A stretch of DNA of 64,000 nucleotides from an uncultured Clostridia bacterium. GTDB lineage: Bacteria > Bacillota > Clostridia > Christensenellales > UBA1242. Shown piece after piece: positions 1-64,000 of the stretch. How positions within the stretch are numbered: the first letter of the stretch is position 1; every line of letters begins with the position of its first letter. The DNA lies in contig CALWTD010000012.1 in NCBI GenBank assembly GCA_944384395.1, forward strand, positions 57,596 to 121,595, given 5' to 3'. The notes under the pieces are model-generated. The model was not told the origin of the DNA and searched no databases. It worked only from the letters and a program-made list of their open reading frames with translations. The translations under genes were made by a program, and so were the position numbers.

Positions 1-2
1 AA

Positions 3-104
3 ATTGACCGTATGAACGGATATCTTGCATATAGCAGAGTTAAAGGAGATACAAGATTAAACAGTGCAAAAATGGCAGAAATTAAAGATAGACGGAGTAT
101 GTAA
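3..104 (+). CDS. nrdD: Anaerobic ribonucleoside-triphosphate reductase, C-terminal fragment (gene begins upstream of window)
   Basis: Frame 3 reads IDRMNGYLAYSRVKGDTRLNSAKMAEIKDRRSM*. It contains an RxxGY glycyl-radical-type motif. The stop lies 1 nt before the nrdG ATG. Confidence 0.6.
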   Translation: MDRMNGYLAYSRVKGDTRLNSAKMAEIKDRRSM

Positions 105-105
105 T

Positions 106-594
106 ATGAATTATCACAATATAACAAAAGATGATATGCTAAATGGCGAAGGGCTTAGAGTGGTTTTATGGGTAGCAGGTTGCTCACACCATTGCAAAGG
201 TTGTCATAATCCAATAACATGGGATGCTAGTGGTGGACTAGAATTTGACGAAAGTGCAAAAAATGAGATTTTTGACGAACTTAAAAAAGACTATGTTAGT
301 GGTATCACCTTTTCTGGTGGCGACCCACTCTATAAAGATAATATAAACACCATAACAAATTTAGCAAAAGAAATAAAACAAAAATTTCCACAAAAAACAA
401 TATGGCTTTATACAGGTTATAACTATGAAGACATAAAAGATTTAGAAATACTTAAATATATTGATGTTCTTTGCGATGGAAAATTTGAACTAGATAAAAG
501 AGATGTGAAAGCTCATTGGGTTGGAAGCACAAACCAAAGAGTGATTGATGTTAAAAAAACATTAAAAGAAAATAAAATTGTATTATTTGAATAA
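106..594 (+). CDS. nrdG: Anaerobic RNR activating protein (radical SAM)
   Basis: Contains the CxxxCxxC cluster (GCSHHCKGCHNP) and has typical NrdG length. The track ORF starts at 64, but the ATG at 106 (MNYHNITKDD) directly follows the nrdD stop. Confidence 0.85.
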   Translation: MNYHNITKDDMLNGEGLRVVLWVAGCSHHCKGCHNPITWDASGGLEFDESAKNEIFDELKKDYVSGITFSGGDPLYKDNINTITNLAKEIKQKFPQKTIWLYTGYNYEDIKDLEILKYIDVLCDGKFELDKRDVKAHWVGSTNQRVIDVKKTLKENKIVLFE

Positions 595-596
595 AA

Positions 597-624
597 ATCA
601 CCACCACTGTGGTGATTTTTTTTG
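597..624 (+). terminator. Rho-independent terminator after nrdG
   Basis: ATCACCAC-cact-GTGGTGAT stem followed by a T-run. Confidence 0.75.
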
Positions 625-706
625 TATAATTAGTTTGTTTGACATTTTTTTATAACATATTTAAAATATTTTTAGTTAAAAAACAAAAACTAACAAAGGA
701 GAAAAA

Positions 707-1741
707 ATGAATAAGTTATTAGTTGATTGGCAAGCTCTTGGTCAGCAAGCTCTTAATTTTATTGAAACTATTGGTCTTAAACTACTAGAAGTAATTGGCA
801 TTTTTATAGCTGGCTACATTGTTATAAAAATTGTAATAGGGCTTCTTAAAAAAATTTTTACAAAATCTAAAATGTCCAGAGTTACATATAAATTCTTGCT
901 AAGTGTTTTAAAATTTTGTTTATATATGTTACTGCTTTTAGTTATTTGTCAATTTGTTGGAATACCAATAACAGGTTTTATAGCAGTACTTTCAGCAGCA
1001 GGTCTTGCAATTTCTCTTGCAATGCAAGGAAGTTTGTCTAACCTTGCTAACGGAGTTGTAATTATCGGCACTCACCCATTTAAAGAAGGCGACTACATTG
1101 CAATAGACAGTATTGAAGGAACTGTTACCGAAATAAAAATGCTTCACACAATAATTGCAACAACAGACAACAAAGTAATAAGTATACCAAACTCAAAAGT
1201 TGTGGAAAGTTCGCTTATAAATTATAGTGCTAATGCCACAAGAAAAGTTGTTTTTAGTTTTGGTGTAGATTATGCAAGCGATGTTGAACAAGTAAAGAAA
1301 ATTGTTTTAGATGTAATGGTAAATTGCAACAAAGTTCTTTTGGATCCTGCCCCATTTTGTGCCTTAAAAACATTAGATTCAAGTTCAATAACATTTACAG
1401 CAAATTGCTGGTGCTTAAGTAACGATTATTGGGATGTTTACTATTTTGTTATGGAAAATGTGTTTAACGAATTTAAACGAAACAACATCTCCATTCCATA
1501 CGACCAAATGGAAGTAAGACTTAGAAACGATATTGTAGAAATGCCATACAATAAAAAAGCAATGGAAAAAAGAAACGAAGAACTTGCTGTAAAACCTGTT
1601 GAAAATGTTTCCGGCGATGCTATTGATAAAATGCTTTATAAACTCTCTAAAAAAACAAAAGAAAAAAAACTTATAAAAAAACAAGAAAAACAAAAACTTA
1701 AAGAAAAGCAAACAAAAAGCAAAAACAAAGCATCAAAATAA
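707..1741 (+). CDS. Small-conductance mechanosensitive channel (MscS family) with Lys-rich tail
   Basis: N-terminal TM helices followed by an MscS beta-domain pattern (GTVTEIKMLHTIIATTDNKVISIPNSKV). SD is AAAGGAG. Confidence 0.8.
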   Translation: MNKLLVDWQALGQQALNFIETIGLKLLEVIGIFIAGYIVIKIVIGLLKKIFTKSKMSRVTYKFLLSVLKFCLYMLLLLVICQFVGIPITGFIAVLSAAGLAISLAMQGSLSNLANGVVIIGTHPFKEGDYIAIDSIEGTVTEIKMLHTIIATTDNKVISIPNSKVVESSLINYSANATRKVVFSFGVDYASDVEQVKKIVLDVMVNCNKVLLDPAPFCALKTLDSSSITFTANCWCLSNDYWDVYYFVMENVFNEFKRNNISIPYDQMEVRLRNDIVEMPYNKKAMEKRNEELAVKPVENVSGDAIDKMLYKLSKKTKEKKLIKKQEKQKLKEKQTKSKNKASK

Positions 1742-1747
1742 CAAAAA

Positions 1748-1775
1748 AACAAGAAATTTTTCTTGTTTTTTTTAT
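1748..1775 (+). terminator. Terminator after the mscS-like gene
   Basis: AACAAGA-aatttt-TCTTGTT hairpin followed by a T-run. Confidence 0.6.
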
Positions 1776-1898
1776 AAACATTTTTACTTATTTTTCAATA
1801 TAATGTAATGAAATAAAACATTGTTCTATATGTTGTATTTATGTGTTTTTTTATTAAATTTAGTTTATAGTTGAAACTTCTTTTTAGACATTCTTGTA

Positions 1899-1928
1899 TT
1901 GACATAAATTAATTTTTAATGCTATAAT
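1899..1928 (+). promoter_or_regulatory. Sigma-A type promoter of the 1951-4590 operon
   Basis: TTGACA (1899-1904), 18-nt spacer, TATAAT (1923-1928). Confidence 0.55.
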
Positions 1929-1950
1929 AAAACAGAAAATAGAGGTGAAT

Positions 1951-3108
1951 ATGCCAGAAATTTTAAACAAAGTTAAAAACGATGAGAATATAAATTCATA
2001 TCGTCAAAAACAAACATTTTCAAACGATTATGGTGTTAAAACTTGCAATGTTGACTTATCAGACAAATATGACACAGTGGTTCTTGTGTTTATTGGAGAT
2101 TGGCACATTGGATCGGTTGATTTTAACATCGATGAAGCAATGAAAGTTTTAAACTATGTTCTTCAAACTCCAAACGCAAAACTTATTGGTATGGGCGACA
2201 TGATGAATACTGCTATACTAAACAGTGTCAGCAATATGTTTGAAGATATTGCCTATCCACAAGAACAATTAAATGTTTTTGTTTCACTATTAAAACAAGT
2301 TGCAAAACAAGATAAAGTTATTTGGATACATTCAGGAAATCATGAAAGAAGAATTGATAAAAACACAGGTATAAATCCTGTTGAACAAGCAACTCAAGCA
2401 CTTGGAATTCCACATTCATATGCACCATGCTTTGCAGACACATCAATAACATTAAAATGTCCTTACACAAAATCAAAAAAACACACATTCAATCTTGTTA
2501 CTCATCACGGAGATAGTGGAAATCCAGAAACTAACGCATCTGTTAATCAGGAGTCTTTAATAAATGCAATTGGACATAAACACGTATTTCAATCTTCCAT
2601 TAAGTCAAAAATCATCATTGACAAAAATGGCAAACGCGTGAGAAAAGATGAACTCAACATCATTTTACCAGCATCTGGTGGTGGACAATATGGTTATGAA
2701 AAAGGATTAAAACCAATAAGCAAATCTCCATATTATGCTTTGGAAATAACCACAGTTTTAAACCCACTTTATGACAAAAAAAATCTTTATAATATGCAAC
2801 CACCAATTGTTACAGTTACAAAATCCATACCTATTCTTTCTAGTGGTACATATACACTAAAAGACGAATGCGTAAAGGAAAGCGTAAAAATTATTGACAA
2901 AAATATACAAAATATAAAACCAAAAGTTTATGGAAAATTTTTAGAAATTATAGAAATTTTAGAGCAAACAGGTTTGGACATAGACAGAGAAATAAAAGCA
3001 AAAGTTGTTAAACTTATTTTAGATGAAGCAGATAATAAAAAATCACAACATAAAATCAACAATCCACAAAAAATAGAAAGCAACGATTGGTATTATAACA
3101 AAGATTAA
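1951..3108 (+). CDS. Calcineurin-like metallophosphoesterase with all five metal-binding motifs intact
   Basis: Motifs present: GDWHIG (DxH), GMGDMMN (GDxxN), SGNHERR (GNHE), VTHHGD, GHKH. The ATG at 1951 is preceded by AGAGG. The track ORF begins at GTG 1945. Confidence 0.75.
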   Translation: MPEILNKVKNDENINSYRQKQTFSNDYGVKTCNVDLSDKYDTVVLVFIGDWHIGSVDFNIDEAMKVLNYVLQTPNAKLIGMGDMMNTAILNSVSNMFEDIAYPQEQLNVFVSLLKQVAKQDKVIWIHSGNHERRIDKNTGINPVEQATQALGIPHSYAPCFADTSITLKCPYTKSKKHTFNLVTHHGDSGNPETNASVNQESLINAIGHKHVFQSSIKSKIIIDKNGKRVRKDELNIILPASGGGQYGYEKGLKPISKSPYYALEITTVLNPLYDKKNLYNMQPPIVTVTKSIPILSSGTYTLKDECVKESVKIIDKNIQNIKPKVYGKFLEIIEILEQTGLDIDREIKAKVVKLILDEADNKKSQHKINNPQKIESNDWYYNKD

Positions 3109-3124
3109 GGAGTTTTATATAAAT

Positions 3125-4327
3125 ATGGAAGACGGCAAAAGAGCCTTAGATGCCATAGGCAAAAAAATTAAATTAAAAGAAGAAATTGATCAACCTTTTG
3201 ATGAAAACACATTAAAAGACGTTAATTTAGAAATTGAAGAATCAAAAGAAGAACAAACTCAAAAAACAATCGCATTAAAAGTTTTTAGCAAAGACGTTGG
3301 TTTAAATGGTCTTTGTGAACTTAATTTAGGCAAAGCTTACAAACTCACAAATGACGGAAGAAGAGTTAAATATCCATCTTCTTATAAATGTGCAATGAAC
3401 GAAAAATGGTTAGATTACATTATTGAACAAATAAAAAATGCAACAAATCCCGTTGTGATTGTTTCAGATATTTTTACAAGAGTAACAACTGGAAACAATG
3501 AAGATACATTGCCATACAAAGAACAACTTGCATATGGTTATAAAAAATTAAAAGACATAAAAGATAAAATTATTTTGGTTAGAGGTCTTAAAGAAAAAGA
3601 AATAATTGATAATGGTGGACCTGATTTAATGGGTAAACTTGCGAATATGCTTGATATGAAAAACAAACTTGTAAATGCAGGCTTTCATTTAACGCTAAAT
3701 TTAAGTAATCAAAAATCAAAACAGGTTTCACTTCTTCACTACAACGAAAAAATCAACACGGTTCGTTCGCTTGCAATTTCAATGCAAAAATTTGCAAACA
3801 ATAATCCAGGTCACGACATTTATTTTTGTACAACAAGCAAAACAAATTGGTATTCTTGTGGACTTACAACATATGTAACAAAAGATGGTCAAACTGCAAC
3901 AAAACCTTGTTGGTTTATTGCGTTTGGTGGAATGTATGAATTTGACAAAACAAACGAAAAAAGACCCAAAGTTGGAGCATACACTTTAAATAATGACTGG
4001 TTTAAAATAATGATGGACAAAAACAATTTTGTTAGAGCAGATAGAGTTGATTATAGATATCCTCACCCAACAAAGATTGATTCATCAAATTATATAAGTT
4101 CTGTTATAGCAGACACCAAAAGTAACAGTTATAAAGAATTATTTAATGAATTATCTGCATCGCTTGATAAGATGAATGAAAGGCTTTCAAAATCAACATC
4201 AAAACAAATTACTTCTTCAATTCATAAAGCAAAAGAAAAGGCAAAAGAAAAAGAAAACAAAAAAAATATTCAATTTGTTGATCAACGAAAAAACAAAAAA
4301 CAAAATAATGGAGAAGAAAAAGTATGA
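3125..4327 (+). CDS. Hypothetical protein, apparently a degenerate (metal-ligand-less) paralogue of the upstream metallophosphoesterase, with a Lys-rich tail
   Basis: By-eye colinear blocks against the upstream protein: VVIVSDIF vs VLVFIGDWHIG, ILVRGLKEKE vs IHSGNHERR, LLHYNEK vs VTHHGDSG, GHDIYF vs GHKHVF. The catalytic residues are replaced. Confidence 0.45.
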   Translation: MEDGKRALDAIGKKIKLKEEIDQPFDENTLKDVNLEIEESKEEQTQKTIALKVFSKDVGLNGLCELNLGKAYKLTNDGRRVKYPSSYKCAMNEKWLDYIIEQIKNATNPVVIVSDIFTRVTTGNNEDTLPYKEQLAYGYKKLKDIKDKIILVRGLKEKEIIDNGGPDLMGKLANMLDMKNKLVNAGFHLTLNLSNQKSKQVSLLHYNEKINTVRSLAISMQKFANNNPGHDIYFCTTSKTNWYSCGLTTYVTKDGQTATKPCWFIAFGGMYEFDKTNEKRPKVGAYTLNNDWFKIMMDKNNFVRADRVDYRYPHPTKIDSSNYISSVIADTKSNSYKELFNELSASLDKMNERLSKSTSKQITSSIHKAKEKAKEKENKKNIQFVDQRKNKKQNNGEEKV

Positions 4328-4590
4328 TGGAAGGAATAAGAACAGACGGACCAAATATCACTTGCGCAGGATGTGGACAAAAAGTTTCAAAAGACGGAAC
4401 ATTGAAATTAAACTTTTGTCCAAAGTGTGGCAATCCCTTGAACATTGATGCATCAGTAAAATATGAAAAAGCAGTAAATCATGAAAAACTTGTTATGTTA
4501 TATGAACTTATTGACACAATAAACGAAAATAATGAAGACGCAAAAAAAGTAATAAATGATTTTATAAAAGAATTAGAAAACGAAGATTAA
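4324..4590 (+). CDS. Small zinc-ribbon protein (CxxC-X14-CxxC) with acidic helical tail
   Basis: Contains CAGCGQ...CPKCGN. The ATGA start/stop overlap with the upstream gene suggests translational coupling. Confidence 0.6.
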   Translation: MMEGIRTDGPNITCAGCGQKVSKDGTLKLNFCPKCGNPLNIDASVKYEKAVNHEKLVMLYELIDTINENNEDAKKVINDFIKELENED

Positions 4591-4611
4591 ATTTTATTTA
4601 ATTACTACATA

Positions 4612-4697
4612 AAAAAGAACTCTACAAAATGAAGTAAACACCCTAAAGTTGTCTAACTTTTGGGCTTTATTTCAAATAGTAAAGTTCTTTTTTTGTT
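4612..4697. terminator. Nested hairpin between convergent genes (bidirectional terminator candidate)
   Basis: Outer arms are AAAAAGAACTCTAC (4612-4625) and GTAAAGTTCTTTTT (4679-4692). The inner hairpin is CCCTAAAGTT-gtct-AACTTTTGGG (4641-4664). Confidence 0.5.
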
Positions 4698-4738
4698 TTT
4701 TTAAACTATAATTTACAAATTTTTAATTATGTGTAAAA

Positions 4739-5476
4739 TCAAAAATTCATCCTTATTAATTCGTCAAGTTGAGTCAAATACTCCTGTATGGCTTTTTTTG
4801 TTTTTACAATACCATTTTTATAAATGTAATCCGTTGACACTTGAGTATCATAAAAAATTGTATCTTCTATTGATTTTATGTCCATTTCATAACTTAAATT
4901 AAATGATGCCATAAATTTAACTCTATAAGTATCTATTTCGGCAATTGTTATGCTACCTTGTCCCGTTTTTAAATCCCAAATGAAAACATAATGATTATAC
5001 TTATCAACGCGATTATGTTCTAAAATATAAATAGAATTATTATAATTAATTAAATAACCATTTGTTTTAATAACTCCTGTTCCCCCAAGTAGTTTAATTG
5101 CTAAACCACCTGCGTTTGATACTCCAACTTCATGATCTGACACTTCTTCGCCACTTTGATTAACCAATTTACTAAACGCTTCTACATATGTTAAACTTCT
5201 AGCATATAACGATATATCTTCCATAATTTTATTTGAAAAATGAAACTTTTCAGAATAATTTACATCTAAATACCAACCATCAATAACATTTCCTTCTGCA
5301 ACAAAAAAATTGGGATAATTAACATAATCACTTGTTTCTTGAGTTTCTAAATATGCACCATCTAAATAAAATGAAATGTTGAATTTTTGTTCATTGCAAC
5401 CATACATAGAAATTATTGAAAAAAGAAATAACGGCAAAATCAATAATATGTTCTTTATATTTTTAAACTTCAACAT
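4739..5476 (-). CDS. Lipoprotein with a Listeria/Bacteroides-type repeat
   Basis: Lipobox signal peptide MLKFKNIKNILLILPLFLFSIISMYGC. Repeat pattern is ISFYLDG...GWYLDVNYSEKF...SLYA. Start moved to the signal-peptide Met at 5476. Confidence 0.6.
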   Translation of the reverse strand: MLKFKNIKNILLILPLFLFSIISMYGCNEQKFNISFYLDGAYLETQETSDYVNYPNFFVAEGNVIDGWYLDVNYSEKFHFSNKIMEDISLYARSLTYVEAFSKLVNQSGEEVSDHEVGVSNAGGLAIKLLGGTGVIKTNGYLINYNNSIYILEHNRVDKYNHYVFIWDLKTGQGSITIAEIDTYRVKFMASFNLSYEMDIKSIEDTIFYDTQVSTDYIYKNGIVKTKKAIQEYLTQLDELIRMNF

Positions 5477-5921
5477 AACCAGACACCACCCTTTTAACAA
5501 CTGGTCTTGTTGGAGACATAAAAGGTTGCAACGGACCATTTCTCACGAAGAAAAACGAACCATAACCATTTTCACTGATTCTGTTTTGATCTTTTGCTCC
5601 TGTCACACCTATTTCAATCACAAGGTTTACAAAGCGATATTCTCCAAGACTATATGTTTCAACACTATACACATGGTTTACATAATTTGCTATTGTATTA
5701 GAATTATACTTTGTTTTTTCTACACTATAATTAATACCCAAATAACGAGAAATATTATTAACTGTAAGTTGAATTCTTGTTACAGATGATGTATCAGTGT
5801 CACCATCTGTTGAAGTATCATTATTATCACCACACCCAGCAAACAAAAAAACGCAAGAAAATAATAATATCACAGCCAAAAATAAACATAAATATATATT
5901 TTTGTTTTTGATTTTTTCCAT
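5463..5921 (-). CDS. Lipoprotein of unknown function
   Basis: MEKIKNKNIYLCLFLAVILLFSCVFLFAGC lipobox. AAGGAG lies 6 nt upstream of the ATG at 5921. There is a 14-nt overlap with the downstream lipoprotein gene. Confidence 0.6.
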   Translation of the reverse strand: MEKIKNKNIYLCLFLAVILLFSCVFLFAGCGDNNDTSTDGDTDTSSVTRIQLTVNNISRYLGINYSVEKTKYNSNTIANYVNHVYSVETYSLGEYRFVNLVIEIGVTGAKDQNRISENGYGSFFFVRNGPLQPFMSPTRPVVKRVVSGYVEV

Positions 5922-6165
5922 AGACAACTCCTTTATAAATTAACTGATTTGTAAATGTTTAAATCTATTTGACCCTTTTATAATTAAAATCCTAAAAATA
6001 ATGATCTATAAATGAAAATTTAACTAGCAACAACTAAAATATTAATTGTAAGTTTTTTTAATAAAATTTAAAGATAGGATATAATAAATAAAAAAATGGT
6101 TTATAAACAAAATACTATTACTAAAAACGCATTTTTTTATTTTGTTAAATTTAAAATATTTTGTA

Positions 6166-6753
6166 TCATATTTTTATTCTGCTTTCAAGAGCTCTTGTTA
6201 GTGTTACTTCATCAGCAAATTCAAGTTCACTTCCCATGCTTACACCTTGTGCTAGGCGAGTTACTTTTACATTTAATGGTTCTAATAATTTTGCAATATA
6301 CATTGCCGTTGCATCGCCTTCAACATCAGGATTTGTTGCCATGATAACTTCTTTTGTGTGATATTTTTGAACTCTTTGCAAAAGTTCTTTTATTCTTATA
6401 TCATTTGGTCCCCTATTTTCTAGTGGGCTTATTGTCCCATGCAAAACATGAAAAACGCCGTCAAAACTTTTAACTTTTTCCATTGCAACAACATCTTTTG
6501 GCTCTTTAACTACGCAAATTATATCCTTGTTTTTCTTTAAACAATTTTCACACACTTCAGTTTCAGAGAAATTTCCACATTCTGAGCAAAATTTTATGTT
6601 TTCTTTTGCAAGTATTAAATTATCTGCAAACTCTTTTACATTTTCTTTGCTTGCATTTAAAATACTGTATGCATATCTTTGTGCAGTTTTATATCCTACG
6701 CCAGGAAGTTTTCTAAATGAGTTTATTAGTTTTTCTAATGATTCTATATACAT
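6166..6753 (-). CDS. recR: Recombination protein RecR
   Basis: HhH motif (LPGVGYKTAQR), C4 zinc finger (CSECGN...CENC) and a Toprim domain. It lies in dnaX-ybaB-recR synteny. Confidence 0.95.
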   Translation of the reverse strand: MYIESLEKLINSFRKLPGVGYKTAQRYAYSILNASKENVKEFADNLILAKENIKFCSECGNFSETEVCENCLKKNKDIICVVKEPKDVVAMEKVKSFDGVFHVLHGTISPLENRGPNDIRIKELLQRVQKYHTKEVIMATNPDVEGDATAMYIAKLLEPLNVKVTRLAQGVSMGSELEFADEVTLTRALESRIKI

Positions 6754-6754
6754 T

Positions 6755-7084
6755 TTATAGTCCTTGTGGAAGTGATGGCAATTTTTCTTGTTCGGCTTTT
6801 GTTATTTTCTCCACAGCATCATTTATTGCTGATTGAATTAAATCTTCTAACATTTCCACATCGTCTGGGTCAACAACTTCTGGTTTAATCTCAACTTTTT
6901 TTGCTCTTTTATCACCTGTTAGTGTAATTTGAACCATGCCACCACCACTTGTTCCAATAAAATCTGTGTTTACTAATTCTTCTTTTGCCTTTTCCATGTC
7001 TTGTTGCATTTTTTGTGCTTGACGCATTAAGTTTTGCAGATTGGCTCCACCAAATCCATTAAATCCACCTCTAAAATTATTCAT
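6755..7084 (-). CDS. ybaB: Nucleoid-associated protein YbaB/EbfC
   Basis: Typical sequence NLQNLMRQAQKMQQDMEKAKEEL...SGGGMV. Conserved position between dnaX and recR. Confidence 0.9.
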   Translation of the reverse strand: MNNFRGGFNGFGGANLQNLMRQAQKMQQDMEKAKEELVNTDFIGTSGGGMVQITLTGDKRAKKVEIKPEVVDPDDVEMLEDLIQSAINDAVEKITKAEQEKLPSLPQGL

Positions 7085-7094
7085 ATTATTCTCC

Positions 7095-7472
7095 TTATTT
7101 TTTATTTATTATAATTACTTCATTGTTAAAATATTTGTTTAATATTTTTATATTATCTTCATCTGTTATTTGTTTTTTACTTTTTTTAATTTCAATATTT
7201 TCATATCCAAAAAATTTAAATGCATTTTGTAATTGTTTATAATTGTCTGTTTCATTTAGCATATCAATAATGCTTTGCTCTGTTGTTTTTATTATAAACT
7301 TGTCATTTTCAATGCTAACATCGGTTATATCTCCACAAACTATGTGCAAAATATTGTTGTTATGCTCTCTTAAATAAACGATTATTTTACCCCAAAGTGT
7401 TCGAGCAGAAAGATTTTTATAATTTGTGGATTTTAGATTTTGTTCCAATTTTACTTGTTTAGTTATAGACAT
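7095..7472 (-). CDS. Separate ORF resembling the C-terminal (tau-specific) domain of Firmicute DnaX, in the -1 frame relative to dnaX
   Basis: LWGKIIVYLREHN..ILHIVCGDITDVSIENDKFIIK...YKQLQNAF..FGYENIEI fits my memory of the DnaX C-terminal pattern (W..vl..l....l.a.l....pv....f.l.f). Its ATG overlaps the dnaX TGA (TGATG). Confidence 0.5.
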   Translation of the reverse strand: MSITKQVKLEQNLKSTNYKNLSARTLWGKIIVYLREHNNNILHIVCGDITDVSIENDKFIIKTTEQSIIDMLNETDNYKQLQNAFKFFGYENIEIKKSKKQITDEDNIKILNKYFNNEVIIINKK

Positions 7473-8569
7473 CAGTTTTTTTTTTGACTATCGGTTAAAC
7501 ACGATACTATTGCTGTTTCTATTAAAGTTTTTGGCGACATTGCATATTTTATTTCTGCTTCTATCGCTGAAAATATTTTCATATTTTCCATAAGTTCTTT
7601 TGTATCAAAATCTTTTGCAAGCATTTTATATTTTTCAAAAATTTCTGTGGTGAAATTAAGCATTTTATCGGCATTCTCGCAAGTTTTTGCCACTAACAAA
7701 TTTCTAAAACACATTGTTAAATCTTTTGCAACAACACTCATATTTTTGCCAAGTTTTTGAATTTCGTCTAAAATGGTTAAAGCATTTCCAATGTCTTTAT
7801 CATGTATACTTTTACATATTTTTAAATATGTCTCATGATTTGTACTTCCTAAAATATTCATTACAAGGTTTGCTGTTATTTTCCCATGAGAATATGCAAC
7901 CATACAATCTGCAATAGAAAGCATGTCTCTATCACTGCCTTGCGCAGCTGATGCAATTAGTTTATAAGCATCTTCTTCACATTCAACATTTTCATTTTTA
8001 AAAATTTGTTTTAGTTGTTTTATTAAAACTTCATCACTAATTAAATGAAAATCAAAACGCATACATCTTGAAAGAATTGTTGCAGGAAGTTTGTGAACTT
8101 CCGTAGTTGCCAAAATAAACACTATATGTGATGGTGGTTCTTCAAGTGTTTTTAAAAGTGCATTAAAGGCGCTTTCTGTAAGCATATGCACTTCGTCAAT
8201 TATATAAACTTTATATTTACCGTTTACGGGCAAAAATTTCACTTTTTCTCTTATATCTCTTATTTCGTCAACTCTATTATTTGATGCTGCATCTATTTCC
8301 ACAACATCAACATTGTTATTGTCGCTAAGTGCCTTACAAACATCACAATTATAGCATGGCGAACCATTTTGTGGATTTAAACAGTTTATTGCTTTTGCAA
8401 ATATTTTTGCAGTTGTTGTTTTTCCTGTTCCCCTTGTACCAGTAAAAAGATAGGCATGGTTTATTTGACCTGCTTTTATTTGATTTTTAAGAGTTTCTAC
8501 AATATGCTCTTGCCCAACAATTTGCTCAAATGTTTTTGGTCTATATTTTCTATACAGTGCTTGATACAT
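7472..8569 (-). CDS. dnaX: DNA polymerase III gamma/tau subunit, domains I-III only (365 aa)
   Basis: Walker A (GTRGTGKTT), zinc module (CLNPQNGSPCYNCDVC), DEVHML, SRC motif (LSRCMRFDF). It ends in TGA right after an A10 run. Confidence 0.95.
   Translation of the reverse strand: MYQALYRKYRPKTFEQIVGQEHIVETLKNQIKAGQINHAYLFTGTRGTGKTTTAKIFAKAINCLNPQNGSPCYNCDVCKALSDNNNVDVVEIDAASNNRVDEIRDIREKVKFLPVNGKYKVYIIDEVHMLTESAFNALLKTLEEPPSHIVFILATTEVHKLPATILSRCMRFDFHLISDEVLIKQLKQIFKNENVECEEDAYKLIASAAQGSDRDMLSIADCMVAYSHGKITANLVMNILGSTNHETYLKICKSIHDKDIGNALTILDEIQKLGKNMSVVAKDLTMCFRNLLVAKTCENADKMLNFTTEIFEKYKMLAKDFDTKELMENMKIFSAIEAEIKYAMSPKTLIETAIVSCLTDSQKKN
7476..7485 (-). promoter_or_regulatory. A10 homopolymer (slippery run) at the dnaX / downstream-ORF junction
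   Basis: The minus strand reads CAAAAAAAAAACTGATG. A -1 shift, or one extra A in the mRNA, fuses the two ORFs. Confidence 0.6.
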
Positions 8570-8616
8570 AATTCTCCTTGCATAATTATATACTTTTTTT
8601 TTTGTTTATCAAAATA

Positions 8617-8655
8617 AAATACACTTATTTAACATTAAGAAAAATAAGTGTATTT
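8617..8655 (-). terminator. Terminator after the 8659-8946 gene
   Basis: 14-bp arms AAATACACTTATTT / AAATAAGTGTATTT followed by U-rich sequence on the minus strand. Confidence 0.6.
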
Positions 8656-8658
8656 AGT

Positions 8659-8946
8659 TTAAAATATATAATTTCTTACTATTTCAAATATTAAAGAAAT
8701 CATAATGGTTATAGAAATACAAAATGTTGCTACATTAACAAGTGTTAGTTCTTTGCTGTCCTGCTTGTAACCAAAACAGGCAAATACTACTGCACTTGCA
8801 CCCAAAATAACATTGCCTAAGTTAAAAAGAAGTTTTGCAAGTCCAAACATATAGTAACTCACAAATAAATACATTATCATCGATAATAGTGCAACTCCAA
8901 ATCCAACATAAGTATATATTTTGTTTTCTCTGTTTTTATTATCCAT
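8659..8946 (-). CDS. Small integral membrane protein (3 predicted TM helices)
   Basis: Hydrophobic segments only; no recognisable family. Confidence 0.5.
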   Translation of the reverse strand: MDNKNRENKIYTYVGFGVALLSMIMYLFVSYYMFGLAKLLFNLGNVILGASAVVFACFGYKQDSKELTLVNVATFCISITIMISLIFEIVRNYIF

Positions 8947-9113
8947 AATTTTATCCCCTTAAAAATTTAATATATAGTTATTAACATACCTTGTATGCAT
9001 TATATCAGTTATAAAAATTTTTCGCAATTTTATTTATAATATTATTTAATTTATTCATTATTATTGATTTTTTTTGTTAAATTAGTTAAACTAAAATTGT
9101 ATTAGGAGGAATT

Positions 9114-9857
9114 GTGGGAAAATTTGTAGAACTGCAAAACTATGATGTTGTAAAATATGAAGCACTAACAGATAAACCCTTTAGAAAAATACTTGCACTT
9201 GAACATATTTTGAAATTTTATAAATTTCAATATTTTGGACCTGTTAAAAGTAATGAAACATTTTATGATACGCCAAACGATATTTTATATAAAGCAGGTA
9301 TTGTTCTTTCAAGAATTCAAGAAGATGATAGAGTATTTTTTAAAGTAGGACAAGCATCAACCTTAAAAGCAAAAACACAAAAAGTATTTTCTCATAAAGT
9401 TGGCGTAAAAGACACAATTAAAGACCACTCATTTTATTTGGTGGACGGAATAAAAAGCATATTTTCAACACCTATATATATTGACCTAGAAAATGTTATA
9501 AAAAATGCAGTCCCAAAAGTTTCTATTTTTATAAACGCAAATGCGTATAAAGTTATTAGTGGTTCAGGGTTTAGAGCATATATGTGTCTTGAAGATATAA
9601 GATATGAAAATTATGAAACAAAGCGTCAACACAAATCAAACGGCATGACGGTTAAACTTGCAGGCCCCAACCAATATTTGCCAGAATTTAAGTCGTTTAA
9701 TGATTCAATAAAAAAATATTGCAAAGAATTTATTGAGGTTCATGACAATATATACGAACACGCAAAAATATTAACCAAAAAGGTTGATGCAAAACAAGTT
9801 AAAATTGATAAGAAGAAAGCAAAAGAAAAAATTGCAAATGCAGAAATAAAAGATTAA
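9114..9857 (+). CDS. CYTH-like (triphosphate tunnel metalloenzyme) domain protein
   Basis: Pattern ETFYDTPNDILYKAGIVLSRIQ resembles the CYTH YFDTP...lRiR motif. GTG start 5 nt after AGGAGG. Confidence 0.45.
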   Translation: MGKFVELQNYDVVKYEALTDKPFRKILALEHILKFYKFQYFGPVKSNETFYDTPNDILYKAGIVLSRIQEDDRVFFKVGQASTLKAKTQKVFSHKVGVKDTIKDHSFYLVDGIKSIFSTPIYIDLENVIKNAVPKVSIFINANAYKVISGSGFRAYMCLEDIRYENYETKRQHKSNGMTVKLAGPNQYLPEFKSFNDSIKKYCKEFIEVHDNIYEHAKILTKKVDAKQVKIDKKKAKEKIANAEIKD

Positions 9858-9888
9858 TTATTTTATAATGACGAATTTAAAAGTTTTA

Positions 9889-9918
9889 ACGCTGTTAAAA
9901 CTTTTTTATATATTCATA
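9889..9918 (+). terminator. Terminator of the CYTH-like gene
   Basis: AAAAGTTTTAAC-gct-GTTAAAACTTTT hairpin followed by Ts. Confidence 0.65.
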
Positions 9919-9981
9919 AACTTTGTAACTTTTTTGATAATTAAAAAGCATTTTTAAATATTTTTATATAATATCATACAT

Positions 9982-10016
9982 AAAAAAAATCACCACTTTT
10001 ATGGTGATTTTTTTTA
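9982..10016. terminator. Bidirectional terminator downstream of hup
   Basis: A-run, ATCACCA-ctttta-TGGTGAT hairpin, then T-run. Confidence 0.7.
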
Positions 10017-10027
10017 GACAAATAAGA

Positions 10028-10300
10028 TTAGTTGAAAAGGTCTTTATATGCTTTGCCAAATTTTAATACAGGTGCTTTTGAAGCTGCAATTTTAACTTTT
10101 TCTTTGGTTTGAGGGTTAATACCTTCTCTTGCTGCTTTTTCGCGAACTTCAAATGTTCCAAATCCAACAAGTTGAACTTTGTCTCCTTGTTTTAAAGCAT
10201 CTGTTACTGCTCCTACGAAAGCATCATATGCTACGCCTGCTTCTTTTACTGTTAATGAAGCTCTATCAGCCATAGCCTTAATAAATTCTCCTTTGTTCAT
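10028..10300 (-). CDS. hup: DNA-binding protein HU
   Basis: 90-aa protein with the canonical HU sequence (GFGTFEVREKAAREGINPQT). Confidence 0.95.
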   Translation of the reverse strand: MNKGEFIKAMADRASLTVKEAGVAYDAFVGAVTDALKQGDKVQLVGFGTFEVREKAAREGINPQTKEKVKIAASKAPVLKFGKAYKDLFN

Positions 10301-10435
10301 CTATGTCCCCTTTTTGTTTATTCTTAAAGATTCCTTTAAGTATTTATATTATAGACCATTTTTTTATATTTTCAAACTAAATTAGCAAAAAAAATTGCTA
10401 AACACCATTATTTTAAAGGTTTGTAACATTGTTTT

Positions 10436-10464
10436 TAATAAAAAAACGACTACTTGTCGTTTTT
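10436..10464 (-). terminator. Terminator after the DegV gene
   Basis: ACGAC-aagta-GTCGT hairpin followed by T6 on the minus strand. Confidence 0.6.
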
Positions 10465-11301
10465 TTATTTTGCTATATATAGCACTCCAAGAGTTTTTCT
10501 TCCACAATGTGTGCTAATTGTTGCACATGCACTGCTTTCCAAAACTTCTTCAAATCCATAATCTTTTAACATTTGCAAAAGTTTTGTTCGTGTTGGTTCA
10601 ACAGGACTTGAATAGGTTACAAAAACTCTTTTTTTGTTTGGTGGAATTTCTTTTAATAGATCATCAGCATATTTCATAAGAGCATCTTCAATGTTTCCAC
10701 GATATTTTTTTGTTACTTGCATTTTACCATCAACCAAACTTATTCGTGGCTTAATTTTTAACACATTTGCACCTAAAAGCGCAATGCCTGAACATCTTCC
10801 ACCTTTATGCAAAAATCGAAGAGTGTCAAGAAGAAACGATGCTTGTACTTTGTTTGCTTCTTCTTCAAGTTCTTTTACTATTGTTTTAATGTCCTTGCCT
10901 TCTTTAAGTTTATCCACGCAAGAAAGTGCCAAAAGCCCTGAGCCACTTGATAAACTTTTTGTGTCAATAACATAAACATTATTTACTTCGTTGCTTGCAA
11001 GACGCGCATTATTGCCTGTTGAACTTATGGCAAATGAAAGCGAAAAATGAATAACTGCGTCATATTGTTGTCTTAATTTTTTAAAATATTCAGTATATTC
11101 ATAAACATTTACAGCAGAAGTTTTTGGAAGTTCATTTGTTTTGTCCACAAAATTGAATATATCTTCTGGTGTAACATCAATGCCGTCATGGTGCTCTTCT
11201 GTTCCAAGCATTATTGTTATTGGCATTAAATGAATATCATATTTTTCTAATAAATCTTTTGGAATGTCACAAGTACTATCACAAGATATACATATTTTCA
11301 T
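10465..11301 (-). CDS. DegV family fatty-acid-binding protein
   Basis: Typical DegV N-terminus (I.cDStcDiPkd...) and length (278 aa). Confidence 0.85.
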   Translation of the reverse strand: MKICISCDSTCDIPKDLLEKYDIHLMPITIMLGTEEHHDGIDVTPEDIFNFVDKTNELPKTSAVNVYEYTEYFKKLRQQYDAVIHFSLSFAISSTGNNARLASNEVNNVYVIDTKSLSSGSGLLALSCVDKLKEGKDIKTIVKELEEEANKVQASFLLDTLRFLHKGGRCSGIALLGANVLKIKPRISLVDGKMQVTKKYRGNIEDALMKYADDLLKEIPPNKKRVFVTYSSPVEPTRTKLLQMLKDYGFEEVLESSACATISTHCGRKTLGVLYIAK

Positions 11302-11311
11302 ATAACTCTCC

Positions 11312-12148
11312 TTATTTTGCTAAATACATTACTCCAAGAGTACCTTTTCCACAATGAATGCAGATTGATGGTCCTGCTTGTGCTTCTATTATCTCTTCAA
11401 ATCCATAATCTTTTAATTTTTTTATTATTTTGTCTTTTGCTTCAAGTGGCGAAGAATAAACAACAAATGCTAGTTTTTTATCAGGTGGAACTTCTTTTAA
11501 AATGTCATCACAATATTTAATTAAACAATTATTTATACTGCCTAAATATTTTTTTGTAACTTCCATTTTTCCGTTTATAACGCTTATTCTAGGCTTTATA
11601 CTTAAAATTTTTGAACCGATTAGTGCAACTCCACTGCATCGTCCACCTTTGTGCAAATATTTAAGTGTGTCAATTAAAAATGATGTTTGAACCTTTGTTT
11701 TTAATTCTTCAATTTTATTAATTATTTCTTGAACCGAAAAGCCTTGCTCACGAAGTTTACAACATTCTAAAATTAACAATGATATTCCACACGAAAGATT
11801 TTGACTATCTATTGTGTAAACATTTTCCATGTTTTCACTTGCTCTTCTTGCGTTGAGTCCTGTTGAAGAAATCTCCCAAGAAAAAGAAAAATGTATAACG
11901 GCGTCGTAATTTTCTTTAATTTTTTTAAAGTGCTCTGTGTATTCATATTCATTAAAAGCAGAAGTTGTTGGAAGTTTTCCAGTTTTTTCCACATAATCAA
12001 AAACATCTTGACTTGTTCCTGTTACTCCATCGTGTCTTAAATCGTTTTCGCCAAGTGAAAATGGCATTGCATTTATTCTTATATCATATTTATCAATAAA
12101 TTCTTTTGGTAAATCACAAGTACTATCAGCACTTATTCCTATTCTCAT
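11312..12148 (-). CDS. DegV family fatty-acid-binding protein (tandem paralogue)
   Basis: Colinear with the 10465-11301 product (for example AVIHFS, LHKGGRCSG). Confidence 0.85.
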   Translation of the reverse strand: MRIGISADSTCDLPKEFIDKYDIRINAMPFSLGENDLRHDGVTGTSQDVFDYVEKTGKLPTTSAFNEYEYTEHFKKIKENYDAVIHFSFSWEISSTGLNARRASENMENVYTIDSQNLSCGISLLILECCKLREQGFSVQEIINKIEELKTKVQTSFLIDTLKYLHKGGRCSGVALIGSKILSIKPRISVINGKMEVTKKYLGSINNCLIKYCDDILKEVPPDKKLAFVVYSSPLEAKDKIIKKLKDYGFEEIIEAQAGPSICIHCGKGTLGVMYLAK

Positions 12149-12198
12149 AAATCACCTACCATTTTAGTATTACATATCAATCTAATAATGTCAAACAC

Positions 12199-12228
12199 TT
12201 GCACGCAAAATTGCATGTATGCTATAAT
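12199..12228 (+). promoter_or_regulatory. Promoter of radC; the -10 box lies 6 nt before the ATG
   Basis: TTGCAC (12199-12204), 18-nt spacer, TATAAT (12223-12228), then ctaagc and ATG at 12235. No SD. Confidence 0.5.
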
Positions 12229-12234
12229 CTAAGC

Positions 12235-12939
12235 ATGGAAAATGCAAAAGAGAAACACGAGCATTATGGTCATCGAAAAAGACTTAGAAACTTAATAGAT
12301 ATGGCAGGTTTTGATGCTTTAAGTGAAGTTCAGGTTGTTGAACAAATTTTAACAATGACACACGCAAGATGCGATACAAATGTTATCGCTCACAAGCTTC
12401 TAAATGAATTTGGTTCTCTTTCAAAAATATTAGATGCTGATGCATATGATTTAATGCAAATAGATGGTGTTGGCGAAGTAACGGCAAAAACAATAACCTA
12501 TCTTCCACAAATTTTTGATTTATACTTAAAAGATAAAAACTCCAAAAAATATAATTTTAAAACATACAAAGATATTTATAACTTTTTTAAACCTATTTTT
12601 GATATGTATGCCTGCGAATGTGTGGTTGTTGGTTTTATAAGCAACAATAACACATTTTCTGGCTATAAAAAATTAGCCGATGGCGAACTTTGTGAAGTAA
12701 AAATAAACAAGGTTGAATTTTCTAGATCTATTATGAGAAACAAAGCAAAAGCAGTTATGATTGCTCATAATCATCCTTTTGGTAAAGCAAATCCATCGTC
12801 AAAAGATTATGACGCAAACGAAAAGCTTGCAATTATTTTGGAAAATCTTGGAATTGTTATGGTTGACAATATTATAATTGGAGAAGATGGACTTTTTTCG
12901 TTTAAAAACAATATTTTGTTTCCAAAAAATGACTTATAA
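12235..12939 (+). CDS. radC: RadC-like JAB-domain protein (UPF0758)
   Basis: N-terminal GHRKRLR, HhH motif, JAMM-like HNHPFG...PSSKD. Start moved from 12199 to MENAKEKHEHYGHRKRL. Confidence 0.85.
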   Translation: MENAKEKHEHYGHRKRLRNLIDMAGFDALSEVQVVEQILTMTHARCDTNVIAHKLLNEFGSLSKILDADAYDLMQIDGVGEVTAKTITYLPQIFDLYLKDKNSKKYNFKTYKDIYNFFKPIFDMYACECVVVGFISNNNTFSGYKKLADGELCEVKINKVEFSRSIMRNKAKAVMIAHNHPFGKANPSSKDYDANEKLAIILENLGIVMVDNIIIGEDGLFSFKNNILFPKNDL

Positions 12940-12960
12940 AAAAATAGAATAGCAAATATT

Positions 12961-15459
12961 CTATTTTTTTTCATCGATATCAATTTCATCAATATTTACA
13001 TCATTTTTTGATTGTTGTGAAAGTTTTTCAAGTGTCTTATCTAAATAAACCACCTTTCTTTTATATTTTGTCTTTTTTTCTTGATTGTTTATTTGTCTTT
13101 GTTTTATTTTAAGTTCAATTTTCTTTATAATTTTGGGAATATATATGTGTAATGGAATCGAAATCAACATGAAAGCAGTAAGTAAAATTGATACTTTCAA
13201 ATTTATTGCAGTCATTCCAAAGAAATCGCCCATTGTTAAAATTGACAATACTATACATACAAAAGACAAAATTAAAGAACCCACTCTGATTTTGGTTAGT
13301 GGCAAACACAAGAAAAATAAATTAATATATCCTGTAAAAATTAAAACGAGTGTTGACAGTGTCGCAAATTCTTCTGCGTTTATAAGATTAAACCTTGCAA
13401 GTATTATAACACCAAAAACATTAAAAAATATTAAAAGCCCACTTGGAATACTTCGCTTTAAAACAACAGGAATGAAATCGCCTTTAATTAAATTTGTGTT
13501 TGGTTGAAGCGCTAGTATTACAGATGGCAAACCTATTACAAACATTTCAAGCAAAAACATTTGCACAGGTTGGAATGGATAACCCGACATTGTTACAATG
13601 CTAAACAATGATAAAAGTATTGTAAACAATGTTTTCATCAAAAACAATGTTGATGATTGTTGAACATTATTTATAACCTGTCTTCCTTCTTTAACAACTG
13701 ATGGAAGTGAAGAGAATTTTGAATCCATTAAAACCAAATTACTTAAATTTCTTGCAACTTCACTTCCATCTGCCATTGCAATAGAACAATCAGATTCTTT
13801 TAGTGCTAGTGTATCATTAACACCATCTCCTGTCATCGCAACAACATATCCTTGCTTTTTTAATGCTTTAACAAGTGTATGCTTTTGCTCTGGACTAACT
13901 CTACCAAAAACAGTAAAGTTTGTGGCAATTTTTTCAACTTCCACTAAACTCATTCCTTCTAAAGACACACTTGCCTCTGCGTTTTCAACTCCAACTCGTT
14001 TAGCAATGTTGCTAACTGTTATTGGATTATCGCCCGATATAATTTTTATTTGAACATTGTTTTGTTTAAACCATTCAATAGTTTCATAAGCGTCTTCTCT
14101 AATATGGTCCTCAATGGTTACAAGTGCAAGAGGAACACTGTCCGCTGGCAACTTTTCTTTTTCATCTAGATATTGCTCAGAATGTGCTAAAAGTAAAACC
14201 CTTTTGCCTTTTGAAGTGTGCTGATAAATTAAATTTTTTATTTTTTTTGAAAGTCTACACTTTGTAAACTCGGGAGCACCCAAAACAAAAGTGCCTAATT
14301 TTTCAAAACTTGTTGCAGTACATTTTCGTTTTGAAGAAAACTCCAAGTTATACACAACTTTGTAATCGTTTTTCTTTCCAAATTCTGTTAGCATAGCATT
14401 TGATGTTGAATTATTTGTTTGCTGTGCATACAAAATATTTGAAATTATATCTGCGTTCTTTATGTCTTCAATTCGGTTTAAATCAATAAGTTCACTGACT
14501 TGCATTGTTCCATCAGTTATTGTTCCCGTTTTGTCCAAGCACAACACATTTGCTCTTGCAAGCATCTCTATTGAATACAAATCTTTTACAAGTGTTCGCT
14601 TTTTGCTTAATTTAATAACGCCAACTGCAAGTGCAACTGTTACCAATAAAAACATTCCGGCAGGGACCATTCCAATAAGTGCACCACAAGTTTTTGTTAC
14701 TGCGTATTGCCAACTATGGTCATAAGAAAAAAAGTTGTTTACAAACATCAATACACCAACAGGTATAATTGCGATACCGATGTATTTAATAATTGCATTT
14801 AAGTCCTTATTTAAACTTGAATTAGGACTTTTAAATTTTTTTGCTTGACTTGCTATTGATTGAATATAGTTATCTTTACCGATTTTGTCAACTCGTGCAT
14901 GACACGCTCCACTTATTATAAAACTCCCAGATAAAAGTTTGTCACCTTCTTGTTTTTTTACTGCATCACTTTCACCGGTTAGTAAACTTTCGTTAACTTC
15001 AAGTTTTCCGTCTAAAACCACACAATCGGCAGGAATAGAATTTCCAATTTCCAAGCAAATAACATCATCTAAAACTATTTTTTCTGATTGTATTTCTAAT
15101 ATTTTACCGTCTCTTATGACTTTTACTTTTGGCATTGTTACCAAACTCAATTTGTCGACGACAACTTTTGCTTTACACTCTTGAATTATGGAAATAAGTG
15201 TATTTAAAAAAATTACAACAATAAACAACAAATCTCCATAACTTTCAACAAGCATCAGTGCTGTAAAAATTAAAATCCAAATCAGGTTAAAAAAAGTAAA
15301 AACATTTTCACAAACAATTCTTAAATATGATTTTCCTGTTTTTTGTTTTACTTTATTAAATAATTTATGTTCTGTTCTTTCTTTTACCTGCTCGGTTAAA
15401 AGTCCTTCGTTTATCGATGGATTATATCTTATAATGTCAAATGATTTTCGTAGTTTCAA
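12961..15459 (-). CDS. Cation-transporting P-type ATPase (type II, Ca2+/Mg2+-like)
   Basis: Motifs TGES, DKTGTIT, SGDN, MTGDGVNDTLALKESD, plus about 10 TM helices. Confidence 0.9.
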   Translation of the reverse strand: MKLRKSFDIIRYNPSINEGLLTEQVKERTEHKLFNKVKQKTGKSYLRIVCENVFTFFNLIWILIFTALMLVESYGDLLFIVVIFLNTLISIIQECKAKVVVDKLSLVTMPKVKVIRDGKILEIQSEKIVLDDVICLEIGNSIPADCVVLDGKLEVNESLLTGESDAVKKQEGDKLLSGSFIISGACHARVDKIGKDNYIQSIASQAKKFKSPNSSLNKDLNAIIKYIGIAIIPVGVLMFVNNFFSYDHSWQYAVTKTCGALIGMVPAGMFLLVTVALAVGVIKLSKKRTLVKDLYSIEMLARANVLCLDKTGTITDGTMQVSELIDLNRIEDIKNADIISNILYAQQTNNSTSNAMLTEFGKKNDYKVVYNLEFSSKRKCTATSFEKLGTFVLGAPEFTKCRLSKKIKNLIYQHTSKGKRVLLLAHSEQYLDEKEKLPADSVPLALVTIEDHIREDAYETIEWFKQNNVQIKIISGDNPITVSNIAKRVGVENAEASVSLEGMSLVEVEKIATNFTVFGRVSPEQKHTLVKALKKQGYVVAMTGDGVNDTLALKESDCSIAMADGSEVARNLSNLVLMDSKFSSLPSVVKEGRQVINNVQQSSTLFLMKTLFTILLSLFSIVTMSGYPFQPVQMFLLEMFVIGLPSVILALQPNTNLIKGDFIPVVLKRSIPSGLLIFFNVFGVIILARFNLINAEEFATLSTLVLIFTGYINLFFLCLPLTKIRVGSLILSFVCIVLSILTMGDFFGMTAINLKVSILLTAFMLISIPLHIYIPKIIKKIELKIKQRQINNQEKKTKYKRKVVYLDKTLEKLSQQSKNDVNIDEIDIDEKK

Positions 15460-15619
15460 TCTTATCTTACCCTAGTTAATATATTATATAGTAAATATTA
15501 CATCATATTAAAAAGTATGTCAACAAACATAAAAATAATGCTTGTAAATATTATAGTTATGTGTTTGACTTATAGCATTAAAATATATACACTATGATTA
15601 GTTTTAAATGGGGGAAAAT

Positions 15620-16330
15620 ATGCTAGAAATAAAAAACTTAACAAAAACTTATGGAACAAAAAAAGCAGTTGATAATTTATCATTAACTGTTAAAGATGGA
15701 GAACTTTGTGCCTTTATAGGCAAAAACGGTGCTGGTAAAACCACAACAATTAAATGTGTTTGTGGAATTATAGATTTTGACAATGGGGAAATTATTGTCA
15801 ACGGAAAAAATATTAAACAAGAGCCACTCGATGCAAAACAAACATTTGCCTATATTCCAGACAATCCAAGTATGTATGATTTTATGACTGCAATATCATA
15901 TCTCAATTTTGTTTGTGACATATATAAAGTTAATAAAAAAGACAGAAGAGAAAGAATAGAAATGTATGCATCATTGTTTGAAATTAAAGAAAATTTAGGG
16001 CAAGAAATTTCGTCATTTTCGCATGGCATGAAACAAAAACTTGCAATCATTTCTGCACTCGTGCACAATCCAAAATTAATAATACTAGACGAACCTTTTG
16101 TTGGCCTTGACCCAACAAGCACACATAAACTTAAAAATATTATGAAAGATTTAACAAAACTAGGTGTTTCTATTTTCTTTTCAACACACATATTAGAAGT
16201 TGCAGAAAAACTTTGTGACCATGTGATTATTTTAAACGACGGAAAAATAGTAAAGCAAGGCACAATGAAAGAAGTTTTGGGAGATGAAAGCCTTGAAAAT
16301 ATCTTTTTGGAGCTTAATGAAAATGAATAA
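15620..16330 (+). CDS. ABC transporter ATP-binding protein
   Basis: Walker A (GKNGAGKTT), signature (FSHGMKQK), Walker B (LIILDEP). The ATG at 15620 follows GGGGGA. Confidence 0.9.
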   Translation: MLEIKNLTKTYGTKKAVDNLSLTVKDGELCAFIGKNGAGKTTTIKCVCGIIDFDNGEIIVNGKNIKQEPLDAKQTFAYIPDNPSMYDFMTAISYLNFVCDIYKVNKKDRRERIEMYASLFEIKENLGQEISSFSHGMKQKLAIISALVHNPKLIILDEPFVGLDPTSTHKLKNIMKDLTKLGVSIFFSTHILEVAEKLCDHVIILNDGKIVKQGTMKEVLGDESLENIFLELNENE

Positions 16331-17882
16331 TATTTTTGCACTTATTAAATTAAATTTTTTATCAGCAATAAATCCAGCAAACAAAAGACAATCTAAATTA
16401 AATAAATTTTTAATTGTTTTTGCACTTTTATTTTTGCTAGGTTTTTCCACTTTTTATGCCTATTCGTTTATAATGGTTTTTAAAGAAAGCAATTTAAATA
16501 ACTATGAATTTTTAATTGCTTTTTCAATTTTGGCAAGTAATTTTTTTGTTATATTTTTGTTTTTTAGTTCATGTACTAATGTTTTATACAAAAGCAAAGA
16601 CAACGACACTCTTTTTAGTATGCCAATAAAAAAGAGTACAATAATACTTTCAAAACTAATCAGCATTTTACTTTTAGGATATGTATACCAATTTATTTTT
16701 GTTGTGCCTTTTACTGTAATTTATTATATTTACAATGGTTTTAATTTTTTAAGTTTTTTATGCTTTTTATTCGGTTTTTTTGTTGAACCAATTGTTCCAC
16801 TTTGTTTAAGTTGTTTAATCACTTGTTTTTTTAGTTTTATCACAAAAAAGATAAAATATAAAAATTTATTCTCCACTTTGGCACTATTTATATTTTTTGG
16901 TCTATTTATGTATTTTTATATGCAAATAAATGTTTACGATTTAATGGCAAATCCAAACTCAACAAACTTTATAAATTATCTTCCTTGGATAAATTGGTTA
17001 TATGTTTCAATAACACAAAACAATTTATTATTCCTATTATATAATATTGTACTTGCTTTTTTACTTAGTGTGTTTATTTACTTTTTTGTTTATATAACAT
17101 TTTTTAAATTGTGTACCGAACTAAATTCTTCTATCTCATCGAAGTCAAAAATCTATTACAAAAACAAACCCGTTTTTGTTTCACTTTTAAACAAAGAGCG
17201 CAAAAAATATTTTTCAAGTCCAATGTATGTGTTTAACACTCTTTTTGCATATTTAATTTTACTCGGTGCTTGCATATATTTTGCAGTTGACAAGTCTTTA
17301 ATAAACAGTCTTAAAGAAATAATTCAAATAAGCTCGTTTACTCTTTGTGTCGCTTTTATAACAATGTGCTTTTTTATACTTTCTACTGCAAATATATCTG
17401 CTGTATCAATTTCGATGGAAAGACAGAGTTTTAGTTTATTAAAAGGTATGCCTTTGTCTTTTAGTCAAATAATATGGAGTAAAATTTTATTTGCATTTTT
17501 GGTTGGTTTACCTTTTATTTTAGTTTCTTCAATAATTTTTGCAATTAGTTATAATATTTCTTTTTGGTTATTTTTGATGATTGTTGCTTGTTGTATATTT
17601 TACAATTTGTTTATTTGTATGTTTGGTATTGTGATGAATATTTGTTTTCCAAACTTAACAACACAAAATGATACAGTACTTGTTAAACAATCATTGAGTT
17701 CATTTTTGTCAATTTTAATTCCATTAGTTTTTGTTATGATTGCAACAACGATATATTTTAACATCAGTTTAAATTTAGGTTATTATTTTCTAATTATTAT
17801 TTCTATTTTAATTGTTTTATTTTTAATTCTATTATATTTTATTATTTTTATAGCAAAGAAAAAATTGCAAAAAATAATTTAA
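16317..17882 (+). CDS. Polytopic membrane protein, putative ABC-2 type permease partner
   Basis: More than 10 hydrophobic segments. Its start overlaps the ATPase stop. No specific motif recognised. Confidence 0.55.
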   Translation: MKMNNIFALIKLNFLSAINPANKRQSKLNKFLIVFALLFLLGFSTFYAYSFIMVFKESNLNNYEFLIAFSILASNFFVIFLFFSSCTNVLYKSKDNDTLFSMPIKKSTIILSKLISILLLGYVYQFIFVVPFTVIYYIYNGFNFLSFLCFLFGFFVEPIVPLCLSCLITCFFSFITKKIKYKNLFSTLALFIFFGLFMYFYMQINVYDLMANPNSTNFINYLPWINWLYVSITQNNLLFLLYNIVLAFLLSVFIYFFVYITFFKLCTELNSSISSKSKIYYKNKPVFVSLLNKERKKYFSSPMYVFNTLFAYLILLGACIYFAVDKSLINSLKEIIQISSFTLCVAFITMCFFILSTANISAVSISMERQSFSLLKGMPLSFSQIIWSKILFAFLVGLPFILVSSIIFAISYNISFWLFLMIVACCIFYNLFICMFGIVMNICFPNLTTQNDTVLVKQSLSSFLSILIPLVFVMIATTIYFNISLNLGYYFLIIISILIVLFLILLYFIIFIAKKKLQKII

Positions 17883-17924
17883 ATAACATTAAAAAAAAAC
17901 AAAAACACGAAATTTTCGTGTTTT

Positions 17925-19106
17925 TTATTTATTATTTTGTATTTTTTTATTATTTATTAAATTTAAATAATCATTATATGCTTTTTCCACAGTTTTATCC
18001 CATGTTATATAAAGTTGATTAAAAGCATTTTCACAAACTTCGTTGTAATGTTTTTCATCATTAAAAATGTCAATTATTTTTTGTGCGTATTTATTTGCGT
18101 CATTTTCGCCTATAAAGCCATTTACATCTTCTGTAACAGTTCCTGCTGTTCTTGCACCTCTTAAAAACAATGTTGGAGTTTTTTGACTTGACGCTTCTAT
18201 TTGAACCAAAGAATTTGCATCGTATAAAGAAGGAAACAAAAATAAGTCTGCTCTGTTAAATATTTTGCTCATTGTTATTCTGTCTTCTATTCTTCCACAC
18301 AATGTTACTTCTTCTTCTAGTCCATTCTTTTTTATTTTATTGCGAAGTTCATTTTCGTCTGGTCCACTCCCACAATAAAGCATTTTAAACTTAAAACCTT
18401 TATCTTTTAATACTTTTAATGCATCTACAATAAACAAAATGTTTTTAAGCACAACAAGTCGTCCAACAAACAAAAAAACTTTTTCGTTTGCATCAATATT
18501 ATATTTTTTGTTTATTTCTTCTATGGCTTGTTCTTTGTTTTCAACTGGCAACATATCTGTACCATTTAATTGCACTGTGCAAGGTGCTGTAAGTTTATAT
18601 TCTTCAATAAACAACTTTTTAATTTCGCTGTTTACAGCCCAACACTCATCACACGCGTTAAACACTTTCATAATTTTTCTAAGCAAAAAGTTTGTTAATA
18701 TTTTACTATGAGTTGCTTTGTAAAAATCTTTTTTAAACTGTGAATGAAGGGTTGCCACACATGGAATATTATGTTTTTTTGCATACTTTACGCCAATTTT
18801 CCCTATTGAAAATGGAGAATGAATATGCACTATGTCTAAGTGTGATTGGTTTAGTGCTTTTTTGAAATTTTTATCTAAATTTGGAATACCCAAATTGTAG
18901 TCATAGTGATAAAATTTAATTTTTTTACTTCTTACAACTTTATATTCAAACTTTCCATTGTATTTTTTATCATTTGGTTTTGGACAAAAAACTGTTATAT
19001 TTGCAATTTTATTTAACCTTTTTGCATAGTTGTCTACAACCATTATAACCCCATCAATCATAGGGAAAAATGTATCTATGAATAATCCTATGTTTAATTT
19101 TTCCAT
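17925..19106 (-). CDS. Glycosyltransferase family 4 (GT-B fold)
   Basis: C-terminal pattern LFPSLYDANSLVQIEA...TP is typical of the GT4 E-x7-E region. Confidence 0.75.
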   Translation of the reverse strand: MEKLNIGLFIDTFFPMIDGVIMVVDNYAKRLNKIANITVFCPKPNDKKYNGKFEYKVVRSKKIKFYHYDYNLGIPNLDKNFKKALNQSHLDIVHIHSPFSIGKIGVKYAKKHNIPCVATLHSQFKKDFYKATHSKILTNFLLRKIMKVFNACDECWAVNSEIKKLFIEEYKLTAPCTVQLNGTDMLPVENKEQAIEEINKKYNIDANEKVFLFVGRLVVLKNILFIVDALKVLKDKGFKFKMLYCGSGPDENELRNKIKKNGLEEEVTLCGRIEDRITMSKIFNRADLFLFPSLYDANSLVQIEASSQKTPTLFLRGARTAGTVTEDVNGFIGENDANKYAQKIIDIFNDEKHYNEVCENAFNQLYITWDKTVEKAYNDYLNLINNKKIQNNK

Positions 19107-19107
19107 T

Positions 19108-19602
19108 CTATCTTTCCATTGTATCTTCGTTTTTTATTCTATATTCGTTTACAATTTTTAATTTTTTTGTTCTAAGTATTCCGTCTTTAATTTGTCTAAT
19201 GTTAAAAACTGCACTTTCTTGGTTTGCTGATATAGAAATTGACAAGTTCTTACCCAAAATTTGTTTTATATCCTTACCTAAATAATCAATAGCATTTCTT
19301 TCAATAAGCATTCCAAATTCTTTTTCGTTGTCATCATAATTATAGTCGGAATCGTAGTGAAAATAACCATTTTTTAATATTTCATCTGCAAAACTATCCA
19401 TTAAATAATCTCTGAAATCTTCTAACTTGTTTTCAAATTTTTTAAATTCTGCTTTGTCATATGTTGGCATTTCGCCTTTTAAATTATTTTTATTGGTATC
19501 AATTAGCATATCTCTATATCTTTCTCTCAATCTGTATGTAAGTTCAACAACCATATCCTGAATATAATTTGATTCTATAAAATTCACTTTATAATTAACC
19601 AT
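19108..19602 (-). CDS. Hypothetical protein
   Basis: ORF with coding-like composition, adjacent to the downstream glycosyltransferase (1-nt gap). No motif recognised. Confidence 0.5.
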   Translation of the reverse strand: MVNYKVNFIESNYIQDMVVELTYRLRERYRDMLIDTNKNNLKGEMPTYDKAEFKKFENKLEDFRDYLMDSFADEILKNGYFHYDSDYNYDDNEKEFGMLIERNAIDYLGKDIKQILGKNLSISISANQESAVFNIRQIKDGILRTKKLKIVNEYRIKNEDTMER

Positions 19603-19800
19603 AACTAACTCCTATAATATTTTATAAAATTTGCTTATGTAGTATAACATAGTATTTAATAATTTTCAAGTGGCAATTTACTTTATATAAATCTTTTTTG
19701 TGTCTTAAATAAATTAATTTTCATATTATTATATGTTACGAGAAAAAGCATGCAAATTCGTAATTAAGGTTATAACCATTTTTACATTCAAGGAGTAATT

Positions 19801-21594
19801 ATGTGTGGCATAATTGGTTACATAGGCACAAATGAAAACACAGAAGAAATAATCATAAACAATTTAAAAAAATTGGAATACAGAGGTTATGATTCTTCTG
19901 GAATTTGTCTTTTTGATAATGACAAATTTTATATACATAAAAGTTTAGGCGAGATTAAAAATTTAACAAAAAACCTAAACATAAAGATAAAATCTCATTG
20001 TGGCATAGCACATACCAGATGGGCAACTCATGGAAGCGTTAGCCTAAATAACACCCACCCACATTTAAGTTTTGATAAAGCGTGGTGCGTGGTACATAAT
20101 GGTATAATTGAAAACCACCTTGATTTAAAAAAGGAACTACTTGAAAAAAATATAAAATTAAACGGAGAGACAGACACTGAGGTTGTACCAAATCTTTTGT
20201 CTTTGCAAAGTGGCACAATATTAGAAGCAATAAACAAAACATTAAAAAAACTTGAAGGCAGTTTTGCTTTTTGTATCTTAAATAAAAATGAAAAAGACAC
20301 TTTATTTTTAGCAAGAAAAAACAGCCCACTTTATGTTGCAAAAAACAGTGATGAAGTTTTGGCATCTAGCGATCCGGTTTGCTTTGGCGAAAAATATGAA
20401 GAATACTTTTCTTTGCCAGAAAACACGATTTGTGTTGCAAAAAAAGACAAAATTACTTTTTATGATTTTGATTTAAAACAAATAAAAGTTAAAGCAACCA
20501 AAGTAACAGTTTTTGAAAAGTCTGCCACAAAAGGTGAATACAACTATTTTGCCGAAAAAGAAATTGATGAAATACCACATGTTTTAAACAATATAATAAA
20601 GTCATATGGTTCAATAAATTATTTTGACAAAATCGACTATAAGTTTTTACACAACATAAACAACATAAAACTCATAGGATGTGGCACAGCGTATCACGCT
20701 TGCCTTATGGGTGCAAAATACATTCAAGAAAAAACAGATTTAGAATGTTCGGCTCATATTGCAAGTGAATTTAGATATTCAAAGCCACATATTGACAAAA
20801 ATACACTTTGTATTTTTTGTAGTCAAAGTGGCGAAACTGCTGACACTCTTTTATGCTTAAAACTTGCAAAACAGAAAAAGGCAAAAATAATCTCACTTGT
20901 AAATGTTCCATATTCTTCAATTGCGAGGCAATCGAATATCCTTTTACCACTTTGTGCAGGTATGGAAATCGCCGTTATTTCAACAAAGGCGTATAATGCT
21001 ATGCTTTTTGTTTTTTATATGCTCAGTCTGCATATGTATAACATTTTAAAACATAAAAACATTGATGTAATAAAAAAACTTAAAAGACTTCAAAAAGTCA
21101 ATTTCTTTTACAATATAAATTACATAGATGACATATCAAATGTAGTTTTAAAAAGTGAAAAAATATTTTTTATTGGAAAAGGCGAAGACTATGTTTCTGC
21201 AATGGAAGCTGGACTAAAACTTAAAGAGATAACTTACATAAACTGCGTGAGTTTGCCATCAGGTGAACTTAAACACGGCACATTGTCGCTTGTTGACAAC
21301 AAAAGTCTTGTGTTTGTTATAGCAACAAAAAAAGAACTTTTATCAAAAAATCTTGCAAGTGCAAGCGAAATTAAATCTCGTGGTGGAAACATTATTTTAG
21401 TTACTAATTTAGATATAAACGAAACAAGTTTAAAAGATGTTGATTTTGTTTATTATTTTGATAAATGTTGTGAAGACCTTGCAAGTATGATTTCTATTAT
21501 TCCATTTCAAATGCTTGCTGTTAAAACTTGTTTAAAACTTGGATACAGTCCCGACAAACCAAGAAATCTGGCAAAAAGCGTTACTGTTGAATAA
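19801..21594 (+). CDS. glmS: Glutamine--fructose-6-phosphate aminotransferase
   Basis: MCGIIGY N-terminal nucleophile, two SIS domains, C-terminal KSVTVE. Confidence 0.95.
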   Translation: MCGIIGYIGTNENTEEIIINNLKKLEYRGYDSSGICLFDNDKFYIHKSLGEIKNLTKNLNIKIKSHCGIAHTRWATHGSVSLNNTHPHLSFDKAWCVVHNGIIENHLDLKKELLEKNIKLNGETDTEVVPNLLSLQSGTILEAINKTLKKLEGSFAFCILNKNEKDTLFLARKNSPLYVAKNSDEVLASSDPVCFGEKYEEYFSLPENTICVAKKDKITFYDFDLKQIKVKATKVTVFEKSATKGEYNYFAEKEIDEIPHVLNNIIKSYGSINYFDKIDYKFLHNINNIKLIGCGTAYHACLMGAKYIQEKTDLECSAHIASEFRYSKPHIDKNTLCIFCSQSGETADTLLCLKLAKQKKAKIISLVNVPYSSIARQSNILLPLCAGMEIAVISTKAYNAMLFVFYMLSLHMYNILKHKNIDVIKKLKRLQKVNFFYNINYIDDISNVVLKSEKIFFIGKGEDYVSAMEAGLKLKEITYINCVSLPSGELKHGTLSLVDNKSLVFVIATKKELLSKNLASASEIKSRGGNIILVTNLDINETSLKDVDFVYYFDKCCEDLASMISIIPFQMLAVKTCLKLGYSPDKPRNLAKSVTVE

Positions 21595-21611
21595 ATACTT
21601 TTAAAAGAAAA

Positions 21612-21638
21612 ATGCAGAGTAAAATCTCTGCATTTTTT
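21612..21638 (+). terminator. glmS terminator
   Basis: ATGCAGAG-taaaat-CTCTGCAT hairpin followed by T5. Confidence 0.8.
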
Positions 21639-21660
21639 ACTTTAACTTTTTATTTCATTT

Positions 21661-21669
21661 TGGTATACT
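21661..21669 (+). promoter_or_regulatory. Extended -10 element lying 6 nt upstream of the ATG at 21676
   Basis: TGgTATACT, then ttttgt, then ATG. No SD. Confidence 0.45.
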
Positions 21670-21675
21670 TTTTGT

Positions 21676-23076
21676 ATGAGACTATACAAACTTTTAAAAA
21701 ATTATTCAAAAAAACATATAACAGCCATGCACATGCCCGGACACAAAAGGCACAATTTTATAAAAAACTCGCTTCCCTACAATCTTGACATAACAGAGAT
21801 TGATGGTTTTGATAATTTGCTAAGCGCCAAAACAATTTTAAAAAACTGCATGACAAAGGCAACAAATTTATATAATACACTGCAATCTTTTTATTTGATA
21901 AATGGAAGCACTTGTGGAATACTTACTGCAATTAAATCGTGTTGTGATATTGGTGATAAAATAATAATTGCAAAAAATTGTCATAAGTCGGTTTTTAATG
22001 CTATTGAACTTTTAAATTTACAACATGTTTTTATTGACTCTCATTTTGAAAAAGACACAAATATTTTTTGCGATATACTGCCAAGCGATGTTAAAAATTG
22101 TTTAGAAAAAAACAAAGATGCAAAATGTGTTTTAATCACTTCCCCAACATACGAAGGTGTTATTTCAAACATAAAAGAAATTGCAAAAGTTGTGCACAAA
22201 TTTAATATTCCACTCATCGTTGACGAAGCACATGGTGCACATCTATTTCTTGAAAATAAATCGGCAATAAACTTTGGTGCAGATATTGTTATAAACAGTT
22301 TGCATAAAACTCTTCCTTCACTAACTCAAACTGCACTACTTCATGTTTGTTCTAAACGAGTTGATTTATATAAAATTCAAAAAAATTTGGCAACTTTTGA
22401 AAGTTCTAGTCCGTCGTATATACTTATGGCGTCAATTGACGAATGTATAACTTTTATGCAAAAGTATGGCAAAAAATATTATGACAGATTACAAAAAAAT
22501 TTAGACTTGTTTAAAAACAAAATATCTAAACTAAAACACCTATACATTCTTGGATACAATTCAAGTATTCCTTTTTTTGATTTTGACAAAACAAAAATTG
22601 TTATTTTTACAAACAACACAAATATAAGTGGCGAAACTCTTATGCAAAAACTAAGAGAAAACAAAATTGAACTTGAAATGTGTTACACAAATTATGCACT
22701 TGCAATGAGCACAATCTTTGACACAAAAAAAGATTTAATGCATTTATGCAATGTGCTTTTAAAAATAGACAATAGTTTAGAACATTCAAAAAATGAAGTC
22801 TATATTAAAAATATTGACAGTTTAAGTGTAACAACAATACACAATGCTTTAACACAAGAGGGAGTATTTGTTAAGTTTAAAGACAGCATAAACAAAGTTT
22901 GCAAAGAATTTGTTTATGTTTATCCACCGGGTATTCCAATTTTGGTTCCGGGTCAAGTTATTACAAAAAAAATATATGAATATATTATATCATTAGAAAA
23001 AAACAATCTCAATGTTATAAGTGATTTTAATAAACTTTTAAAAGAGATTAAAGTTTTAAAAAACCTTGACAAATAA
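21676..23076 (+). CDS. PLP-dependent Orn/Lys/Arg decarboxylase family protein (YaaO-like)
   Basis: MHMPGHK near the N-terminus and the SLHKTLPSLTQ PLP-lysine motif. Confidence 0.8.
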   Translation: MRLYKLLKNYSKKHITAMHMPGHKRHNFIKNSLPYNLDITEIDGFDNLLSAKTILKNCMTKATNLYNTLQSFYLINGSTCGILTAIKSCCDIGDKIIIAKNCHKSVFNAIELLNLQHVFIDSHFEKDTNIFCDILPSDVKNCLEKNKDAKCVLITSPTYEGVISNIKEIAKVVHKFNIPLIVDEAHGAHLFLENKSAINFGADIVINSLHKTLPSLTQTALLHVCSKRVDLYKIQKNLATFESSSPSYILMASIDECITFMQKYGKKYYDRLQKNLDLFKNKISKLKHLYILGYNSSIPFFDFDKTKIVIFTNNTNISGETLMQKLRENKIELEMCYTNYALAMSTIFDTKKDLMHLCNVLLKIDNSLEHSKNEVYIKNIDSLSVTTIHNALTQEGVFVKFKDSINKVCKEFVYVYPPGIPILVPGQVITKKIYEYIISLEKNNLNVISDFNKLLKEIKVLKNLDK

Positions 23077-23118
23077 ACACAAAGTTTATACACTATGAAT
23101 ATACATAAGGAGATTATT

Positions 23119-23268
23119 ATGAAAAGAATACAAACATTAAACACAAGAAAATTAGTTGACCAAGACCTTTCAACATATGGTTGAGGTGAATGTCAAACAT
23201 CTTGCCAATCAGAATGCAAAGCATCATGTGATGTTGCAAACCAAAAATGCGAAAATTGTGCAGACTAA
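23119..23268 (+). CDS. scfA: SCIFF (six-cysteines-in-forty-five) RiPP precursor with an in-frame TGA at 23182-23184 in place of the first conserved Cys
   Basis: AAGGAG lies 6 nt upstream of the ATG. The translation is MKRIQTLNTRKLVDQDLSTYG-TGA-GECQTSCQSECKASCDVANQKCENCAD*. It sits directly upstream of the cognate maturase. It is absent from the ORF track because of the TGA. Confidence 0.7.
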
Positions 23269-23290
23269 TTTAAGGCACACAAAACATTTT

Positions 23291-23318
23291 GCCGAAAGTT
23301 TATCTTTTCGGCATTTTT
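23291..23318 (+). terminator. Intercistronic hairpin 1 between scfA and scfB
   Basis: GCCGAAAG-tttat-CTTTTCGGC hairpin followed by ATTTTT. Confidence 0.55.
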
Positions 23319-23324
23319 AATGTA

Positions 23325-23356
23325 ATGCCGTTAAGTTTTCTTTTCGGCATTTTTAT
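23325..23356 (+). terminator. Intercistronic hairpin 2 between scfA and scfB
   Basis: ATGCCG-N14-CGGCAT followed by TTTTATT. Its 3' half (tcttttcggcattttta) repeats that of hairpin 1. Confidence 0.45.
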
Positions 23357-23377
23357 TATTTTACTACGGAGAAAAAA

Positions 23378-24751
23378 ATGATACATCAATATAAATTAAA
23401 CGGATACAATATTGTTATAGATGTTTTTAGTGGAAGTGTGCACTCGGTTGACGACCTTGCATATGATATAATTACACTTTATGAAAACACACCAAAAGAA
23501 GAAATAAAAGCAAAAATGCTAGAAAAGTATAAAGACGATAAAACTGTAACAAGTCAAGAAATTGACGATGTTTTTAGTGATATAGAAGAACTAAAAGCAA
23601 ACAAACAACTCTTCACATCTGACACATTTGAAGGCAAAGCCTTTGATTTTAAAAACAGAAACACAGTTGTAAAAGCACTTTGTTTGCATGTTGCTCACAC
23701 CTGCAATTTAAACTGTGAATACTGCTTTGCAAGTCAAGGTAAATATCATGGCGAGCGTGCAATTATGAGTTTTGAAGTTGGAAAGCGTGCCATTGATTTT
23801 TTGATTGAAAACAGTGGAACAAGAAGAAATTTGGAAGTGGACTTTTTTGGTGGCGAACCACTATTAAACTTTGATGTTGTAAAAAAGATTGTTGAATACG
23901 CACGAAGCATTGAAAAAGAAAAAGGCAAAAATTTTAGATTTACACTAACAACAAACGGAATGAGTTTAAACGATGATGTAATAGATTTTGCAAACAAAGA
24001 AATGTACAATGTTGTTTTAAGTTTGGACGGACGAAAAGAAGTACACGACCGTTTAAGAAAAACAATTTCTGGTCAGGGTTCGTACGATATAATTGTTCCA
24101 AAATTTTTAGACTTTGTTAAAAAGCGTGGCAACAAAAACTATTACGTTCGTGGAACATTTACCCACAACAACACCGACTTTACAAAAGATATTTTTCACA
24201 TGGCAGACCTTGGCTTTACCGAACTTAGTATGGAACCTGTTGTGTGCAGTCCAAAAGACCCATATGCCCTAACAGAAGAAGACTTGCCTATTTTATATGA
24301 ACAATATGAAATTCTTGCAAAAGAGATGTTAAAAAGGGAAAAAGAAGGCAAACCATTCACCTTTTACCACTATATGCTCGATTTAAAAAATGGACCATGC
24401 ATATATAAAAGAATAAGTGGTTGTGGAAGTGGAACAGAATATATGGCAGTAACACCATGGGGAGAACTTTTCCCTTGTCATCAATTTGTTGGCGACAGTA
24501 AATATAGTTTAGGCAATATTTATGACGGAATAACAAATGTAGATTTAGTCAACAAGTTTAAAAATTGCAACGCATATGCAAGAAAAGATTGTTCATCTTG
24601 TTGGGCAAAACTTTATTGCAGTGGTGGTTGTGCAGCAAATGCCTATCATGCAACAGGCGACATTACAGGTGTTTATGACTATGGCTGCAAACTTTTTAAG
24701 AAAAGAATTGAATGTGCAATAATGATGCAAGTTGCAAGAGAAAATAAATAA
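23378..24751 (+). CDS. scfB: SCIFF peptide maturase, radical SAM/SPASM domain protein
   Basis: CNLNCEYC radical-SAM cluster and a C-terminal SPASM Cys-rich region (CGSG...C..C....CSGGC). Located next to the SCIFF precursor. Confidence 0.9.
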   Translation: MIHQYKLNGYNIVIDVFSGSVHSVDDLAYDIITLYENTPKEEIKAKMLEKYKDDKTVTSQEIDDVFSDIEELKANKQLFTSDTFEGKAFDFKNRNTVVKALCLHVAHTCNLNCEYCFASQGKYHGERAIMSFEVGKRAIDFLIENSGTRRNLEVDFFGGEPLLNFDVVKKIVEYARSIEKEKGKNFRFTLTTNGMSLNDDVIDFANKEMYNVVLSLDGRKEVHDRLRKTISGQGSYDIIVPKFLDFVKKRGNKNYYVRGTFTHNNTDFTKDIFHMADLGFTELSMEPVVCSPKDPYALTEEDLPILYEQYEILAKEMLKREKEGKPFTFYHYMLDLKNGPCIYKRISGCGSGTEYMAVTPWGELFPCHQFVGDSKYSLGNIYDGITNVDLVNKFKNCNAYARKDCSSCWAKLYCSGGCAANAYHATGDITGVYDYGCKLFKKRIECAIMMQVARENK

Positions 24752-24777
24752 TTGTTTAATAATTTTTATATATTAAA

Positions 24778-24808
24778 AACCAAGATAAATAATATCTTGG
24801 TTTTTTTA
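24778..24808. terminator. Bidirectional terminator after scfB
   Basis: AACCAAGATA-aataa-TATCTTGGTT hairpin followed by T-run. Confidence 0.8.
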
Positions 24809-24895
24809 TGGATTTAAACATATTAAAATAAATGTTGTTAGCATAATTGCAAAACATATAAAAGTTATTATTAAAGTGTAAATTAGTTTTTTCAT
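24806..24895 (-). CDS. Possible 29-aa hydrophobic peptide (MKKLIYTLIITFICFAIMLTTFILICLNP)
   Basis: Short ORF downstream of spoIIE. Upstream are TTGACA, a 15-nt spacer, TATAAT, then 8 nt to the ATG. No SD, so this is speculative. Confidence 0.2.
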   Translation of the reverse strand: MKKLIYTLIITFICFAIMLTTFILICLNP

Positions 24896-24933
24896 GCAAT
24901 TAGATTATAAAATATACATACTTTTGTCAAATA

Positions 24934-27234
24934 TTATCTAGCAAAAATTTTTGCCACAACAATAGTCATATCATCAAGTGCCGTTTGATGATTATTTTCA
25001 AGAGCTTTGTCCATAAGAATATCTGCAACTTCTTGTGGATTTAATGAGTTTATGTTGTTTACAAAATCTGTCATTTCATCATCGCTTGCAAAACTATCTG
25101 TTACGCCATCAGTACAAATTACAATCATATCGCCACTGTGAAGCATTGTTGTTTTTATTGTTGGAGTGGCATTTGATATTATTCCAAGTGGCAGTGCATT
25201 ACATTCAACAACACTTATTGTGTCGCCGTGTTTTATAAATCCGTTTGTGGCGCCAAGTTTAACAAAATCGGCACTGCCATTTTTTAAGTCTATTATTGCC
25301 ATATCTAAACATGAAAACACATCTGTGCTTCCAAGCGACAAAAATTTGTTTACACTTGACAAGATTATGTCGCTTTCAAAACCTGCTTTATAGAAATTTT
25401 CAACAAGTGATATCGCAGTTTGACTTGTTCGTTCTGCCTTTTCTCCACTGCCCATTCCGTCACAAAGTGCCATTAATATTTTTCCGTCTTCAATTCTTAT
25501 TATAGAGTAACTGTCTCCACTTTTTGTTGACGAAGATTTTGTATGTGCACTGGTTCCAAAAATAATATCATATTTTGGTGCAGTTTTTAAATTTAAAATT
25601 TGCCAACCTGCATGAGTGCTTGATTCGTCAGTTTCAACAAGCATTTTTGTTTTGCATACTTTTGAAACTATACTATTTATTTTGCTTTTTAAACTGTCTT
25701 CTTTTCTAACTTCCAAAACACACGAAACAACATTTTGGTTGTCGTGATATACGATAGCATCACTGCATATTATATCGTTGTATACAAGTTCGTCAATTAT
25801 TTCTTTTTCTAGTCCATTGTCAAACACAACATTTTTTCCAACATCTTTTGCAAGGTCTTTTAATACATTGCTAACTCCATACAACTGCTCACTTATTAAA
25901 ACTTTACTTGCATCTATGCTACCAAGTAGTGAAGCATAACTTTTGTATTGTTCTATTAAATCGTTTACTGTGTAAACAAGTTGATTAACCTTAAAACACC
26001 TTCCCGTAAGCACACTCGGAATGTCTAAAAGTGTTATTCGTCCCTTTTCAAACGCAACATTTGAAAGTGTTGAAAATATTGAATTTGTTTCATCTGCATA
26101 AATTTTATGACATCTATTTTTTTCTGGACACGAAGCACAGAGTTTGCTTTTAATTTCAGTCACCAAAAGCGATTTTAACTCGTTTTCACTTTCTTTGCCT
26201 TTTATCATACTTCTAAAAACTTTGTCCATTTCGCCAAAAACTTGCGACAATTTTAGCAGTCGTTTATGTATGTTATCTCGATTTCTGTTTATTATTGTTT
26301 CTAAACTTCTATTAACAAAACTTGAATTATAGTTTTCTGTAAGTGCCTGATAATATGATTGTGGAATACATAGTGCAATCAGTCCACTAATTATACATGG
26401 CAAAAAGGTTATAAATGATGTGGTATAATAAAAATCAAAATAATATACACACATAAGTTCGGTTACTATTAAACTTAAAATAGCAAAAATTCTGTGCCTA
26501 CCCCTAAAACACGAACACACAAGCCACCATATAATTATTGGTGCAACTAAATATGCGTTGTTGTCATAAAGAAGTGTTCCTGCCGAAAACACCATAGTAA
26601 GTAAGGCACTTTCTAGTATTGGCAAAACAAGAGTTGAAAAGATGACAACAAATGCTAAAAACAATTTTGCAAAATCAAAATCAAATAGTGTTATTGCTCT
26701 AAGTCCACAAGTTAAACTTGCAAAAAACGCACCAAGACATATTGTTTGAATAAGTGTAAATTTTCGTGTTATTCCCCTAACGATTAAACTTTCAAAAACT
26801 TTCATGCATGCAAACATATACAAAAGTCCAAACACAAGTTCAACGCATACTATCCACCAAACTGTTCCACTGTATATTTTTAAAAACACGCTCACTGCTT
26901 GACTAAGTAGTGCATACAAAAGCATAAGCATTGGTTTTATTGGTTTTTTAAGTTTAAGGTGCACACCATAAATAAGCATCATAACAAAACAAGTGGCAAT
27001 TGCCGAATATAAATCATATAAAACTAAATTGTTTAAATAACTTGATGCTATGTAGAGTGGCGACAAAATTAAAATGTTTTGATTGCACCAAATAAGAGCA
27101 AAATATATTCCAAACCCAAACGGACTAATAACTCCATTTATTTGTGCTTTTTGTAATAAATAAAAAACTATAAAAAATAAAACATATTTGCAAAATATAA
27201 ATAATTTGTTTTCTTGACTATAAACTTTTTCCAT
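24934..27234 (-). CDS. spoIIE: Stage II sporulation protein E (membrane PP2C phosphatase)
   Basis: About 10 N-terminal TM helices plus a C-terminal PP2C domain (GDSYSI...CDGMGSG...TDGVTD...DDMTIVV). Confidence 0.9.
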   Translation of the reverse strand: MEKVYSQENKLFIFCKYVLFFIVFYLLQKAQINGVISPFGFGIYFALIWCNQNILILSPLYIASSYLNNLVLYDLYSAIATCFVMMLIYGVHLKLKKPIKPMLMLLYALLSQAVSVFLKIYSGTVWWIVCVELVFGLLYMFACMKVFESLIVRGITRKFTLIQTICLGAFFASLTCGLRAITLFDFDFAKLFLAFVVIFSTLVLPILESALLTMVFSAGTLLYDNNAYLVAPIIIWWLVCSCFRGRHRIFAILSLIVTELMCVYYFDFYYTTSFITFLPCIISGLIALCIPQSYYQALTENYNSSFVNRSLETIINRNRDNIHKRLLKLSQVFGEMDKVFRSMIKGKESENELKSLLVTEIKSKLCASCPEKNRCHKIYADETNSIFSTLSNVAFEKGRITLLDIPSVLTGRCFKVNQLVYTVNDLIEQYKSYASLLGSIDASKVLISEQLYGVSNVLKDLAKDVGKNVVFDNGLEKEIIDELVYNDIICSDAIVYHDNQNVVSCVLEVRKEDSLKSKINSIVSKVCKTKMLVETDESSTHAGWQILNLKTAPKYDIIFGTSAHTKSSSTKSGDSYSIIRIEDGKILMALCDGMGSGEKAERTSQTAISLVENFYKAGFESDIILSSVNKFLSLGSTDVFSCLDMAIIDLKNGSADFVKLGATNGFIKHGDTISVVECNALPLGIISNATPTIKTTMLHSGDMIVICTDGVTDSFASDDEMTDFVNNINSLNPQEVADILMDKALENNHQTALDDMTIVVAKIFAR

Positions 27235-27395
27235 AAATCACCTCGCCTTTATAATAAAGGTGAATTATAAAAAAATGGTAAAAATAATTTATAATTTATG
27301 TTACATTTTTGTCGGAATATAAAACTAATTTACCATTCTTTTTTTTTATACATTTTTTGCATGAAAAATTAGGTTTAATTTTAATAATATATAAA

Positions 27396-27424
27396 TAAAA
27401 AAACGAACAATGTTCTCTGTTCGC
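27396..27424 (-). terminator. sigH terminator
   Basis: CGAACA-N8-TGTTCG hairpin followed by T-run on the minus strand. Confidence 0.65.
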
Positions 27425-27425
27425 T

Positions 27426-28028
27426 TTACTTTTTTAAAAAACTTAATTTATGTCTTATTCTTGAAAGTGCGTTGTCTATGCTTTTGTTTGTTAAATTTAG
27501 TTTTTGTGCAATTTGCGTGTATGAATATCCTTGCAAATATAAAACCAAAACATCAAGTTCAAACTTTGACAAACACTGTTTTATTTTTTCTTTTATGCTT
27601 TTAAGTGTTTCACTTTCTATAAGTTTTTCATCGGGTGTTAAACTTGTTGATGGAATTATTAAAGTTATATCTTCATCTTCATCGCCTTGTTTTCGTAGTC
27701 CGCCTTGATTTGTTAATGATATACTACTATTGAGTATTTGATTTTTTTTCCTATTTGCCGTTTTTACTGCCGTTTGCACATTTCTTGTTATGCAAGTTGT
27801 TGCAAAAGTTGAAAAACTTGCTTTATTGGTTTTATCATAACTCATATATGCTTTATAAAGTCCAATCATCGCCTCTTGCAACAAATCTTCATATTCTGCA
27901 CCAATTAAAAAATAACTTCTGGCAATTTTACTGGCTAGTAATTTATATCTATCCAACAAAAAATCCAATGCCAATTCGTCGCCATTTTTTGCTAAATCAA
28001 TTAACTCTTCGTCTGTTAAATTTTTCAT
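27426..28028 (-). CDS. sigH: RNA polymerase sigma factor SigH (early sporulation / transition state)
   Basis: Close colinearity with remembered B. subtilis SigH (ARSYFLIGAEYEDLLQEAMIGLYKA, CITRNVQTAVKTANRKK, VLVLYLQGYSYTQIA, KSIDNALSRI). It lies in mrnC-rlmB-sigH synteny. Confidence 0.9.
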   Translation of the reverse strand: MKNLTDEELIDLAKNGDELALDFLLDRYKLLASKIARSYFLIGAEYEDLLQEAMIGLYKAYMSYDKTNKASFSTFATTCITRNVQTAVKTANRKKNQILNSSISLTNQGGLRKQGDEDEDITLIIPSTSLTPDEKLIESETLKSIKEKIKQCLSKFELDVLVLYLQGYSYTQIAQKLNLTNKSIDNALSRIRHKLSFLKK

Positions 28029-28030
28029 TT

Positions 28031-28750
28031 TTACCTTTGTTTTAAAATTTCATAAACTGCAATAGAGCAAGCTACACTTGCATTTAAACTGTTTATTTTA
28101 CCCTTTTGTGGAAGAGTAATTATTTCATCACAATTTTCTTTTACAAGTCGGCTTATTCCAAACCCTTCACTTCCAACAACAAGTGCTATGCTTCCACTTA
28201 AATTTGTTTTATATATGTCTTTTCCACCAAGTTCAAGACCATACACCCAAACATTTTTATTTTTTAAATATTCTATTGTGTTGTTTAAATTTGTTACAGA
28301 AGCAACAAGCATATTTAGTGTTGCACCTGCACTTGTTTTTATAACTGTATCGTTTATTTGGCAAGCCCTATGCTTTGGAATAATAATTCCATGAACTCCT
28401 GCACATTCACATGTTCTTATTATTGCACCTAGATTGTGTGGGTCTTCTATCCCATCTAATATAACAATAAAAGGAGCTTCACCTTTATTTTCTGCTTTTT
28501 TTAAAATGTCATCAACATCACAATAAACAAAATCTACTGTGTCACACAAAAAACCTTGATGTCTTTTTGTTTCACTTTTTTTGTCTAACACATTTTTGGG
28601 AACAAAATCTATTCTAATTTTTTTGCTTTTTGCAAGTGCAATTATTTGGTTGCTTACACCATCTCTTAAATTGTTTTCAACATAAAGTTTGTTTATTGTT
28701 GCTCCACTATTTATTAGTTCTCTTACTGCATTTTTTCCTTCTACTATCAT
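28031..28750 (-). CDS. rlmB: 23S rRNA (guanosine-2'-O)-methyltransferase RlmB (SpoU/TrmH family)
   Basis: SpoU motifs (LDGIEDPHNLGAIIRT, LVVGSEGFGIS, IPQ.G.INSLNASVA) and conserved synteny. Confidence 0.9.
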   Translation of the reverse strand: MIVEGKNAVRELINSGATINKLYVENNLRDGVSNQIIALAKSKKIRIDFVPKNVLDKKSETKRHQGFLCDTVDFVYCDVDDILKKAENKGEAPFIVILDGIEDPHNLGAIIRTCECAGVHGIIIPKHRACQINDTVIKTSAGATLNMLVASVTNLNNTIEYLKNKNVWVYGLELGGKDIYKTNLSGSIALVVGSEGFGISRLVKENCDEIITLPQKGKINSLNASVACSIAVYEILKQR

Positions 28751-28752
28751 TA

Positions 28753-29163
28753 TTATTTCCTTTCTTCTATTGATATTTTTAAAAATTGTTCAAGTCTTTG
28801 TGTTTCGCCATTAAGATACAAATATCCCACAAGTGCTTCAAAGCAAGTTGCTTTTTTATAGTCAACTAAATTTGAATTTTTTGCCGTGTGATGATTTTTG
28901 GCATTTCTTGTTCGCCTTACAAGTTCTTGTTCTTTTATTGTTAGCAATTGTTCTAGTTTGTCTAGCACCTTGCTTTGAGTTTTTGCTCTACACAAAAAGT
29001 TACACGATTTATTATAGTCGTTTAGTTTGTGTATACCTTCTTTTATAATATTTTCTCTAACAAATAAAGTGTGAACACTATCTCCAATAAACGCTAACAC
29101 AAGTGGACTTGTTTGATCTAATTTGTTTTGTATACTGTTTTTTTGTGTTTCCATACTCTCCAT
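28753..29163 (-). CDS. mrnC: Mini-ribonuclease 3
   Basis: LAFIGDSVHTLFVRE RNase III-like signature, small size, and position upstream of rlmB. Confidence 0.85.
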   Translation of the reverse strand: MESMETQKNSIQNKLDQTSPLVLAFIGDSVHTLFVRENIIKEGIHKLNDYNKSCNFLCRAKTQSKVLDKLEQLLTIKEQELVRRTRNAKNHHTAKNSNLVDYKKATCFEALVGYLYLNGETQRLEQFLKISIEERK

Positions 29164-29183
29164 AACTTATAACTTTACATAAG

Positions 29184-29212
29184 AGTATATATTGTATGTG
29201 TTGTGTTGTCAA
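29184..29212 (-). promoter_or_regulatory. Promoter of the mrnC-rlmB-sigH operon
   Basis: On the minus strand: TTGACA (29212-29207), 17-nt spacer, TATACT (29189-29184). Confidence 0.6.
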
Positions 29213-29256
29213 ATATCTAAATAAGGTGTAAATAAGTTATAAACAAAAATGTGAAA

Positions 29257-29277
29257 AAGTTATCCACATTTCCACAT
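29257..29277 (+). promoter_or_regulatory. DnaA-box doublet, copy 1 of a 21-bp repeat
   Basis: The repeat is aagTTATCCACATTTCCACAt. It holds a perfect TTATCCACA (29260-29268) abutted by ATTTCCACA (29268-29276). Confidence 0.7.
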
Positions 29278-29351
29278 TTGTATATTTATTCATTTTGGTC
29301 TTTATTTATAAATTTTTATCGTATTTTGGTTAAAAGTGGATAAAATTTAAC

Positions 29352-29372
29352 AAGTTATCCACATTTCCACAT
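29352..29372 (+). promoter_or_regulatory. DnaA-box doublet, copy 2 of the 21-bp repeat
   Basis: Identical 21-mer 95 bp from copy 1, with TTATCCACA at 29355-29363. Further one-mismatch boxes are AGTGGATAA (29335-29343) and TGTGCATAA (29432-29440). Confidence 0.7.
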
Positions 29373-29568
29373 ATTGTTATGTGTTTATAACTATTTTTGA
29401 TATGTTTTAGTATATTGATTTTTAAGGTTATTGTGCATAACTTTGTTGATACATTAACAACGACTTTTTTGTTGGACATGTTTTATATGTTCTTTTTTGT
29501 TGTTATGTTATATTTAGTATTTTTAAAATGTATAATCTATGCATAGATATTTGTTGAATTATGTTTTT

Positions 29569-30540
29569 TTATACAAATTTAAAAACTGCATTTAAGATTA
29601 AATACACAACATATAGTACATACATTATTAAAAAGATAATACCCTGCCATTTATAAGTTTTTCTTTTTAAAAGTATTGGAACAACTAAAATTAAAGTTAA
29701 AACCAAACAAAATGGCAAACTTATATATGCTGTTTCTTTTGATATTTGCATTCCCTGATTAAATGCTATAAGTCTTGGGACTGCTAAAATTAGCGTTAAA
29801 TTTAGTATATTTGCACCAATAATATTTCCAATTGCAAGATTAGGCGATTTCTTTTTTATTGATGTAAGCATTGTTGTAAGTTCGGGCAAACTTGTTCCAA
29901 TGGCAACAACTGTAAGTCCAATAAATTGTTCGCTAACTCCAAGTGCTTTTGCCAAAAACTCAACCTTGTCAACAAGAAGATATGCTCCACCACCAAGTGC
30001 ACACGCACCAAGCAAAAACAAAATAATTAAAAGCCAAAGCGGTTTATGATTTTCTTCATCGTATTCTTCTTTGTTTGATGTTTTATAATATGATTTTGCA
30101 TCAACATAATTAAACACAAAAAACAAAACTGTCAAAACAATTAAAACTATTGCTTGCCAAACAAAAACCTCATAGAAAAAACCAACTACTGTTATAAAAA
30201 TTGTAACTAATAATAATAGATAGTACTTTAAAGTTCCACCTTTATTTAAAGTTGATTGCATAAACAAAAAACCAATTCCGCAAATTAGTGCAATATTACA
30301 AATTGCAGAGCCAACAGCATTTCCAACTGCCAAATCTGTTGTTCCGTCTACACTTGAAAAAATTGAGATTAGAAGTTCACCCAGAGTTGTTGCCAAACTT
30401 ACAAATGTTGCACCAAATACAATTTGAGGAATATGCATCTTTTTTGCAAGCGAAGATGATGACGATACAAATATATCGCCACCCTTAACTACAAGAAAAA
30501 TTGCAATCGCAAGAACTAAAACCGAAACTGCTACTTCCAT
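29569..30540 (-). CDS. Ca2+/Na+ antiporter (CaCA / YrbG family)
   Basis: Two alpha-repeats (GNAVGSAICNIALI and GNIIGANILNLTLI) and about 10 TM helices. Confidence 0.85.
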   Translation of the reverse strand: MEVAVSVLVLAIAIFLVVKGGDIFVSSSSSLAKKMHIPQIVFGATFVSLATTLGELLISIFSSVDGTTDLAVGNAVGSAICNIALICGIGFLFMQSTLNKGGTLKYYLLLLVTIFITVVGFFYEVFVWQAIVLIVLTVLFFVFNYVDAKSYYKTSNKEEYDEENHKPLWLLIILFLLGACALGGGAYLLVDKVEFLAKALGVSEQFIGLTVVAIGTSLPELTTMLTSIKKKSPNLAIGNIIGANILNLTLILAVPRLIAFNQGMQISKETAYISLPFCLVLTLILVVPILLKRKTYKWQGIIFLIMYVLYVVYLILNAVFKFV

Positions 30541-30561
30541 AATTATATTTTAACCTTTAAA

Positions 30562-32004
30562 CTATTTTATATTATTTTTTTTATAACTTTTAAATATTAT
30601 ATACCCAACTATGCAAAAAGCAACTATTCCAACAAAAATAATACTTCCAATTACTATACTATTTATATTGTTGTTTTGTGGCAAAGGTTGTTTTGGTGTT
30701 TGATTTTGGTCTATCTCTTTTTCATTTTGCAATTTATAACTATATTCAATTATGTTGCTTTGCCCAACTTTTTTATTGTTTTCGTATATTTCAAGATAAA
30801 AATATCCGTCTCCATCAATATCTTTTGCTTTAACACTAAAACTATAGTCATTTGTTTCTTTTAAAAGTGTAACATTGTTGTTTATATTTTTATATAATTT
30901 AAAATTATAATTTGTTTGTCCACCTACTTTTTTAATCAAAAAAAATACTTCTTGTTCATCGTTTTCAATTTTTGATAAATCTGTTTCCATGTTGAATTTA
31001 AAAACAGCAAAATTTTCTTTATGACAATTCGCAATTACTTGTTGCCCCAATTTCGTTGGGTGTGGGTCAGAACATACAGTAAGAGTTGAAAATAAATTTG
31101 AAAAATCCATATTTTGCCAATCTATACTCTCGTATAGTTCTTTTGTTATAGTCATTTTTGATAAATCTGCATTTATATAGGTTTTAAACTGCTCTTTTGT
31201 GAATGTTTCAAATAGTTTATAAATATCTACCACAATTACACTATTATTTGCATTTTGTCTTATTATGTCATTTATTTGTTCGAGATAAGTTATTGTTGTT
31301 GAAAGCACTTCTTGAAAGGTTTGGTCTAGTGCCGACAAAACTGATTTTACTAAAAAATTGTTTTGTGCGTTTTGAGTGTCCACTTTTATATCGTTAAACG
31401 TTATATATTTATAAGGATTATAAATTGTCATTACAAAAACTTTTGCATCGATGTTTTGTGTTAGTGCAGGCAAAATTGTGTTTACATAATCGCTTTCAAA
31501 CAAATCTACTTTTTGTTCAAGCAAAAGTTTATACTCTTCTATTTTCATTTCGCCTTTTAAAAGTTTTTCAAAATTTGCCGATGCAACAGAAAGAATGTTA
31601 TTTGCTCCAATGCACAATGTAAAAATATTAGTTTTACAAAAATCTTCATAATCTTGTGCTGTTTTATTTATATACTGAGATAACTTGCTGGCGAGTTTGT
31701 TTGACTGATGCCCTGTTACTGCAAAACTTTTAATTTCTCCACCAAAAGTTTGAATGTAGTCTTGCATAAAAACATTTGGATAACTTTCTTTTGTAATTAA
31801 AGTTGTTTTGTTAATATAATCATTATAACCATCAAGTCCATAACCTGCCGAAATAGAATCGCCATATGCCCTAACAATAAAATTGTCATTGCTAATATAT
31901 GTTTGAGCCAAAGCAGTTATATTATTTACACAAATAAAATTTGGCAATATATATAAATTTAATATTGCCAACACAATTATAAAAAATAATTTCGTTTTTT
32001 TCAT
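30562..32004 (-). CDS. Secreted SGNH/GDSL hydrolase with C-terminal membrane anchor
   Basis: Signal peptide, GDSISAGYG block I, and a C-terminal TM helix followed by a KKNNIK tail. Confidence 0.7.
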   Translation of the reverse strand: MKKTKLFFIIVLAILNLYILPNFICVNNITALAQTYISNDNFIVRAYGDSISAGYGLDGYNDYINKTTLITKESYPNVFMQDYIQTFGGEIKSFAVTGHQSNKLASKLSQYINKTAQDYEDFCKTNIFTLCIGANNILSVASANFEKLLKGEMKIEEYKLLLEQKVDLFESDYVNTILPALTQNIDAKVFVMTIYNPYKYITFNDIKVDTQNAQNNFLVKSVLSALDQTFQEVLSTTITYLEQINDIIRQNANNSVIVVDIYKLFETFTKEQFKTYINADLSKMTITKELYESIDWQNMDFSNLFSTLTVCSDPHPTKLGQQVIANCHKENFAVFKFNMETDLSKIENDEQEVFFLIKKVGGQTNYNFKLYKNINNNVTLLKETNDYSFSVKAKDIDGDGYFYLEIYENNKKVGQSNIIEYSYKLQNEKEIDQNQTPKQPLPQNNNINSIVIGSIIFVGIVAFCIVGYIIFKSYKKNNIK

Positions 32005-32040
32005 ATTATTATTATACCAATAAAATAATGTTTTTTTACG

Positions 32041-33846
32041 TTATTTTTGTTCGTTTTTTAATTTTTCAACAAATTTTTTAATCTTTATTGCCAAATTTAA
32101 GTCTATTCCCTTAACTAGATTAAGTTCTTCAACACTTGCCTTAGAAATTTCATCAATTGTTTTAAACTGATTTAAAAGTGCTTGTTTTTTTACTTTTCCA
32201 AGACCTTTAATGTCGTCTAATGGTGATTTTATTTCATTTTTTGTTCTTAGTTTTCTATGAAAAGTTATTGCAAAACGGTGTGCTTCATCACGAATATTTT
32301 GAAGTATTCTAAGTTCGCTTGAACCCCTTTTTAACATTATCGGTTCGCTCTTATTGGGAACAAAAACTTCTTCAAAACTTTTTGCAAGCGATATCATGTC
32401 TATTTGCACATTGAAACTTTTTAAAACTTCGTAGGTTGAACTTAGTTGTCCTTTTCCCCCGTCAATAACAATTAAGTCCGGTTTTTGACTAAAACTTACA
32501 TCTTCGCCACTTAGTTCTGTCAATCTTCTTTTTAAGGTTTGTTTTAAACTTTCAAAGTCGTTGGAGCCTTTTTCGTAGTTTGTTATTTTAAATTTTCTAT
32601 ACATGTTTTTTGCAACTTTTCCAGCAATGAAAACAACCATTGATGCAACTTGATTTGTTCCACTTATGTGAGATATATCATAGCACTCTATTCTGTTTGG
32701 CACTTTTGTTAAATTTAATTTGTCTTTTAATTTTTCTAGTGCACCTACAGTTTTATCATACTCTAAATTTTCTTTGTACTCTACTTTGTTTAAATATTCC
32801 TGTGCGTTTAGTGTTGCCATTTTTATTAAATGATTTTTTGTGCCTTTTTGTGGACAAGTTATTTTTGCCTTTATTATTTCTTCCGTTAAATCTTCAACCT
32901 CTATATTTGTTAAAATTTCTTTTGGACACTCATGTTTTGAATAATACTGAACCATAAACTGACTCATTGTGTCTTTTTCGTCTATGCTTGCATCTATAAC
33001 ACTTTGCGTTTTTACACCAAGCACTTTTCCGTGCCTTATTGTAAGAACGCATATCGCCCCCACTATTCCGTTGTTTACATAACTAATTACATCAATAGAT
33101 TTATCTGTTGGAAGGTCGGCAACAACTTTTTGTTTTAAATTATTAACCATTTTTATCATATCTCTAATTTCAAGTGCACGTTCAAAATTTTGTATACTGC
33201 TTGCAAGTTGCATTTTGTCTGTTAAAATTTTTTCTATTTCGTTGTCGTTGCCCCTTAAAAAGTCCATTGCTTTGTACACTATTTTTTTATAGTCTTCTTT
33301 TGAAACAAGTTTGCTACAAGGCGCACTGCAAAGACCAAGTGAATAGTTTAAGCATGGTCTTTTTGGTTTTTTTGGAAGTGCACCCTTACAAGTTCTAAGT
33401 GGAAACGCCATGTTTACTATTTTAATTAGTGCATATGGACTTATTGACGAAATGTATGGTCCAAAATATTTTGCACCGTCATTTTTTATTCTTCTTACAA
33501 CTTCCATTCGTGGATAATCATCTTTTATTGTAACTTTTATATATGGATATGCCTTATCGTCTTTTAAAAGAATGTTATAAAACGGCTTGTATTTTTTTAT
33601 TAAATTGTTTTCAAGCGCAAAAGCATCACGTTCGCTTAGTGTTATAAAATATTCAAAATAATCAACATGCTCCACCATTGCCATAACTTTTGTTGGCTTA
33701 ATGGAGTTGTTAAAATATTGGCTAACTCTGTTTTTAAGATTTTTAGCCTTTCCAACATATATAACTGCCCCACTTGCTGAGTGCATAACATACACTCCAC
33801 TTTTTGTGGTTAGGTCCTTTAATTTTTGTTTTATTTTGTTGTTCAT
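32041..33846 (-). CDS. uvrC: Excinuclease ABC subunit C
   Basis: GIY-YIG N-terminus (GVYVMHSASGAVIYVGKAKNLKNR), UvrBC domain, RNase H-like endonuclease domain and (HhH)2. Confidence 0.95.
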   Translation of the reverse strand: MNNKIKQKLKDLTTKSGVYVMHSASGAVIYVGKAKNLKNRVSQYFNNSIKPTKVMAMVEHVDYFEYFITLSERDAFALENNLIKKYKPFYNILLKDDKAYPYIKVTIKDDYPRMEVVRRIKNDGAKYFGPYISSISPYALIKIVNMAFPLRTCKGALPKKPKRPCLNYSLGLCSAPCSKLVSKEDYKKIVYKAMDFLRGNDNEIEKILTDKMQLASSIQNFERALEIRDMIKMVNNLKQKVVADLPTDKSIDVISYVNNGIVGAICVLTIRHGKVLGVKTQSVIDASIDEKDTMSQFMVQYYSKHECPKEILTNIEVEDLTEEIIKAKITCPQKGTKNHLIKMATLNAQEYLNKVEYKENLEYDKTVGALEKLKDKLNLTKVPNRIECYDISHISGTNQVASMVVFIAGKVAKNMYRKFKITNYEKGSNDFESLKQTLKRRLTELSGEDVSFSQKPDLIVIDGGKGQLSSTYEVLKSFNVQIDMISLAKSFEEVFVPNKSEPIMLKRGSSELRILQNIRDEAHRFAITFHRKLRTKNEIKSPLDDIKGLGKVKKQALLNQFKTIDEISKASVEELNLVKGIDLNLAIKIKKFVEKLKNEQK

Positions 33847-35465
33847 TTTAATAATTTTGTTTTTATTTCACTTAACACTTTTTGTGCTGTTTCGTTTATG
33901 TTTTCTTCGCCTTTAACAAAAAGATATATTTTTAATTTTGGCTCTGTACCACTTGGCCTTATTATAAATATTATGTCCTTTGCGTGATATTCTATAAAGT
34001 TTTGTTTGTCTAATCCTGTGTCGTCAACATTATAATCTATAATTTTTGTTATTTTTCTATTCTGTATACTTTGAGGTTTATTTTGTCTTAGATTATTTAC
34101 CACAGCATTCATTTTTTGTAAACTGTTTGCACCGTCAAATTTTACACTGTCGCCAATGGTTGTCATATAACCATATTTTGCATATATTTCGTTTAGATAA
34201 TCTATTAAAGTTTTGCTTTCCTTTTTTAATGTATTTGCAATGTTACAAATTTCAAGTGAAGCAAAAATTCCATCTTTATCATAGTAACTATTCTTTACAA
34301 CATAACCACAACTCTCTTCATAACACAAACAAAATGCATCTTTGCCGTATTTTTTTTGAAGTTCATAGTCTTTTGTTCCCAAACTCATAAAGCCTGTTAG
34401 TGTCTTATAAAGTTTTGCACCGTGATTTTTGCAAATGTCTTCAATTAACGGACTTGAAACAACACTTGTTACAACAAATTTATTTTCATTTGTATTTTTA
34501 GTTAACATATATTCAGCAAAAATATAGCCAACTTCGTTCCCTGTAAGTTTAATATATTCGCCGTTATGCTTTACCATAACACCAATTCTATCTGCGTCAG
34601 GGTCGGTTGCAACAATTATGTCTGCATCATTCTTTTTTGCAAGAATTAAACTCTCTTTAAACGCTTCAACAAATTCTGGGTTTGGATATGGACAAGTTTT
34701 AAATTCTCCACTTGCATTTTTTTGTTTTGTTGGAATTTTAAACATAAAGCCGTTTTGCTTTAAAAGTTTTGTTACTGCTCTTTTTCCTGTTCCGTTTAGT
34801 GGAGTGTATACAATTTTTAGATTTTTCTTAATTTTGTCTTTTGGATTTTTTGTAAACTCATCAATAACTTTATTTGTTAAAAAACATACATTTTTTGAAA
34901 GTTTATATTTATAAACGTTGTTATAAACATCTATTTCCTTTGTTTCATCAAATATTTTTGAAATTTCTTCTTGAATTTCTTTGTTTATTTGAATCCCTAA
35001 GTCGCCATAAATTTTTATCCCGTTATAAATTTTATTGTTATGGCTTGCAGTTATCATAACTCCGTAATCTGCCTTATATTTTGTTGTTGCAAAAACGCAC
35101 AGTGGAGTTGGTGCAAAATTTTTAAAAATATAAACTTTAATCTTGTTTTTATCTAATACTTTTGCAAATAACTGTGCAAATTTTTTGCTGTTTTTTCTTG
35201 TATCAAAACATATAACAACACTTTTTTGACTGTTTTGTTGCATATACAAAGATAAACTTTGTGCTAGTTTTGTTACTGTAAGTTCGTTTATGTTGTTTGT
35301 GCCTTGTTCCATTGTTCCACGCATTCCCGCCGTACCAAAACTTAAACTACAAGAAAAATTTGTTTCTATTTGTTTTTTTGTTAGTCTTTGTAATTGTTTT
35401 TTAATTTTTTTGTCCAATATATTGTTTAACCAATATAAATAAACTTCATTACTCATTTTCTTCAC
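33843..35465 (-). CDS. Phosphoglucomutase/phosphomannomutase family protein
   Basis: TASHNNKIYNGIK phosphoserine loop and DPDADR metal loop. The start is uncertain (GTG 35465 or ATG 35456). It overlaps the rmuC 3' end. Confidence 0.85.
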   Translation of the reverse strand: MKKMSNEVYLYWLNNILDKKIKKQLQRLTKKQIETNFSCSLSFGTAGMRGTMEQGTNNINELTVTKLAQSLSLYMQQNSQKSVVICFDTRKNSKKFAQLFAKVLDKNKIKVYIFKNFAPTPLCVFATTKYKADYGVMITASHNNKIYNGIKIYGDLGIQINKEIQEEISKIFDETKEIDVYNNVYKYKLSKNVCFLTNKVIDEFTKNPKDKIKKNLKIVYTPLNGTGKRAVTKLLKQNGFMFKIPTKQKNASGEFKTCPYPNPEFVEAFKESLILAKKNDADIIVATDPDADRIGVMVKHNGEYIKLTGNEVGYIFAEYMLTKNTNENKFVVTSVVSSPLIEDICKNHGAKLYKTLTGFMSLGTKDYELQKKYGKDAFCLCYEESCGYVVKNSYYDKDGIFASLEICNIANTLKKESKTLIDYLNEIYAKYGYMTTIGDSVKFDGANSLQKMNAVVNNLRQNKPQSIQNRKITKIIDYNVDDTGLDKQNFIEYHAKDIIFIIRPSGTEPKLKIYLFVKGEENINETAQKVLSEIKTKLLK

Positions 35466-36753
35466 TATCTTGTTCTTCTCCTATGCTTTCAAAATCTAAG
35501 ACATCAATGGTTGTATCAGTTACCGATGCAACATCTTTTAATTTTCGCTCTATTGTTCTTGATTTTTTGGTTGCAAATTCTATTGTGTTTGATGCTTCTG
35601 TTAATTTCTTTTGTGTTTTTGCAAGAAGTTCAACAAATTTTGTAAACTCACGCTTAAACACACTGAGTAAATTCCAAACTTCACTTGAACGCTTTTCTAT
35701 TGTTAAACTCTTAAAACCAAGTTGCAAACTATTGAGTAGTGCCGAAAGTGTTGTTGGTCCACAAACAACAACTTTATATTCTTGTTGCAAGTGTTCGCAA
35801 AGTCCTGGAATTCTTAAAACTTCGGCATACATTCCTTCTATTGGCAAATACATAACTGCAAAATCTGTTGTTTTTGGAATTAAAATATATTTCTCTTTAA
35901 TCTTTTTTGCTTCTTCTTTTACTCGTCTTTCTATTCCCTTAACAGCCAAGTCAACTTCTTCTTTGTTTCCTTGCTCGCTTGCGTCAATTAAACGCTGATA
36001 ATCTTCTATTGGGAATTTTGCATCAATTGGCAAATATACTTCGCCACTATCGTCTTTGCCCGGCATCTTTATTACAAAGTCAACTCTATCTTGATTGCTT
36101 GGATTTATGTTTACTTGGCACAAATATTGGTCTTTTGTTAAAATTTGTTCAAGTAAATTTTCAAGTTGAATTTCTCCCCACACGCCACGAGTTTTAACAT
36201 TGTTTAAAACTTTTTTAAGGTCGCCAACACCTGTTGCAAGTTGCTTCATAACTCCAATTCCTTCGTAAACAGATTGAAGTCTTTCGTTTATGATATTAAA
36301 CGATTGAGTTAGTCTATTTTCCAAACTTACATTAAGTTTTTCGTCTACCGTTTGTCGCATTTGTTCAAGTTTTTTCTCGTTGTCTTGTTGAAGTCTAATA
36401 AGTCCGTTTTCTATAACATTTATTGCATTTTTCATTGATTGTTCGTTTGTTTGCAACACAACATTAAGTCTGTTTAATATATCGCTTAACTGTTGGAGTT
36501 GGAGTCCGTTATTATTTGACATAGTGCTTAAAACCATATCGTTTGAGTTTTTTATGTTTTGCAAAAGTATGTTGTTTAGTTGCGAATTTAGTTCGTTTTG
36601 ATTTAGTGTGTTTTGTTTTATTTGCTCTAAAACTTGGTCAAGTTGAAAAGTTGGACTTTGTTTTTTGTTATTTTTTACCACAACATATATTAGACTTGTG
36701 CAAATTATTAAAACTAAAAAACTTAATATTAAACTAATTATTTCTATAATCAT
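35449..36753 (-). CDS. rmuC: DNA recombination protein RmuC
   Basis: N-terminal TM helix, long coiled coil, and a C-terminal RmuC nuclease-like region (DFVIKMP...YLPIDAKFP). Confidence 0.85.
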   Translation of the reverse strand: MIIEIISLILSFLVLIICTSLIYVVVKNNKKQSPTFQLDQVLEQIKQNTLNQNELNSQLNNILLQNIKNSNDMVLSTMSNNNGLQLQQLSDILNRLNVVLQTNEQSMKNAINVIENGLIRLQQDNEKKLEQMRQTVDEKLNVSLENRLTQSFNIINERLQSVYEGIGVMKQLATGVGDLKKVLNNVKTRGVWGEIQLENLLEQILTKDQYLCQVNINPSNQDRVDFVIKMPGKDDSGEVYLPIDAKFPIEDYQRLIDASEQGNKEEVDLAVKGIERRVKEEAKKIKEKYILIPKTTDFAVMYLPIEGMYAEVLRIPGLCEHLQQEYKVVVCGPTTLSALLNSLQLGFKSLTIEKRSSEVWNLLSVFKREFTKFVELLAKTQKKLTEASNTIEFATKKSRTIERKLKDVASVTDTTIDVLDFESIGEEQDSEENE

Positions 36754-37996
36754 ATGCTTTTATCTCCGATATTAATTGTTCTTTTGTGTTTTCTATTTCG
36801 CCGTCAAAAACTTTGTTTAAAAGTTCTTTTAAAAGTTGTCCATAATATTTTTCTGGCATTTTGGGTTTATATTTTTTAATATCTTCGCCACTTACTTTTA
36901 AATCTTTTATTGTTATTGGAACATTGTAGTTTACTATATACTTATAAAAAAAATTGTATCTATTAAACAAAAATCTATTTTTTATTGTAATAAACCTTCC
37001 AATTGTTTTAAAATTGTCAAAATATTTAAAAAAGTAATTTTTGTTATTTAGTTTATTTAATGCATCAAAATATCCACAAACAACATTTATTAAATATTCT
37101 TGTTGTTTTGTTGTAAAATCAAGACCTTTTGAGCCGAGCATATATTTTAAATAATACTCAACACAGTCGGGATTTATTGCGTTTATCATATCAATTAACA
37201 GTGCACAAAGAAGATCTACATCATTCTTTTTCACCATTTTAAGTTTTATTTTTGAAACACTGCTATAAAATGCTGAAAAAAGTTGCATTTGATTAAAATA
37301 TTCAAGCGCTCTTATATGTGCATTTTTCTTTGAAACACTATATTTATTTTTTGCATTTAAAATAAGCAATAATTCTCTTTGCTTTCTTATTCCTGTTATA
37401 TCTTTAAGCCTATAAGACATAAGCGTTGCAGTTTTATATGTTTGTTTGTCAATCTTAAAATTTAATTCGCAAGCAATTCTAATCATGCGAAGTATTCTTA
37501 GTCCATCATTATTAAATACAAACTGTGGTGTTTCAATTGTTTTTATTGTTCTTTTTTCAAGGTCGTATAGTCCAGAATATATATCAATTATTCTTTGTTT
37601 TGTTATGCTATAATAAATACAATTTACTGTAAAATCACGGCGCTTTGCGTCTTGCCTTATATCATCAACAAAATTTACAGCAATTGGACAATGTCTGCCT
37701 GTGTCGTCATAAACTTCTGTTCTAAATGTTGTGTGTTCATAAACTTCTTTGCCAATAGAAATTGTTACTGTGCCAAGTTTTTTGTTTTTGTCTTTAACAA
37801 CAAAATTTGTATCTTTTAAAAACTCTTTAATTTTTTCAGGAGTCAGTTTACTGCAAAGGTCAACATCTGTTCCTCCAATGCCAAGAATTTGATTTCTTAC
37901 ATATCCACCAACAATAAATAGTTCTGCTTTATTTTTTAACAATTTTGCCAATTTCTCTAAATTTGGCGAAACTTCAATTTTTATATTTGTTTTCAT
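36734..37996 (-). CDS. cca: CCA-adding enzyme / poly(A) polymerase family tRNA nucleotidyltransferase
   Basis: GGYVRNQILGIGGTDVDL nucleotidyltransferase motif and RRDFTVN. The start is probably ATG 37996 or 38002, because TATAAT lies at 38008-38003. The track ORF extends to 38041. Confidence 0.8.
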   Translation of the reverse strand: MKTNIKIEVSPNLEKLAKLLKNKAELFIVGGYVRNQILGIGGTDVDLCSKLTPEKIKEFLKDTNFVVKDKNKKLGTVTISIGKEVYEHTTFRTEVYDDTGRHCPIAVNFVDDIRQDAKRRDFTVNCIYYSITKQRIIDIYSGLYDLEKRTIKTIETPQFVFNNDGLRILRMIRIACELNFKIDKQTYKTATLMSYRLKDITGIRKQRELLLILNAKNKYSVSKKNAHIRALEYFNQMQLFSAFYSSVSKIKLKMVKKNDVDLLCALLIDMINAINPDCVEYYLKYMLGSKGLDFTTKQQEYLINVVCGYFDALNKLNNKNYFFKYFDNFKTIGRFITIKNRFLFNRYNFFYKYIVNYNVPITIKDLKVSGEDIKKYKPKMPEKYYGQLLKELLNKVFDGEIENTKEQLISEIKAYDYRNN

Positions 37997-38041
37997 ACGC
38001 ATATTATAACACAATTTTTTTATTATTAAAAAATTATACAC

Positions 38042-39445
38042 TTATTTTTTGCGTTTTTGCTTAGACAAAAGTTGTTGTTTTAATATATCACTTCTTTTTA
38101 AGTTATATTTTGAAAGTATCATCATTGCAACAGCAATGCTTATTGCACAACCACCAAAAACAATTGCACCCAAATAATTTTGAACTTTAAGCGCTTGCAC
38201 AGGCGCCGATGCATCAAACTTTATTAAATCTAAAAGCACACCAATAACAAGTAGTGCAAGCGAGTTTGCAATATTATATGCAAAAGTCATATATCCACTG
38301 TATGTTGCACTGCTGTTTTCTCCTGTTGTTATTTTGTCCATTGTTACATTGTCGGCAAACATAGACATTGGAAGTGAGTATAATGCTCCTGTTCCAAATC
38401 CGCAAAAAATCATGCATGGCATAACCACCCAAAAAGAAATAGTAACGCCTATTTGTTCTCTGAAAACAAAAACCCAAAAAGTGAAAAATATTCCAATTAA
38501 TATTGTAAAATATGACCATTTGAGTGCTGGTTTTTTGTCTATTCTTTTGCTTAAATAAATCCAAAACGGCTGACTTACTATTGCACCAACAAAAATACAA
38601 GTCATAAGAATTGGAATTTGTGTTGTGTTAAAATGAAAACAATATGTAAAAAGATGCATACCCACCGATGTTAAAAATGCGGCAGCAATTAATGCTACTG
38701 AATATGATATTATTATAGAACCATAATTTTTTCGTTTAAGTGTTAAAAAGAAATTATAAAAGATTTTAAAAAAGGCATTTTTTTCTTTTGACTTTACTTT
38801 ATATGAAGGCATACTTTTTACTTTTTTGTATGTCCCAAGTATACAAACAAGCCCACTTATTAAACTTAGTGCACTTGTAACATATGCAATGTATATATAG
38901 CCTGATTGAACAAGTTGCCCTTGGTTATCACTTGGCATAAAAATCATCATAAGAGCACTTGGAAGAACCATACCTAATATAAAGAAAACAGTTTTATAAC
39001 CTTGAAGTGTGCTTTGTTCGTTGTAGCCCGGAGCAATGTCAATACCAAGTGCAACATATGGAGTTGCAAAACAAGTGTTTGCTGTCTCTAAGCTGAGTAG
39101 AACAACAAGTAGCCAAAAAAACTTACCAATTTCACTCATAGAATTTGGAACACTCCAAAGTAGCACATTAAAAACAACCATTCCAAGCGTGCCAAAAAAC
39201 AAATAACCAAGTCGTCTTCCCCAAAATTTTGATTGAGTTAAATCGCTTAAATATCCAACAATGGGGTCGCTAAGCCCGTCCCAAAACGCAGAGAGGGCAA
39301 CACAAAGTCCAACAAGCGAACCTTTTATGCCTAGTACACTTGTGCCAAAAAACATAATAAAAGTTGTCATGGTTTGTGCTATTGTTCCATAACCTAAATT
39401 TCCCATTGCATAACATAGTTTTGTGCCTGTTTTTAGTTTTTTCAA
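38042..39445 (-). CDS. MFS / glycoside-pentoside-hexuronide:cation symporter family transporter
   Basis: 12 TM helices and a GPH-like N-terminus (KLCYAMGNLGYG...DGLSDPIVGYLSD). Confidence 0.7.
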   Translation of the reverse strand: MKKLKTGTKLCYAMGNLGYGTIAQTMTTFIMFFGTSVLGIKGSLVGLCVALSAFWDGLSDPIVGYLSDLTQSKFWGRRLGYLFFGTLGMVVFNVLLWSVPNSMSEIGKFFWLLVVLLSLETANTCFATPYVALGIDIAPGYNEQSTLQGYKTVFFILGMVLPSALMMIFMPSDNQGQLVQSGYIYIAYVTSALSLISGLVCILGTYKKVKSMPSYKVKSKEKNAFFKIFYNFFLTLKRKNYGSIIISYSVALIAAAFLTSVGMHLFTYCFHFNTTQIPILMTCIFVGAIVSQPFWIYLSKRIDKKPALKWSYFTILIGIFFTFWVFVFREQIGVTISFWVVMPCMIFCGFGTGALYSLPMSMFADNVTMDKITTGENSSATYSGYMTFAYNIANSLALLVIGVLLDLIKFDASAPVQALKVQNYLGAIVFGGCAISIAVAMMILSKYNLKRSDILKQQLLSKQKRKK

Positions 39446-39503
39446 AAAATCTCCTAAACTATTTTATGCAACCTTAAAGTATTTTATTTAAGTGTATTGA
39501 ACA

Positions 39504-39531
39504 TAAAAAAATTAAAGCCCAATGCTTTAAT
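39504..39531 (-). terminator. tlyA terminator
   Basis: ATTAAAGC-N5-GCTTTAAT hairpin followed by T-run on the minus strand. Confidence 0.65.
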
Positions 39532-39553
39532 TTTTAGTATAATTTAAAAATTG

Positions 39554-40291
39554 TTAAATTCTTTTTATAAATTGTGCAACAAACTCGGTGTTGCCATCTC
39601 CACCCAAAATTTTTGATTTTGCTATATTTTTTAAAATTAAACCGTTTTCGTTAAAGTTTTTAACAACTTTATCTATCACAAGTTTATGAATTTTTTCGTC
39701 TTTTATTATTCCTTTAAATTTTTTAGCAATCTCTTTGCCACATTCAAATTGTGGTTTTATTAAAACTATGCAATAACAATCTGGTTTTAGTAGTGAAGCA
39801 ATTTTTTGTGATATTAATGTTAGTGAAATAAAAGAAACATCACAAACAATAACATCAACATCTTTAAAATTTTTTTCATCAATATTTCTTATGTCCGTGT
39901 TTTCTATGCTTACAACTTTTTTATTGTTTTTTAAACTTATATCTAGTTGATTTGTTCCCACATCAACACTATAAACTTTTTTTGCACCATTTTGTAAACA
40001 AAAATCTGTAAACCCACCTGTTGAAGTTCCAATATCTAAAACAACTTTGTCAAAAAAATCTAAATTAAATTCTTCTTTTGCTCCTTCAAGTTTATAACCT
40101 GCTCTTGATACATATGGACATAACTTTTTTGTAATTTCAATACTATAATTATTATCGACTAAAAAACTTGGTTTGTTCACAATTTTACCATCAACCATAA
40201 CACCATTATCTTTAATAATGTCCTGTGCTTGTTTTCTGGACTTTACAAAATTATTTGTAAATAAATATAAATCTAATCTTTGCATAATCAC
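39554..40291 (-). CDS. tlyA: TlyA family rRNA 2'-O-methyltransferase (S4 + FtsJ domains)
   Basis: RLDLYL S4 N-terminus and GTSTGGFTD SAM motif. The start is GTG 40291 or ATG 40285. Confidence 0.85.
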   Translation of the reverse strand: MIMQRLDLYLFTNNFVKSRKQAQDIIKDNGVMVDGKIVNKPSFLVDNNYSIEITKKLCPYVSRAGYKLEGAKEEFNLDFFDKVVLDIGTSTGGFTDFCLQNGAKKVYSVDVGTNQLDISLKNNKKVVSIENTDIRNIDEKNFKDVDVIVCDVSFISLTLISQKIASLLKPDCYCIVLIKPQFECGKEIAKKFKGIIKDEKIHKLVIDKVVKNFNENGLILKNIAKSKILGGDGNTEFVAQFIKRI

Positions 40292-40340
40292 CTTTAAAAC
40301 AAGTTTATCACACTAAATTAAAACGACCTAACAAATACAA

Positions 40341-40459
40341 CTATTTCAAAAACTCTCCCTCTCGCTGTGATTTTTTTTAATAAATTAAAAAATCTCGCTT
40401 GCATTTCACATCTCACTTTCCTACTCGTTAAACTTGGAGATTATAAAAGAATAATTCGC
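40341..40459. repeat. Repeat unit A (119 bp)
   Basis: ctatttcaaaaactctccctctcgctgtgattttttttaataaatt...cttGGAGATTATaaaagaataattcgc. Near-identical to unit B. Confidence 0.85.
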
Positions 40460-40484
40460 TTACTTCTTGCTCTCGCTTCCATAT

Positions 40485-40609
40485 CCGACAAATTAAAAAC
40501 AAGCAAGACAAGACTCGCATAATTTATCCACGCAGGAGTTTAGTTTTCTAAATGACTGTGTGGTAAATTATGCAGTAAACGAAGTATTGCGACGTTTTTT
40601 ATTTGCCGG
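40485..40609. other. Structured 125-nt insert between repeat units A and B (nested long hairpins)
   Basis: Outer arms are CCGACAAATTAAAAA (40485-40499) and TTTTTTATTTGCCGG (40595-40609), giving 13/15 pairs. Inner arms are GCATAATTTATCCAC (40517-40531) and GTGGTAAATTATGC (40560-40573). Confidence 0.5.
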
Positions 40610-40627
40610 TCTTTTAAAATCCCTGTA

Positions 40628-40747
40628 CTATTTCAAAAACTCTCCCTCTCGCTGTGATTTTTTTTAATAAATTAAAAAAATCCCGCTTGCATTTCACATC
40701 TCACTTTCCTACTCGTTAAACTTGGAGATTATAAAAGAATAATTCGC
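40628..40747. repeat. Repeat unit B (120 bp)
   Basis: Differs from unit A by one substitution and one A indel. Confidence 0.85.
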
Positions 40748-40777
40748 AAGCGAATTCTCTTTTGAAATCCCTGTGTG

Positions 40778-40831
40778 ATTTCAAAAACTCAGCCTCTCGC
40801 TGTGATTTTTTTTAATAAATTAAAAAATCTC
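40778..40831. repeat. Partial repeat unit C (first ~54 bp of the unit) abutting the tRNA-Ala terminator
   Basis: atttcaaaaactcAGcctctcgctgtgattttttttaataaattaaaaaatctc. Confidence 0.75.
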
Positions 40832-40848
40832 AGCGATTTGCTGAGATT
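40826..40848 (-). terminator. tRNA-Ala terminator
   Basis: AATCTCAGC-aaatc-GCTGAGATT (9-bp stem) followed by T6 on the minus strand. Confidence 0.8.
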
Positions 40849-40857
40849 CTTTTATAA

Positions 40858-40934
40858 TGGTGGAGATTATCGGAATCGAACCGATGACCTCCTGCTTGCA
40901 AGGCAGGCGCTCTAGCCAGCTGAGCTAAACCCCC
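40858..40934 (-). tRNA. tRNA-Ala (anticodon UGC), CCA encoded
   Basis: The minus strand reads GGGGGTTTAGCTCAGCTGGCTAGAGCGCCTGCCTTGCAAGGCAGGAGGTCATCGGTTCGATTCCGATAATCTCCACCA. It folds as a cloverleaf with anticodon loop CTTGCAA and the G3:U70 Ala identity pair. Confidence 0.95.
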
Positions 40935-40947
40935 ATAATGCTTCACT

Positions 40948-40976
40948 ATAATACCATTATTATTTTACATTGTCAA
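40948..40976 (-). promoter_or_regulatory. tRNA-Ala promoter
   Basis: On the minus strand: TTGACA (40976-40971), 17-nt spacer, TATTAT (40953-40948). The tRNA 5' end lies 13 nt downstream. Confidence 0.7.
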
Positions 40977-41096
40977 CAATTTTTTTGTTTTTAATTATTT
41001 TTTACGCATTTTTTTACTTTAATTTTCTAATAAAATCTATTGCAAATTGTTTATTTTCTTTTGATAAATTATTATACAATTCTATAATGTTTTATA

Positions 41097-41516
41097 TTAT
41101 AACAACAAATCATCTATATAACAATCAAAATATTTTGCAAGTTCTATCAAATTCCTGATACTTGGAATAACACCTTTCTTCCAACGATAAATATTATCCT
41201 TTGAGTAATTTAAATCTTTGCATAATTTTCTACATGATATCTTTTTGTTTTGTATAAAAAAAATTAAGTTTTTATAAAAAACATCTTTGTTATAAACATA
41301 AAAATTTTTAAAACAATTTTCATCTTTTAATTCCAATAAATAATCTATTGAAACTTTTAAATAATTGGCAATTTTTATCAAAGTTTTTAAATTTGGAAAT
41401 CTTTGCTTGTATTTATAAAAAGTATTTTTAGAAATTACATTGTCTTTAAATAAATTATCTATTGTTTTATTTTGTTCATTTAAATTGTTTTTTACAATAC
41501 TTATAAAATCTAACAT
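41097..41516 (-). CDS. XRE-family protein with two HTH modules
   Basis: Two HTH-like halves, each ending in the typical ...IA.YL.VSIDYLL / LAKYFDCYIDDLL pattern. Confidence 0.65.
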   Translation of the reverse strand: MLDFISIVKNNLNEQNKTIDNLFKDNVISKNTFYKYKQRFPNLKTLIKIANYLKVSIDYLLELKDENCFKNFYVYNKDVFYKNLIFFIQNKKISCRKLCKDLNYSKDNIYRWKKGVIPSIRNLIELAKYFDCYIDDLLL

Positions 41517-41542
41517 ATGTAACCTATAATTGTTTTAAATTA

Positions 41543-41977
41543 TCAAATTCTACCAACTAAATCGTCAATAGAACCATTCAAATTTTTTGCTATGTAATAA
41601 ATTATGTCAAGTCTCGGAATTGACCCATTTCCCCAATGCCTAATAATACTTTCATCAAATCCACTATTTTTTATAAATTTATAATGTGTTGTGTTGTTAT
41701 CTTTTAATAATTTACGATATTTTTCAAGAAATTTTGGTGTTTCATATTGAAATGTATCATATTTTATATTTTTTCTATCTTCACTTAGTCCAAACAAATA
41801 ATCTAACGAACAATCAAAATATGAAGCAATTTTCATTGTTATTTCAATAGTAGGAATTGAACCTTTTAAATATCTACTATATTGCATTGCAGAAACTCCA
41901 CTTTCTTGTGCCAATTTTCTCAAAGATTTTCCACTTTCACAAATTAAATCTTTTAAATTTTCTACAAAAACTTCCAT
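41543..41977 (-). CDS. XRE-family protein with two HTH modules (paralogue of 41097-41516)
   Basis: LRKLAQESGVSAMQYSRYLKGSIPTIEITMKIASYFDCSLDYLFG plus a second module ending IAKNLNGSIDDLVG. Confidence 0.7.
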   Translation of the reverse strand: MEVFVENLKDLICESGKSLRKLAQESGVSAMQYSRYLKGSIPTIEITMKIASYFDCSLDYLFGLSEDRKNIKYDTFQYETPKFLEKYRKLLKDNNTTHYKFIKNSGFDESIIRHWGNGSIPRLDIIYYIAKNLNGSIDDLVGRI

Positions 41978-42153
41978 TTAAACACCTTTGTTTATAAAAC
42001 AAATTTTTTTCTTATTTTCGTTTAACATTTTATAGGAATTTTTGTTACAATAACTTTATGTAACAGTTATGCCTAGTAAAAAGTGTTACAAATTATGTTT
42101 TTAAAAATTTAAGATTTTATACAAAGGAAAAAAAATATGAATAATAAAATTGT

Positions 42154-43206
42154 CTACTTTATTCCAACTGTTGCTTTTGCAGTTAAATTTAAATCTTCAA
42201 AATCATTTTTATCTAGAAGTTGATAATATGCTTGCGAGCCAATCATTGCTGCATTATCAGTACATAAATTTAAACTTGGAGTATAAAGTTTTATTCCATT
42301 TTTTTCACATTCAATTTTTAATACTTCTTTTAATTTACTATTTGCACCAACACCTCCAGCAACGACAAGTTTTGTTTGATTGTATTTTTTTACGGCACTT
42401 ATTGATTTGTTTACAAGTTCGTCAACAACTTCTTTTTGAAAACTTGCACAAACATCACACACATTTATTTTTTCATTTTTTTGTTCCATATTGTGAACAT
42501 AGTTAATTACAGCAGTTTTTATTCCACTAAAACTAAAATTATATGTGTTTGCCAAAATATTTTTATGTGCAAACGTGATATTTTCTTTTCCTTCTTTTGC
42601 CATTTTATCTATTTTGGGCCCACCCGGATAACCAAGTCCAACAACTCTTGCAACTTTGTCAAATGCTTCGCCAACTGCATCATCAACCGTGGAACCAATA
42701 AGTTCAAGTTCGGTATACGATTTAACATTGACAATTGCCGTGTGTCCACCGCTTACAAGCAAGCAAATAAAAGGTGGCTCTAAATCTTGATGTGTTAAAT
42801 AGTTTGCTGCAATATGCCCCCTTATATGACTTACTGCCAAGAGTGGCTTGTTGCTCATGTACGCAAGACCTTTGGCAAAACTTACACCAACTAAGAGTGC
42901 TCCCAAAAGTCCTGCACCGTATGTTACTGCAATTATGTCTATATCTTCAATTTTTAAATTTGCTTGACTTAATGCTTCATTGCAGACATTTGATATTGCT
43001 GTTATGTGATTTCTTGAAGCAACTTCTGGAACAACTCCGCCAAAGCGAGTGTGTATTTCTATTTGTGTTGCAATTATATTTGAAAGAATTTTTCTGCCAT
43101 TTTCAATTATTGCAACACTTGTTTCATCACAACTCGATTCTATCGCTAATATTTTTACTGATTTTTTATTTTTTAATTCGTTATATAATTTTTCGTCTAT
43201 TTCCAT
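42154..43206 (-). CDS. tsaD: tRNA N6-adenosine threonylcarbamoyltransferase TsaD
   Basis: [26 protein letters not shown], and the overall Kae1/Gcp pattern. Confidence 0.95.
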
Positions 43207-43215
43207 AAATTTACC

Positions 43216-44317
43216 CTAATTACTTTTAACTAAATAATCGTTTATAAATGGTTGAATATCTCCATTCATAACTGCATCAATGTTGGAAGTTTCATAACCA
43301 GTTCTATGGTCTTTAACAAGCGTATAAGGACAAAAAACATAACTTCGTATTTGACTTCCCCACTCTATCTTTTTTATTTCGCCTTTTATATCTTTTAATT
43401 TTTTTAACTCTTCTTCTTCTTGCTTTTCTGCTAGTTTGCTATAAAGCATTTTCATGGCTGTTTCACGATTTTGAATTTGACTTCTTTCAGTTTGACAACT
43501 AACAACAAATCCTGTTGGAATGTGCGTTATTCTTATTGCACTTTCTGTTTTATTAACATGTTGTCCACCTGCCCCACTACTTCTATATGTGTCTATTTTT
43601 AAATCTTCGGGACGAATTTCTATCTCTGGCATTTCTTCAATTTCTGGCATAACTTCAACGCTGGCAAAACTTGTGTGACGCCTTGCGTTTGCATCAAAAG
43701 GAGAAATTCTTACAAGCCTATGAACACCTTTTTCACATTTTAAATAACCGTATGCGTTGTCGCCAATAACCATAAATGTAATGCTTTTTATTCCTGCTTC
43801 ATCTCCTGCAAGTTCATCTAAAACTTTTATGCCATAGCCTTTTTTTTCACTGTACATTTGATACATTCTAAAAAGCATTTCTGTCCAATCTTGTGCTTCG
43901 GTTCCACCTGCACCTGCATGCAACGTTATTATAGCATTGTTTGAATCATATTTTCCTTTTAAGAGTGTTTCAATTTTAAAATCTTCAAGTTCTTTTTCTA
44001 AAAATTTTATTTTTTCAACAATTTGATTTTCTAGTTCTTCATCACTTTCTATTTCAAGAAGTTCAACAATTGCATCGCAATCATTTATTTCGTCTTCACA
44101 CTTTTTTACTCGCTCTAATTTATGTTCCCTTGCTTTTATTTGTTGTCCAACACTTTTACTCTTTGCAACATTATTATAAAAATTTGGGTCTTCTTGCTGT
44201 TTTTTTAAGTCTTTTAACTCATTTTCTAATTTATTTAAGTCAAAGACACTCCTTTATCATTTGAAGTGTATTTTTATGGTTTTTAAGCTGTTCTTTTATA
44301 TTTTCAATTATAATCAT
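43216..44317 (-). CDS. prfB: Peptide chain release factor 2, with programmed +1 frameshift (join 44317..44243, 44241..43216)
   Basis: ORF1 is MIIIENIKEQLKNHKNTLQMIKECL followed by TGA. After a +1 shift the frame continues as DLNKLENE... through SPF and GGQ (SGAGGQHVNKT). Confidence 0.9.
44239..44254 (-). promoter_or_regulatory. RF2 autoregulatory frameshift site
   Basis: The minus strand reads AAGGAG TGT CTT TGA C, with the internal SD 3 nt before CTT-TGA-C. Confidence 0.9.
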
Positions 44318-44430
44318 ATTAAACCTCGATAAATTATATCACTACATATTTTTAAAATCAAATATATGCTTACTTTACTTTAACAAAGTTAAATGTTGAC
44401 TTTATTTAAAGAAACTGCAATAATAATTAC

Positions 44431-45090
44431 ATGAAAAAATTTATTTTATTTTTATGTTTAATGTTGTCTATTTTTGCAGTATTTGAATTTAATAGTGCTT
44501 CTTCTTTTGCTTTTGCAAGTAAAGAACCAAATTTGGTTAAAACAACCATTGAAACAAATTTATACGCCCAGCCAAGTTTAAAAAGCACAATAGTACAAAA
44601 ACTTGATGTCGGAATTGTTTTAACAGTTGACACAGAATTTTTAGATGATATGTTTTATAAAGTTTCTTCATATCAAATAATTGAAGGTGCAAGCGAAACT
44701 GATTTCGCTTATGTTTTAAAAGCTCACACACTTGACAACCAAATCAACTCACCTGAAAAAAGTTTAGACTATAATGCAACTATTAAAAACGATGATTCTT
44801 TTTTATATACTTATGACACAAACACAAAAACTTACACAAAAACAAACATATCTTTAAAAAAAGATACAAAAGTTAGAATTCTTGACGGCTATGATAAAAA
44901 TAAAGAATACACCTATATTTCATATCAAAATGAAAGTGGCGAAATTTTATCATATTACATTAAAACAGAAAATCTTAAAATAAATGGAATAAATTACTCT
45001 GTTATTGTTGCAATATCAACTTTAATAACGTGCGTTATTATTATTTCTATTATATTTGGCATAAAAGGACGAAAGAAAAAAAGTAAATAA
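44431..45090 (+). CDS. Secreted protein with SH3b-like domains and a C-terminal membrane anchor
   Basis: Signal peptide, NLYAQPSLKSTIVQKLDVGIVLTV SH3_3-like pattern, and a C-terminal TM helix followed by KGRKKKSK. Confidence 0.5.
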   Translation: MKKFILFLCLMLSIFAVFEFNSASSFAFASKEPNLVKTTIETNLYAQPSLKSTIVQKLDVGIVLTVDTEFLDDMFYKVSSYQIIEGASETDFAYVLKAHTLDNQINSPEKSLDYNATIKNDDSFLYTYDTNTKTYTKTNISLKKDTKVRILDGYDKNKEYTYISYQNESGEILSYYIKTENLKINGINYSVIVAISTLITCVIIISIIFGIKGRKKKSK

Positions 45091-45134
45091 AATTCAAAAT
45101 TCTATTTTGAAGTTTTTCGACAGTCTAAAAAAAC

Positions 45135-45165
45135 CATCAAAATTTAATTATTTTGATGTTTTTTA
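45135..45165. terminator. Hairpin shared by convergent genes (overlaps the tmk stop)
   Basis: CATCAAAAT-ttaatt-ATTTTGATG hairpin followed by T-run. Confidence 0.55.
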
Positions 45166-45839
45166 TTTATTTTTTTTATAATTTTGTCAAATATTTCGTT
45201 TGATATTTCATCAATTGTTTTTGGTTTGTTATTTTTTGTACAATCTATTTTTATATATTTATGTTTTTTATATAACATTAAATATGTTTTTTCTGCATTT
45301 AATAAGTAGTTTTCGTCTTGCTCATGCTGGTCGGGTTTTTCTTGCCTAGTTTCTTTTAAAATTTTTGCACATTTTTGTGGCATATATAAAAATATTGTTA
45401 AGTCCGGTTTTTTCAATTTTAACAATTTATACTCCAAGTTTTCTAAAAAGCTAAACATTTTTATTTTATCTTTGTCCTTTTTTAGTTTTGCACCTTGATG
45501 TGCTAAATTTGAATCAACATATCTATCAACAATAACATTTATTCCTTTATCAAGTTTTTCTTGTATATGCTTAAAATTATAAACTCTGTCGGCGGCAAAG
45601 TATAAACTTGCAACAACAGGGTCAACATTTGATGCACCTTCACTAAAATACCCTTCACAATAATCTTTTTTTCCAAGATATGGTCCTGCAATAATTTTAC
45701 CCGTTGGACTATCATAATTTGGAAAGCAAAATTTTTCTGTTTTTATTCCAATTTCATTTAGTCTTTTTACTAGTATATTGCTTTGAGTTTCTTTTCCCGA
45801 ACAATCAGTTCCTTCAATAACAATAAGTTTACCTTTCAT
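45144..45839 (-). CDS. tmk: Thymidylate kinase
   Basis: GKLIVIEGTDCSGKETQ P-loop, DRY motif (VDRYVDSNLAHQ), and the lid region. Confidence 0.9.
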   Translation of the reverse strand: MKGKLIVIEGTDCSGKETQSNILVKRLNEIGIKTEKFCFPNYDSPTGKIIAGPYLGKKDYCEGYFSEGASNVDPVVASLYFAADRVYNFKHIQEKLDKGINVIVDRYVDSNLAHQGAKLKKDKDKIKMFSFLENLEYKLLKLKKPDLTIFLYMPQKCAKILKETRQEKPDQHEQDENYLLNAEKTYLMLYKKHKYIKIDCTKNNKPKTIDEISNEIFDKIIKKINKKHQNN

Positions 45840-45886
45840 ATTTACCTACAAAAAAATATTATCATTTTTTTTGTATCACGTCAATT

Positions 45887-46219
45887 TTATGAATTAGAAA
45901 CTGCTAAATACATTAAGTCATTTACTTTTTTTTCGTTTAACGAATAAACCAAAATTTTTCCATCTCGTTTATAACTTACTATATTTTGACTTTTAAGTAG
46001 TTTTAACTGATGAGATATTGTTGTTTGATTTATTCCTAATATAAGCGAAAGGTCATTTACACACATATCACACATAGCAAGACAGGACATAATTTTTAAT
46101 CTTGTGCCATCACTAAAATTTTGAAAATATAAAGCTGTTTTTTCTATGTCTTCACTTGAAGGCAAATATTCTAAAATTTTTGCTCTGCTTTTTGGAGATA
46201 AAATTAAATAATTATCCAT
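45887..46219 (-). CDS. ArsR/SmtB family metal-sensing transcriptional regulator
   Basis: Winged HTH (VNDLSLILGINQTTISHQLKLLKSQNIV) preceded by a Cys pair (CLAMCDMCVNDL), like the alpha3 ELCVCDL site. Start moved to MDNYLIL at 46219. Confidence 0.8.
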   Translation of the reverse strand: MDNYLILSPKSRAKILEYLPSSEDIEKTALYFQNFSDGTRLKIMSCLAMCDMCVNDLSLILGINQTTISHQLKLLKSQNIVSYKRDGKILVYSLNEKKVNDLMYLAVSNS

Positions 46220-46404
46220 ACAAACCAACCTTTTTATATGTAACACAAATTGATACGCTATCATATATAAAAACTGATAGTTTTCAAGTTGTTAAAATAC
46301 AATTATATTTTATCAGCAATATTACAAAAAATTATAATAAATTTTTTTTGTATTTTGACTGAAAACATCAAAAAAACATATTTTTTGTTGAAGGGAGGTA
46401 ATTC

Positions 46405-46584
46405 ATGAATTTTTCACAAGACATTTTACTTGTACTTTTAATTTCTATTGTAGCATCTGCAACAGGTACAGATTTAGCAACAAACTCAAACATTCTTTTA
46501 ATTCTTCTTTTAGCCTTGTATCCAAGTTTTAATAATGGTTGTCAAAATTCTTGTGGTTGTAATTGCAACAATAGATTATTTTAA
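46405..46584 (+). CDS. 59-aa peptide with two hydrophobic segments and a Cys-rich tail (GCQNSCGCNCNNRLF)
   Basis: Strong SD (GGGAGG) 6 nt upstream of the ATG. It is divergent from the ArsR gene and below the ORF-track length cutoff. Confidence 0.55.
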   Translation: MNFSQDILLVLLISIVASATGTDLATNSNILLILLLALYPSFNNGCQNSCGCNCNNRLF

Positions 46585-46828
46585 TAATTTAAGAAAAAAA
46601 TACATAAAATACCATTTTTTAGCAAAAAAAACACAATTTTTTGATGTTTTTAAATTTTTTTAAACATAAGATATAATTTTTATTTGTAACTAAAGATAAC
46701 AAAAAATTAAAAATATAAGTAAATCATTTTATTTTTATATGTTAAAAAATAAAAAACAAAATAAATTTTTGTTTTTTATTTTGTTTTTTTTCTTGTTTTG
46801 TTGCACAATATAAATAAGGAGGAAAATT

Positions 46829-47896
46829 ATGAATATAAAAGTTGTTCAGTATGGTGTTGGAAAAATGAGCAAGTATACCATGCGCTATGTTATTGAAAAA
46901 GGTTGGGAAATTATTGGAGCATTTGATATAAATCCAAAATTGTTTGGAGTTGATATTAATAAAGTTATGCAAACAAGTAAACCTTATGGAGTAAAAGTTC
47001 AGCCACATACAGAATTTGAACATTTTTTAAAGGAGTATAAACCCAATGTTGTTATTGTTACAACAATGAGTTTATTTAAAGATGTTTATCCTGCACTTGA
47101 AATTTGTGCAAAATGTGGGGTTAATGCAATAACAACTTGTGAAGAAGCATTTTATCCACAAAACAGCAATCCTGTTTTATTTAATAAACTAGATGCAATT
47201 TGCAAACAGACAAATTGTACAATCACAGGAAGTGGTTATCAAGATATATATTGGGGTAATTTAATTGCAAGCATTGCCGGTTCTACTCACAATATAACAA
47301 AAATAATTGGAAAAAGCAGTTATAATGTTGAAGATTGTGGCATCGCACTAGCAAAAGCACATGGTGCAGGCTTAACACTTGACGAATTTGATAAACAAAT
47401 TGCATCAGCTGATAAAATAAGCGAAGAAGAAAGACAAAAAATTATAAACTCAGGTGAATTTCTTCCAAGTTATATGTGGAATGTAAACGGTTGGCTAGCT
47501 GGTAAATTAGGACTACACATAACACATCAAAAACAAGATTGCGTTCCACAAGTTGCAAAAGAAGATTTGCACAGCGAAACATTAAAAATGGATGTCAAAA
47601 AAGGTATGGCAACAGGCATGAGTGCTGTTGTTACATCTCAAACACAAGAGGGTGTTGTCATTGAAAGTCAATGTATTGGAAAAGTTTATTCAAAAGATGA
47701 ATTTGATTCTAATGAATGGACTATTGAGGGTGAACCAACGACAACAATAGTTGTAAATAAACCTCAAACTGTTGAACTAACTTGTGCAACAATAGTTAAT
47801 AGAATTCCTGATGTTATTGAAGCACCTGCTGGATACTTGTCAACAGACAACTTTAACTTACCATCTTACTTTACAAATAAAACAACAGTTAAATAG
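46829..47896 (+). CDS. NAD(P)-dependent oxidoreductase, DapB-N / 2,4-diaminopentanoate dehydrogenase-like
   Basis: N-terminal Rossmann fold (IKVVQYGVGKMSKY) and a general resemblance to the amine dehydrogenase/Ord family. SD is AGGAGG. Confidence 0.45.
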   Translation: MNIKVVQYGVGKMSKYTMRYVIEKGWEIIGAFDINPKLFGVDINKVMQTSKPYGVKVQPHTEFEHFLKEYKPNVVIVTTMSLFKDVYPALEICAKCGVNAITTCEEAFYPQNSNPVLFNKLDAICKQTNCTITGSGYQDIYWGNLIASIAGSTHNITKIIGKSSYNVEDCGIALAKAHGAGLTLDEFDKQIASADKISEEERQKIINSGEFLPSYMWNVNGWLAGKLGLHITHQKQDCVPQVAKEDLHSETLKMDVKKGMATGMSAVVTSQTQEGVVIESQCIGKVYSKDEFDSNEWTIEGEPTTTIVVNKPQTVELTCATIVNRIPDVIEAPAGYLSTDNFNLPSYFTNKTTVK

Positions 47897-47977
47897 TTAT
47901 ATTTATATAACTTATTTTATATTACCTAATAAATATATATTTAAATTTCACAATTATTATTTTATTAAAATATATAG

Positions 47978-48010
47978 CACATTCTATAAAATTTCTAGAA
48001 TGTGTTTTTT
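47978..48010 (+). terminator. Terminator of the 46829-47896 gene
   Basis: CACATTCTA-N9-TAGAATGTG hairpin followed by T6. Confidence 0.75.
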
Positions 48011-48022
48011 ATTAAAATAATA

Positions 48023-48685
48023 TTATTGAAACAAATTATAACCCATTGTTTTTACAACATAAATAGCTCCTTCATTAAAAACATTTATAAGAGAAGACGA
48101 ATTAACTTGTTCATAAAGTATTTGTTCAAATCCTTCAAACTCCATTAAGGATATAATAACAAAACACATCACGCAAACAATCATAACGCCCTTTAAAAAT
48201 CCAAAACATAATCCACAAAAACGGTCAAATGAACCTAAAATAAAAAAGTTTTTTAAATATGTGGAAAGTTTTTTAGCAAACGCCTTTAACATTCCTTTAA
48301 TTATAATAGCAAGCACAACAAAAGATACTATATTGATAATAAAATGAGTTACTGTTTGATATAGTGTTTGTTCGTTTATATGCAAAAAAAATTTAATCAT
48401 AAGAAGTAGTTTGCTATCACTATTAACAAAATTGTTTAGTATTGTAATATCTTTAACCAATGAGCCAACTTTGCTATCTATTTTAAATAATAAATTTAAC
48501 AAGTCAACAAAATATGGTAATAATAAATAAGTAAAATAAATAGAAAGAACAAAACAAAGTATAGAAAATAAAGAAATAAGCATTCCTTTTTTAAAGCCAA
48601 TAGCAGAAAAGATACATAATAATGAAATGATTACTATATCAATTATCACTTCATAATTATTACATAAATTAATATTTTTATTCAT
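48023..48685 (-). CDS. CvpA-like membrane protein
   Basis: Four to five TM helices and a CvpA-like N-terminus (DIVIISLLCIFSAIGFKKGML). Confidence 0.4.
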   Translation of the reverse strand: MNKNINLCNNYEVIIDIVIISLLCIFSAIGFKKGMLISLFSILCFVLSIYFTYLLLPYFVDLLNLLFKIDSKVGSLVKDITILNNFVNSDSKLLLMIKFFLHINEQTLYQTVTHFIINIVSFVVLAIIIKGMLKAFAKKLSTYLKNFFILGSFDRFCGLCFGFLKGVMIVCVMCFVIISLMEFEGFEQILYEQVNSSSLINVFNEGAIYVVKTMGYNLFQ

Positions 48686-48997
48686 ATATCAAAAAAAATT
48701 TTCTTATAATATAAATACTATAAACTGTGTTTTTTGCTTAAAAATGGGTATTAAAAAATCTTAATTATAAAGCATTTTTATACACTTTTTTGAACACTTA
48801 CTTATTTGTACCAATTTTTTGCTCTTATAATCCATTTTTTTATTTTATATACAATTTTTTTGTTGTTCTTATAAAAAATTAAAATCAAATTTTATAATTA
48901 TAATATAAACATGGATATAACAAAAAAGTAAATTTTTAATTTTTTATTTAATAAGTAAATAATATATATGTTTGTTTAACATTTTATATTTTAAATT

Positions 48998-49571
48998 TGT
49001 TTCACATGAAACATTTTAAAACAATAAATATAAATATCAAAAAATTTTTAAAAATAAGAAAACTTTTTAAACACTATTTCAATTTTTACATTAAATAATT
49101 ATGATATTTTTTATATGCTTTGTTTTTTTTATGTTTCACGTGAAACAAAAACAAAAAAATTAGACAAAATATACTATACGCATAAAATTTTATTATAAAT
49201 AAAACGATTTTAAATTTATTATTTTTGCCAAAAATGTTTCATGTGAAACATTTTTGTGAAAGAAAATAAAAGAATATTTAAAACAACCACCTTTTATTTA
49301 CATAATATAATCTATATTAAATATTTAACCAAAAGACTATCATTTGCTATAAAGTTCTGAATATGTTTCACGTGAAACATAATTTAATTATTAAAAAGCT
49401 TTATATATTGTGCTTGTTAATATCTATATCAATCAATTCTATATTAAAACATACAAAAATGTTTCATGTGATACAATTTTAACTTTAAATCTCCTTTTTT
49501 GTTGTTTTGTTATATACTTATATGATTATAGAGAATATAATATGAAATATGTTTTTGTTTCACGTGAAACA
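48998..49571. repeat. Array of six parS (ParB-binding) 16-bp palindromes
   Basis: Three perfect TGTTTCACGTGAAACA sites at 49132-49147, 49364-49379 and 49556-49571. One-mismatch sites at 48998-49013 (CACATG) and 49235-49250 (CATGTG). Two-mismatch site at 49460-49475. Spacings are 134, 103, 129, 96 and 96 bp. Confidence 0.85.
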
Positions 49572-49583
49572 AATAAAATCTAG

Positions 49584-49701
49584 TTATACACAAAGTTATC
49601 CACATTTTTGTTTAAAAATGTGGATAACTAACTGTTTTATACCTATTTTTTGTGTTTTAGATTCTGTTTTTAATAAGTTTTTATCTTTTTATTGTGGATA
49701 A
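49584..49701. promoter_or_regulatory. DnaA-box cluster next to the parS array
   Basis: TTATACACA at 49584-49592 (one mismatch). Perfect TTATCCACA at 49596-49604 and TGTGGATAA at 49619-49627 form a 16-bp inverted repeat (AGTTATCCACATTTTT / AAAAATGTGGATAACT). Perfect TGTGGATAA at 49693-49701. Confidence 0.75.
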
Positions 49702-49750
49702 CTTTATTATAAAATAAAAAAAACATATCTTATTTGATATGTTTTATGTT

Positions 49751-50728
49751 TTATTGTACATGCTTTTTATTATATTCGCTTAAATCTTTTAATGTTAATG
49801 TTTTTGTTTTTAAAAGTTCAAGAAGTTCTGCAATTCTATCTAAATCATCTCTTGAATAATAATCTATATATATTCTACCTTTTCTATCGCTTCCAATTGC
49901 TGAAACTTTTGTTGCAAAAACTCTTTGCATTTCATTTATAAGTTCTTTTAGTTCTAAACTTTGCTCAGGTGGTGTGTTTTTTGTGCTTGCTTTTGGATTT
50001 AAATATTGTTTTACTAATTTTTCAAGTTCTCTTACTGTTATTTTGCCATCACACGCTGCCATTGCAAATTTGTATTGTGCTTTTGCATCATTAATAACAA
50101 CTAAACATCTTGCGTGTCCTGCTGTTAGTTTGTTTTGTTCTACAAGACTAATAACTTCTGGACATAAAGACAATAATCTTAATGTGTTTGCTATATTTGG
50201 TCTACTTATACCAATTCTATCAGCAACAGTTTCTTGTGTAAAATTATATTCTTCCATAAGTTGTTTTATTGCTCTGGCTGCTTCAATTGGATTTAAGTCT
50301 TCTCTTTGCAAGTTTTCAATTATCGAAATTTCTTTTATTTGTCTTTCTGTATAATTCTTTACAACACAAGGCACAGTATCAAGTCCTGCTATTTTACTTG
50401 CACGCCATCTTCTTTCTCCGGCAATAATCATGTATCCGTTTTCTTCTTTGTTTACAACAATAGGTTGTATTACGCCATGTGTTTTAATCGAAGTTGCTAA
50501 TTCATTTAATGCTTCTTCATTAAAGTTCTTTCTTGGTTGGTTAGGATTTGCATGTATAAGTTTTATATCTATTTCATTTACTCCACTTTCTTTTTTAGAT
50601 TTTATTATTTCATTTGATAATGCAGGGGAGTTGTTTTGTTCTTCTTTATTCAATCCTTCAACTTCTTCATCATATATTGATAACAATGCACCTAATCCTT
50701 TACCCAATCCCATTTTCTTTTGAACCAT
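49751..50728 (-). CDS. parB: Chromosome partitioning protein ParB/Spo0J
   Basis: QPRK, GERRWRA, and HTH motifs. Located downstream of parA. Confidence 0.95.
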   Translation of the reverse strand: MVQKKMGLGKGLGALLSIYDEEVEGLNKEEQNNSPALSNEIIKSKKESGVNEIDIKLIHANPNQPRKNFNEEALNELATSIKTHGVIQPIVVNKEENGYMIIAGERRWRASKIAGLDTVPCVVKNYTERQIKEISIIENLQREDLNPIEAARAIKQLMEEYNFTQETVADRIGISRPNIANTLRLLSLCPEVISLVEQNKLTAGHARCLVVINDAKAQYKFAMAACDGKITVRELEKLVKQYLNPKASTKNTPPEQSLELKELINEMQRVFATKVSAIGSDRKGRIYIDYYSRDDLDRIAELLELLKTKTLTLKDLSEYNKKHVQ

Positions 50729-50730
50729 TT

Positions 50731-51546
50731 TTATTCACCTCTCAACTTAAATTTTGTATTTTTAGTTATTTTATTATAACTAATTTTATTTCTATTCAAT
50801 ATTTCTTCTGCTAAACTTTGATACGCATTGGCACCTTTTGAAGATGTGTCATATAAAATAATAGGTAGTCCATGACTTGGTGCTTCTGCTAATCTTACAT
50901 TTCTTGGAATATATGTTTCATAAACCTTTGTATTAAAAAATTTTTTTACTTCTTCACTTACTTGTGCAACTAAATTTGAACGATTATCTTTCATAGTTAA
51001 AACAACACCTTCAATTTTTAGTTCAGGGTTTAAATGATGTATTATTAGTCTTATTGTATTCATTAATTGAGTAAGTCCTTCAAGTGCAAAAAACTCGCAT
51101 TGAATTGGAATTATAACAGAATCTGATGCAGTGAGAGCATTTACTGTTAAAAGACCGAGTGATGGTGGGCAATCTATAAAAATAAAGTCATATCTATCTT
51201 TTATTCTATTAAGTGCGTTTTTTACAACATGTTCTCTTGCGTTCATTTGAACCAAGTCAATTTCTGCGCCTGCCAAATCTACTGTTGATGGTACTATATC
51301 TAATCCATATAGTCGAGTGGGTAAAATAACTTCATCAATAATTACTTCTTTATCTATAACATTATAAAGTGTTTTAAGGTCGTTATTTTTTTCTACACCA
51401 ACACCACTTGTTGCATTTCCTTGTGGGTCCATATCAATAATCAAAACCTTTTTACCCATAGCAGCAATATAAGCAGCCACATTTATGCAAGTTGTTGTTT
51501 TACCAACACCACCTTTTTGATTTGCAAATGCTATAATTTTTCCCAT
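50731..51546 (-). CDS. parA: Chromosome partitioning ATPase ParA/Soj
   Basis: Deviant Walker A (NQKGGVGKTT), with DMDPQGN and DCPPSLG motifs. Confidence 0.95.
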   Translation of the reverse strand: MGKIIAFANQKGGVGKTTTCINVAAYIAAMGKKVLIIDMDPQGNATSGVGVEKNNDLKTLYNVIDKEVIIDEVILPTRLYGLDIVPSTVDLAGAEIDLVQMNAREHVVKNALNRIKDRYDFIFIDCPPSLGLLTVNALTASDSVIIPIQCEFFALEGLTQLMNTIRLIIHHLNPELKIEGVVLTMKDNRSNLVAQVSEEVKKFFNTKVYETYIPRNVRLAEAPSHGLPIILYDTSSKGANAYQSLAEEILNRNKISYNKITKNTKFKLRGE

Positions 51547-51731
51547 TACAACCTCTAAATTTTAACATTTCTTATTATATATAAGATTATAACATAATAA
51601 TACAATAAAAATCAATAATTTTAAATATTAAACGATTTAAGCAAGTATTGACACAATAAAAAAAAAGAATTAAACTATACATAGTTAATATTAAATATAA
51701 ATATATAAATTATCAAAATAAGGAACAAAAA

Positions 51732-52898
51732 ATGATTATCAAAAAAGAAGGTAATACAGTAGGTTTAATAAGACAAATTGAAAATATTTTAAATACTGAA
51801 AAATATAGAGATTTATCTACTAAGCAAAAAATTTGTATGTTGTATTTAAAATATACAATGCTGTGTTTAGATATAAATGAAATAAATTTAGAATATTTAA
51901 ACGAAACATCTCTAACATACGGAAGTTATGTAAAGGATCAAAATCTAATCTATATAAATCCAAAGGAAATAAAAAACAAAAGTTCGATAAGTGCACTTAC
52001 AACTATATCTCATGAATTAAGACATTGTTTTCAAAATAAACAAATGAAGCCTTTTAAAGAATTTAATGTTTTTAAAAAAAGTTCTTATCCTATTGAAGTT
52101 TTTGATTCTTATTTAAATTTTATTTTAAGCGTTAAAAAAATCGATTTGTATAAATATTATTACTCATCTAGATTAGAAAAAGATGCCCGAGATTATTCAA
52201 TAAAAAGTGTTAAATTTTTATACAATGTTATGTTTTTAGAATGCAAAAAAGGAACATTTGCTCATAAATGGGCGAAAAAAGAATTAAAAAGAATACAAAA
52301 ATTAGAGAAAAAAGAAGAAAAGAAATATAATAAATCTTATGACCATGTTGAAAAAACTTATAGACAATTAACACATATTGTAAAACATCAAATTTTAAGT
52401 TTGATAAAAATAAATTCATATAATATTACAGAAAAGAAAAACTCAGACTTAAATAATTATATTAAAAAACATTTTGAAAATTATTTATATGTTTATTGTG
52501 ATGATGAAATTACAAACAAAATAATTGAATATTGCATACAAGTAGATGATGTTGAAACATTATTTATGTGTTTAAATCATCCTTACACAAGAATTACTGA
52601 AAAACAATTTAAAGAGTGTGTAAATTACTTGCAAAAGAACTCGTTTTTTCATGAACAAGATATAGTATCATTTCTTGTAAATTGGAAAAAAGAATTTTTG
52701 GCAGAATACTTTAATAAAAATGATGAAATGATAGACAATTCTATTTCTTTGGATAATATTTTTGAAAACTGCAAAAAATTTGTAAAAAAGAAAAATTTAA
52801 AACATTTTAAAAATTTACAAATTAAAAATACACACACAAATAATAATATAAATAAAAATGTAAATATAAATAAAAAACAAAAATATTGTGAAAAATAA
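51732..52898 (+). CDS. Hypothetical protein with an HExxH zinc-metallopeptidase-like motif
   Basis: TTISHELRHCFQNK, with a possible third ligand about 55 aa later (RLEKDARD). The remainder is Lys/Asn-rich and helical. SD is AAGGA. Confidence 0.4.
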   Translation: MIIKKEGNTVGLIRQIENILNTEKYRDLSTKQKICMLYLKYTMLCLDINEINLEYLNETSLTYGSYVKDQNLIYINPKEIKNKSSISALTTISHELRHCFQNKQMKPFKEFNVFKKSSYPIEVFDSYLNFILSVKKIDLYKYYYSSRLEKDARDYSIKSVKFLYNVMFLECKKGTFAHKWAKKELKRIQKLEKKEEKKYNKSYDHVEKTYRQLTHIVKHQILSLIKINSYNITEKKNSDLNNYIKKHFENYLYVYCDDEITNKIIEYCIQVDDVETLFMCLNHPYTRITEKQFKECVNYLQKNSFFHEQDIVSFLVNWKKEFLAEYFNKNDEMIDNSISLDNIFENCKKFVKKKNLKHFKNLQIKNTHTNNNINKNVNINKKQKYCEK

Positions 52899-52901
52899 CA
52901 A

Positions 52902-52928
52902 AAAACTCACAAAAATGTGAGTTTTTTT
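52902..52928 (+). terminator. Terminator of the 51732-52898 gene
   Basis: AAAACTCACA-aaaa-TGTGAGTTTT hairpin followed by Ts. Confidence 0.8.
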
Positions 52929-52983
52929 GATTTTTTCTATATTTTTTTATATTTTATTGTGTTTTTTATAGAATTTTTATATT

Positions 52984-53685
52984 TTATATTATTGGTTTAC
53001 TTTTTGCCAAATTTTTTCCTCTTGGATATGTTAGGGGAGTGTGCTTATCTTTTTTTATTATTATGTTAACTCTTATACTGTCCATTTCTTTTACAAAAAC
53101 ACTTTGCAAATTCATAACTTTTCCGCCTAATATATTTAGTGCATTTTTTGCTTCATTTAATTCTTCGTCTGCTTTTAAACTTTTATAAGCAATCATAATA
53201 CCATTTAGTTTTACAAGTGGCAAACAATATTCGAGTAGTGTGTTTAATTTTGCAACAGCTCTTGCTACGCATACATCAAAATGTTCTCTTTTTAATTTTG
53301 CGTAATCTTCTGCTCTTGTGTGTATTACTTCAATATTTTTTAAATTCAATTTTTGAATTACACTTTTTAAAAATTCAACACGCTTATTTAAGCTGTCTAT
53401 CATTTTTATTTTTATATCTGGTCTTAAAATTTTTAAAGGAATTGAAGGAAATCCTGCTCCGGCACCAACATCAACTAAAGTTGAATTTTCTTTTATTGTG
53501 TTTATTGGCAAAACACTGTCTAATATGTTTTTTACTGCAAAATCTTTTTCATCGGTTATGTTTGTTAAATTCATGACCTGATTTTTTTCTATAACCATTT
53601 GATAAAAGATTTCTAATTGATTAAGTTTTTCTTCATCAAATTCTATATTATATTTAATAAATAAATTTTTTAACAGTTCTTTCAT
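52984..53685 (-). CDS. rsmG: 16S rRNA (guanine527-N7)-methyltransferase RsmG
   Basis: DVGAGAGFPSIPLKI SAM motif. Located downstream of mnmG. Confidence 0.9.
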   Translation of the reverse strand: MKELLKNLFIKYNIEFDEEKLNQLEIFYQMVIEKNQVMNLTNITDEKDFAVKNILDSVLPINTIKENSTLVDVGAGAGFPSIPLKILRPDIKIKMIDSLNKRVEFLKSVIQKLNLKNIEVIHTRAEDYAKLKREHFDVCVARAVAKLNTLLEYCLPLVKLNGIMIAYKSLKADEELNEAKNALNILGGKVMNLQSVFVKEMDSIRVNIIIKKDKHTPLTYPRGKNLAKSKPII

Positions 53686-53695
53686 ATTTTTCCTT

Positions 53696-55567
53696 TTATT
53701 TTTGCATAGATTTTACATACATAATTAAAATTGTTACATCAGCAGGGGAAACTCCTGAAATCCTTGATGCTTGTCCTATGCTTATAGGTTTTATTTTATC
53801 AAGTTTTTGTTGGGCTTCTATTCGTAATCCTTTTATTTTTTTATAGTCAAAATCTTTTGGAATCAATAGATTTTCTTGTTCTTTAAACTTTTTAATGTCT
53901 TCTTTTTCTTGATTTATATAACCTTCAAATTTGACTTCTGTGTTTACATATTCTAAAACTCTTTTATCAAACTCATCAAATAAATGATATTTTTCGTTAA
54001 CTTTAAAAATGTCTATATTGCTTCTTTTAATCATTTTATAAACTGTTTGCGATGTGGTTGGTACTGACTCATTATACATTTTATAAAAATCTTCAAGTTC
54101 TTGTCCTATTTTTATTTTTGTATTTAAAAGTTCATAAACTTTTTTTATTTGTTTTTGTTTTTCTTGGAATGTTTCCCATCTTTCTTTTGTTACAAGACCT
54201 ATTTCTTTTCCAATTTTTGTAAGTCTAACATCTGCATTATCTTGACGCAAGTATAATCTATATTCTGCTCGTGAAGTCATCATTCTATAAGGTTCATTTG
54301 TACCTTTTGTTACTAGGTCGTCAATTAAAACGCCAATATATGCTTCATCTCTACCAAGAATTAAAGGTTCTTTATTTTCTATATATCTGCTTGCATTTAT
54401 TCCTGCAATTAAGCCTTGTGCAGCCGCTTCTTCGTAGCCACTTGTGCCGTTTACTTGTCCAGCAAAAAATAACCCATTTATTGTTTTATATTCCAAACTT
54501 GGTTTTAAATTTGTGCTATCAATACAATCATATTCAATTGCATATGCATCTCTCATAATTTCTGCATGTTCTAAACCTTCAATAGTTTTATACATTTGTT
54601 TTTGGACATCGACAGGTAGGGAAGTTGATACACCTTGCACATAAATTTCGTTTGTATAAAGTCCTTCTGGCTCCAAAAAAATTTGATGTCTTTCTTTGTC
54701 GCTAAACCTTACAATTTTATCTTCAATACTTGGGCAATATCTTGGACCAACACCTTTAATGACACCACTAAACATTGGTGCTCTAGATAAGTTTGCTCTT
54801 ATTATGTCATGAGTTTTTTGATTTGTGTATGTTAAATAACAAACAGAAACATTTTTTGGTTGTTTTTTTGTTAAAAAACTAAAACTTTGTATTCCTTCAT
54901 CACCATATTGAGTTACTAGTTTTGAAAAATCAACAGTTCTTCCATTCATTCTTGCAGGAGTACCTGTTTTAAAACGCCTAATTTGTATATTGTTGTCTAA
55001 TAAACTTTGAGTTAAATTTTCTGCTCTTAAAAATCCATTTGGACCACTTTCTTTGCTATATTCTCCAATTATTATTTTGCTTTTTAAGTATACACCTGTG
55101 CAAATAACAATGGTTTTACAATAATATTTTTCACCTTGTGCAGTTTCTACGCCTTTAACTGTGTTATTTTCAATTATTAAATTTTTTGCTTCGGCTTGTT
55201 TTATATATATATTTTCATTTTCTTCAAGCGTTCGTTTCATGTTATTGTGATAAAGTTGTTTATCAACTTGTGCTCTAAGTGAATACACTGCTGGACCTTT
55301 ACCTAAATTAAGCATGCGTATTTGAATGGCACTTTTATCTGTATTTATACCCATTTCTCCACCAAGAGCATCAATCTCACAAACAAGATGACCTTTTGCA
55401 GTTCCACCAATACTTGGATTGCAAGGCAAAAATCCAATTGCATCAAGATTTATTGTTAGAAGTAGAGTTTTTTTATTTAAACGTGCCAGACTTAATGCAG
55501 ATTCGCAACCTGCATGACCAGCACCAATAACTATTGCGTCAAATATATAATCGTTGTTTTCTTTCAT
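53696..55567 (-). CDS. mnmG: tRNA uridine 5-carboxymethylaminomethyl modification enzyme MnmG
   Basis: FAD motif ([11 protein letters not shown]) and full-length GidA colinearity. Confidence 0.95.
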
Positions 55568-55623
55568 ATTTTTAAACTATTTTTTGTATTTATTTGTTAA
55601 ATATTTATATAGTTCTCCTTTGT

Positions 55624-56955
55624 TTATTTTCCTAAGCAAAACTTTGAAAATATTCCATCTATAATACTTTCAGTTTCACTTTCTCCTGTTATTTTACCAA
55701 GCGTTGACCACACTTTTTTTGTTTGTTGGTCAACAATATCAGCAGTTTGAGTTTGCACTGCAATAAGTGCATTATCAATATCAATTAATGTTTGTTTTAA
55801 AATTTCTGTATGCCTTTGATTTGTTATATAAATTTGAGAAAAGTCTATTTTGTTTAATTTTGCAAGTTCAATTATTTTTTCTTTTATTTCATCAATATTT
55901 TTATTTTCACTTGCACTAACTAAAATCGCATTATCCATATTTAAAACAATCTTTTTATCAGTTTTATTTAAAACAAAAATAACATTTTTGTTTTTTGTTA
56001 AATTTATAAGTTTTTTATCTTCTTCATCTAGATTTTCACTTGCATCTAAAACGCACAAAACAATGTCGCTTTGCTCTATACATTTTTTACTTCTTTCTAT
56101 TCCAATTTTTTCTACAATATCTTCACTTTCTCGTATTCCTGCTGTGTCTATAAAATTTATTTTTATTCCTTTATATAGTATTGTCTCTTTTAAAACATCT
56201 CTTGTTGTACCTTTTACATCTGTTACAATGGCTCTATCTTCGCCAATTAAGCAGTTGAGTAAACTCGACTTTCCAACGTTTGGTTTTCCAATTATTGCAA
56301 CATTTATACCAAAACGAATTTTTTCTCCTGTTGTTTGTGTTTTTACCAATTTTGAAATTTCTTTTTTTGTAGATAACAACACATCTTTTATATTGTTTAT
56401 AGAAGCATATTCATCATCATGCTCTGGATAATCTATTGAAACTTCCAAATCAACTAAACAATCTTTTATTTTGTCTTGTAGTTGTTTTATTTGATTTGTA
56501 AATTTACCACTAAGCAAAAGGCTTGTTGCTTTTATTTCTGCATCACTTGTTGCGTTTATCATATCAATCATTGATTCGGCATCGTTTAGTGTCATTTTTC
56601 CATTTATAAAAGCACGCTTAGAAAACTCGCCATTTTCGGCAAGTGAGCAACCGTTATTTAAAAGTGTTTCTAGTACTTTTGTTGCTAAATATTCACCACC
56701 ATGAATTTGAAATTCAATAACATCTTCGCCTGTAAAAGAGTAGGGTTCTTTAAAATATACCATCATACACTTTTCTGTTGCTTGTTCTAGTTGAAATTTA
56801 CCCAAGTATAATTTTCGTGGTTCTATGTTTTCTTTGTTTAAATTTTTTGCATGAAAAAGACTAAAAGCAATTTCTTTTGCTTTATCTCCACTCATTCTTA
56901 CTATTGCAATTCCACCACTTCCAAGTGGTGTTGAAATTTGTGCTATTGTTTTCAT
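55624..56955 (-). CDS. mnmE: tRNA modification GTPase MnmE
   Basis: TIAQISTPLGSGGIAIVRMSG N-terminus, G-domain (GKPNVGKSS, DTAGIR, NKTD), and C-terminal FCLGK. Start moved to 56955. Confidence 0.95.
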   Translation of the reverse strand: MKTIAQISTPLGSGGIAIVRMSGDKAKEIAFSLFHAKNLNKENIEPRKLYLGKFQLEQATEKCMMVYFKEPYSFTGEDVIEFQIHGGEYLATKVLETLLNNGCSLAENGEFSKRAFINGKMTLNDAESMIDMINATSDAEIKATSLLLSGKFTNQIKQLQDKIKDCLVDLEVSIDYPEHDDEYASINNIKDVLLSTKKEISKLVKTQTTGEKIRFGINVAIIGKPNVGKSSLLNCLIGEDRAIVTDVKGTTRDVLKETILYKGIKINFIDTAGIRESEDIVEKIGIERSKKCIEQSDIVLCVLDASENLDEEDKKLINLTKNKNVIFVLNKTDKKIVLNMDNAILVSASENKNIDEIKEKIIELAKLNKIDFSQIYITNQRHTEILKQTLIDIDNALIAVQTQTADIVDQQTKKVWSTLGKITGESETESIIDGIFSKFCLGK

Positions 56956-56962
56956 GAGTACA

Positions 56963-56971
56963 ATTATACCA
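56963..56971 (-). promoter_or_regulatory. Extended -10 lying 7 nt upstream of the mnmE ATG
   Basis: The minus strand reads TGgTATAAT, then tgtactc, then ATG. No SD. Confidence 0.5.
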
Positions 56972-57005
56972 TTATGTAAATAAAATAACAATTCTATTTT
57001 TTATA

Positions 57006-57035
57006 AATAAATAAAAACTCTTTAAAAGAGTTTTT
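57006..57035 (-). terminator. Terminator of the HipA-like gene (overlaps its stop codon)
   Basis: Palindrome AAAAACTCTT-taa-AAGAGTTTTT. Confidence 0.5.
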
Positions 57036-58020
57036 ATAATATATTTTCACTTTCTTTAATATCCAATTTTGTAATATTTTTTGACACTTCTTTAAACGTA
57101 TCTATATTTATATTAATTATTTTTTCTATATAATTTTTATAATTATCTTCAATCTTTATGCCATACTTTTTTAACTCATTTATAGCATTGTCTATGTTTA
57201 TGTTATCTATAATATTAAAAAATATATCTTTCATGGATTTATTCTTTTTAGCCAAAATAAGAATATCTTTTAAATTATCCAAATAATCAAATTTTTTAAG
57301 TGTACCAAACTTTTCTATTATTAAATATTTTCCTTCCACAGCATATTGCCTTAAAATTTCATCTTTTGTCATATTATAAGTTTTTGTATCAGGATAAAAA
57401 AATTCTCCAAAGAAAGCAAATTCATTGTCTATAAGTGGGGCAACTTTTAAATTCGCTTGTTTATCTACTATAAAGTGAATATTGTACGTATTTCTATCAG
57501 TTTGCATTGTTAAAGCATCAAATACTATCATTTTATATAAATCTAAAATAATCTGCTTTTTGTTTACATTATAGCCTGCATTTTTGTAATATTCTAGTGC
57601 TTCAGCAATATTAAAAAGGGTAGGTTCAGTATAAAATCCTTTTTTTAATACCTGTTCACAATTTATAAGTTTTTCATCTTTATTTAAAATGTTATAAGAA
57701 ATTAGTCCTTTATCATTTTTTATGTGAGCAGGTGTGTATTTCGCGCAATTTATTCCAACTTGTTTAGAAAGAACGCAACACAAAAGTTCATTTATCATCC
57801 TATATTTTTTTATATCTTCTCTATAAGTGTTGTAAGTTTTGAAAAGTGCTTTGCCTTCAGGTAATTTAAACCATACATTTCCATACTCGGAAGTTGAAAC
57901 ACCAACATTAAAACTTTTTGTTGACCTTTTAGTTGTTTTTATATTTTTTAAATCAATATCTAAAAAACAAAAATTATATATTTTCTCTTGATTTTTTAAT
58001 ATTATTTTATTGTTTTCCAT
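57034..58020 (-). CDS. HipA-like kinase-fold protein (orphan, no adjacent HipB)
   Basis: MIVFDALTMQTDRNTYNIHFIV...LKVAPLIDNEF matches the HipA_C catalytic-loop and Mg-loop pattern (F..LiGn.D.H..N.s.. / l.P.yD). Confidence 0.5.
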   Translation of the reverse strand: MENNKIILKNQEKIYNFCFLDIDLKNIKTTKRSTKSFNVGVSTSEYGNVWFKLPEGKALFKTYNTYREDIKKYRMINELLCCVLSKQVGINCAKYTPAHIKNDKGLISYNILNKDEKLINCEQVLKKGFYTEPTLFNIAEALEYYKNAGYNVNKKQIILDLYKMIVFDALTMQTDRNTYNIHFIVDKQANLKVAPLIDNEFAFFGEFFYPDTKTYNMTKDEILRQYAVEGKYLIIEKFGTLKKFDYLDNLKDILILAKKNKSMKDIFFNIIDNINIDNAINELKKYGIKIEDNYKNYIEKIININIDTFKEVSKNITKLDIKESENIL

Positions 58021-58026
58021 GTTAAA

Positions 58027-58054
58027 ATTATACCACTTTATTAAAGATAGTCAA
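58027..58054 (-). promoter_or_regulatory. Promoter of the HipA-like gene; the -10 lies 6 nt from the ATG
   Basis: On the minus strand: TTGACT (58054-58049), 16-nt spacer containing TGg, TATAAT (58032-58027), then tttaac and ATG. Confidence 0.55.
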
Positions 58055-58057
58055 TAA

Positions 58058-58090
58058 TAAAAAAATGCAAACATAAGTTTGCACTTTTTT
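58058..58090 (-). terminator. jag terminator
   Basis: TGCAAAC-ttat-GTTTGCA hairpin followed by T7 on the minus strand. Confidence 0.75.
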
Positions 58091-58097
58091 AATTTAT

Positions 58098-58859
58098 TTA
58101 ACCTTTTGGTTTTATTATTAAAAATCTATGTGGTTCTTCACCTTTTGAAAGTGTTTCTACTGTGTTGCTTTCTGCAAGGGCAGTGTGAATTATTCTTCTT
58201 TCATTTGCTGTCATTGGTTCAAGTTTTACGCTTGAATGTGTGCGTTCAACTTTTTTTGCCATTCTTTGAGCAAGAGCAATTAACGAACTTTCTCGTCTTG
58301 CTCTATAATTATCACAATCAACTCTTATCTTTTTTGCGTGTCTATTGTTTTTGCTAACAACAACACTTGTTAGATATTGAAGAGCATTTAATCCTTCTCC
58401 ACGATATCCAATAATATCACTATAACCAACAATATTTGCAAAAATTTCGTCGCCTTTTTCATTAAGTTCAACACTTCCTGTTAAACTTGTTTTATTTAAA
58501 AGACCTTGAATAAATTTTTGTGCTTTTTCTATATCTTTTTCTTGTTTATCTATTTTTTTGTTTGAAGAAATAACTTCAACTTCTTCGTCTTTATCATCTT
58601 CAACACTAATTGTTTTTTGTTCTAAATCTTGTTTTGTTGGAATAATTGATGATACTTCTTCGTTGTTTTTTAATTGTTCTCTTTTTTCATATTTTTCAAT
58701 TTCGTCAGGGGATATAGAAACTAAAACTTTTGCTTTTTTAAATAATCCACCTTCTTCAAGTATTTTTATATCAACATCTTCTCTAACTGCTTTTAATTCA
58801 AATAAAGCATTTGATATTGCTTGTTCAATATTTTTTCCTGTTGCTTCTACACTTAACAT
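58098..58859 (-). CDS. jag: RNA-binding protein Jag/KhpB (Jag_N, KH, R3H)
   Basis: R3H motif (ERRIIHTALAE), KH domain, and position after yidC. Confidence 0.9.
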   Translation of the reverse strand: MLSVEATGKNIEQAISNALFELKAVREDVDIKILEEGGLFKKAKVLVSISPDEIEKYEKREQLKNNEEVSSIIPTKQDLEQKTISVEDDKDEEVEVISSNKKIDKQEKDIEKAQKFIQGLLNKTSLTGSVELNEKGDEIFANIVGYSDIIGYRGEGLNALQYLTSVVVSKNNRHAKKIRVDCDNYRARRESSLIALAQRMAKKVERTHSSVKLEPMTANERRIIHTALAESNTVETLSKGEEPHRFLIIKPKG

Positions 58860-58872
58860 AAATTCCTCCTTG

Positions 58873-59958
58873 TTAAATTCTTTTTAATCTATCGGTAGGT
58901 ATTTTTTTGTTTTCTTTTCTTTTATCAACAACATCTCCAATCTTGTTTATTAGTGGCATCGTTACCAAACTTACAAGTTGTCCTGTTATCATGTATAGTG
59001 TGAACATTGTTGTGTACATAAATGCAAACAAAAGCATAATTAGTGGCATAACTATTAACATAACTAAACCACTTGATTGTTTTGTTCCTTCTTTTTTCAT
59101 TTTTCGCATCATAAACCATTGATTTAAAAATGATACGCCAGCACATAGTATAACCAATATAAAATAACCATTTACTCTGCCTTGTGTTGTTTTTAGTGGC
59201 TCCATAATCTGATTGTAAACATTTTTGTATTCTTCATTTTCTCTATCTTCTTGACTTAATCTTGCAACACTTGCGTATTCTTCATATGATGGTATTGAAT
59301 TTTTTAATGGACTATCTGCGAGCCATATATTATCTATCCATAAAAAACCTTGTTTTGTTTCTTTATAAACTTTTTCAACATTTTGATTTGCTATTAAAAT
59401 AACTTCATTCTTTTCGGTTTCATCTTGAATATCATTTATTTTTTCTATAATTGGAACGCATATTTCATAAACTGTTTTTCCATCTTGTGATAAAGAAATA
59501 CCATTTTGTTGCGCATACTCGGTTACATATGCAATTTGAAGTTTTTCATATTGATCTGCAATTTTATATGAAGCCATTGTGTTCATACCGTTAAATAGAG
59601 TTATGAATATTGTAAGTGTTAGTGCCATGCTAATTAACATGATTGAACATGAACCAATTGGATTTATTCTTTCTTTTTGATAAAGTTCACCAAGTTTTTG
59701 GTTTCTCATTTTTGCATCATTTGCGTATTTTTTATTTATTGCTTCCATTTGTGGTTGTATGCGTTTTTGCATGTCTGCCATTTTTTTGTTTGTTCTACGA
59801 TTAAAATAATCAATAGGCGACATTACAAGTTTTATACAAATTGTAAGTATTATAATTGAAAGAGCAAATGAACCGAAAGCGCCTTCAAATGCAATTATAA
59901 TACTTTCCCACATTCCTTTTGGAACTTGAACTAATAAATTTGATATTATATAATCCAT
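58873..59958 (-). CDS. yidC: Membrane protein insertase YidC (long form, 361 aa)
   Basis: Conserved core (KLVMSPIDYFNRRTNKKMADMQKRIQPQMEAINKKY) and C-terminal TM helices with a basic tail. Confidence 0.9.
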   Translation of the reverse strand: MDYIISNLLVQVPKGMWESIIIAFEGAFGSFALSIIILTICIKLVMSPIDYFNRRTNKKMADMQKRIQPQMEAINKKYANDAKMRNQKLGELYQKERINPIGSCSIMLISMALTLTIFITLFNGMNTMASYKIADQYEKLQIAYVTEYAQQNGISLSQDGKTVYEICVPIIEKINDIQDETEKNEVILIANQNVEKVYKETKQGFLWIDNIWLADSPLKNSIPSYEEYASVARLSQEDRENEEYKNVYNQIMEPLKTTQGRVNGYFILVILCAGVSFLNQWFMMRKMKKEGTKQSSGLVMLIVMPLIMLLFAFMYTTMFTLYMITGQLVSLVTMPLINKIGDVVDKRKENKKIPTDRLKRI

Positions 59959-60218
59959 TTACTGTCTCCCTTAATATTTTGAGGTATTGGGTCAAATCCA
60001 CCTTTTGATAAAGGTGAACATTTTATAAGTCTTTTACAAGCCAGCATTGAGCCTTTAAATACACCAAATTCTTTTAAAGCCATAATTGCATAAGTTGAAC
60101 AAGTAGGGTAAAACCTACAAGTGTGTTTTAAAAAAGGTGAAATACACCACTTATATAAATAGATACATAACACCATAATTAAATAAATAGGAAAAAAAAT
60201 TACTTTAAATATTTTCAT
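59946..60218 (-). CDS. yidD: Membrane protein insertion efficiency factor YidD
   Basis: CRFYPTCSTYA motif. The start is ATG 60218 or GTG 60230. Confidence 0.9.
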   Translation of the reverse strand: MKIFKVIFFPIYLIMVLCIYLYKWCISPFLKHTCRFYPTCSTYAIMALKEFGVFKGSMLACKRLIKCSPLSKGGFDPIPQNIKGDSKWII

Positions 60219-60552
60219 TGTAGAGTCCACATTTTTTTAAAATGTCTATCATATTTTGTTTTATTTCTAAAAAAGACATATTTTCTATGCCTTCTCTTGC
60301 AATAAATATATAGTTATATTTTTTGTTTATGTTGTTAGATAAACTTAAAAAACATTCCCTAAGACGCCTTTTAGTTTTGTTTCTAACTACACTTTTTCCT
60401 ATTTTTTTAGATACAGAAAAACCAACTTTGTAAGTTTTAAATTTTGTTTTAATGTACACTAAATTTAATTTGTTTAAAACTTTTGAATCACCATGTTTAT
60501 AAATGTATTTAAAATGCTTGTTTTTTCTAAGACGGTTTTCTTTTTTTAGCAT
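60205..60552 (-). CDS. rnpA: Ribonuclease P protein component
   Basis: MLKKENRLRKNKHFKYIY... and the RNR motif (KKIGKSVVRNKTKRRLRE). Start moved to 60552. Confidence 0.9.
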   Translation of the reverse strand: MLKKENRLRKNKHFKYIYKHGDSKVLNKLNLVYIKTKFKTYKVGFSVSKKIGKSVVRNKTKRRLRECFLSLSNNINKKYNYIFIAREGIENMSFLEIKQNMIDILKKCGLYNENI

Positions 60553-60568
60553 TTTTTCACCTTGAGTA

Positions 60569-60709
60569 TTATGCTGATAAAACTTTACGGCCTCTATTTC
60601 TACGGCGTTTAAGTACATTTCTTCCAGATTTTGTTCTCATTCTTTCTCTAAAACCATGAACTTTTTGTCTTCTTCTTTTTTTAGGTTGATAAGTTCTTTT
60701 CATAGCCAT
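60569..60709 (-). CDS. rpmH: 50S ribosomal protein L34
   Basis: The minus strand translates to [52 protein letters not shown] lies 8 nt upstream. Not in the ORF track because it is under 60 aa. Confidence 0.95.
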
Positions 60710-60791
60710 TTTATTTTCCTCCTATTCTATTAGTAGTTTTATTGCAGACAGCACGACAAAAACAGAATAGTCTTGCAACTAAACTATGCCT

Positions 60792-60820
60792 AGTATATAA
60801 AAGTTATTTATTTTTGTCAA
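60792..60820 (-). promoter_or_regulatory. rpmH operon promoter
   Basis: On the minus strand: TTGACA (60820-60815), 17-nt spacer, TATACT (60797-60792). Confidence 0.65.
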
Positions 60821-60858
60821 GAAATCTATTTATCAATATTTATAAAAATTTATTACAA

Positions 60859-60882
60859 CAAAAAACACCGAAATATTCGATG
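60859..60882 (-). terminator. dnaN terminator
   Basis: CATCGAA-tat-TTCGGTG hairpin (one G:U pair) followed by T6 on the minus strand. Confidence 0.6.
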
Positions 60883-60909
60883 TTTTTCGACAAGTGTTAA
60901 TTTTAAATT

Positions 60910-62022
60910 TTAGTTTATCATTCTTACTGGAAGAATTAAATATAAAAACTCTTCTTTTTCGCCGTCTATTGGAGTAATTATACATGGATTTGTTGGCGAT
61001 GAAAAACTTATTTTTACAAATTCGTTATCAACTGCTCTAAATGCCTCTAAAAAGTACCTTGCATTAAATGCAATAACCAAATCTCTACCGTTTAAAACTA
61101 TATTTATTTTTTCTTTTATATTTCCAATTTCACTGTTTGAAGTAAGATATAAAGTATCTTCTTTTATATCAAATTTAACAAGGTTATTTTGACCTATTTT
61201 TGAAAGAAGTGATGCTCTTTCAAGTGCGTCTTCTAGTTGAGATTTATTGACTGTTATAACGGTTTCTTGTGATGATGATGATATTATTTGATTATAATTT
61301 AAAAAATCACCTTCAAGAAGTCTTGTTATTATCTTTGTATCTCCAAGGTCAACCATTAAAAAGTTCTTTTGAACATATATATTTATTATATCTTCACTAT
61401 CATCTATAAGTTTAGCAATTTCTCTTAAACTCTTGTCTGGAACAATGCAATTTGTTTCTAAATTTGAAAAAGACAAAACTGCTCTTGCTAAACTAAGTCT
61501 ATAGCCATCACTTGTAACTGCCTTTATTATGTCTTTTCCTATCTCTAATAAACAACCTTTAAGAATTGGTCTTGAATCATCAATTGCAACAGAAAATATT
61601 GCTCTATTTATAAGATTTTTAAAATTAACTTTTTTAATACCAAAATAATCGGTTGTGTTTAAAGTATTAAAACTTGGATATTCATCATTTGCAAAACATT
61701 GAATAAAACCTTCACTGTCTATATACTTTATATTTAAACCATTTTTGTCATTTAGTGTTAGTTCAATTTTGTCGTTTGTTAGTTTTTTAACAAATTCACT
61801 AAAAAATCTGCCAGGAACAACACATGAACCTTCTTCTTTTACTTGTGCACGAATTTTTTTCTCTATTGATAGTTCAAGGTCTGTTGCAAGAAGTGTTAGT
61901 TCGTTTTCTTCTGCTGTGAGTTTAATTCCTTCTAAAATAGGATTTGTTGTTTTTACTGCAATTGCTTTACTCACTTTAAGCACTGCATCTGATAGGTCTA
62001 AACCATCACAAATAATTTGCAT
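60910..62022 (-). CDS. dnaN: DNA polymerase III beta sliding clamp
   Basis: 370 aa with three-domain clamp colinearity, located immediately after dnaA. Confidence 0.95.
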   Translation of the reverse strand: MQIICDGLDLSDAVLKVSKAIAVKTTNPILEGIKLTAEENELTLLATDLELSIEKKIRAQVKEEGSCVVPGRFFSEFVKKLTNDKIELTLNDKNGLNIKYIDSEGFIQCFANDEYPSFNTLNTTDYFGIKKVNFKNLINRAIFSVAIDDSRPILKGCLLEIGKDIIKAVTSDGYRLSLARAVLSFSNLETNCIVPDKSLREIAKLIDDSEDIINIYVQKNFLMVDLGDTKIITRLLEGDFLNYNQIISSSSQETVITVNKSQLEDALERASLLSKIGQNNLVKFDIKEDTLYLTSNSEIGNIKEKINIVLNGRDLVIAFNARYFLEAFRAVDNEFVKISFSSPTNPCIITPIDGEKEEFLYLILPVRMIN

Positions 62023-62216
62023 TTTTTTGATTCCTTTTAATTTTATTTTTTATTTTTTAAATAGTAGTATTATTAGTAGTAGGTGTGGAAATGTTCACTA
62101 ATTTGTTGTTACACAATATATAGTTTAATTTTTAGAATTAAACAAATTTTATTGTTATATATTGTGTATTATTATTGTGGACAAGTTGTTGATAAAATAA
62201 ATTAGTTGTCAACATT
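62023..62216 (-). other. oriC core (dnaA-dnaN spacer): DnaA boxes, DnaA-trio array, AT-rich unwinding element
   Basis: Read in the dnaA-to-dnaN direction: TTGTCCACA (62185-62177), ATTTCCACA (62092-62084), a C spacer, seven trios CTA CTA CTA ATA ATA CTA CTA (62082-62062), then 39 bp of almost pure A/T (62061-62023). Confidence 0.7.
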
Positions 62217-63584
62217 TTAACATTTTTCGCCAATTTGTTTTTTTAAGTCGTTTATAATTGTTTTTGTTTTGTGGTCTCTTTTTAGTAGTTCACTAATTTT
62301 GTCGCGAGAGTGGATTATTGTTGTGTGATCTCTACCACCAAACAATCTTCCAATTGAGATTAGTGGAATATCCATCATATCGCTTATTAGGTATATTGCA
62401 ATCATTCTTGGTTCAACAATTTCTTTTGATTTTTTCTTGCCTGTTATTTCATTGTATTCAATACCATAATAATCGCATACGGTTTGAATTATTGTTTGAG
62501 GAGTTAGTTTTTCTTTTTGAACATCAAGTTGCTCTTTAAATGCTTCTCTTGCTTCTTCAATGCTTGCTGATTTTTTACCAAGAAGTGTTGCAAAGAAATA
62601 AACTTTACTTAAAAGTCCTTCCATTTCTCTTATGTTTGTGTCAACTTTTTCTGCAATAAATTCAATTACATCGTCATCTATAAAATATCTTTCAAGTTGT
62701 GCTTTTTTTCTAAGTATTGCAACTCTTGTTTCAAAATCGGGTGCTTGAATATCTTGAATAAGCCCACTAGAAAATCTTGAACGAAGTCTGTCTTCAAGCG
62801 TTTCAATTTCTTTTGGTGGTCGGTCTGATGAAATTATAATTTGTTTATTTTGTTGATATAGATCATTAAATGTATGGAAAAATTCTTCTTGTGTGCTTGT
62901 TCTCTTTGAAATAAATTGAATATCATCAACCATTAAAACATCAAGATTTCTATATTTTTCTCTAAATTCAGCAGTGCCCTTAACAGTGCCTTTTTCTTTG
63001 TTTGTGCCAAGTGATTCAATATAGTCATTTGTAAATTTTTCGCAAGTTACATATTGAATCTTAAGTTTTGGATTATTTTGTTTTAAATAGTTTCCAATTG
63101 CGTGTAGTAGGTGAGTTTTTCCAAGTCCAACACCACCATAAATAAAAAGAGGATTAAGTTTTTGACCAGGATTTTCGGCAACTGCTCTTGCAGCTGCATA
63201 ACAAAATTGATTGCTTTTTCCAACGATAAAATTATCAAATGTGTATTTACTGTTAAACATACATTTTTCTTCGGCAAAGTTATCATTAACAAGTGCTTGA
63301 TTTTCATTAGGTTTGTTTTTTTGTAAATATTCTTCTTTCTCGTTTGGGTCTAAAATTTCATACTCTGTGCCATTTCCAAACACGCTTTCTATACATTCGG
63401 TAAGTTCTTTAGAATGATTTTTTAAAAGTTGTTTTTTTGCTGTTTGAGAATTTGCAGATAAAATAAGTTTATCTCTAAAATCTAAAGGAATTAAAGGTTC
63501 TATCCAAAGTTCATACGAAACAATACTAACCATGCTTTCAATTTTAGAGAGAACTTTTTCCCACATTTGTTTTAATTCTTGCAT
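62217..63584 (-). CDS. dnaA: Chromosomal replication initiator protein DnaA
   Basis: Walker A (GGVGLGKTHL), box VII, and the C-terminal DNA-binding helix (GGRDHTTIIHSRDKI). Confidence 0.97.
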   Translation of the reverse strand: MQELKQMWEKVLSKIESMVSIVSYELWIEPLIPLDFRDKLILSANSQTAKKQLLKNHSKELTECIESVFGNGTEYEILDPNEKEEYLQKNKPNENQALVNDNFAEEKCMFNSKYTFDNFIVGKSNQFCYAAARAVAENPGQKLNPLFIYGGVGLGKTHLLHAIGNYLKQNNPKLKIQYVTCEKFTNDYIESLGTNKEKGTVKGTAEFREKYRNLDVLMVDDIQFISKRTSTQEEFFHTFNDLYQQNKQIIISSDRPPKEIETLEDRLRSRFSSGLIQDIQAPDFETRVAILRKKAQLERYFIDDDVIEFIAEKVDTNIREMEGLLSKVYFFATLLGKKSASIEEAREAFKEQLDVQKEKLTPQTIIQTVCDYYGIEYNEITGKKKSKEIVEPRMIAIYLISDMMDIPLISIGRLFGGRDHTTIIHSRDKISELLKRDHKTKTIINDLKKQIGEKC

Positions 63585-63757
63585 AAATGTTCTCCATAAT
63601 AAATTATAAGTAAACGAAACTTAAAAGTCAACCACGAAAGCAAGTTTATTTATACAAAAAAATTTTTTAAAAAAATTAAATAAATATAAGTTATATTGAC
63701 TAAACATAAATATTATGATAATCTTTTGTTAACGATTTTACAAAAGAAAGGATTTTT

Positions 63758-64000
63758 ATGGATAATAAGACTATTAAACAAATATACACAATTATTATAA
63801 TTTCGGTGATTGTTATATCATGCTGTATTGGTATGCAATTTTATGTACAAAACAATAAAGTAATAATAAATAACGGAACAAATATAGAAGATGTTGAAGA
63901 TATGTTTGAAGATGAAACAATTCCGGATAATTCTGATAATAACGGTAATTCAACAGAACCAACACCACAAATACCAATATATACAAATGGTTTTAAATGT
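63758..64000 (+). CDS. Membrane-anchored acidic protein, 5' part (continues beyond window)
   Basis: AAAGGA SD. The sequence is MDNKTIKQIYTIIIISVIVISCCIGMQFYV (TM helix) followed by an acidic Asn/Asp/Glu-rich region. The frame is open to the window end. Confidence 0.5.
   Translation, partial: MDNKTIKQIYTIIIISVIVISCCIGMQFYVQNNKVIINNGTNIEDVEDMFEDETIPDNSDNNGNSTEPTPQIPIYTNGFKC

Follow-up and report, generated by a model that had tools for sequence, protein, structure and literature searches.

A conserved operon pairs an active metallophosphoesterase with a dead paralogue

Uncultured gut Clostridia carry a strongly conserved three-gene operon that encodes an active calcineurin-like metallophosphoesterase (MPE), its catalytically dead paralogue and a small zinc-ribbon protein. 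The three genes are co-inherited under purifying selection and reside in the chromosome, not in viruses. We tentatively propose, with a probability of about 0.45, that their products form a constitutive heteromeric nuclease or phosphodiesterase complex, similar to DP1 or Mre11, in DNA or nucleotide metabolism. The operon was analysed in a window of 64,000 nt, the whole stretch of DNA under study, and has the following features:

1899 to 1928, + strand: sigma-70/sigma-A consensus promoter, TTGACA, 18-nt spacer, TG-n-TATAAT (sequence scan)
1941 to 1947, + strand: Shine-Dalgarno sequence AGAGGTG of gene 1 (read off the sequence)
1951 to 3108, + strand: gene 1, predicted catalytically competent calcineurin-like MPE, 385 aa
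3125 to 4327, + strand: gene 2, degenerate (catalytically dead) MPE paralogue, 400 aa
4324 to 4590, + strand: gene 3, four-Cys zinc ribbon with acidic helical tail, 88 aa
4597 to 4705, no strand assigned: nested long hairpin between an A-run and a T-run, probable bidirectional intrinsic terminator (RNA fold)

A first-pass annotation, made from the sequence alone, had described a cassette with its own TTGACA-18-TATAAT promoter, three packed reading frames of which the third is coupled through an ATGA overlap, and a nested convergent terminator; all of these are present, the reading frames at the positions and on the strand listed above. The promoter is the only 12/12 consensus match between positions 1500 and 5200, carries an extended -10 TG, and its -10 element ends 22 nt before the start codon of gene 1. 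For this start the open reading frame lister extends to a GTG at 1945; database orthologues begin at the ATG at 1951. Ten of 16 orthologous loci have a promoter matching 11 or 12 of the 12 consensus positions 20 to 23 nt upstream, and in four further loci, including those of the distant lineages L018, L020 and L022, it lies at 9 to 40 nt. The short leader and near-consensus promoter are conserved across trio loci, as are GAGGTG or GGGGG at the Shine-Dalgarno position and, in most orthologous loci, the 4-nt overlap of genes 2 and 3. At the other end of the operon, nt 4588 to 4705 fold with a dG of -29.4 kcal/mol (z = -5.42), and none of 200 shuffled sequences was as stable. The downstream gene converges on this nested hairpin, which is probably a terminator common to that gene and the trio; a simple terminator scan missed it because of its long loop.

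Gene 1 belongs to a branch of the phage-type metallophosphoesterases

The protein encoded by gene 1 consists of an MPE core (residues ~40-240), a beta 'cap' region (261-293) and long C-terminal helices (302-361). It has every calcineurin-like motif that the first-pass annotation had listed (GDWHIG, GDMMN, GNHE, HHGD and GHKH), and the five motifs are retained in 10 lineages, with the Gly of motif V replaced by Phe in L020. In 26 sequences of the gene 1 family, motifs I to III and HHGD do not vary; neither do the Gly and second His of GHxH, whose first His is conserved to at least 90% (Asp in P0061). The dN/dS of gene 1 is 0.04-0.065. The window's protein does not match PF00149 in Pfam; its orthologues in L018 and L020 pass this model with 27.9 and 24.0 bits against a cut-off of 21.5. 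Its AF2 model (pLDDT 76.6) has PolD DP1, LpxH and Mre11 as top folds in Foldseek searches, and nearly every significant match in the PDB is to an MPE fold (Prob up to 1.0). Gene 1 is therefore a member of the calcineurin-like MPE superfamily on both of its defining counts, the five motifs and the threshold and/or fold.

At the family level, gene 1 matches the phage family phrog_7339 (E 2.3e-29, profile positions 4-201 of 263), whose name, 'DNA repair exonuclease', is an annotation by similarity and not a tested function. Gene 1 orthologues of all types match it as well (E 1e-16 to 1e-28), and the family-HMM match extends to gene 1 and not to the window's gene 2. The gene 1 family also aligns with a small active MPE family at a Prob of 99.9% (hhalign, E 6e-33). 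Among characterised proteins, the nearest relatives of the catalytic subfamily appear from sequence to be the archaeal PolD DP1 exonuclease and then SbcD/Mre11. DP1, an Mre11-like 3'-5' proofreading exonuclease, is the nearest solved relative: the profile of a sister small-MPE family (A3) finds six DP1 sequences in the PDB at E 1e-6 to 1e-4 over motifs I to III only, and SbcD marginally (E 0.12). The best NCBIfam match of gene 1 itself is the PolD small subunit NF003118 (8e-5), at 21.8 bits against a cut-off of 445 bits, and its top Foldseek match is PolD DP1 with a TM of ~0.35. With Mre11/SbcD it shares the order of MPE core, beta 'cap' and C-terminal helix-loop-helix-like extension. Foldseek matches to Mre11 reach a Prob of 0.95-1.0, but with RMSD of 9-13 A, and no Pfam or NCBIfam model of SbcD/Mre11 is matched.

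The first-pass annotation had likened the cassette to nuclease or phosphodiesterase complexes. By sequence, the nearest characterised relatives appear to be nucleases; by fold, gene 1 matches LpxH and Rv0805, whose substrates are small-molecule pyrophosphates or cyclic nucleotides, as well as it matches nucleases. We rejected LpxH as the identity of gene 1: no NCBIfam or Pfam LpxH model is matched and the resemblance is at the fold level only. The hosts are spore-forming Clostridia, from which we infer that they lack lipid A. One homologue of gene 1 (P0059) carries an LpxH label at JGI, probably an automatic name.

Gene 2 is an anciently inactivated copy of the same enzyme

The sequence of gene 2 has no match in Pfam, PHROGs, NCBIfam, PADLOC or PDB sequences. 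Its product has an MPE-like core (~48-310) between a conserved N-terminal helix and a long C-terminal one (321-377). Aligned directly, the gene 2 and gene 1 families match weakly (hhalign, Prob 16%, E 0.0015), but the match is colinear. With the active small phage-type MPEs, the gene 2 family aligns at a Prob of 99.0% (E 3e-18), and both genes therefore match strongly the same small active family, which bears out the earlier description of gene 2 as a paralogue of gene 1. An exhaustive profile search from gene 2 reaches Pfam-positive MPEs (E 1e-5 to 1e-3), and a divergent type B orthologue (L061) matches phrog_7339, the same phage family as gene 1, at E 2e-11. The AF2 model of gene 2 (pLDDT 74) matches MPE folds only in the PDB and BFVD, among them Vps29, SMPDL3A, Pol delta p50 and PP1 in the PDB, and phage MPEs in BFVD (Foldseek, E 4e-12).

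Homology and fold of the superfamily are thus retained in gene 2, while the catalytic metal ligands are absent. Across all 10 lineages, the D/H of motif I is replaced by E/N/G/H-x-N/D/Q and the N-H of motif III by L-K/T-I/T-D and similar sequences; the window's clade has lost motifs IV and V as well. The best-conserved blocks of gene 2 (NLGK, FTRVTTGN..LPY.EQL, RG..E and D.Y..T..K) sit at the former motif positions, and its dN/dS of 0.046-0.065 indicates the same purifying selection as on gene 1. The idea of a pseudo-enzyme, which the first-pass annotation had put forward, is supported because the ligands are lost in all lineages and the dN/dS is ~0.05. Gene 2 is a true degenerate paralogue. 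Two details of that annotation need correction. It was right that the metal ligands are substituted, but GHDIYF is not motif V: in profile alignments the counterpart of GHKH is C-T-T-S-K (residues 235-239), and D231-I-Y corresponds to the 'DIY' ahead of GHxH in active relatives. The weight given to a Lys-rich tail was misplaced, as this tail is lineage-specific and not conserved; in roughly half of the clade, the C-terminal 60 residues of gene 2 are acidic (pI ~5).

Kinases and proteases are well known to have dedicated pseudoenzyme partners, and among eukaryotic proteins of the MPE fold Vps29 and the polymerase B-subunits are examples. Vps29 of the retromer keeps the MPE fold, has lost the metal ligands and works through protein-protein contacts. 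It is the top PDB match to the gene 2 model (5w8m, Prob 1.0), although Vps29-type matches have low TM-scores of 0.25-0.46. As a eukaryotic trafficking protein of ~190 aa without an active paralogue as partner, it differs from gene 2, and the two have no evolutionary link beyond the superfamily.

Gene 3 encodes a zinc ribbon coupled to gene 2

The earlier description of gene 3 as an 88-aa CxxC...CxxC zinc ribbon with an acidic helical tail proved accurate: C14xxC17...C32xxC35 is invariant, and the tail is conserved with a pI of ~4.5 in all lineages. Gene 3 has 76 database relatives, and eight contexts, from seven of them, were examined. In all eight it stands downstream of a dead-MPE gene; the active MPE gene further upstream is complete in seven and truncated at the contig end in the eighth (L074). 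Similarity elsewhere is that of a generic zinc ribbon only, and its profile detects no resemblance in sequence to the C-terminal domains of polymerases. Two distant lineages, L018 and L020, lack gene 3, which is therefore not obligatory.

The trio is co-inherited and resides in the chromosome

The order of the trio is identical in 12 GTDB species genomes and further metagenomic lineages. Altogether it spans ~10 uncultured clostridial lineages, with its order unchanged in the recovered loci apart from the two that lack gene 3, and every related species genome recovered carries it. None of the three outcomes that the first-pass annotation had named as refuting it was obtained: gene 2 is related to gene 1, the trio co-occurs in other genomes, and no homology to a known pathway emerged. 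The three proteins diverge at an equal rate (mean identity 0.50 each), their pairwise distances correlate (r = 0.98 for genes 1 and 2), and dN/dS is 0.01-0.10 for all three genes.

These data bear on the earlier suggestion of a phage-defence or phage-derived cassette, in which the trio would be an anti-phage defence system or a domesticated phage or prophage module, with an MPE effector nuclease restrained by the dead paralogue and the zinc ribbon. The closest outgroup of the catalytic domain is indeed phrog_7339, represented by MPEs of Marinitoga, Bacillus, Moorella and Eggerthella phages at 22-40% identity, and phage MPEs are the best structural matches to gene 2. A promoter and terminator of its own, AAA and TIR genes a few genes downstream in L074, and a report of a phage MPE that degrades host DNA (PMC12287305) would fit this suggestion as well. 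However, PADLOC-DB v2 gave no significant match (none for genes 1 and 2; E 0.047 with PDC-M14A for gene 3), and no member of the gene 2 family occurs in 2.9 million viral contigs or in a phage collection. Close relatives of the trio were not found in viral collections, which contain only solitary MPE genes of 24-41% identity. The GC content of the cassette (0.30) equals the genome background (0.28) and is native, synteny is conserved at the genus level with housekeeping flanks, the distribution shows none of the patchiness of defence islands, and purifying selection is strong with a uniform rate. Since gene 2 is absent from the viral contigs and PADLOC yielded nothing, a defence or prophage origin is not supported, and we regard it as improbable. 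The term 'phage-derived' applies only in that the catalytic domain has the solitary phage MPEs as its sister group.

The phrog_7339 proteins are homologous to both gene 1 and gene 2 and share with them a loop after motif II (S....YEQ / PxEQ) and a C-terminal GGY...Y.P motif. They are small (~260 aa), single-domain proteins encoded by solitary genes in varied modules with no dead partner, whereas the trio is chromosomal and combines an active/dead pair with a zinc-ribbon gene. The window's two MPE proteins exceed them by 120-140 aa and have N-terminal extensions and long C-terminal helices. A virus-encoded phrog_7339 gene in the window was rejected on the grounds of chromosomal context, housekeeping flanks and native GC.

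Genomic neighbourhood and alternative substrates

The flanks of the trio vary between lineages. Within the window's genus synteny is conserved, the flanks are housekeeping genes and recR-ybaB-dnaX adjoins the trio. In three deep lineages nrdD-nrdG, encoding class III ribonucleotide reductase, lies at most two genes away, in three different arrangements. A Rel/SpoT-like HD_4+TGS gene directly follows the trio in L012 and L014, comes one gene further in L013, L015 and L017, and lies upstream of nrdD in L006 and L008. In addition, a DnaQ-like RNase_T gene begins 22 nt past gene 3 in L065, and a NUDIX gene neighbours the trio in L074. The nrdD promoter carries an NrdR box and the trio promoters do not, so the nrd linkage is adjacency only, which could be retained ancestral synteny.

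Such neighbours could point to a nucleotide-pool or signalling phosphodiesterase or pyrophosphatase, in which the dead paralogue would be a ligand-sensing regulatory subunit. Candidate substrates would be (d)NTP-derived compounds, dinucleoside polyphosphates, cyclic or linear (oligo)nucleotides and alarmone-related molecules. The recurrence of nrdD-nrdG and the HD_4+TGS gene and the NUDIX neighbour in L074 are consistent with this alternative, as are the gene 1 folds that include the nucleotide-sugar pyrophosphatase LpxH and the cNMP phosphodiesterase Rv0805. Ligand binding would also agree with the conserved pseudo-active site of gene 2. Yet the nearest characterised relatives by sequence are nucleases, DP1 and then SbcD, the NrdR boxes are confined to the nrdD promoters, and most lineages lack these neighbours. 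We consider this alternative possible, though rather unlikely.

Some trio neighbourhoods contain spoIIP, spoIIGA-sigE-sigG or spoIIE. In spore-forming hosts, and with PP1 and PP5 among the fold matches, gene 1 might be a PPP-like protein phosphatase or another non-nucleotide phosphoesterase, acting for example on the cell envelope or in sporulation, with gene 2 as a targeting subunit. The sporulation neighbours are, however, inconsistent among lineages, nucleases and LpxH rank above PP1 and PP5 as matches, Pfam and NCBIfam yield no phosphatase model, and motif II reads GD[ML][ML]N in place of the PPP-type GDxVDRG signature; we consider this reading very unlikely.

A putative heteromeric nuclease or phosphodiesterase complex

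In the heteromeric nuclease or phosphodiesterase complex that we favour, the self-contained, constitutively transcribed operon would give rise to a cytoplasmic phosphoesterase with gene 1 as its sole catalytic subunit, bearing a binuclear-metal active site. Gene 2, as an ancient duplicate without its metal ligands but with a strongly conserved region at the pseudo-active site, would most likely pair with gene 1 as a pseudo-dimer, comparable to the homodimers of Mre11/SbcD, and contribute to substrate binding, positioning or regulation. Mre11 and SbcD function as dimers, and that of the trio would be a heterodimer with one dead site. Gene 3, with its zinc ribbon and acidic helix, may be an adaptor or regulatory subunit whose output is kept stoichiometric by translational coupling. 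Because of the kinship with DP1 and SbcD/Mre11 and the DNA/dNTP theme of the neighbourhood, we infer a nucleic-acid phosphodiester as the most likely substrate, which would suggest that the complex processes DNA or RNA ends or trims by exonuclease action in connection with replication or repair. A complex of the Mre11/SbcD-Rad50/SbcC type was rejected, as no SMC-like ATPase gene partners the trio in any lineage; an SbcC/Rad50-like ATPase was found neither in the operon or flanks of ~10 lineages nor within the annotated 38 kb of the window.

The first-pass annotation could not assign the cassette to a characterised pathway, and we likewise found no such homology for the trio proteins in databases and literature. 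We also found no description in the literature of a bacterial operon that combines an active MPE, an equally constrained dead paralogue and a coupled zinc ribbon. Genes 2 and 3 define protein families without a Pfam, NCBIfam or PHROG model and without a solved structure, and gene 1 represents a branch of the phage-type MPE family with the PolD proofreading exonuclease as probable nearest characterised relative. General impact is limited by a narrow phylogenetic range and the lack of a phenotype; still, the trio offers a clean, small and experimentally tractable system for the contribution of a dead MPE subunit. If it is a nuclease, the poorly known uncultured gut Clostridia (Christensenellales-like, ~28% GC) would gain a further activity for processing DNA or RNA ends; if its targets are nucleotides, a new regulator would stand beside the anaerobic ribonucleotide reductase.

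Resemblance to the DP1/B-subunit module

Pol delta p50, an inactivated eukaryotic polymerase B-subunit descended from DP1, is among the top matches to the dead gene 2. DP1 and the B-subunits dock a Zn-binding module and helical bundle of their partner onto the phosphodiesterase domain (PMC6355029), and gene 3 has the same composition of zinc ribbon and helices. Unlike the DP1/B-subunit family, with its N-terminal OB fold, the trio models have no OB fold and only a helix and short strands before the core, and whereas members of that family bind the Zn-containing C-terminal domain of a DP2 or B-family polymerase, the operon contains no polymerase gene and its hosts are bacterial. We treat the likeness as an architectural analogy and do not claim membership.

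Taken further, the analogy would make the trio a bacterial counterpart of the archaeal/eukaryotic module: gene 1 a DP1-like exonuclease, gene 2 an inactivated B-subunit-like paralogue and gene 3 a free-standing docking peptide equivalent to the Zn-containing C-terminal domain of the polymerase, jointly an accessory factor for proofreading or end trimming that would dock onto the replisome of bacteria or a repair machine. This extension is very unlikely to be correct. If it were, the MPE inactivation would be either independent of the eukaryotic B-subunit step or related to it, and the trio would provide a bacterial and phage window on the origin of the DP1/B-subunit lineage.

The three genes form a compact operon behind a conserved promoter

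The first-pass annotation had described three packed genes with their own promoter and a terminator-like nested hairpin shared with a convergent gene, and sequence inspection together with RNA folding recovered each of these elements as described. The operon and the genes preceding it are arranged as follows.

3-101, +, 3' end of nrdD (class III ribonucleotide reductase)
64-594, +, nrdG, after nrdD
707-1741, +, MscS-type channel gene, after nrdG
1899-1928, +, promoter, TTGACA-18-TATAAT with extended -10 TG
1951-3108, +, gene 1, ORF of 385 aa
3125-4327, +, gene 2, ORF of 400 aa
4324-4590, +, gene 3, ORF of 88 aa, ATGA overlap with gene 2

The promoter is the sole perfect sigma-70-type match in the area. 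It is found with 11-12 of 12 consensus positions 20-23 nt 5' of the gene 1 start in most orthologous loci, and a near-consensus version lies slightly farther 5' in distant lineages; non-coding elements are not usually conserved to this degree. That a near-consensus promoter and a very short leader are kept across loci argues for strong constitutive transcription. At the other end, a long nested hairpin with an A-run and a T-run on its sides folds with dG -29.4 kcal/mol (z = -5.4), and the convergent downstream gene ends at it. An Rfam scan showed no riboswitch or structured RNA close to the operon, its sole match being a tRNA at 40861-40934. Two alternative-frame ORFs across the gene 2/gene 3 junction (4176-4448, +; 4209-4445, -) were judged spurious because conservation and dN/dS agree with the gene 2 and gene 3 frames.

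Gene 1 encodes a predicted active metallophosphoesterase of phage type

Gene 1 of the window did not match the Pfam Metallophos model for calcineurin-like metallophosphoesterases (MPEs), and its family profile found no match among PDB sequences. It matched phrog_7339, a phage MPE family annotated as 'DNA repair exonuclease', with an E-value of 2e-29, and is 22-40% identical to solitary phage MPEs of ~260 aa. Alignment of 26 family members showed the catalytic residues of the five MPE motifs to be invariant or nearly so, and a motif table found the motifs intact in gene 1 orthologues from all 10 divergent lineages. The closest folds to the AF2 model (pLDDT 76.6) were the PolD DP1 exonuclease, LpxH and Mre11; beyond the catalytic core, the model predicts a beta region and two long C-terminal helices (302-361) that are absent from the phage enzymes. 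Judged from its sequence, gene 1 encodes an active MPE of the phage-type subfamily. One source names a database homologue (P0059) 'UDP-2,3-diacylglucosamine pyrophosphatase LpxH', which is very likely an automatic misannotation given that the host is a Gram-positive spore former.

Gene 2 encodes an ancient, inactivated paralogue

Gene 2 had been proposed to encode a dead paralogue of gene 1. It had no match in Pfam, PHROGs, NCBIfam, PADLOC, the phage collection or PDB sequences, and its family profile likewise returned nothing from the PDB sequences. Direct BLASTP between genes 1 and 2 detected no similarity (E >= 4), and hhalign of the two families gave a weak, merely suggestive alignment (Prob 16%) that was yet colinear across 164 columns. 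The homology was therefore established through an intermediate family. Searched exhaustively with HMMER against 1.84 billion representative proteins, the gene 2 profile matched just 30, comprising the close family, distant degenerate proteins of 360-480 aa and small, fully active MPEs of ~270 aa, the last being Pfam-positive (library-wide E 1e-5 to 1e-3). Cluster look-up of the distant relatives returned metagenomic proteins only, none of them named. A profile of the small active MPEs aligned by hhalign both with the gene 1 family (Prob 99.9%, E 6e-33) and with the gene 2 family (Prob 99.0%, E 3e-18). In addition, a divergent gene 2 orthologue, from locus L061, matched phrog_7339 directly (E 2e-11). 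The PDB matches of the gene 2 model (pLDDT 74) were MPE folds only, including the classical dead MPEs Vps29 and Pol delta p50, and its matches to small phage MPEs in BFVD were far better (E 4e-12, TM up to 0.67). These comparisons bear out the proposal, and on sequence and predicted structure we regard gene 2 as a genuine, anciently inactivated MPE paralogue.

In 10 of 10 lineages, gene 2 no longer has the Asp and His of motif I or the Asn and His of motif III. Motifs IV and V are also gone in the window's clade, and a 'type B' branch retains GD, DHG and one His. The motif correspondences of the first-pass annotation held for motifs II-IV and failed for motif V: in gene 2, GHKH corresponds to TTSK and not to GHDIYF. 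Gene 2 is not decaying; its dN/dS of 0.046-0.065 is the same as for gene 1 (0.042-0.065). Its most conserved blocks occupy the positions of the former active-site motifs, suggesting that a binding pocket has been kept. The Lys-rich tail was rejected as a nucleic-acid-binding feature because it is not conserved. At L061, the public call of the dead-MPE gene (5811-7028) passes through an in-frame TGA; under table 11 the gene stops at 7004, with the same ATGA overlap with the zinc-ribbon gene as in the window, so the read-through is probably a gene-calling artefact and not recoding.

Gene 3 is a zinc-ribbon family tied to the dead-MPE gene

The description of gene 3 as a translationally coupled four-Cys zinc ribbon with an acidic tail was sustained by the ATGA overlap and by the conservation of the four cysteines, a GxPL turn and the acidic helical tail (pI ~4.5) across its family. 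A profile search found 76 relatives, all of 77-112 aa. In the eight contexts checked, from seven relatives, the gene always lay directly 3' of a dead-MPE gene, and the active MPE gene was intact upstream in seven and truncated by the contig end in the eighth (L074, a divergent locus). Two distant lineages (L018 and L020) carry the enzyme pair without gene 3. Outside its own family, gene 3 showed only generic, non-significant zinc-ribbon similarity in Pfam and PDB sequences (RPB12, eL37, Trm1) and matched no polymerase C-terminal domain.

The trio resembles the DP1/B-subunit architecture

DP1 is an Mre11-like 3'-5' exonuclease whose eukaryotic descendants, the B-subunits, are inactivated. Searched against PDB sequences, the small active MPE profile retrieved six archaeal PolD DP1 sequences (1e-6 to 1e-4) and then SbcD (0.12). 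DP1 was also the top fold match of the gene 1 model and its best NCBIfam match, the latter far under the cut-off. In DP1 and the B-subunits, a zinc module and helical bundle of the partner docks on the PDE domain (PMC6355029). An active MPE, a dead MPE and a zinc-plus-helix protein thus make a striking architectural parallel. However, gene 3 lacks sequence similarity to the zinc-containing C-terminal domains of polymerases, the models of genes 1 and 2 have no visible OB fold, and no polymerase partner is present.

The core interpretation, an uncharacterised set of active enzyme, dead paralogue and coupled zinc ribbon, is supported. The literature was searched for operons pairing an active with a dead MPE, for heterodimeric MPEs in bacteria and for a connection between nrdD and an MPE, and no system of this kind came to light. 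The reading with the best support is a heteromeric phosphoesterase under constitutive expression, with gene 1 as what would be its sole catalytic subunit; complex formation and the role of gene 3 are inferred. The substrate, also inferred, is most likely nucleic-acid phosphodiesters, which would make the trio a DP1/Mre11-like exonuclease or end-processing enzyme.

The trio is conserved and is neither a phage island nor a known defence system

Trio order is identical in 12 GTDB species-representative genomes, all from uncultured Clostridia labelled Christensenella sp., UBA1242 or Ca. Caccopulliclostridium. Further metagenomic lineages carry the trio in the same order, bringing the total to ~10 deep lineages with gene 2 identity down to ~20%. 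A metagenome scan with divergent gene 2 sequences gave five loci, one of them informative. The three proteins diverge at equal rates, and their pairwise distances are tightly correlated (r = 0.98 for genes 1 and 2). Members of the window's genus have syntenic flanks, with nrdD-nrdG-mscS upstream and recR-ybaB-dnaX downstream; in more distant species they are wholly different. The trio, which is restricted to a few uncultured gut Clostridia lineages, defines two protein families without existing models.

A phage-derived or phage-defence cassette had been suggested, and the evidence went against it. The gene 2 family was absent from 2.9 million viral contigs (IMG/VR pattern scan), and none of 50,697 phage genomes gave a tblastn match to gene 2. 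In viral and phage collections, gene 1 has only distant, solitary relatives, and their annotated phage neighbourhoods (Marinitoga MPV1, Bacillus Slash and Edson, Eggerthella EL753P1) contain no consistent module and no dead partner. The cassette's GC content (0.30) equals the genomic background (~0.28), and its neighbours are housekeeping genes (SpoIIE, UvrC, RmuC, GlmS, DnaX, RecR). PADLOC was negative on the trio proteins, and the defence reading was set aside. The trio is therefore neither a phage island nor a known defence system. Degradation of host DNA has been reported for one phage MPE (PMC12287305); it serves as an analogy only, because no mycobacteriophage is among the phage matches of gene 1. 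The sole defence-like neighbourhood among the trio loci is that of L074 (GCA_947623775.1), where genes for an AAA ATPase and a TIR_2-domain protein (5511-8678) lie a few genes 3' of the trio in this divergent genome.

Neighbouring genes point to DNA or nucleotide metabolism

In three deep lineages nrdD-nrdG lies at most two genes from the trio, in three different arrangements. A Rel/SpoT-like gene with HD and TGS domains is beside or near the trio in two sub-lineages, L065 has a DnaQ-like RNase_T gene after gene 3, and a NUDIX gene adjoins the trio in L074. What these neighbours share is a role in DNA or nucleotide metabolism. The serious alternative to the nucleic-acid-processing enzyme favoured here is a phosphodiesterase that acts on the nucleotide pool or in signalling. 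Probable NrdR boxes lie 5' of nrdD in several related loci, such as ACACAATATATTGTAT in L063 and L072, and none were found at the trio promoters, so the nrd link is one of adjacency and not of shared regulation; it could be residual synteny.

In two loci (L006, L008) an HD+TGS Rel/SpoT-like gene lies immediately upstream of nrdD. A 479-aa HD_4 and TGS protein is encoded at L012 (9199-10638), starting 11 nt past gene 3, at L014 (~9467-10894), starting 10 nt past it, and 3' of an HTH gene at L013, L015 and L017. No RelA_SpoT synthetase domain was detected between its two domains, and the protein is possibly a Rel homologue that is degenerate or has only the hydrolase function.

Between the operon and recR, the window carries two overlapping putative lipoprotein/surface-protein genes (4739-5927, -), one with a Listeria-Bacteroides repeat (Flg_new) match. 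The pair is present in L006 and L008 and missing from L007, L009 and L010, in which gene 3 is followed at once by recR; it looks like a recent intergenic insertion. Four conserved ORFs had no Pfam match (7095-7472, -; 9114-9857, +; 16284-17882, +; 19108-19602, -). One of these, encoding 125 aa, sits as an insert between ybaB and dnaX and keeps 67-91% identity across the genus, and a small ORF (8659-8946, -) is conserved in L006-L008. Elsewhere in the window, two tandem DegV-family (fatty-acid-binding) paralogues of 278 aa each (10465-12148, -) adjoin a RadC-like JAB gene (12199-12939), and the GC content falls to 0.20-0.22 at 48001-54000, compared with ~0.28 elsewhere.

Follow-up and report, generated by a model that had tools for sequence, protein, structure and literature searches.

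The E. coli dnaX cassette combines -1 programmed ribosomal frameshifting at A_AAA_AAG with an upstream Shine-Dalgarno (SD)-like element and a downstream stem-loop, and tau is its zero-frame product. In characterised systems the C-terminal domain of tau tethers the clamp loader to the replicative polymerase. In Thermus thermophilus, by the account of Larsen et al. (2000, PNAS 97:1683) given in PMC1088944, slippage at an A9 run on the gamma/tau boundary leads to mixed mRNAs. PMC1088944 and PMC5009743 also cite Shigella flexneri mxiE and the rescue of poly-A runs by transcriptional slippage in Buchnera and Blochmannia. The closest described layout is the reversed two-ORF dnaX with a poly-A site, predicted by Antonov, Coakley, Atkins, Baranov and Borodovsky (2013, NAR 41:6514; PMC3711429) and restated by Atkins et al. 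(2016, PMC5009743). A10 is present in 9 of the 17 published reversed genes, for which transcriptional realignment was predicted with no experimental confirmation reported (PMC3711429). The named cases are from Chlorobium, Prosthecochloris, Pelodictyon, Chloroherpeton, Flavobacterium, Cytophaga, Capnocytophaga and Coraliomargarita, with the motif A10-G (PMC3711429).

In a 64-kb stretch of DNA (64,000 nt; the window) from an uncultured gut member of the Clostridia, dnaX is probably a programmed recoding gene of this reversed type, with a gamma-like default product and a tau-like product obtained by a change of frame, most likely through transcriptional slippage. The arrangement is the mirror image of E. 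coli and Thermus, as the initial annotation had proposed, with a gamma-like zero frame and a tau-like protein predicted only on a frame change. The features of the locus are as follows.

7472..8569, minus strand: dnaX zero-frame ORF, gamma-like product (365 aa; ATPase domain I with zinc module, lid domain II, collar domain III)
7476..7485, minus strand: A10 run, the proposed slippage (recoding) site; T10 on the plus strand, with the invariant C next to it at 7475
7472..7474, minus strand: zero-frame TGA stop, 1 nt past the A10 run, ending the gamma-like product
7459..7461, minus strand: third-frame TAA stop, read from the sequence; the endpoint for an mRNA that lost one A or gained two (...QKKTDVYN, then stop)
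7095..7487, minus strand: tau (-1) frame, which opens 2 nt ahead of the run and closes at a TAA; contributes KLMSITKQ...INKK (residues 365-491) to the predicted tau-like product
7095..7472, minus strand: annotated 125-aa ORF in the -1 frame, its ATG overlapping the dnaX TGA (TGATG)
7098..7394, minus strand: conserved core of the C-terminal domain, reaching from W27 to the C-terminal end of the 125-aa ORF, with the motif WGK..YLREH...LHIVCGDITDV, from an alignment
6755-7084, minus strand: ybaB (PF02575; context 6166..7084)
6166-6753, minus strand: recR (RecR domains)

The coordinates, the 365-aa dnaX, the A10 run at 7476-7485, the TGATG overlap and the 125-aa ORF in the -1 frame were all reproduced from the sequence as first annotated. 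The 3' end of dnaX reads GAT AGT CAA AAA AAA AAC TGA in the window, and a stop lies directly before the run in the -1 frame. The 365-aa product, described initially as ATPase, zinc module and collar, has those parts: Pfam finds DNA_pol3_delta2 (1.1e-48), DNAX_ATPase_lid (5e-12) and DNA_pol3_gamma3 (2e-11), which are domains I-III, and the four Cys of the zinc module can be seen in the sequence. Among NCBIfam models it matches TIGR02397 (1.7e-134, 448.5 bits, cut-off 250) and NF004046 (519.3 bits, cut-off 400), the latter over model positions 1-361 of 567 and no more. The AAA+ clamp-loader module at the N-terminus thus passes curated cut-offs, placing the protein in the DnaX family. The order dnaX-ybaB-recR is the canonical cluster and is repeated in the related loci for which called genes were listed. 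The TGA at 7472..7474 is read as a stop because genetic code 11 fits. Codes 4 and 25, with TGA as sense, were considered because some callers read through the TGA to give a 368-aa DnaX, and were rejected: ORF coverage with table 11 is 85%, reading TGA as sense adds nothing, and most relatives have TAA or TAG after the run. An Rfam scan of the window found one tRNA-Ala and nothing else.

The 125-aa ORF has no significant match in Pfam or NCBIfam (OGG_N at E = 0.032, which is noise, and PRK07764 at E = 0.084). None of the Pfam models spans this domain; a family profile was needed. Searched with hmmsearch, the profile of the 125-aa ORF family matched P0064 (3.6e-11), P0084 (4.4e-9), P0135 (2e-6) and P0169 (2.5e-4), in all four cases at the extreme C-terminus of an intact DnaX of 507-603 aa. 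A resemblance to the DnaX C-terminal domain had been noticed by eye in the initial annotation, which suggested an HMM search, and the family profile bears it out. Adding one A to the run in silico gives a continuous ...DSQKKKLMSITKQ... product of 491 aa with the junction peptide DSQKKKLMSITK, in line with the roughly 490 aa foreseen for one extra A or a -1 slip. This hypothetical fusion aligns with intact DnaX P0084 in a single HSP (47% over 483 aa) and is likewise collinear with P0064. Recoding is favoured because the fusion is both homologous to and collinear with intact DnaX. To judge from these comparisons, the 125-aa ORF is the tau-specific C-terminal domain of DnaX, predicted to join domains I-III solely where the frame moves by -1 or the run gains an A. 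Purifying selection on the downstream domain is strong, with dN/dS of 0.03-0.15 wherever dS is estimable; synonymous sites in the domain adjacent to the run are near saturation (pS 0.47-0.75 or more). An AF2 model of the 125-aa ORF has a pLDDT of 79.5, with block means above 85 across residues 21-100. Structure-based identification was dropped, as a Foldseek search of this model against the PDB gave nothing at E <= 0.001 and weak resemblances only, to DnaA domain I, DciA and the tau C-terminal chain 5fku_E.

The junction was compared across 26 sequences, comprising the window, 17 GTDB species representatives and contigs from ENA, Logan and JGI, all independent assemblies. In this comparison, of the kind proposed at the outset, the run is out of frame throughout: A10 in 21 junctions, A9 in five, in frame in none. 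Twenty-five of the 26 (all 21 with A10 and four with A9 in a GTA AAA AAA AAC phase) have the downstream ORF in the -1 frame. The run plus the next C is the sole invariant block of the junction alignment; the codons flanking it upstream differ (CAA, GAA, GTA), yet the A's are retained, and AAG is found at none of the 26 junctions. In all 25 lineages scored, a zero-frame stop lies 1-10 nt past the run, at 1 nt in many of them including the window, and the third frame is closed 0-6 codons after it. The zero-frame stop after the run is co-conserved with the -1-frame stops before it. The exception in phase is L021, which has A9 where its relatives have A10 and is unique among the 26 in having the tau frame in +1; no second assembly of this case was found among the retrieved proteins, and as a single MAG it could be an assembly error. 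In L040, from the same domain family, A10 is in frame, making tau the default, and stops close the other two frames immediately; the run is therefore kept in either polarity. An in-frame A8 also occurs among related lineages, bringing the run states in relatives to A10, A9, in-frame A10 and in-frame A8.

This locus is like the class of Antonov et al. in that domains I-III are encoded upstream and the tau C-terminal part in an adjacent ORF, as the profile matches and collinearity indicate, and in the -1 placement of that downstream ORF. Shared as well are a poly-A run at the junction (7-10, typically 10, in that class) with a zero-frame stop right after it, and a slip position and motif kept across species and genera. 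It differs in belonging to uncultured Clostridia (Bacillota), in its A10-C rather than A10-G motif, in its short Firmicute-type tau extension of about 125-225 aa, and in the two codon phases of the run, the single +1 variant and the in-frame relatives within one family. The reversed dnaX of the Clostridia presumably originated independently of the published cases. With Thermus it has in common nine or more consecutive A's on the gamma/tau boundary and nearby stops in both non-tau frames, whereas the polarity is reversed: the zero frame of Thermus encodes tau, which slippage shortens to gamma, while that of the window ends at 365 aa. L040 has the Thermus polarity, with tau in the zero-frame ORF. 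The likeness to E. coli lies in the gene itself, the position at the domain III/tau boundary, the A-rich site of Lys codons and two products sharing an N-terminus. Unlike the E. coli site, however, the one here ends in C rather than G, holds no A_AAA_AAG, is longer than a heptamer and lacks a conserved SD-like stimulator or stem-loop, a G-rich upstream stretch being present in one subclade only. As in mxiE and the endosymbiont cases, overlapping ORFs would be joined only in mRNAs that gain a non-templated base, making the longer product dependent on slippage. Those cases concern different genes, and for the endosymbionts the usual view is one of tolerated decay; the dnaX site, by contrast, is conserved clade-wide in an essential replication gene.

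Under the preferred scenario, standard decoding of the templated A10 mRNA would lead to the stop just past the run and a 365-aa gamma-like clamp-loader subunit, and a fraction of expression events would shift frame at the run, giving a 491-aa tau-like protein that carries the C-terminal domain. RNA polymerase would realign on the A10:T10 hybrid and produce mRNAs with A11 (or A8), which would be translated normally through ...SQKKKLMSITKQ...; mRNAs with A9 or A12 would specify a second short form, ...QKK(K)TDVYN followed by a stop. Ribosomes shifting by -1 on A_AAA_AAA or A_AAA_AAC beside the stop may add to the tau-like product. Baranov et al. (2005, PMC1088944) caution that in some AT-rich organisms RNA polymerase may fail to slip at a run of 9. 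In the 64 kb of the window, the A10 run of dnaX is the sole A/T homopolymer of at least 9 inside a long ORF. Synonymous-codon shuffling gives an expectation of 13.6 A/T runs of at least 9 in coding DNA against the 1 observed, and none of 300 shuffles had one or fewer; runs of 7 are at the expected level (99 vs 101). Since long runs are purged while 7-nt runs occur as expected, long runs are by implication error-prone in this organism, and their depletion over these 64 kb argues against a non-slipping RNA polymerase here and lends indirect support to an mRNA population mixed in A-run length.

Other explanations that dispense with recoding fit the junctions less well. An under-called homopolymer, the mundane alternative raised initially, would mean that the real run is A11 and the gene intact, and homopolymers are error-prone on some platforms. 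However, L001-L003 and the window, independently assembled but of one species, share the identical A10, more than 20 other species or lineages from differing projects and assemblers have an out-of-frame run, and stops are co-conserved on its two sides; with 26 junctions at A10 or A9 and none in frame, an artefact has next to no credibility and was rejected. Changes in the DNA itself, either phase variation by replication slippage (tau on with A11 or A8, off with A10) or a decaying C-terminal remnant, are highly improbable. Although long homopolymers are hypermutable and run length and phase do vary in relatives, the absence of any in-frame consensus among the 26 split-type junctions, drawn from many samples and assemblers, is unexpected for an ON/OFF replication gene, and decay is excluded by the dN/dS values. 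It is also very unlikely that the locus makes two polypeptides, a gamma-like DnaX plus a tau C-terminal protein with its own, translationally coupled initiation, the two being non-covalently associated or acting separately. Gene callers do annotate two ORFs everywhere, and the window, like its closest relatives, has an ATG that overlaps or adjoins the stop (TGATG, TAATG); the TGATG overlap is confined to this group. Yet no SD precedes the ATG of the 125-aa ORF, unlike dnaX and ybaB, which carry AAGGAG; an ATG occurs within 3 codons of the run in only 5 of 25 lineages, and at least eight have no ATG, GTG or TTG between the run and the conserved domain. In some lineages the called "starts" fall within the domain itself (MWGK, MYLREH, MHIVCGD). 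The residues that directly follow the run are conserved in the absence of any start (KKKRTKLEYK.., KKKLIDE..), and the -1 frame opens only just ahead of the run. The coupled polypeptides suggested in the initial annotation are disfavoured on these grounds.

The same recoding with the same products could instead come mainly from a -1 ribosomal frameshift on A_AAA_AAA or A_AAA_AAC, aided by the adjacent zero-frame stop, with the mRNA staying A10; we regard this as unlikely. Exactly -1 is needed at all junctions except that of L021, and ribosomal frameshift sites classically have a stop codon next to them on the 3' side, as found in the window. The G-rich GGTGAGGGG before the run, present in the L016-type subclade only, could pair with the anti-SD, and Atkins et al. 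(2016) treat reversed dnaX under ribosomal frameshifting (PMC5009743). Because A10 is also a good ribosomal slip site and adjoins a stop, sequence alone cannot separate the two mechanisms. Against the ribosomal route, A_AAA_AAC and A_AAA_AAA are far less shift-prone than A_AAA_AAG in E. coli (PMC5009743), a codon choice absent here, and a heptamer would be enough, yet 9-10 A's are kept. No conserved stimulator accompanies the run: the window's subclade has no SD-like element upstream, per-sequence folding and RNAalifold found no downstream stem-loop or pseudoknot in any lineage, the 50 nt 3' of the run are unstructured, and RNAalifold on the junction alignment gave 0 consensus pairs. An upstream hairpin as a Penno-type slippage stimulator was rejected as a general feature for want of RNAalifold pairs; in per-sequence folding it is significant in L015 and L010 only (z = -4.3 and -3.1). 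By eye, TATCG...CGATA and TCATCAC...GTGATGA had looked like covariation. Transcriptional slippage is favoured since conserved RNA structure and an SD-like stimulator are absent and since both non-tau frames close within 0-6 codons, as in Thermus dnaX. A long run whose A's are kept while the codons vary is a signature of transcriptional realignment (PMC1088944, PMC3711429), and the retention of 9-10 nt, beyond the 7-nt ribosomal heptamer, amid varying flanking codons therefore favours it. The A10, two-ORF, -1 layout was itself predicted to realign in Chlorobi, Bacteroidetes and Verrucomicrobia (PMC3711429), which points the same way. L021 and L040 also misfit a dedicated -1 site, the latter having an in-frame A10 with immediate stops in the other frames; the +1 phase of L021 favours a change at the RNA level, as loss of one A or gain of two restores the frame and a -1 ribosomal shift would not.

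Some novelty was implied when the locus was first annotated. The layout itself was already published for other phyla (PMC3711429, PMC5009743); what stands is the clade, as the reversed dnaX predicted elsewhere in 2013 appears from these junctions to extend to a large clade of Clostridia, in a phylum distant from the published cases. It is quite possible, and we suggest it tentatively, that this large clade of uncultured gut and rumen Clostridia gets tau only via programmed RNA-polymerase infidelity at A10, a trait that would have arisen independently of Bacteroidetes and Chlorobi and would take in the toggled relatives (in-frame A10 or A8, the +1 variant). A replisome subunit that is essential where studied would then hinge on a programmed decoding "error". 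By default the locus here would yield gamma, a form that E. coli can do without. If transcriptional slippage is indeed responsible, it would be so efficient (tens of percent) that either frame could act as the default, and the tau:gamma ratio could be tuned by any factor that affects slippage, for instance NTP pools or growth rate. The occurrence of forward and reversed polarity in one domain family fits a one-indel swap of the default product under efficient slippage (Atkins et al. 2016, PMC5009743). A second, full-length dnaX may be present elsewhere in the genome, outside the 64-kb window.

In these MAGs the gene is annotated as a truncated gamma-only dnaX and an unnamed small protein, sometimes with the wrong genetic code, and annotation pipelines should merge the two ORFs as a slippage product. 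The clade supplies natural variants of the site (A10, A9, +1, in frame, with or without the hairpin). A second A10, at 8594-8603 upstream of the dnaX start, belongs to an A-rich promoter spacer and is seen in close relatives only.

The split of dnaX that the initial annotation described at 7095-8569 matches our re-reading of the minus strand of the window, in coordinates as in sequence. The gene belongs to a canonical dnaX-ybaB-recR cluster:

7472-8569, minus strand: dnaX, 365 codons, start at 8569 with an AAGGAG Shine-Dalgarno sequence ahead of it
7476-7485, minus strand: A10 run (listed on the plus strand as the complementary T10)
7095-7472, minus strand, -1 frame: 125-codon ORF, its ATG sharing an A with the dnaX TGA
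6755-7084, minus strand: ybaB, downstream of the 125-codon ORF
6166-6753, minus strand: recR, downstream of ybaB

dnaX ends in ...GAT AGT CAA AAA AAA AAC TGA, and a -1 shift or one added A results in a 491-aa protein, ...DSQKKKLMSITKQ... The 365-aa product has only DnaX domains I-III (Pfam DNA_pol3_delta2, DNAX_ATPase_lid and DNA_pol3_gamma3), scores 448 bits against TIGR02397 (NCBIfam) and covers positions 1-361 of 567 in NF004046, the Firmicute DnaX model. Just past recR, other assemblies of the same species (L001/L002:4396-5504) carry an IS3-family transposase pair (HTH_Tnp_1 and rve); the window ORFs at the matching position (4300-6160) differ, pointing to insertion differences between strains.

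In some public annotations of the clade, genes were called under code 4; the results include a 368-aa DnaX and a 205-aa RecR (related loci L001, which is ERZ16268056 scaffold_2201, and L006/L007) as well as a 135-aa 'protein' that starts at TTG and reads through two TGA codons. Under table 11, 85% of the window lies in ORFs of at least 120 aa, and TGA terminates nine of the 61. Reading TGA as sense adds essentially nothing and was rejected; table 11 fits, and the stop after the run is TAA or TAG in most relatives.

The downstream ORF, proposed by eye to be the DnaX C-terminal domain, is unrecognised by Pfam and NCBIfam. A profile built from 19 family members and searched exhaustively against 1.84 billion representatives matched 160 proteins at E <= 1e-3. 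Among the long matches, Pfam identifies four as full-length DnaX (P0064, 537 aa; P0084, 507; P0135, 538; P0169, 603) and four as DnaX fragments (P0050, P0059, P0073, P0128), and all eight are matched at their extreme C-terminus. With both P0084 (47% identity over 483 aa) and P0064 (42% over 509 aa), the hypothetical 491-aa fusion gives a single HSP that spans the junction. The profile matches show the ORF to be homologous to the DnaX C-terminus, as proposed; by analogy with tau in model bacteria, it presumably binds the polymerase. Purifying selection on the domain is strong: dN/dS is about 0.03-0.15 for pairs with estimable dS, and synonymous sites are near saturation. AlphaFold predicts a small alpha/beta domain (pLDDT 79.5), for which Foldseek returned no significant match in the PDB and only weak resemblances to DnaA domain I (2e0g, 4tps), DciA (8a3v) and the tau C-terminal chain in the Pol III complex of E. 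coli (5fku_E). These resemblances agree with a tau C-terminal fold but do not prove one independently.

Most of the family appears to be built in the same way. A direct protein search found 22 homologues of the ORF, all short (84-135 aa), and no long DnaX containing one. Of the retrieved profile hits, 139 of 148 are short stand-alone proteins starting with M, V or L, 19 of them carrying KKKL or KKKR, the translated run, near the N-terminus, and three distant members share the split design at the DNA level with longer linkers (196-233 aa). From these counts and the distant members' design, the split form dominates the C-terminal-domain family across many 50%-identity clusters.

Contigs of the homologues, 17 GTDB species-representative loci, seven metagenome loci and the three distant members gave 26 distinct junctions. 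The run is A10 with the ORF at -1 in 21, A9 in another codon phase (GTA AAA AAA AAC TRA) with the ORF also at -1 in four, and A9 with the ORF at +1 in one; none is in frame. The loci derive from separate projects and assemblers (MEGAHIT, SPAdes, Logan unitigs) and, by their record names, from the guts of humans and other animals, rumen included (GC 28-43%); the source MAGs are filed at NCBI as 'uncultured Christensenella sp.' or 'Clostridia/Clostridiales bacterium'. A homopolymer under-call of a true A11 cannot explain out-of-frame runs of such independent origins and is ruled out. The +1 case, L021:2426-2836 (JAGCEE010000275.1, a single yak-omasum MAG), has the sole A9 within a GATAGTC-A(n)-CTAA context, where its relatives have A10; it could be a genuine variant or a mistake of assembly, and the remaining ORFs of the locus appear intact. 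Its tau would need an mRNA with one A fewer or two more, or a +1/-2 ribosomal shift. The relative L040 (600-660; JGI 3300014204 Ga0172381_10094173) has a Thermus-like polarity, with an intact dnaX, tau as default product from an in-frame A10 (GTC AAA AAA AAA ATA, VKKKITE) and immediate stops in both other frames (KKK-stop, KKNN-stop). Another, L030 (2600-2660), has an intact dnaX with an in-frame A8 (AKKNIS) at the homologous position; together they suggest evolutionary toggling of the default product.

That the two parts might be separately translated, coupled polypeptides does not accord with the start sites. In the window, dnaX and ybaB are each preceded by AAGGAG but the ORF's ATG has no Shine-Dalgarno sequence, and an ATG lies within three codons of the run in only five of 25 lineages. 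At least eight lineages have no ATG, GTG or TTG between the run and the domain's first conserved residue, so gene callers start inside the conserved core (MWGK, MYLREH, MHIVCGD) or at a chance -1-frame ATG upstream of the run (heads such as mckfrqrKKKLINE). The peptide straight after the run is kept even without any start codon (KKKRTKLEYK.., KKKLIDE..). We conclude that the ORF is very unlikely to be a separately initiated gene, and the recoding interpretation of the initial annotation is supported by the comparative sequence evidence. With the -1 frame open from only 2-48 nt ahead of the run and the zero-frame stop 1-10 nt behind it, the productive overlap is essentially the run alone.

Transcriptional slippage is the probable, if not assured, route to the tau frame, favoured by run-length conservation, stop layout, run depletion, L021 and L040. 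What is conserved is 9-10 A's rather than a heptamer; neighbouring codons vary (CAA, GAA, GTA) while the A's are retained, and the Asn codon at the run is invariably AAC although it is the rarer (34% usage). In every one of the 25 lineages analysed, a stop closes each non-tau frame 0-6 codons past the run, as described for Thermus dnaX, whose A9 slippage yields about 50% short product (PMC1088944). In the 61 ORFs of the window that reach 120 aa, the dnaX run is the one coding A/T run of nine or more, against 13.6 expected from 300 synonymous-codon shuffles, none of which gave one or fewer; runs of eight number 16 against 34, and runs of seven 99 against 101. The other runs of at least nine are all intergenic (8594-8603, 17891-17899, 27339-27347, 51658-51666). 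Such depletion is the criterion of Baranov et al. for slippage-prone lengths in a given organism (PMC1088944). A -1 ribosomal frameshift, as main rival or co-contributor, seems rather unlikely: the two routes are inseparable by sequence alone, but the +1 ORF of L021 and the in-frame A10 with immediate stops of L040 are easier to reconcile with slippage on the RNA than with a site dedicated to -1 ribosomal shifting. Across 18 aligned junctions only the A-run and the next C are invariant and RNAalifold predicts no pairs; the downstream 50 nt fold as unstructured, and a G-rich GGTGAGGGG stretch upstream of the run occurs in one subclade only. Thus the E. coli-type cassette (A_AAA_AAG, SD-like element, stem-loop) is absent. 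An upstream hairpin is significant only in the L015 (-10.1 kcal/mol, z = -4.3) and L010 (-8.4 kcal/mol, z = -3.1) lineages; this stable TCATCAC-N8-GTGATGA element, in the 25 nt upstream of the run and ending 2 nt before A10, resembles hairpins in nascent RNA that are reported to promote transcriptional slippage, and is weak or absent elsewhere.

Split dnaX genes of this kind are already in the literature. Antonov et al. listed 17 genes from 12 genera, each as two adjacent ORFs at -1 at the DNA level, with poly-A runs in 12 (exactly A10 in nine), and, with Thermus as the model, predicted transcriptional realignment; the taxa named, with the motif A10-G, are Chlorobium, Prosthecochloris, Pelodictyon, Chloroherpeton, Flavobacterium, Cytophaga, Capnocytophaga and Coraliomargarita (PMC3711429). 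Neither that paper nor Atkins et al. (PMC5009743) cites experimental confirmation of a reversed dnaX, and our literature search found no published report of one in Clostridia or Firmicutes. The window is a clade-level addition to a known, still hypothetical class, probably of independent origin. Its two run phases, +1 variant and forward-polarity relatives are useful extras, and to the recoding specialist it would come less as a surprise than as a welcome extension that lends itself well to experiment.

A second A10 (8594-8603, minus strand) lies upstream of the dnaX start, between TTGATA (-35-like) and TATAAT (-10-like). Its counterpart, absent in more distant relatives, is A8-A9 in close relatives, with equal overall spacing.

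Follow-up and report, generated by a model that had tools for sequence, protein, structure and literature searches.

A six-site parS array behind parB as the very probable chromosomal centromere of an uncultured gut Clostridia bacterium

The centromere sopC of the F plasmid is composed of homogeneous tandem 43-bp units and has its own type of ParB. In Bacillus, one of the parS sites is found inside spo0J, and none of the six DnaA-box clusters of this organism is known to abut a parS site. Most species possess more than one parS site near oriC (PMC7022226), and in Myxococcus xanthus 24 of them are assembled beside parAB, with ori about 30 kb away (Harms et al. 2013, PMC3778016). Likewise, the five strongest parS sites of Caulobacter crescentus lie in a 5-kb region about 8 kb away from ori (Tran et al. 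2018, PMC5815017). These tight clusters on the parAB side, together with those we retrieved from metagenomes, speak against the assumption of a first-pass annotation of the DNA studied here that chromosomal parS sites are normally dispersed singly. In Pseudomonas aeruginosa a single parS site can suffice (PMC4368675). In Bacillus subtilis, oriC-proximal DnaA-box clusters act with Spo0J/Soj on the control of initiation (Okumura et al. 2012, PMC3245932), and for Caulobacter, binding of DnaA to DnaA boxes in the parS region is described by Mera et al. (2014), as relayed in PMC6399470.

Here, we describe a compact parS array in a 64-kb stretch of DNA from an uncultured Clostridia bacterium, the whole of which is termed the window throughout. 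The genes and signals from dnaA to the far side of the array are the following:

62217-63584, minus strand: dnaA
62040-62090, plus strand: probable oriC unwinding core in the dnaA-dnaN spacer, an AT-rich tract followed by TAGTAGTATTATTAGTAGTAG (DnaA-trios) abutting the DnaA-box-like TGTGGAAAT
60910-62022, minus strand: dnaN
60205-60618, minus strand: rnpA
58873-59958, minus strand: yidC
58098-58859, minus strand: jag
57034-58020, minus strand: unknown ORF
55624-56991, minus strand: mnmE
53696-55567, minus strand: mnmG
52984-53685, minus strand: rsmG
51732-52898, plus strand: ORF of 388 aa without family assignment, between rsmG and parA and on the strand opposite to both
50731-51546, minus strand: parA (soj), 271 aa, ParA/MinD-type ATPase
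49751-50728, minus strand: parB (spo0J), 325 aa, TIGR00180 at 191.8 bits versus a cut-off of 58
49716-49745, minus strand: intrinsic terminator closing the parAB operon, with eight consecutive U behind a 10-bp stem (z = -4.3)
48686-49750, no strand: spacer between parB and the CvpA-family gene
48731-48830, minus strand: conserved block (near clade), about 100 nt long, in front of the CvpA-family gene
48023-48685, minus strand: gene for a CvpA/Colicin_V-family membrane protein, the downstream neighbour in the near clade only

In this arrangement dnaA-dnaN and the series rnpA-yidC-jag-mnmE-mnmG-rsmG-parA-parB share one strand, whereas the Bacillus arrangement is divergent. The place of the 388-aa ORF is held in Bacillus by noc, and no Noc paralogue was seen in the 64-kb window. 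The predicted ParB contains the amino-terminal LGKGLGALL motif for ParA interaction, the CTP-binding motif GERRWRA and a helix-turn-helix (HTH) domain. Its best matches in the PDB were 7BNK, 6SDK, 1VZ0 and 6T1F, all of them canonical chromosomal ParBs ranking above Noc, and from these sequence features we assign it as a canonical ParB. Elsewhere in the window, a SpoIIE homologue at 24934-27234 suggests that the lineage is spore-forming.

The spacer behind parB comprises 1,065 bp with 16.7 % GC and no ORF of at least 60 aa, the only two mechanical ORFs being 50 and 57 aa long, in line with the AT-rich, ORF-free spacer of about 1.06 kb between parB and a cvpA-like gene noted in the first pass. 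It holds the terminator, a hairpin equivalent to which was also found in relatives, a DnaA-box module, six parS sites and the conserved block upstream of cvpA. This block includes the near-palindrome ATGAGTAAnTACTCAT and is probably a promoter or operator region; neither a consensus RNA fold nor an Rfam match was obtained for it. For the spacer as a whole, the search for structured RNA gave no Rfam match even at E ≤ 1.

The dnaA-dnaN spacer displays a textbook array of DnaA-trios, whose consensus is 3'-GAT-5' (PMC6669920), beside a weak DnaA box, and is without perfect boxes. The trios, the box, the AT tract and the strand-bias switch are all present in this spacer and upstream of dnaA, with the gene orientation switching just upstream of dnaA at about 63.6 kb; the GC skew is negative over almost the entire window. 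The position of the DnaA-trio element places the oriC core about 12.5 kb from the array, as had been annotated before. A second cluster of DnaA boxes at 29256-29443, made of two copies of AAGTTATCCACATTTCCACAT and two boxes with one mismatch, sits in the 405 intergenic bp that separate a mini-RNase III-like gene from a Ca/Na antiporter gene, and no strand-bias switch was found at this cluster.

Searching both strands of the window with up to three mismatches yielded exactly six matches to TGTTTCACGTGAAACA, all within 48998-49571, and no match elsewhere in the 64 kb. The individual sites are:

48998-49013, no strand: parS site 1, TGTTTCACATGAAACA, CACATG centre, one mismatch (G to A in the central CpG, ACGT lost), farthest from parB
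49132-49147, no strand: parS site 2, perfect TGTTTCACGTGAAACA
49235-49250, no strand: parS site 3, TGTTTCATGTGAAACA, CATGTG centre, one mismatch (C to T in the central CpG)
49364-49379, no strand: parS site 4, perfect
49460-49475, no strand: parS site 5, TGTTTCATGTGATACA, two mismatches (transition in the central CpG and A13T)
49556-49571, no strand: parS site 6, perfect, nearest to parB and 12 bp from the last DnaA box

Three sites are thus perfect, two carry one mismatch and one carries two, with start-to-start distances of 134, 103, 129, 96 and 96 bp, so that the number, coordinates, mismatch classes and 96-134 bp distances of the original annotation were all reproduced. Dinucleotide-shuffled versions of the window contained 0.74 matches on average and none of 100 reached six, and not one of 3000 spacer shuffles produced any site with two or fewer mismatches. 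Site 5 is the weakest candidate of the six and, judged by its letters, may be weak or dead as a parS site.

The sites conform to the 16-bp palindrome TGTTNCACGTGAAACA of chromosomal parS, adjoin a parA-parB operon encoding ParA together with a cognate ParB that has the HTH and the GERRxRA CTP motif, and are separated from the DnaA-trio element by 12.5 kb and from the start of dnaA by 14 kb. The ParB paralogue Noc binds a different palindrome with the consensus ATTTCCCGGGAAAT. Allowing up to two mismatches we found no match to it in the 64-kb window, and we rejected an assignment as Noc-binding sites, as the sites fit parS and the protein fits ParB structures better than Noc structures. Based on the consensus match, the adjacent canonical parA-parB, the proximity to the origin, the exclusivity within the window and the conservation of multiple sites in relatives described below, the array very probably represents the chromosomal ParABS centromere of an uncultured, probably spore-forming gut Clostridia bacterium. 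The same lines of evidence bear out the earlier reading of the sites as a parS centromere.

Analysis with TRF and a repeat finder revealed that the sites have only the 16-mers in common, on the basis of which an origin of the array from a tandem repeat or duplicated unit was rejected. The flanks of the sites are unrelated, indicating that each 16-mer is maintained on its own. The resemblance of a tight tandem array to plasmid centromeres, proposed in the first pass, finds no counterpart in a tandem unit of the kind seen in F sopC. A plasmid-type tandem-repeat centromere was rejected likewise, there being no unit beyond the 16-mer and the context being dnaA, dnaN, rnpA, yidC, mnmE and mnmG.

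To compare the locus with its relatives, we used a ParB-anchored scan with one genome per GTDB species, which provided 80 loci with ParB identities of 53-94 %, all from uncultured gut or rumen Clostridia MAGs, some of them labelled Christensenella. Counting parS-like sites with up to two mismatches, 251 were located in the 157.5 kb spanning -30 to +2500 of the parB end, versus 2 in the remaining 1.05 Mb of flanks, and nearly all of the relatives' sites fall in the ORF-free spacer after parB. Between two and seven sites were present at every one of the 58 loci for which the downstream DNA reached 1.5 kb or more (two in 19 loci, three in 12, four in 10, five in 11, six in 2 and seven in 4), which together with the enrichment of 251 versus 2 sites indicates upkeep by selection. 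The six sites of the window are in the upper range of its own clade.

These comparisons also bear on the notion that the array arose as an artefact of assembly or belongs to the generic dispersed repeats of the MITE or REP type, for which the repetition of the 16-mer itself is the only argument. As the 16-bp cores are shared and the flanks unique, there is nothing to collapse or expand in assembly, and the same architecture recurs in dozens of independently assembled MAGs. A dispersed repeat is further contradicted by the lack of any copy outside the spacer in the window and by the mere two copies in 1.05 Mb of the relatives' flanks. Both scenarios, named in the first-pass annotation as what would overturn the centromere, therefore fail, leaving them a practically negligible probability.

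The inter-site DNA aligned poorly even at 94 % ParB identity, and global spacer alignments gave no one-to-one correspondence of sites. Since conservation could for this reason not be scored per site, the enrichment serves as the evidence, suggesting at the sequence level that individual sites turn over while multiplicity and location are kept. In the relatives, the starts of neighbouring sites are 28-661 bp apart (median 114 bp). The selected property is hence several sites right after parB, not a given number or spacing. The 179 parS-to-parS distances of the related loci (L001-L080) were weakly periodic at about 10.6 bp (R = 0.21, family-wise p ~0.02, shared ancestry uncorrected) with a non-zero mean phase of -0.27 turn, and for the five distances of the window itself no helical phasing was detected. 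Of the features whose conservation was raised as a question at the outset, the multi-site array and its position after parB are thus kept in relatives, whereas number and spacing are not; the idea that regular spacing builds a defined platform is not supported, as copy numbers of 2-7 and distances of 28-661 bp vary freely and the window distances are unphased.

The gene downstream of the array encodes CvpA in the near clade and a rubrerythrin-like protein in the far clade, indicating that the array travels with parB and not with its downstream neighbour. This finding speaks against a primarily transcriptional function, in which nucleated ParB would silence or regulate its neighbours, be it the parAB 3' end or cvpA, instead of acting in segregation. 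The sites do lie within the long region upstream of the CvpA-family gene, and ParB-dependent repression near parS clusters has been described for P. aeruginosa (reviewed in PMC7022226). However, the distance to the downstream start codon ranges from tens of bp to more than 2 kb among the loci, and the origin-proximal position and the adjacent parA fit segregation, so that we regard regulation as the main function as quite improbable.

Variation among the 251 sites clustered at the central CpG (G9A in 17 sites and C8T in 15) and at positions 5 and 12, where the published parS consensus is itself degenerate, the remaining 12 positions being conserved in at least 97 % of the sites. Flanking preferences were observed for A at -2 (78 %) and for A or T at -1 (96 %). 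In the window, each of the three imperfect sites has lost ACGT through a transition in its central CpG, and ACGT itself is rarer than expected (21 observed versus 85 expected, O/E 0.25), with 3 of the 21 copies residing within parS. Both observations, along with the extra mismatch in site 5, would be in line with a three-site centromere, in which the perfect sites alone are functional and the imperfect ones are relics decaying by CpG-to-TpG change or ACGT avoidance. Yet in L002, the locus with 94 % ParB identity, as well as in L023, L027 and L079, every copy (6, 3, 4 and 2 sites, respectively) has a single-transition centre while parAB and the array are kept, showing that ParB evidently tolerates such a centre. 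Double-mutated centres are very rare (1 of 251). We therefore consider it unlikely that half of the array consists of relics, and favour the full six-site centromere.

The scarcity of ACGT is even more pronounced in seven related loci, where the motif is wholly absent outside parS (2.5-15.6 copies expected). In some of these ACGT-free loci parS retains ACGT, and in others every parS is without it. Across all loci, ACGT depletion and loss of the parS centre were not significantly correlated (Spearman rho 0.17, p = 0.18). As a coarse contrast, centre-mutated sites occurred in 4 of 7 ACGT-free loci versus 10 of 60 others (Fisher p = 0.03), an association that is suggestive only. Altogether, these data suggest that the centromere core is in conflict with m5C deamination or with the avoidance of restriction sites. 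In a rather doubtful reading, ACGT avoidance, which is probably driven by restriction-modification, would collide with the parS core, and some species would resolve this by converting every copy to the CACATG centre. The loci touched by the central-CpG/ACGT observation are L002, L023, L027, L050, L079, L011, L046 and L075. Other 4-bp palindromes are scarce in the window as well (GGCC, O/E 0.15; GATC, 0.19; AGCT, 0.31; TCGA, 0.36), consistent with multiple restriction-modification pressures.

The spacer contains a further element that the first-pass annotation had passed over, namely a cluster of DnaA boxes directly abutting the array:

49582-49703, no strand: four-box DnaA-box module between the parB terminator and parS site 6
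49584-49592: DnaA box TTATaCACA, one mismatch
49596-49604: DnaA box TTATCCACA, perfect
49619-49627 and 49693-49701: DnaA boxes TGTGGATAA, perfect

A perfect inverted repeat of 16 bp, AGTTATCCACA..TGTGGATAACT, is made up by the two boxes in the middle, and the module at 49584-49701 is the strongest DnaA-box cluster in the window. With three perfect boxes and one single-mismatch box at a distance from the unwinding element, it qualifies as a DnaA-box cluster outside oriC, which is defined by several consensus boxes within about 200 bp. Following the reading direction of parB, the layout comprises the terminator, a box, about 70 bp, a box, 13-14 bp, two inverted boxes and the first parS, the latter following the last box after 5-90 bp, in most cases 5-20 bp. 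The window and 15 of 16 near-clade loci (ParB 78-94 % identical) have this order, orientation and box spacing in common. In the near clade, the first 300 bp behind parB had a density of 11.6 boxes per kb, compared with 0.42 per kb elsewhere. For the far clade no DnaA-box enrichment was detected after parB (0.18 versus 0.47 per kb elsewhere).

Three perfect and one near-perfect box within 120 bp, forming the window's strongest cluster in a spacer of 16.7 % GC, could be taken as a sign that the spacer is the origin, or one part of a split origin, with parS as an accessory. No DnaA-trios were found beside the boxes of the spacer, however, arguing that the module is not an unwinding origin; trio array, box and AT tract sit together in the dnaA-dnaN spacer instead. 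The switch in gene orientation and in GC skew is located at about 63.6 kb and not at the spacer, and the parS arrays of the far clade are devoid of any DnaA boxes. We rejected the spacer as oriC on the grounds of the missing trios and the missing orientation and skew switch, and consider any role as an origin part very improbable.

A roadblock or gate function of the module is conceivable from its position, since DNA-bound proteins can block the sliding of ParB-CTP on one side (PMC7053999). Should the module be a hard-wired coupler of replication and segregation in this Firmicute lineage, which we put forward as a tentative and rather doubtful proposal, DnaA bound to it might act as a one-sided roadblock or gate that keeps ParB-CTP clamps from sliding back into parAB. 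In another version of this proposal, the ParB complex might control the access of DnaA to a titration site that would be duplicated minutes after initiation.

For the centromere itself, we envisage that the HTH domains of ParB dimers would recognize each 16-bp palindrome, and that the dimers would bind CTP, close as clamps and slide onto the flanking DNA. Several loading sites within about 0.6 kb would be expected to raise the loading rate and to provide redundancy, so that the array may withstand the loss of individual sites, also where the ACGT core erodes. In this way a single large partition complex of ParB would form at a distance of about 12.5 kb from oriC, to be segregated by ParA. By analogy to Bacillus, this complex probably also loads SMC condensin, an assignment purely by analogy as no SMC/ScpAB was seen in the 64-kb window.

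To place the array among other parS clusters, we scanned metagenomes for two parS sites 31-61 bp apart, obtaining at least 120 loci with 26-74 % GC. A ParB homologue was present at 42 of these at least 120 loci listed, with the cluster usually just upstream of parA. Among the matches listed, one locus of 35 % GC carries 15 sites in about 1 kb (L144:1044-2027), with no ParB homologue in the 14 kb covered for this locus, and another carries 7 sites in about 0.3 kb (L184:761-1038). Further, far denser arrays among the matches listed are L159:446-1027 and L173:3977-4327. Tight parS clusters are thus widespread, and the array of the window is ordinary in kind. As dense clusters beside parAB are already documented and common in metagenomes, the general picture of chromosome segregation remains unchanged, and only the conserved DnaA-box module and the effect of ACGT avoidance on the parS core are potentially new. 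The locus nevertheless provides a clean, well-delimited predicted centromere for an uncultured gut Clostridia lineage, and throughout the clade the predicted centromere is compact, contains multiple sites and stays with the 3' end of parB. The spacer could be used as a marker of the origin region in MAGs and as a substrate for in-vitro studies of ParB-CTP loading on natural multi-site DNA.

Among the described systems, the array shares with Myxococcus a chromosomal, origin-proximal and dense group of parS sites adjoining parAB and a canonical ParB, the M. xanthus ParB structure 7BNK being the best PDB match of the window ParB. The Myxococcus cluster is larger and located upstream of parA, whereas the window array consists of six sites in 0.57 kb downstream of parB in a very AT-rich Firmicute. 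With B. subtilis, the locus has in common the 16-bp consensus, Soj/Spo0J-type proteins and DnaA-box clusters outside oriC, although the Bacillus parS sites are dispersed, the four strongest being 5-39 kb apart (PMC5815017). Several parS sites close to oriC, acting redundantly, are also found as parS1-4 in P. aeruginosa, but there they are spread over kilobases and a single one is sufficient (PMC4368675). Plasmid centromeres such as F sopC resemble the array in having many ParB-type sites within a few hundred bp of non-coding DNA, from which it differs by the lack of a repeat unit beyond the 16-mer, the irregular spacing, the chromosomal context and the chromosomal parS consensus.

As in Caulobacter, the parS sites are clustered near parAB and ori, while the Caulobacter sites are mostly intragenic and extend over kilobases and those of the window are all intergenic and about 100 bp apart. 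The DnaA sites at the Caulobacter centromere (reviewed in PMC6399470) constitute the closest precedent for the DnaA-box module of the window, which differs from them as a discrete four-box module abutting the first parS in a different phylum. A coupling of replication and segregation through this module, if true, would parallel the DnaA-parS link of Caulobacter, but with a discrete and recognizable cis-module.
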